Below, piece by piece: positions 1-13,371 of a DNA stretch of 13,371 bases. The stretch lies in assembly GCA_964640345.1 (NCBI GenBank), contig CAZXFU010000035.1:1-13371 (forward strand), given 5' to 3'. Position numbers and translations under genes: made by a program. The DNA is from an uncultured Eubacteriales bacterium (GTDB lineage: Bacteria > Bacillota > Clostridia > TANB77 > RGIG9151). The notes beneath the pieces are model-generated. The model was not told where the DNA came from, made no database searches, and was given only the letters and a program-made list of their open reading frames with translations. Within the stretch, counting starts at the first letter, position 1. Each line of letters opens with the position of its first letter.

Positions 1-1
1 A

Positions 2-676
2 TTGGAATTTAAAGGATTAAAAGCAGAAAATGCAAATATTCAAGAAAGTCCTTCTTCGTCAAGAATTCTTTACCAAGCTTCAAGCCAAGATACGATAAAA
101 TTACTTGAAAAAAATAACGAATGGTACAGAGTTTTATGTAATAACGAAATAGAAGGCTGGATGCACTACTCGAACATAAACTCTGGTATTGACCCAAGAG
201 CCGAAAAAATAGTAGAACTTGCCCATACAAAAATAGGGTGTAGATATGAGCATGCAAACCAAGGCCCTAACGTGTTTGACTGCTCAGGCTTAATAAAATG
301 GTTACTTAAGCAGGTATCATCCAGACCTAATAAAATAATTCTAACAAACGGTCCTCAATACCAAGTATTTGAACTTACATACGATATACCGCTTTCAGAC
401 GTAATGGCAAACATGAATAACTTAGACGCCGTGTTAAAACCGGGAGATGTATTTTATTTCCAATCTGCCAGTGCAAAGCAAATAAACAAAGCCTCTAGCC
501 ATGCAGCCTTATATGTAGGCGACAACTACATCATACATGCAAAAGGTGCTGCATACGGAGTTGTAAAAGAAAAAATATCTGCACATTACTTAAAAATCAC
601 ATGTGCAGTAAAAAGACCTTTTGAAAATGGGAATACATATGTATCAAAAGACAGAATTTTTGATAAAGATAACTAA
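2..676 (+). CDS. SH3b + NlpC/P60 family peptidoglycan hydrolase, 5'-truncated by the window edge
   Basis: An SH3b-like segment ([22 protein letters not shown]) is followed by the NlpC/P60 catalytic Cys motif ([11 protein letters not shown]) and the His motif ([14 protein letters not shown]). The ORF is open to the window start. Stop TAA at 674-676. Confidence 0.85.
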
Positions 677-1269
677 AGTTCACGCCTTCCCTCTAGGGCC
701 ATAGAAAGCGTAACTTCATCTGTATACTCCAAATCTCCTCCGACGGGAATACCATGAGCAATCCTGGTAACTTTAATTCCAATTGGCTTAATAAGCCTTG
801 AAATATACATAGCGGTAGCTTCTCCCTCAACGTTTAGATTTGTAGCCAAAATTACTTCTGAAACATTTTCATTCAATCTGCTAATTAGCTCTTTTATTCG
901 AATATCTTCCGGACCTATTCCATTTACAGGTGAAATTGCCCCCTGCAATACATGATATACGCCCTTAAACTCATGTGTTTTCTCCATAGCCATTATATCC
1001 TTAACATCAGACACAACACATATAACCGATGTATCCCTTTTAGGATTACTACATATCGGGCATAGCTCAGAATCCGTTAAATTCCCACAAACACTACAAA
1101 ATTTTATCTTTTCTTTAGCCGTAATTATCGCCTCAGAAAATTTTTTCGCATCTTCCGCAGTTTCATTTAAAATATAAAAAGCTAACCGGCAAGCGGTCTT
1201 ATGACCGATTCCCGGTAACTTTTCAAATTCTTCTATAAGATTTGTAATCGGTGCAGAATAACTTTCCAT
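673..1269 (-). CDS. recR: Recombination protein RecR
   Basis: HhH motif ([14 protein letters not shown]), C4 zinc finger ([16 protein letters not shown]) and a Toprim region. It sits in the conserved dnaX-ybaB-recR order. I prefer the ATG at 1269 (198 aa), preceded by GGAGGT. The track's start at 1281 is a TTG that lies inside that RBS. Confidence 0.95.
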
Positions 1270-1281
1270 TTTTACCTCCAA

Positions 1282-1605
1282 CTAAAACGGCATATTAGGC
1301 AAATTAAATTTCTTCATCTCATTTGCAGTAACTTCATCAACTTTATTTAACGCATCATTTACCGCAGTTAAAATCAAATCTTGAAGCATTTCAACATCAT
1401 CTAAAACCTCAGGATTAATTTTTATATTTGTAATTTTTTTCTTGCCTGTAGTGGTTACAACTACTGCACCACCGCCTGAAGTCCCTTCCATAACCTTTAA
1501 TTCAAGCTCCTCTTGTGTCTTTTGCATATCTGCTTGTAATTTCTGAGCCTGTTTTATTAATCCACTCATATTTCCGCCGAGGAAACCGTTAAATCCACCT
1601 TTCAT
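1282..1605 (-). CDS. ybaB: YbaB/EbfC family nucleoid-associated DNA-binding protein
   Basis: 107 aa. It has the typical N-terminus (MSGLIKQAQKLQADMQKTQEEL) and lies between dnaX and recR. RBS AAAGGAGGA precedes the ATG. Confidence 0.93.
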   Translation of the reverse strand: MKGGFNGFLGGNMSGLIKQAQKLQADMQKTQEELELKVMEGTSGGGAVVVTTTGKKKITNIKINPEVLDDVEMLQDLILTAVNDALNKVDEVTANEMKKFNLPNMPF

Positions 1606-1628
1606 AGTAAATCCTCCTTTATATTTTT

Positions 1629-3158
1629 CTACAATATATTAACATCTATTTCGGAATTTATCAAGGTATTTTCCGCATCATCGGATTTGATATCTGTTTT
1701 TCCTTCTACCAAACATTTTATTATCATATCTTTCTTGCAAATCTCCAAAACCGCCTTTTTAAGTGCATCCATATTTTCCGGTCTTTCTATAACATTTTTT
1801 CCAAATTCTTGTGGAAAACAAACCGTTAAAGTGCCATCTGTTATATTTGCTTTCGCAGAAACAAGAGTTGCATATAATGACATTTTCCCGGAGTTTTTTA
1901 AATAATTTATTACATCTTTCCAATCCCCCATGCTTTGACCAATTACGGGTGTATTTTTGGTAGGCTCCTCTTTCTTAATCGGTTCTTTAATAACATTCTC
2001 ATCGGCTTTTATCTGCTGATTAGCAGTCTCTTTAATACTCTCTACCACTTCTTTTTTTACAAAAACACGGTCTTTCTCTGACGACATAAGCTGAATTAAA
2101 GACGATTCAAGCAGTATAGCCGGAAAAGCCGCACCCTTAATATCTGCTTCAAGTTCGGATAAATATATTATAATATCACTAATCTTTTGATTATCTGCCA
2201 TATTTGAAATATTTTTAATATCCTCTAATAAAGTAAAATTCTTTAACAGCCCTATATTCTGAGTGTTTTTATAGACCAAAACATCTCTTGCCAAGGAAAT
2301 AATTTCCCATATAAAATATTTTATATCTTTTCCGGAATCAACAATTTCATTTACTAAGTTTATCATAGAAACCATATCTTTATTTAAAATTGCAGATAAC
2401 ACACCTGAAACGGTAGATGACTCGGCAATTCCAAGTAATTCTCTTACTAAGCTCTCAGTTATTTCCTCAGTACCTGAAGAAATAACACGATCTAATAAGC
2501 TAAGTCCGTCTCTTAACGCACCATCAGCCGCCTGTGCAAGTACCATAAGTGCCGGAAACTCTACTTTAACACCATTTTTCTCACATACTTTTTCCAATCT
2601 TTTTGCAATATTTTCTTTGGAAATTCTTTTAAACTCAAATCTTTGACATCTGGATAAAATAGTAACCGGTATTTTATGCGGTTCTGTAGTAGCTAAAATA
2701 AATATAACATTCTCCGGTGGTTCCTCAAGTGTTTTTAACAGTGCATTAAAAGCACTTGCAGAAAGCATATGTACTTCGTCTATTATATAAACCTTATATT
2801 TAGCCATTGTCGGTGCATAAATTACATTTTCACGAATAGCACGGATATCATCAACGCTGTTGTTAGATGCAGCATCTATTTCCATTACATCCGGAATAGA
2901 CGCATCTGTTATCCCTTTACATACTTCACATTCATTACATGGCTCGCCATTTACCGGCGATGTACAATTTACCGCCCTTGAGAAAATCTTCGCTGTTGTT
3001 GTTTTTCCGGTTCCACGACTTCCGCAAAAAAGGTACGCATGTCCGACTTGGTTATTTAATATCTGATATTTTAAAACTTTAATAATATGTTCCTGACCTA
3101 CCACATCATCAAAAGTTATAGGTCTAAACTTTCTGTAAAGTGCCATATACTGTGCCAT
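1629..3158 (-). CDS. dnaX: DNA polymerase III subunit tau (DnaX)
   Basis: Walker A (GSRGTGKTTTAK), Zn module (CNECEVCKGI), DEVHMLS and the SRCQRFEF sensor motif. I prefer the ATG at 3158 (509 aa), preceded by GGAGGG with 7-nt spacing. The track's start at 3176 adds 6 aa. Confidence 0.95.
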   Translation of the reverse strand: MAQYMALYRKFRPITFDDVVGQEHIIKVLKYQILNNQVGHAYLFCGSRGTGKTTTAKIFSRAVNCTSPVNGEPCNECEVCKGITDASIPDVMEIDAASNNSVDDIRAIRENVIYAPTMAKYKVYIIDEVHMLSASAFNALLKTLEEPPENVIFILATTEPHKIPVTILSRCQRFEFKRISKENIAKRLEKVCEKNGVKVEFPALMVLAQAADGALRDGLSLLDRVISSGTEEITESLVRELLGIAESSTVSGVLSAILNKDMVSMINLVNEIVDSGKDIKYFIWEIISLARDVLVYKNTQNIGLLKNFTLLEDIKNISNMADNQKISDIIIYLSELEADIKGAAFPAILLESSLIQLMSSEKDRVFVKKEVVESIKETANQQIKADENVIKEPIKKEEPTKNTPVIGQSMGDWKDVINYLKNSGKMSLYATLVSAKANITDGTLTVCFPQEFGKNVIERPENMDALKKAVLEICKKDMIIKCLVEGKTDIKSDDAENTLINSEIDVNIL

Positions 3159-3251
3159 ATTTTTTCCCTCCAACATTCAAAAGAAAAGAGCCATAAAAAC
3201 TTGCGAGAATTTTACAGTACACAATTTTTTACAGCCCCTTTTATTCATAAT

Positions 3252-4244
3252 TTAATTTATTACTCCAACATTTCCGTAAGTCGGCTCTGAAAAATCCTTG
3301 CTTTCAATTAACGCCACAAGTTCCGGATTAAACTGAGTATTTGCACATCGCTTAATCTCATTTATCGCATCCTTATGTGAAATAGCCTTTCTATACGGTC
3401 TATCCGAAGTCATCGCATCATACGCATCAGACAATGCAATTATCTGAGCCTCTAAAGACAATTCCCTACCTTTTAATCCAAGCGGATATCCTTTACCGTC
3501 ATATCTTTCATGATGATAATTTATAGCATCCATAGTCGCTTCAGACAAATCCAAGGTATTTAATATCCAACTTCCGATTGCAGGATGTTTCTTAACTTCT
3601 TCGTACTCTTCATTAGTAAGTTTAGAAGGCTTGCACAAAATATCGTCCGCAATGCCAATCTTACCAACATCATGTAACATTCCGGCAATACGAATCTCTT
3701 CGACCTTTTCTTCCGGTAATTTCATCCTCTTTGCAAGCTCGGCAGCATACTCCGAAACTCTCTGCGAATGACCTAAAGTATATTTATCTTTAGCCTCTAT
3801 AGCTGAAACTAGCGATGCAATTAAGTCTTTATTCGCATTACTTAATTCCATATTCTTAGAATGTAATTCCTGGACCTTATTTTCATTTTCCACAATAAGT
3901 TCCTGCATTATATCCGCCATAGTATTAAATGATTCTGCAATATAATATAAATCACTTGATTTTGAAAAAGTTAACCTTGTCGTTAAATCTCCCCGTTTAA
4001 TCTTTTGTGTCCAATCACTGATTTTCATATAAGATTGTGCCAGTCTATCCTGAATTCTTGCAAAAAGCGAATAAGTAATTATTATATCCAAAAAACCTAA
4101 AAGCAAAATCCCGCCAAATATAGCTAATTCTACATAAATAGGTAATGAAGACGCCGAATTAATTATAACCGCACTCAATGCAATCATTATTATAGTCGGA
4201 ACAGACAGCGAAAATAACAACCAGAACTTTAGCCTTTCGTTCAT
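3252..4244 (-). CDS. Membrane-anchored HAMP + HD-GYP domain protein (putative c-di-GMP phosphodiesterase)
   Basis: Two N-terminal TM helices, a HAMP-like linker (RGDLTTRLTF...IAESFNTMADIM), a coiled coil, then the HD motif (MLHDVGKIGI) and HHERYDGKGYP (HHExxDGxGYP). The start is set at the ATG at 4244 because the 39-codon upstream extension in the track overlaps the SRP RNA. The SD is weak. Confidence 0.85.
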   Translation of the reverse strand: MNERLKFWLLFSLSVPTIIMIALSAVIINSASSLPIYVELAIFGGILLLGFLDIIITYSLFARIQDRLAQSYMKISDWTQKIKRGDLTTRLTFSKSSDLYYIAESFNTMADIMQELIVENENKVQELHSKNMELSNANKDLIASLVSAIEAKDKYTLGHSQRVSEYAAELAKRMKLPEEKVEEIRIAGMLHDVGKIGIADDILCKPSKLTNEEYEEVKKHPAIGSWILNTLDLSEATMDAINYHHERYDGKGYPLGLKGRELSLEAQIIALSDAYDAMTSDRPYRKAISHKDAINEIKRCANTQFNPELVALIESKDFSEPTYGNVGVIN

Positions 4245-4292
4245 ACGTCGAATTTCTATTTTAATCAGCCCCTCATAAGTAATTAAAAATAT

Positions 4293-4566
4293 GTGCCATG
4301 CAGCCCGTTCTCGACAATCCCACTCAGGCAAAATAGAAATAGTTTCACTCGATCCAAGCACCCTTATATCACATAAAAAATGACACTTACCGCTGCTTCC
4401 TTCCGGACCTGACGGGGTTCATGGTTTTCTATCGAATAAGAACTTAAATTGTCAACATGATAACTATAGCAAATCGTTCCAAGCAAAACGCCTCAAACAG
4501 GCCGTAAGCCTTGCTATAGCGGATTTCAAGTACAGGAGACCGCTAATCCCCCACCTAGCATAACAC
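4293..4566 (-). ncRNA. ffs: Signal recognition particle RNA, large Bacillus-type (with Alu domain), about 270 nt
   Basis: The minus strand reads GTCAGGTCCGGAAGGAAGCAGC, the invariant domain IV motif. The 5' part (GGGGGATTAGCGGTCTCCTGTACTTGAAATCCGCTATAGCAAGGC) parallels the B. subtilis scRNA Alu domain as I recall it. It lies upstream of dnaX, as in other Firmicutes. The ends are approximate (about 10 nt either way). Confidence 0.85.
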
Positions 4567-4572
4567 ATACTT

Positions 4573-4601
4573 AGTATAATAAAATAAATTTTTATATGCA
4601 A
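4573..4601 (-). promoter_or_regulatory. Sigma-A type promoter for the SRP RNA
   Basis: Minus strand: TTGCAT (4601-4596), a 17-nt spacer, then TATACT (4578-4573). This puts the transcription start near 4566, at the predicted 5' end of the RNA. Confidence 0.55.
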
Positions 4602-4648
4602 TAGTTTTTTGATATTTTTATTAAACTCTTGTCACTAACCACACTTAA

Positions 4649-5209
4649 TTAAAAAATAAAATCTTTAATATATTCCCCAAACAAAAAAGCCACTAAAAAG
4701 CCGGTTTGTATAAACGGAGCAAAATGTACCAATGATTTTTTTATTATCTTTGATGCAACAATACTCATCAAGCAAGCTAAAAATAACATAACGCACATAT
4801 CAAAAGTACTTAAAACAAAAGACATCGTAGCGAATAATATTATATCTCCGCCACCTATTAAAAACCTTTCCTCGTCTTTGTTTATAAATAGCTGAAATAT
4901 GGTTTCAAGCAAAATAAACGGAATAACGAAAAATAGCAGGTTTATTCCAATTGTCTTTAACTCCGCTCCTTTTAAAAAAGCAAATATACTCGAAATACAA
5001 AGTACTGCCACATTAAGCGGAATAGAAATAAGCCCTGTCTTCCAATCTTCTATTGATATATATGACAGTATTGTAAGCATAAAAAATAACAATAATAAAG
5101 GGTACGAAAAACCCTTTATTATTGTTATTAAAACTATTTGTATTAAAGAAAATATAAAAGCTAAAACTATATCTTTTCTCATTTTATCTTTTCTGACTCC
5201 ATCCTGCAT
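4649..5209 (-). CDS. A24 family prepilin peptidase, short TadV/CpaA/FlaK-like form without a methyltransferase domain
   Basis: Polytopic membrane protein with the two catalytic Asp contexts (SIEDWKTGLI and IGGGDIILFA). It is the last gene of the pilin-like cluster. An alternative start is the ATG at 5182 (177 aa), 1 nt after the upstream gene's stop. Confidence 0.75.
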   Translation of the reverse strand: MQDGVRKDKMRKDIVLAFIFSLIQIVLITIIKGFSYPLLLLFFMLTILSYISIEDWKTGLISIPLNVAVLCISSIFAFLKGAELKTIGINLLFFVIPFILLETIFQLFINKDEERFLIGGGDIILFATMSFVLSTFDMCVMLFLACLMSIVASKIIKKSLVHFAPFIQTGFLVAFLFGEYIKDFIF

Positions 5210-6206
5210 CTTCAGTTTGTCTTTGTATCTTACCTGTATTTAACGCACACATAGGAACAGAAAGACTTCCGTCTCCGGATAAACTAAATAAACTCTTTAC
5301 ACCGGCACCTTCATCGTTTGTGTTCTTACCGTCAAATATAGTAGGTAGTGCAAAGTCTTTTACTACAATAACGTAATGAGGATATGTTTCCATCTCTCTT
5401 ACCAACTTAGAATAATCTTCTTCGCCACTGGCATTTAAGTTAATCCAAAAATTAGTATTTGGATCATATGCATTCTTTTTATCTTTATCCATACCATCAT
5501 ACTTACAATTTACTATATCACTTATTTGTTTTTCTACTTCTTTATAAACCTCTTTCATACTGTTTCTATTACTACTCTTAACAAAACTAATTGCTAATTC
5601 TTTTTCAATACCATTTTCTGTATCATAATCTCCATTTCCATAAGCAATTATATTAAAAAACTTTTCGTCAGCATCCGTTCTATATGGTTCTATAAAAAAC
5701 ATCATTATCTTAAAATCAGCTGTATCACTTATTTTTTCTCCATCTTTCCTTCTTACTACCGCATCTTCTAATAAAGCCATCGTTGTATTTACTACCTTTT
5801 GATGATCAAGTTTTATAAAATTGTTTATTTCCCCGGTTTTTACAATAGTATCGTTGGTTTTATCCGAGTCCTCATTTCTGTTTATAAGATAACCTAGAGC
5901 TAATTGAAGGTAAATATCATAAGTCGGTTGAGTATTGCCATTGCCAATATTACCGTCTAATATTTTCTTTTGAGCACCTGTTACACCATCTCTGTTACTC
6001 TTGAGTAGGTGTATAACAGAACCGGAAGACGCTGTTTGGACAGCATCCCTTAAAGAATTATATCCGTTTTCAATAACCTTTGAATTAACAATATTGATAG
6101 CCACAAAAATCAATACAAGTAATAGAGTCAGACCATAAAGAATAACTCCAAGTCCACTACCATTATTACTTGATAGTTCTATCTTATTATTCTTCTTATG
6201 GTGCAT
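5184..6206 (-). CDS. Membrane-anchored hypothetical protein with a TadG-like N-terminus (340 aa)
   Basis: Its single N-terminal hydrophobic helix and following segment (GSGLGVILYGLTLLLVLIFVAINIVNSKVIENGYNSLRDAVQTASSG) resemble the Tad/TadG N-terminal pattern. The rest is N/D/K-rich with no motif I recognise. Its start overlaps the upstream gene's stop by 11 nt, suggesting translational coupling. That it is a gene is likely; the function call is weak. Confidence 0.6.
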   Translation of the reverse strand: MHHKKNNKIELSSNNGSGLGVILYGLTLLLVLIFVAINIVNSKVIENGYNSLRDAVQTASSGSVIHLLKSNRDGVTGAQKKILDGNIGNGNTQPTYDIYLQLALGYLINRNEDSDKTNDTIVKTGEINNFIKLDHQKVVNTTMALLEDAVVRRKDGEKISDTADFKIMMFFIEPYRTDADEKFFNIIAYGNGDYDTENGIEKELAISFVKSSNRNSMKEVYKEVEKQISDIVNCKYDGMDKDKKNAYDPNTNFWINLNASGEEDYSKLVREMETYPHYVIVVKDFALPTIFDGKNTNDEGAGVKSLFSLSGDGSLSVPMCALNTGKIQRQTEDAGWSQKR

Positions 6207-6714
6207 AATTCCTTATAATCTCCTCTCTATAAGAACTGTACTTTAAACCACCGGTATACTCTTCATTTTTCGAAAAGATGCCAAAAGACGTAACACTTCC
6301 AAGTATTGACTGCTGAACAGACTCAACATATATGCCTATTATATCCGCCTTATTTACATAAGGCAAAGACTTTAAGCTATACGGACCTTGGATAGGACCA
6401 ACTGTTCCTGTAGCCTCATTAAACTTCTTTATATAATACTGAATCGTACAATCAGCAACACCATTTGCATCTTTTTCCAAAATCCCGGATAACTTATTAC
6501 GAATATAGTCTTCATGATTTGTAGTTATTTCTCCATAAGTACTAGCCATAACGGTAGCTTCTTTTACTACTTGATTCATATACTGTTGAACAGAAAAATG
6601 ATATATAGTTGCGACCATATAAATGAGGACATACAAAAGAGGTAGCATTACAACAATATATGCTACAATCGTATCCAAGCCACCTTTTTTTAATTTTAAT
6701 CCTTTTGTATTCAT
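6196..6714 (-). CDS. TadE-like minor pilin / pseudopilin-like protein (172 aa)
   Basis: The N-terminus (MNTKGLKLKKGG-LDTIVAYIVVMLPLLYVLIYMV) carries the same basic-GG leader plus hydrophobic helix as the three upstream mini-pilins, and resembles the TadE N-terminal pattern (xVMLPLLxxL). Strong RBS AAGGAGG. Its start is 13 nt after the upstream stop. Confidence 0.6.
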   Translation of the reverse strand: MNTKGLKLKKGGLDTIVAYIVVMLPLLYVLIYMVATIYHFSVQQYMNQVVKEATVMASTYGEITTNHEDYIRNKLSGILEKDANGVADCTIQYYIKKFNEATGTVGPIQGPYSLKSLPYVNKADIIGIYVESVQQSILGSVTSFGIFSKNEEYTGGLKYSSYREEIIRNYAP

Positions 6715-6727
6715 TAATCCGGCCTCC

Positions 6728-6901
6728 TTATCGTGGACCTATATTAGTCTGCTGTTTAACTAAAGTGTTCGTCGTCTTTTCCAATAACTCGTCTCCCTGA
6801 TTAGACATAGGTATAACAGTACTAAGAATAAGTGCAACTACTATCCCTACTATTATAACTGTTGCTATTATCGTTTCCATACCGCCTCTTAACCGTCTCA
6901 T
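6728..6901 (-). CDS. Mini-pilin-like protein 3 (57 aa), not in the ORF track
   Basis: Hand translation: MRRLRGGMETIIATVIIVGIVVALILSTVIPMSNQGDELLEKTTNTLVKQQTNIGPR*. RBS GGGAGAG precedes the ATG. It is a paralogue of the 56-aa and 74-aa genes. Confidence 0.65.
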   Translation of the reverse strand: MRRLRGGMETIIATVIIVGIVVALILSTVIPMSNQGDELLEKTTNTLVKQQTNIGPR

Positions 6902-6924
6902 ACACTCACTCTCCCTAAACTCCT

Positions 6925-7095
6925 TTAACTTATCTCTTTGCCCAATCCATTAAGCCTACCTTCGCCCTTGACTCCAATTTCTTTAGTATCTTTAGTCATA
7001 GGTAATATTACCGCAATAATAAGAGCTATAACAAGTCCTACCATAATTATCGTAGCTATAATTCCTTCTATTCCACCTTTTTGTTTTCTTTTCAT
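6925..7095 (-). CDS. Mini-pilin-like protein 2 (56 aa), not in the ORF track
   Basis: Hand translation: MKRKQKGGIEGIIATIIMVGLVIALIIAVILPMTKDTKEIGVKGEGRLNGLGKEIS*. RBS GAGGGAG precedes the ATG. The hydrophobic core is near-identical to that of the 74-aa protein. Confidence 0.7.
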   Translation of the reverse strand: MKRKQKGGIEGIIATIIMVGLVIALIIAVILPMTKDTKEIGVKGEGRLNGLGKEIS

Positions 7096-7138
7096 ATATA
7101 TCTACTCCCTCAAACGAGATTTTTTTACTTTTTATTAT

Positions 7139-7174
7139 AAAACCGGCAATAATGGCTTCATTAATGCCGGTTTT
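7139..7174 (-). terminator. Intra-operon hairpin (candidate partial intrinsic terminator or attenuator) after the first pilin gene
   Basis: 36-nt near-perfect palindrome AAAACCGGCAaTAATGgcttCATTAaTGCCGGTTTT: a 16-bp stem with one mismatch and a 4-nt loop. It starts 10 nt after the pilin-1 stop. On the minus strand it is followed by UUUUAUAAUAAAAAG. Confidence 0.5.
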
Positions 7175-7184
7175 AATAATAATT

Positions 7185-7409
7185 TTATTCTTGTTTATCA
7201 GAAGAAGCACTAGCAGGGCTCATAATGGAGCTAATAGCCTGGCTAGCTTTTCCCATTCCTGATTCTGCACTACTACCGGACCCATTTGCTTTCTTTACTA
7301 TGGGAAGAACTACTGCGACAATTAGTGCAATAACTAAGCCAACAATTATCATAAGTGTAACGATGTCAGCTATTCCACCTTTTTTCAACATATTTTTAAT
7401 CCTCTTCAT
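7185..7409 (-). CDS. Mini-pilin-like protein 1 (74 aa), probable major subunit
   Basis: MKRIKNMLKKGG-IADIVTLMIIVGLVIALIVAVVLP, followed by a Ser/Ala/Gly-rich tail. Strong RBS AAAGGAGGA with 5-nt spacing. It is the first gene of the cluster and is followed by the hairpin. Confidence 0.75.
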   Translation of the reverse strand: MKRIKNMLKKGGIADIVTLMIIVGLVIALIVAVVLPIVKKANGSGSSAESGMGKASQAISSIMSPASASSDKQE

Positions 7410-7549
7410 AAAGCATCCTCCTTTTTAATTTAATATGCTTATTTTAAAAAGCACATCATCATACTCTATACACTTATTATAATCGGCATAATTCCCGCTT
7501 TAGTTTAGTGTTTTTTCTTTCTTTCTCAAAAAAATGTAAAATTAGAGCA
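7410..7549 (-). promoter_or_regulatory. Intergenic region upstream of the pilin cluster, with a candidate promoter
   Basis: 140-nt AT-rich gap. On the minus strand there is a perfect TATAAT at 7481-7476, but only a poor -35 (ACTAAA). I see no terminator hairpin after the dCMP deaminase stop, so read-through from upstream cannot be excluded. Confidence 0.3.
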
Positions 7550-8038
7550 TTATTCCTTTATTACTATTTCTTCAAATCCTTCTAAATGTCTGTACTTTAC
7601 TCCACATACATCCATAAGTTTCTTCGAGGCAAAAAAAGCATCTTGTTTTGCGTATTTATCGCTTAAATATATAACTTCTTTAATACCGGATTGTACAATA
7701 AGCTTTGCACACTCATTACAAGGGAATAAATCAACATATATCTTTGCATTTTCCAAATCTCTCTTATTTCCTCTGTAATTCATAATCGCATTCATTTCCG
7801 CATGGCAAACATAAAAATACTTCGTCTCAATAGCGTTCCCTTCTCTTGCCCAAGGGAAATTATCATCATCAAAGCCATTTGGTGCCCCATTATATCCAAT
7901 CGATAAAATTCTGTTGTCCTGGCTTACGATACACGCTCCAACCTGAGTAGATGGGTCTTTGCTCCTCATCGACGACAACTTAGCAATTGCCATAAAATAA
8001 TTATCCCACGTTAAATATTCTTCTCTTTTCTTAGTCAT
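7550..8038 (-). CDS. comEB: dCMP deaminase (ComEB/DCTD family)
   Basis: Zn-binding motifs CHAEMNAI and PCNECAKLI. N-terminus YLTWDNYFMAIAKLSSMRSKDPSTQVGACIV is typical of dCMP deaminases. 162 aa. Confidence 0.9.
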   Translation of the reverse strand: MTKKREEYLTWDNYFMAIAKLSSMRSKDPSTQVGACIVSQDNRILSIGYNGAPNGFDDDNFPWAREGNAIETKYFYVCHAEMNAIMNYRGNKRDLENAKIYVDLFPCNECAKLIVQSGIKEVIYLSDKYAKQDAFFASKKLMDVCGVKYRHLEGFEEIVIKE

Positions 8039-8063
8039 AATCTATTACTCCTCAGTCAAAAAT

Positions 8064-8798
8064 TTAATACATCTCCGTAACGCAATCTTCTCCTACATAT
8101 GTTCCTATATTCTCGCCTTCACATAATCTTATAACTGAGTTCTTTTCTTCAAAATCAAAAACATACAAAGGCATCTTATATTCGCTTGCTAACATAAACG
8201 CAGACTGGTCTGCAACTTGAAGTCTCTTTTCAATAACTTCTTCATATGTAGCCGTTTTATATCTCTTAGCATTAGGATCGTCTTTAGGATTAGCAGTATA
8301 TATACCATTAACTCCTTCTTTTGCCATCAATACAACATCCGCCCTAATCTCAAGAGCTTTCTGAATAGAAGTATAATCCGTTGTAACATAAGGATTTCCC
8401 GTTCCGCCACCAAAAATAACAATTCTTCCCCTGTCTAAATACTTAAGTGCCTTAAGTCTTATATATGGCTCAGCAACAGTATTCATATGGATAGACGTCA
8501 TAACCCTTACATTCTCTATTCCCTTTGCTGTTAGTGCTCCTCTTAACATCAAGCTATTCATAATAGTAGCTAACATCCCTATATTATCCGCTTCAGCTCT
8601 TTCAAAATTCCAGTCATCCGCAACTCTTCCCCTAAAAATGTTTCCGCCGCCAATAACGATTGCAACCTCAATACCCGCATTGGCTGCCGTAATAATTTCA
8701 TTCGTAATATGGTCCAAAGCCCCTTTTGTATAGCCATGTCTTTCATCTTTTGATAAAGCTCCGCCGCTCAGTTTTAATAAGACTCTTTTATACTTCAT
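8064..8798 (-). CDS. pyrH: UMP kinase-like amino-acid-kinase family protein (divergent PyrH paralogue)
   Basis: YKRVLLKLSGGAL, VIGGGNIFRG, GMLATIMNS and GGGTGNPYVTTD match the PyrH signature. Several positions usually conserved in PyrH differ, as I recall the consensus: KLSGEAL becomes KLSGGAL, VDGVY becomes VNGIY, ADP becomes ANP. Confidence 0.8.
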   Translation of the reverse strand: MKYKRVLLKLSGGALSKDERHGYTKGALDHITNEIITAANAGIEVAIVIGGGNIFRGRVADDWNFERAEADNIGMLATIMNSLMLRGALTAKGIENVRVMTSIHMNTVAEPYIRLKALKYLDRGRIVIFGGGTGNPYVTTDYTSIQKALEIRADVVLMAKEGVNGIYTANPKDDPNAKRYKTATYEEVIEKRLQVADQSAFMLASEYKMPLYVFDFEEKNSVIRLCEGENIGTYVGEDCVTEMY

Positions 8799-8821
8799 AA
8801 TTACACACTCCTTTTATACAT

Positions 8822-9448
8822 TTACTTTGTTCCGTAAATTCTGTCTCCGGCATCTCCAAGACCCGGCACAATATATCCTTTTTCATTTAAGTGACTGTCT
8901 ATACTTGTACAATAAATTTGAACATCAGGATGTTCTTTTTTTATCTTTTCAAGTCCTTCCGGAACTGCAATTAGTGCTAAGAATTTAATTTTCTTTACCC
9001 CAATGTTCTTTAAACTTTGTATTGCATCGCAGGCACTCCCGCCCGTCGCAATCATAGGATCAAGGATTATAACAGTTCTGTTCTCAATGCCGTGAGGCAC
9101 CTTAAAATAGTATTGAGTAGGTTCTAATGTGTCTTCATTCCTAAATAATCCGATATGACCTACTTTTGCGTTAGGAATAATATTAAGAATTCCTTCAACC
9201 ATGCTCATTCCTGCTCTTAAAATAGGTAAAAACGCATAATTGTCTTCATCTAATTTCTGAGCCTTCATCTTTGCAATCGGTGTTTCAATTTCCGTATCAT
9301 ACAAAGGTGCATCTTTTGTAGCTTCGTAGCAAAGCATTGTGGCAAGTTCTGCTGCAATTTCCCTAAACTCTTTTGTTCCTGAATTTTTGTCTCTTAAAAT
9401 TGCAAGTTTGTGTTTTACTAATGGATGTGTTAAAACAATCGGCTCCAT
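8822..9448 (-). CDS. upp: Uracil phosphoribosyltransferase
   Basis: PRPP-binding DPMIATGGS and the C-terminal YIVPGLGDAGDRIYGTK. I prefer the ATG at 9448 (208 aa), preceded by AAGGAGAG with 7-nt spacing. The track's 16-codon extension runs through a leader hairpin. Confidence 0.95.
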   Translation of the reverse strand: MEPIVLTHPLVKHKLAILRDKNSGTKEFREIAAELATMLCYEATKDAPLYDTEIETPIAKMKAQKLDEDNYAFLPILRAGMSMVEGILNIIPNAKVGHIGLFRNEDTLEPTQYYFKVPHGIENRTVIILDPMIATGGSACDAIQSLKNIGVKKIKFLALIAVPEGLEKIKKEHPDVQIYCTSIDSHLNEKGYIVPGLGDAGDRIYGTK

Positions 9449-9480
9449 TTCACTTCTCTCCTTTTCAGCACTAAATTTGG

Positions 9481-9512
9481 TACAAAAAAATTTCAAAGTA
9501 CTGCTTACTTTG
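9481..9512 (-). promoter_or_regulatory. Terminator-like hairpin plus U-tract in the upp 5' leader (candidate attenuator)
   Basis: Minus strand: CAAAGTA-agcag-TACTTTG, followed by AAATTTTTTTGT. It lies between the candidate promoter and the upp RBS. Confidence 0.35.
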
Positions 9513-9527
9513 TCCCATCTTTAAAAT

Positions 9528-9555
9528 ATTATCACAAAATTACTCATAAATACAA
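9528..9555 (-). promoter_or_regulatory. Candidate sigma-A promoter for the upp operon
   Basis: Minus strand: TTGTAT (9555-9550), a 16-nt spacer, then TGT-GATAAT (extended -10; hexamer 9533-9528). Confidence 0.4.
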
Positions 9556-9627
9556 TATTTATATGTATATTTTATATTTTTTTGCTAAAAATAGGTACAA
9601 AAAGTGAAATGTCTAACGAGGTGGATT

Positions 9628-10059
9628 ATGAAAAAAGTACTTATGTTATTAATATCTGTCAGTATTCTTATAATGTCATGCTTTGCCGATTCGAATACAA
9701 GAAACAATGAGTCGGAACTGCTGGCAAGAATCGTACATGCAGAGTCAAAAGGCGAGCCGTATTTAGGACAAGTATCTGTTGCTGCCGTAATTCTAAACAG
9801 AATAGACAGTCCGGATTTTCCTAACACTCTTGCCGGCGTAATATATCAACCCGGAGCGTTCGAACCGGTCTCAAACGGGACTATAAATCAAGACGTTCCA
9901 AAAGATGCCAGTGCAAGGCGTGCAGCCCAAGAAGCGTTAAACGGATATGATCCGACAGGCGGATGCCTTTATTTCTATAACCCTGCAACTGCCAAAAGCA
10001 AATGGATTTGGGGTAAACAAGTAGTAAAAACAATCGGCAAACACAACTTTGCAAAATAA
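9628..10059 (+). CDS. sleB: SleB-family spore cortex-lytic hydrolase, catalytic domain only, with a signal peptide
   Basis: AESKGEPYLGQVSVAAVILNRIDSPDFPNTLAGVIYQPGAF...LYFYNPATAKSKWIWGKQVVKTIGKHNF closely parallels the SleB/CwlJ catalytic domain. It lies immediately upstream of ypeB. The start is set at the ATG at 9628, preceded by GAGGTGG. The N-terminal signal is possibly lipoprotein-like (LIMSC). Confidence 0.85.
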   Translation: MKKVLMLLISVSILIMSCFADSNTRNNESELLARIVHAESKGEPYLGQVSVAAVILNRIDSPDFPNTLAGVIYQPGAFEPVSNGTINQDVPKDASARRAAQEALNGYDPTGGCLYFYNPATAKSKWIWGKQVVKTIGKHNFAK

Positions 10060-10102
10060 AATTTTATCTGTAATACAAATATGAAACGGAGGAAAAACAA
10101 AT

Positions 10103-11485
10103 ATGAATTTTGCAGACAAATTAAAAGACTGGCGAAATCGTCTAAGAGACAGACATATGTTTACCATAGTGATTTCTTCTTTTTTAGTAATAATAGCACT
10201 TCTATGTTACATTTTTAAAATAAGAAACGATAATAAGCAAGCACTTGAGAACAGATATAACCAAGCATTTTACGAAATGTCTTCATATATAGAAAACATA
10301 GACACTCTTCTCGCAAAGTCTTTAGTAAGTAAAGACCCAACTCATGGTGCAAGGACAATGAGTGAAGTATGGCGTCAGGCAAATTTAGCAAAAACAAATC
10401 TCTCTCAACTCCCTATCGAGCAAAATCTAATAGCACAAACATCGAAATTTTTATCTCAAACAAGCGATTTTTCACGTTCACTAACCCTCCAAACAATTGA
10501 CCAAAAGCCGGTAACAGAGGAACAGCTTGGGCAAATAAAATCACTTTCTGACTATGCAAACAAACTTCAAACCAGTATATTAGAGCTTTCCTCTCAATTA
10601 AGTGAAGGACGTCTTTCTTGGAACGAGCTTACTAACAAGGGTTCTAAGACATTTGCAAAACTCGGAAACAGCAACGAGTCAAACACTTTTCAGGAAATGT
10701 CTGATAATTTCCAAGACTATCCGGGTTTAATATACGACGGTCCTTTTTCCGATCACATAACAGAATTAACTCCCAAAGGGATAACAGGCGAAAATATTGA
10801 CCGGGAAAAGGCGAAAAAAATAGCAACCGACTTTATAGGTGCCGACAGAATAAAAGAAATAACTTCAATTAGTGAATCATTTAATTCTAAAATACCTTGT
10901 TACAGCTTATCAATGAAATTAAAAAACGAAGAAGAAGCTAATATGGACATCTCCCAAAAAGGTGGTCATGTGATATGGTTTTTATATAATAAGGATGTAA
11001 AAGACAAAAAACTAACAATAGACGATGCAAAGGCACGTGCTCTTGAATTTCTAAATTCACGTGGATTAACAAGCATGAAATCAACCTATTATATAGAAGA
11101 AAATAATATAGCAACATTAAACTTTGCATACACTCAAAACGACGTAACAATTTATCCCGACTTAATAAAAATTGCAATCGCAATGGACAACGGAGATATA
11201 ACAGGTTTTGAATCCGCCGGTTATCTTTTCTCTCACGAACAAAGAGTAATAAAGACACCAAAGATCACAAAGGACGAGGCACTTTCCAATATAAACAAAG
11301 ACTTAACCCCTGAATATACCGGACTTGCAATAATCCCAACAGATGTAAAAACCGAAGTCTTAGTTCACGAATTCAAAGGCAAAGTAGACAATAGAGACTT
11401 TATTGTATATATAAACGCAGAAACAGGAAAAGAAGAGGACATTTTAATAATAATAAATACACCTAACGGTATATTAACAATATAA
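10103..11485 (+). CDS. ypeB: Germination protein YpeB (PepSY domains)
   Basis: N-terminal TM helix. Blocks NRYNQAFYEMSSYIENID, EVWRQANLAKTNLSQLP and ISQKGGHVIWFLYNKDVKDKKLTIDDAKARALEFL parallel B. subtilis YpeB. It follows sleB. Confidence 0.92.
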   Translation: MNFADKLKDWRNRLRDRHMFTIVISSFLVIIALLCYIFKIRNDNKQALENRYNQAFYEMSSYIENIDTLLAKSLVSKDPTHGARTMSEVWRQANLAKTNLSQLPIEQNLIAQTSKFLSQTSDFSRSLTLQTIDQKPVTEEQLGQIKSLSDYANKLQTSILELSSQLSEGRLSWNELTNKGSKTFAKLGNSNESNTFQEMSDNFQDYPGLIYDGPFSDHITELTPKGITGENIDREKAKKIATDFIGADRIKEITSISESFNSKIPCYSLSMKLKNEEEANMDISQKGGHVIWFLYNKDVKDKKLTIDDAKARALEFLNSRGLTSMKSTYYIEENNIATLNFAYTQNDVTIYPDLIKIAIAMDNGDITGFESAGYLFSHEQRVIKTPKITKDEALSNINKDLTPEYTGLAIIPTDVKTEVLVHEFKGKVDNRDFIVYINAETGKEEDILIIINTPNGILTI

Positions 11486-11495
11486 GGAGGCAAAC

Positions 11496-11942
11496 ATGAA
11501 ACAACCATATACAAAACCCGAATATTCAAAATATGTAGACAAAAAATCGCCTAACAGCCCATTATGGAAAAACATTTTATGGGCATTTGCCATCGGCGGA
11601 ATAATATGTATAATAGGTCAATTTATAACAAACTTCTTTCTCTCAAGAGGATTGCCAAAAGAAACAGTATCCGCAATAACTTCAATACTCCTTATACTCG
11701 GTGCAATAATTTTAACCGCTCTTGGCTGGTATGACAGGATAGGAAAACGTGCCGGTGCCGGCTCGGTCGTTCCCATTACAGGATTTGCAAATTCAATTGC
11801 CTCTCCTGCAATAGAATTTAAAACAGAAGGCTTAATCATGGGACTTGGTGCAAAAATGTTCACGGTAGCAGGTCCTGTACTGGTTTACGGTATATCATCA
11901 TCAATAATTGTAGGCTTCTTGTACTTTATATTTAATCTTTAA
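11496..11942 (+). CDS. spoVAC: Stage V sporulation protein AC (DPA channel component)
   Basis: Membrane protein containing GAGSVVPITGFANSIASPAIEFKTEGLIMGLGAKMF, typical of SpoVAC. Its start is 10 nt after the ypeB stop, with RBS AGGAGG. Confidence 0.93.
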   Translation: MKQPYTKPEYSKYVDKKSPNSPLWKNILWAFAIGGIICIIGQFITNFFLSRGLPKETVSAITSILLILGAIILTALGWYDRIGKRAGAGSVVPITGFANSIASPAIEFKTEGLIMGLGAKMFTVAGPVLVYGISSSIIVGFLYFIFNL

Positions 11943-11998
11943 TTTACGTCCTTGGAGAGGGACAATAAAAAATACTACAAACAAACAAGGAGAGTAAA

Positions 11999-13003
11999 AT
12001 GAAACGTTTAGGGAAAAAAACAGTTATTTTGCCGTCACAACCTCATATAATTGAGACCTCATCAATTGTAGGAAAAAAAGAAGGCGAAGGTCCACTTGCG
12101 AAATATTTTGATTTTATATTAAGCGACGAATACTGGGGAGAAAAAAGTTTTGAAAAAACAGAAATAAAAATTTTAAAAGAAAATCTTAATAAAGTCCTTC
12201 AAAAAGCAAATAAAACCCCGGAAGATATAAACTATGTATTAGCAGGCGACCTGCTAAATCAATGTATTTCCTCATCATATGCAGTAAGAGAAAGTGAAAT
12301 TCCGTTTATCGGCTTGTACGGTGCATGTTCCACAATGGTAGAATCTATGGCACTCGGCTCGATGATAGTTGACGGAGGATTTGCAGACAATGTACTTGCA
12401 ATAACATCCAGTCATTTCTGCTCGGCAGAACGTCAGTTTAGATTTCCTCTCGAACAAGGAACTCAGCGCCCGCCAACCTCCCAATGGACAGTAACAGGCT
12501 CCGGTGCAGCGATAATATCTACCGACCAAAAAGGTCCTAAAATAACGCATGTAACAATCGGCTCGGTCGTAGACATGGGAATAAAAGACGCCAACAACAT
12601 GGGAGCCGCAATGGCACCGGCTGCGGCAGATACAATATATTCACATCTAAAAGAAACCGGACGTGCTCCGAACTATTATGACCTTATAGTAACTGGCGAC
12701 CTAGGATATATAGGCGGAGAAATCTTAAAAGACTTGCTGCAAAAAAATGATATAAATATAAAAAACAGATATAACGACTGCGGTATTTTAATGTTTGACA
12801 AGCAAAAGCAAGACACTCATTCGGGCGGAAGCGGTTGCGGCTGCTGTGGAAGTGTGTTCGCAGGATTTTTATATGAAAAATTGCAAAAAAAAGAGCTAAA
12901 TAAAATTCTGCTTGTCGCAACAGGAGCATTAATGAGCACAACTGCAGTACAACAAGGCGAAGCAATAGAAGGTATTGCCCATGCCATCGCAATAGAAAAT
13001 TAG
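11999..13003 (+). CDS. spoVAD: Stage V sporulation protein AD
   Basis: 334 aa, thiolase-like. GLYGACSTMVESMALG and the C-terminal SGGSGCGCCGSV motif are typical of SpoVAD. It sits between spoVAC and spoVAE. Confidence 0.93.
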   Translation: MKRLGKKTVILPSQPHIIETSSIVGKKEGEGPLAKYFDFILSDEYWGEKSFEKTEIKILKENLNKVLQKANKTPEDINYVLAGDLLNQCISSSYAVRESEIPFIGLYGACSTMVESMALGSMIVDGGFADNVLAITSSHFCSAERQFRFPLEQGTQRPPTSQWTVTGSGAAIISTDQKGPKITHVTIGSVVDMGIKDANNMGAAMAPAAADTIYSHLKETGRAPNYYDLIVTGDLGYIGGEILKDLLQKNDINIKNRYNDCGILMFDKQKQDTHSGGSGCGCCGSVFAGFLYEKLQKKELNKILLVATGALMSTTAVQQGEAIEGIAHAIAIEN

Positions 13004-13014
13004 GAGGTAAAAAT

Positions 13015-13371
13015 ATGTCATATTTAACAGCGTTCATAACAGGCGGTATAATATGCTCAATAGGTCAAATTCTAATAGATAAAACAAAACTCACACCCGC
13101 AAGAATATTAGTGCTGTTTATAGTAACCGGTGTAATTCTTACAGCAATAGGAATATATGAACCAATCGTAAAATGGGGCGGAGCAGGTGCAACAGTTCCA
13201 TTAACCGGATTTGGATATTCACTCGTTAACGGAGTAATAAAGGAAGTAAACAATTATGGCTTTTTAGGTATATTTACCGGCGGAATAAAAGCAACCGCCG
13301 CAGGTGTTGGAGCCGCAATATTTTTTAGTCTAATTGCAGGTCTAATTTTCAGAGCTCACGCTAAGACATAA
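13015..13371 (+). CDS. spoVAE: Stage V sporulation protein AE (SpoVAEb type)
   Basis: Membrane protein paralogous to SpoVAC (GGAGATVPLTGFGYSLVNGV). RBS AGGAGG. The stop TAA is at the window end. Confidence 0.9.
   Translation: MSYLTAFITGGIICSIGQILIDKTKLTPARILVLFIVTGVILTAIGIYEPIVKWGGAGATVPLTGFGYSLVNGVIKEVNNYGFLGIFTGGIKATAAGVGAAIFFSLIAGLIFRAHAKT

Follow-up and report, generated by a model that had tools for sequence, protein, structure and literature searches.

A predicted split locus for a divergent Tad-like pilus in uncultured gut and rumen Clostridia

Six genes of an uncultured Eubacteriales bacterium probably form an operon for the subunits and the processing enzyme of a highly divergent Tad-type (type IVc) pilus. 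The system is found in a small clade of Clostridia, all uncultured and from gut or rumen. The genes, here called the cassette, lie on the minus strand (4649-7409) of the stretch of DNA that was analysed (the window; 13,371 nt, contig CAZXFU010000035.1). Judged by gene order among relatives, the cassette is a split, poorly annotated Tad-like pilus locus rather than a new machine without a motor, because a block of motor genes adjoins it in one related contig (L018) but stands alone in L023/L024.

Results

All six co-oriented ORFs are preceded by an AGGAGG-like ribosome-binding site, and the genes of the 172-aa and the 340-aa protein overlap by 11 nt (Table 1). Five of the products have a common class-III (prepilin-type) N-terminus, consisting of a basic leader that ends in [KR]GG or GSG and is followed by ~22 hydrophobic residues. 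The remaining product is a short A24 prepilin peptidase in which both catalytic Asp residues are kept. The cassette is flanked upstream by genes for UPRTase, AA_kinase and dCMP deaminase and downstream by the SRP RNA (RF01854, 133 bits), an HD-GYP-type gene, dnaX, ybaB and recR, while neither a T2SSE ATPase nor a platform gene was found within the window. The original prediction was correct about this anatomy, with three mini-pilins followed by two larger pilin-like products and the short A24 peptidase, and also about the flanking genes and the missing motor. The six-gene arrangement is far beyond chance: the unit is kept in ~20 other contigs with 36-100 % identity, and one motif runs through 49 N-termini.

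Table 1. Positions and sequence characteristics of the cassette features in the window, from the predicted promoter to the last gene (a slash separates leader and mature part).
Feature	Position	Strand	Characteristics
SigmaD/sigma28 (FliA)-type promoter, predicted	7481..7507	-	cTAAAc-N15-tGCCGATT, 71 nt before mini-pilin 1 ATG
Mini-pilin 1, 74 aa, probable major subunit	7185..7409	-	leader MKRIKNMLKKGG, then IADIVTLMIIVGLVIALIVAVVLPIV, then Ser-rich tail
Terminator/attenuator-like hairpin, gap between pilin genes 1 and 2	7132..7182	-	AAAACCGGCA...TGCCGGTTTT and U-rich tail
Mini-pilin 2, 56 aa	6925..7095	-	MKRKQKGG / IEGIIATIIMVGLVIALIIAVILPM...
Mini-pilin 3, 57 aa	6728..6901	-	MRRLRGG / METIIATVIIVGIVVALILSTVIPM...
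172-aa pilin-like protein, TadE/TadF position	6196..6714	-	MNTKGLKLKKGG / LDTIVAYIVVMLPLLYVL..., then soluble domain
340-aa pilin-like protein, TadG/tip position	5184..6206	-	leader ...NNGSG / LGVILYGLTLLLVLIFVAINIV, then conserved alpha/beta domain
Short A24 prepilin peptidase, TadV/CpaA-like, without methyltransferase domain	4649..5209	-	Peptidase_A24 match; ORF of 186 aa, probable true start at 5182

This motif was present in 49 of 49 pilin-like N-termini from 11 loci and consists of a basic leader with [KR]GG or G[SD]G at its end, followed by [IVLMF][EDAG]xI[IV] and ~22 hydrophobic residues. In size and architecture the mini-pilins are Flp-like: the prepilins have 56-74 aa, with a leader of 7-12 aa, ~25 hydrophobic residues and a tail of 23-37 aa. 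No mini-pilin gave a Flp_Fap match in Pfam at E<=1. The Flp motif G/XXXXEY is absent: none of the collected mini-pilin N-termini has Glu-Tyr at +5/+6, and their acidic residue is at +2/+3. Altogether, none of the five non-peptidase proteins matched Flp, TadE or Tad (Pfam) or any of the NCBIfam pilus models at E<=1. The labels TadE-like and TadG-like, which had been given to the two larger proteins, could accordingly not be upheld, and the routine Flp, TadE and TadG hits by which an ordinary tad locus was expected to show itself did not appear, as the HMMs do not recognise these families.

Comparison between species revealed 83 % identity in the first 25 mature residues of mini-pilin 1 versus 25 % in its tail, the length of which ranges from 29 to 47 aa. 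The corresponding values for the N-terminal part and the tail are 75 % and 39 % in mini-pilin 2 and 59 % and 46 % in mini-pilin 3, whose tail contains the conserved motif GDELL..TTN.L..QQ.NIGP. The gap behind the mini-pilin 1 gene holds a terminator/attenuator-like hairpin with a dG of -27.1 kcal/mol and a z-score of -5.8 (0 of 200 shuffles folded equally well). The hairpin recurs in L004, in L009 and, with a compensatory change, in L008; at the equivalent position, L010 has a different one. Based on the hypervariable tail together with this conserved terminator hairpin, mini-pilin 1 is likely the major pilin.

The 172-aa protein has the same leader motif as the mini-pilins, and KxGGxDTIxAYIVV..PL is invariant in its family alignment (A4). 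It resembles TadE only by position, size and a Pro ~13 residues past the junction: there was no match to TadE, other Pfam or NCBIfam models (E<=1), and a profile of 10 sequences searched against the PDB gave nothing relevant. Its orthologue in L018 is 37 % identical (E 2.6e-40). The 340-aa protein belongs to an orphan family of 75 clusters, and a profile search of 1.84 billion proteins returned 18 representatives and nothing beyond family members. It matches neither Pfam, including Tad (PF13400), nor NCBIfam; no sequence or fold match was found in the PDB and no structural neighbour for the AF2 model. This model (pLDDT 67, moderate confidence) consists of an N-terminal helix (18-62) with an alpha/beta domain after it, and the L013 orthologue carries four C-terminal Listeria-Bacteroides repeats (Flg_new, adhesin-type). 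The helix-plus-globular model and the repeat fusion suggest that the 340-aa protein is extracellular and tip-like.

The window peptidase matches Peptidase_A24 (PF01478) with an E-value of 3.4e-9 and 37.5 bits (cut-off 26.5), and PF01478 is found in all members of its family. D55 (DWKTG) is invariant, and GGGD122 is kept in all sequences of alignment A2 but one, which is without that region. With 177-186 aa, the peptidase comprises the A24 domain alone and has no PilD methyltransferase/DiS_P_DiS domain. Because the homologues begin with MKKD or MRKD, the true start is most likely ATG 5182 (177 aa), 1 nt past the stop of the 340-aa gene. The family is an isolated clade, with scores falling from 192 to 42 bits at the next A24 protein in a search of 5.8 billion sequences. 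The peptidase would have five adjacent substrates with a conserved Gly-Gly or Gly-x-Gly junction, which is the predicted cleavage site.

Leaders that end in GG, three small genes in tandem and an AgrB gene 1.7 kb downstream of the cassette in L002 would also suit double-glycine-leader peptides (bacteriocin- or pheromone-like) or holin-like membrane peptides, with an incidental A24 match. We regard this as extremely improbable, given that the leaders of 7-12 residues are strongly basic and run directly into a 22-residue hydrophobic helix and not into an amphipathic bacteriocin core. In addition, a C39 peptidase or ABC exporter is not adjacent, the 172-aa and 340-aa proteins are headed by the same leader, and the peptidase gene closes the unit, always being its last gene. 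PADLOC gave no match and PHROG no significant one, which also counts against such peptides.

Upstream of mini-pilin 1 lies a putative promoter of the sigma28 pattern TAAA-N15(-17)-(G)CCGATA(T/A), with consensus sequences taken from B. subtilis and C. difficile (PMC5200910, PMC3865298). The window element fits the C. difficile fliC promoter (PMC3865298) and the B. subtilis SigD consensus (PMC5200910), with a spacer one base beyond the latter. TAAA-N15/16-GCCGATW has a single match in the window (0.04 expected). Each of the 15 other split-cassette loci that include sequence upstream of mini-pilin 1 likewise has exactly one, always just ahead of this gene and in several differing upstream contexts. 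Control of the cassette by a sigmaD/sigma28-family factor is therefore predicted from the conservation of this TAAA-N16-GCCGATW element. No sigD/fliA or flagellar gene was present in any locus retrieved.

The families of the 340-aa protein and the peptidase are tiny orphan clades, found in at least 7 of 185,579 GTDB species, all of them uncultured gut or rumen Clostridia. The comparison of synteny that had been proposed at the outset revealed that the cassette recurs among relatives as a motor-less unit in at least six unrelated genomic contexts and is intact in at least seven species. A YfhO (GT-C) gene is often attached to it. A link to sporulation, which had been raised as well, found no support, considering the unrelated contexts and a conserved promoter of sigmaD type and not of sporulation-sigma type.

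Motor genes were absent within 10 kb of any split cassette, and the organisms are known solely as fragmentary MAGs, so that the split cassette could be seen as a decaying remnant after motor loss. This is very unlikely in our view, because every species sampled has the six ORFs in intact form, the core motifs do not vary, and promoter and attenuator are kept across contexts. Taken together, its intactness in at least seven species, the conserved promoter and the hairpin with a compensatory change make the split cassette look functional.

Motor and cassette were found together in one contig only, L018, whose clade is the most distant one (the three larger proteins are 37-50 % identical, the mini-pilins 28-54 % in local matches). 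Here, a cpaB-like gene, a tadZ-like gene, a CpaF-like ATPase gene and two polytopic membrane genes are directly followed by the orthologous six-gene cassette in one co-oriented, closely spaced row. All matches of the cpaB-like and the tadZ-like product were sub-threshold: the former matched SAF (3.6e-5) and TIGR03177 (8.6e-10, 38 bits at a cut-off of 71), and the MinD/ParA-like product in tadZ position matched AAA_31 (6e-5) and MinD (1.5e-7). The ATPase was recognised as T2SSE (PF00437, 2.6e-20), and its best PDB match was CpaF (1.5e-24), followed by archaeal GspE (5e-12), FlaI (1e-7), VirB11 (1.7e-7) and GspE/PilT (~1e-4). Of the putative platform pair, one protein matched T2SSF with an E-value of 0.2 and the other did not match, and hhalign between the two gave a probability of 12 %. 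In L024/L023, a putative cpaB-tadZ-tadA-tadB-tadC block without the cassette lies between coaD and dnaE; its ATPase is 81 % identical to that of L018, and L023, like L018, has two polytopic proteins at the TadB/TadC position.

The contiguity of a Tad-like motor and the cassette in relatives, by which an ordinary split or rearranged locus was to be known, thus exists in L018. Among the three explanations of the original prediction (a split locus served in trans, another motor, a system that is no conventional pilus), the L018 adjacency and the lone motor of L023/L024 favour the first. We infer that the motor for the window cassette works in trans and is encoded elsewhere in the lineage of the window.

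The second explanation, in which the cognate Tad motor was lost and the ATPase and platform of another type IV filament (Com pseudopilus or type IVa) assemble the cassette products, appears unlikely. The motor-free 10 kb around split cassettes would agree with it, and prepilin peptidases and some components are exchangeable between systems (PMC6668835). Other type IV filament systems may moreover coexist with the cassette, since the L019 contig encodes, upstream of it, a protein in which the N_methyl signature of type IVa/Com-type pilins is weakly recognisable. However, a very divergent peptidase of its own and a leader unlike that of G/FTLIE-type pilins are maintained in the cassette, which argues for a private, co-evolved machinery, and the family does have a cognate motor, adjacent in L018 and alone in L023/L024. 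No example is known to us of a Com or PilB motor that assembles pilins of Flp size.

Even less is to be said for a non-filament system, in which the peptidase would mature the small bitopic membrane proteins and the two larger ones into a surface or membrane complex without an extension ATPase, comparable to the sugar-binding proteins with class-III signal peptides in the archaeal bindosome. While the cassette is self-contained and mobile as a unit, with six or more contexts, and the 340-aa protein has a large conserved globular domain without pilin-fold match, the L018 cassette shares one gene row with a CpaF-like ATPase and its partners. Moreover, an ATPase of its own, BasE, belongs even to the archaeal bindosome by NCBIfam naming, and BasE was among the NCBIfam matches listed. 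A variable abundant small subunit, a hairpin and then conserved minor subunits is the typical layout of a pilus operon. It is likewise improbable that the window lineage has no cognate motor at all and that its sigmaD-driven operon works via a non-cognate motor or as a motor-free, peptidase-matured surface complex. If the cognate motor was lost, the cassette would represent a pilin module that is either independent of a motor or promiscuous for motors and that is co-regulated with flagella.

Discussion

For the split Tad-like locus, we propose the following mechanism. Transcription would be started by a sigmaD/FliA-type RNA polymerase holoenzyme at 7507-7481, and the hairpin past mini-pilin 1 would attenuate read-through to the five downstream genes, leaving mini-pilin 1 in excess. 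The five prepilins would enter the membrane with the basic leader in the cytoplasm, and the dedicated A24 aspartyl peptidase would cut this leader after Gly-Gly (Gly-Ser-Gly in the 340-aa protein). The mature subunits could then be extruded as a filament by the cognate motor of CpaB, TadZ, CpaF-like ATPase and TadB-TadC-like proteins. The bulk of the filament would consist of mini-pilin 1, while mini-pilins 2 and 3, the 172-aa protein and the 340-aa protein would have the role of minor or priming pilins. The globular domain of the 340-aa protein, located at the tip, would be a probable adhesin.

Several traits are shared with the Tad/Flp systems of Aggregatibacter (flp-tadV-rcpCAB-tadZABCDEFG) and Caulobacter (pilA-cpaA-F): several pilins of 50-75 aa with two larger pseudopilin-like proteins next to them, a short A24 peptidase without methyltransferase domain and, in L018, the order cpaB-tadZ-tadA-two membrane proteins with an ATPase nearest to CpaF. 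In contrast to these systems, the cassette leader reads [KR]GG / [IVLM][ED]x I[IV], acidic at +2/+3 and without G/XXXXEY, Flp_Fap, TadE and Tad HMM matches are missing, and T2SSF is barely detectable in L018. Furthermore, the pilin and peptidase genes stand after the motor genes in L018 and not before them, and in most members they form a separate locus with its own promoter.

A precedent for the split is the eppA-epdABC operon of M. maripaludis, which has no ATPase or platform genes of its own (PMC3875500). As in the cassette, a dedicated peptidase is co-transcribed with pilin-like genes, and the ATPase and two platform paralogues are distant (PMC3875500, PMC4371748). Yet Epd pili are archaeal, EppA is a much larger peptidase (PMC4371748), the substrates need Gln at +1 (KG/Q), the major pilin is encoded outside the operon, and we detected no sequence similarity between the two systems. 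It counts against a split locus that multi-locus Tad systems are very rare according to Denise et al. (PMC6668835). A regulatory precedent is the Bdellovibrio TAD operon under FliA (PMC5430801), where Flp-type pilin genes have a flagellar sigma-28 promoter, the same as the cassette element predicts. That locus, however, is a canonical contiguous diderm one with recognisable Flp pilins and experimentally established regulation, whereas regulation of the cassette is predicted from sequence. Minor or priming pilins are also encoded away from the motor in type IVa minor-pilin operons, and the modular pilins PilB and PilC of Streptococcus sanguinis combine a large pilin with a globular or adhesin module, similar to the L013 repeats (for the modular-pilin concept, as outlined there, see PMC8179133). 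Unlike the cassette proteins, with which they share no homology, these systems have N_methyl G/FTLIE leaders and a PilD with methyltransferase domain.

The cassette extends the known diversity of Tad-type machines and overturns nothing in the current understanding of them. It offers a natural case in which the genes of a Tad system are divided between a motor block and a pilin block, each of them mobile in chromosomal position, and its non-canonical prepilin leader with a private, very divergent A24 peptidase should be useful for questions of peptidase specificity. The recurrent YfhO neighbour hints at pilin glycosylation, and the promoter predicts that Clostridia couple the expression of pilus subunits to their flagellar sigma factor. 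In gut commensals as well as pathogens, Tad pili act as colonisation factors. As pilins, minor pilins and platform proteins of this lineage miss their HMMs, it is invisible to standard annotation, and HMM-based censuses of type IV filaments in the gut microbiome therefore probably undercount them.

The cassette and its surroundings

The cassette is located between a dCMP deaminase gene and the SRP RNA gene ffs (see table). The six co-oriented minus-strand ORFs of the original prediction were confirmed, each preceded by an AGGAGG-like ribosome-binding site and with an 11-nt overlap between the genes of the 172-aa and the 340-aa protein. The neighbours that it had named were recovered as Pfam matches (UPRTase, AA_kinase, dCMP deaminase; HD/HD_5, DnaX, YbaB, RecR), and the window indeed contains no ATPase or platform gene. 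Composition gave no clear island signal, as the GC content of the cassette (0.30-0.35) is slightly under that of its flanks (0.33-0.38).

Coordinates of features in the window and in related loci (L numbers, contigs of relatives)
Locus	Feature	Position	Strand	Remarks
Window	mini-pilin 1 gene	7409-7185	-	ORF, 74 aa
Window	mini-pilin 2 gene	7095-6925	-	ORF, 56 aa
Window	mini-pilin 3 gene	6901-6728	-	ORF, 57 aa
Window	172-aa protein gene	6714-6196	-	ORF
Window	340-aa protein gene	6206-5184	-	ORF
Window	A24 peptidase gene	5209-4649	-	longest ORF, 186 aa
Window	SRP RNA gene (ffs)	4296-4563	-	same strand as cassette; RF01854, 133 bits
Window	HD-GYP-type (HD_5/HDOD) membrane-anchored protein	3252-4361	-	after ffs
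Window	dCMP deaminase gene	7550-8038
Window	promoter element	7507-7481		upstream of mini-pilin 1
Window	72-aa ORF	6992-7210	-	rejected
L009	counterpart of 72-aa ORF	8982-9173		rejected
Window	spore germination/maturation cluster	9604-13371	+
L013	340-aa orthologue P0141	1620-3623		667 aa
L013	ispG, coaD	5630-7169		beside cassette
L024	ispG, coaD	695-2245		beside motor block
L024	VirD4-like C-terminal fragment	33-374		T4SS-DNA_transf, weak, E 3e-4
L024	T4SS_pilin-like protein	2641-2967		108 aa, weak, E 4e-4
L024	TrbL/VirB6-like protein	3017-3868		283 aa, weak, E 2e-3
L019	surface protein (SLH x5, InlB-type repeats, LRR, PKD)	293-7645		2450 aa
L019	SLT lytic transglycosylase	7672-8424		divergent
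L004	Phd/YefM-YoeB toxin-antitoxin pair	15889-16406
L004	YfhO gene	11558-14113
L008	YfhO gene	9982-12528
L021	YfhO gene	11525-14065
L030	YfhO gene	2911-5457
L007	YfhO gene	2279-4774
L002	YfhO gene	6303-8786
L018	YfhO gene	10208-12811

The HD/HD_5 protein of the window carries an HDxGK...GYP sequence (Pfam matches) and is probably a c-di-GMP phosphodiesterase. In L005/L006 and L020, the equivalent place after the cassette is also taken by an HD-domain gene (HDOD/HD_5/HD). Pili and flagella are often under c-di-GMP control. Over the 85 nt that separate the peptidase stop from the SRP RNA gene (4563-4649), no terminator-like structure was detected, and transcription of the pilin operon may run on into ffs; a sigmaA-like promoter (TTGCAT-N17-TATACT) lies directly before ffs.

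Further along the window, Pfam matches to Hydrolase_2 (SleB/CwlJ-like) and YpeB belong to a germination cluster that continues with SpoVAC-SpoVAD-SpoVAEb. The window organism is a spore former, and this cluster is unlinked to the cassette in other contexts. A connection to sporulation, which had been raised before, is not borne out: the cassette was found in contexts without spore genes, and a sporulation-type promoter is absent.

Prepilin-type N-termini outside the known families

Searches of the five non-peptidase proteins with Flp_Fap, TadE and Tad models yielded zero matches even at E<=1, so that the TadE-like and TadG-like labels given earlier were not confirmed. The five non-peptidase proteins were without any match in Pfam and NCBIfam, and comparison of all six to PADLOC and PHROGs revealed no defence match and no significant phage family. 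The last protein is the sole one matching a curated family (Peptidase_A24, E 3.4e-9, above the Pfam gathering score).

To compare the N-termini, we collected 49 pilin-like sequences out of 11 loci. All 49 consist of Met and a basic leader, followed by [IVLMF][EDAG]xI[IV] and about 22 hydrophobic residues. The leader ends in [KR]GG in the mini-pilins and the 172-aa family and in G[SD]G in the 340-aa family, and a Pro is mostly found near +24 in the mini-pilins and at +13 in the 172-aa family. Judged from these sequences, the design common to the five proteins is that of a class III (prepilin) signal peptide. In contrast to Flp pilins, the acidic residue is placed at +2/+3 and the leader therefore does not represent the Flp G/XXXXEY motif. 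The GG ending alone would also fit GG-leader peptides, an explanation that we consider hardly credible beside the long hydrophobic segment and the A24 peptidase of the same cassette.

The catalytic Asp pair is kept in the peptidase family alignment (D55 in DWKTG, invariant, and GGGD122), whereas a PilD-type N-terminal domain is missing. With these residues in place, a mere remnant is a very improbable reading of the cassette. The longest peptidase ORF runs 26 nt into the end of the 340-aa gene. As most homologues start with MKKD or MRKD (window: MRKDIV...), the true start is most probably the ATG at 5182, one base past the 340-aa gene stop, so that the N-terminal extension of 9 residues would probably not be translated. 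The peptidase family is isolated: the next A24 protein reaches a profile score of 42 bits, down from 192. Proteins at 42 bits were rejected as outgroup candidates; one is an uninformative stand-alone gene beside hisS. A search of the PDB with the peptidase profile returned nothing meaningful, not even FlaK, and the same holds for the profiles of the 172-aa and the 340-aa family; a match to 8g8i, a designed repeat, was spurious.

An AlphaFold2 model of the 340-aa protein (75 sequences, pLDDT 67, pTM 0.65) combines a long N-terminal helix (18-62) with an alpha/beta domain behind it. The model resembles the general 'lollipop' shape of pilins, and Foldseek found zero neighbours for it in the PDB. 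Four core motifs are invariant or near-invariant across the family (YDxYLQLALGY, NNFIKLDH, FIEP and YxIVVKDFALPT). The orthologue P0141 ends in four Listeria-Bacteroides (Flg_new) repeats (2.8e-40), which would place the C-terminus outside the cell in the fashion of modular pilins. Thus, the 340-aa protein is a candidate tip or adhesin. The same locus, L013, has five mini-pilin genes instead of three.

A related locus joins an orthologous cassette to Tad-like motor genes

In the 14.2-kb contig L018, which bears P0073, a member of the most distant clade, motor-like genes and the cassette form one co-oriented, closely spaced row. The first gene is CpaB/RcpC-like (SAF 3.6e-5; TIGR03177 pilus_cpaB 8.6e-10, a sub-threshold assignment) and the second, in the TadZ position, MinD/ParA-like (AAA_31 6e-5; MinD 1.5e-7, likewise sub-threshold). 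The third encodes a T2SSE ATPase (PF00437 2.6e-20) with a TadA-family model as top NCBIfam match, and genes four and five encode polytopic membrane proteins, whose platform assignment is sub-threshold (T2SSF E 0.2 for one). These are followed by three mini-pilins, a 193-aa protein, a 319-aa protein and an A24 peptidase, then by a Cu_amine_oxidN1 protein and YfhO. In the PDB, Caulobacter CpaF is closest to the ATPase (1.5e-24) by twelve orders of magnitude, ahead of archaeal GspE (5e-12) and then FlaI, VirB11 and GspE/PilT.

Each of the six window proteins has the corresponding L018 gene as its best match: the 172-aa protein with 37% identity to the 193-aa protein (2.6e-40), the 340-aa protein with 44% to the 319-aa protein (8.5e-78), the peptidase with 50% (1e-54) and the mini-pilins with 28-54% over local alignments. 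The order cpaB-tadZ-tadA-tadB-tadC is canonical for Tad loci. Together with the adjacent cassette, this order indicates that the cassette supplies the pilins and the peptidase of a Tad-type system. A new machine operating without a motor was set aside, since L018 joins an orthologous cassette to a CpaF-like ATPase.

Scanning metagenome contigs with the L018 ATPase uncovered L023, L024 and L025 at 81-91% identity. L024 and L023 combined read ispG-coaD-...-cpaB-tadZ-tadA-tadB-tadC, then directly dnaE (DNA_pol3_alpha 5e-106), with no cassette component anywhere on the two contigs. Conversely, the flanks examined around split-cassette loci (up to 10 kb) hold no T2SSE gene, a Walker-A regex over the first 207 kb of loci retrieved zero T2SSE ATPases, and tblastn with the L018 motor proteins over the fetched loci matched only L018 and L023-25. 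Hence, within this family, the halves exist both joined and apart. A foreign motor serving the cassette would fit the empty flanks as well, but is unlikely given the joined arrangement in L018; that the window genome encodes a cognate motor elsewhere is likely. Among the explanations offered by the original prediction, a split locus served in trans is favoured, and L018 is the very kind of relative, with a tadZABC-like set next to the cassette, that it had named as speaking for an ordinary tad locus.

According to Denise et al. (PMC6668835), Tad systems spread over several loci do occur, though very rarely. The best-described parallel to the split layout is the eppA-epdABC operon of M. maripaludis, for which ATPase and platform are encoded at another site (PMC3875500). 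For ispG and coaD, the copies beside the cassette in L013 share 81% and 71% identity, respectively, with those beside the motor block in L024, suggesting that related organisms carry the halves on either side of one housekeeping pair. In L024, three weak conjugation-type matches precede the stand-alone motor block, with ispG and coaD interleaved; they are either a decayed conjugative element or noise.

A rare cassette in changing contexts

The 340-aa family comprises 75 clusters at 90% identity, none of them named, and 18 members in a profile search of 1.84 billion representatives. Two peptide patterns recovered at least 7 loci among 185,579 GTDB species representatives, a lower bound; these 7 come without exception from MAGs of uncultured Clostridia or 'Eubacteriales', recovered from the gut or rumen of human, chicken, deer or goat. 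The recurring cassette encodes 3-5 mini-pilins and two larger proteins, of about 170-190 aa and about 300-370 aa (once 667 aa), besides the A24 peptidase.

The cassette moves as a unit. It is flanked by dCMP deaminase and ffs-HD-dnaX in the window, L001, L005/6 and L011. In L019/20 it stands between ffs-HD and a giant SLH protein plus SLT, and in L013 it precedes NAGPA-ispG-coaD; L017, L026 and L029 carry it at still other sites. In a further context it lies between PFOR and rplM-rpsI, with YfhO after (L004, L008, L009, L021/22) or before the cassette (L002/3/12); L030 is alike on the downstream side, and the visible part of L007 shows the cassette and then YfhO only. The SLH/SLT pair of L019 is directly upstream of the cassette and is preceded by a 403-aa gene whose product weakly matches N_methyl (type IVa/Com pilin). 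In L004, the toxin-antitoxin pair between the gene of a YfhO-associated 545-aa membrane protein and rplM is missing at the equivalent place in L021. The membrane proteins downstream of the L029 cassette gave no Pfam match and can therefore not be classed as glycosyltransferases.

A YfhO-family gene (PF09586, GT-C fold) adjoins the cassette in at least 7 distinct loci: it directly follows the peptidase, directly precedes the first pilin, or is set off by one gene. The window cassette has no such neighbour. YfhO enzymes attach sugars to teichoic acids, and for some type IV pilins the glycosylating enzyme is a GT-C protein whose gene neighbours that of the pilin. By analogy, YfhO may be a pilin-glycosylation partner.

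Expression of the pilin operon

The element cTAAAc-N15-tGCCGATT is the sole match in the window to TAAA-N15/16-GCCGATW (0.04 expected). It occurs once each in L001-L006, L008-L012, L019-L021 and L030, which is every fetched locus with split-cassette upstream sequence, 33-119 nt before the first pilin ATG and always with a 16-nt spacer and an upstream A-tract, while the surrounding sequence and upstream genes differ from locus to locus. None of 15 other loci contains it (0/15), and L018, in which tadC precedes the pilins, offers no more than a site before cpaB with two mismatches, which is not significant. The element matches both the Bacillus SigD consensus TAAA-N15-GCCGATAT (PMC5200910) and the mapped C. 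difficile fliC promoter TAAA-N17-CCGATAA (PMC3865298). We infer from this resemblance that the split pilin operon would be transcribed by a sigma28-family factor, alongside late flagellar genes; in Bdellovibrio, FliA control of a Tad operon is documented (PMC5430801). A generic sigma70/terminator scan was uninformative (21 promoter-like sites vs 18.7 expected), and Rfam in E-value mode returned zero riboswitch matches in the 5' leader.

The 89-nt spacer after mini-pilin 1 forms a strong hairpin with U's behind it (dG -27.1 kcal/mol, z -5.8). L004, L008 and L009 share this hairpin, L008 with a compensatory replacement of A-U by U-A; at the equivalent place, L010 forms another hairpin. Apparent conservation in L009 of a 72-aa ORF that covers the hairpin and reaches into pilin gene 2 was dismissed as a by-product of these two elements. 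Across nine species, mini-pilin 1 is 83% identical over the first 25 mature residues and 25% identical in its tail of 29 to 47 residues; the tails of mini-pilins 2 and 3 are shorter and more conserved (39% and 46%). This is the pattern commonly seen for a major pilin that is abundant and exposed, with attenuated genes for minor pilins behind it.

Placement of the system

The system would operate in the manner of a Tad/Flp pilus, and the L018 gene order and its CpaF-like ATPase place it in the Tad kind. The window proteins share with Tad loci only the A24 domain and the short peptidase, and do not match the Flp, TadE and TadG families. A Tad-like order combined with this failure of family recognition points to a very divergent variant with a non-canonical prepilin leader. 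A self-contained cassette that moves as a unit could also suit a non-filament surface complex, which is quite improbable in view of the L018 arrangement. Taken together, we consider it quite likely that the cassette is the pilin and peptidase half of a very divergent, usually split Tad-type system.
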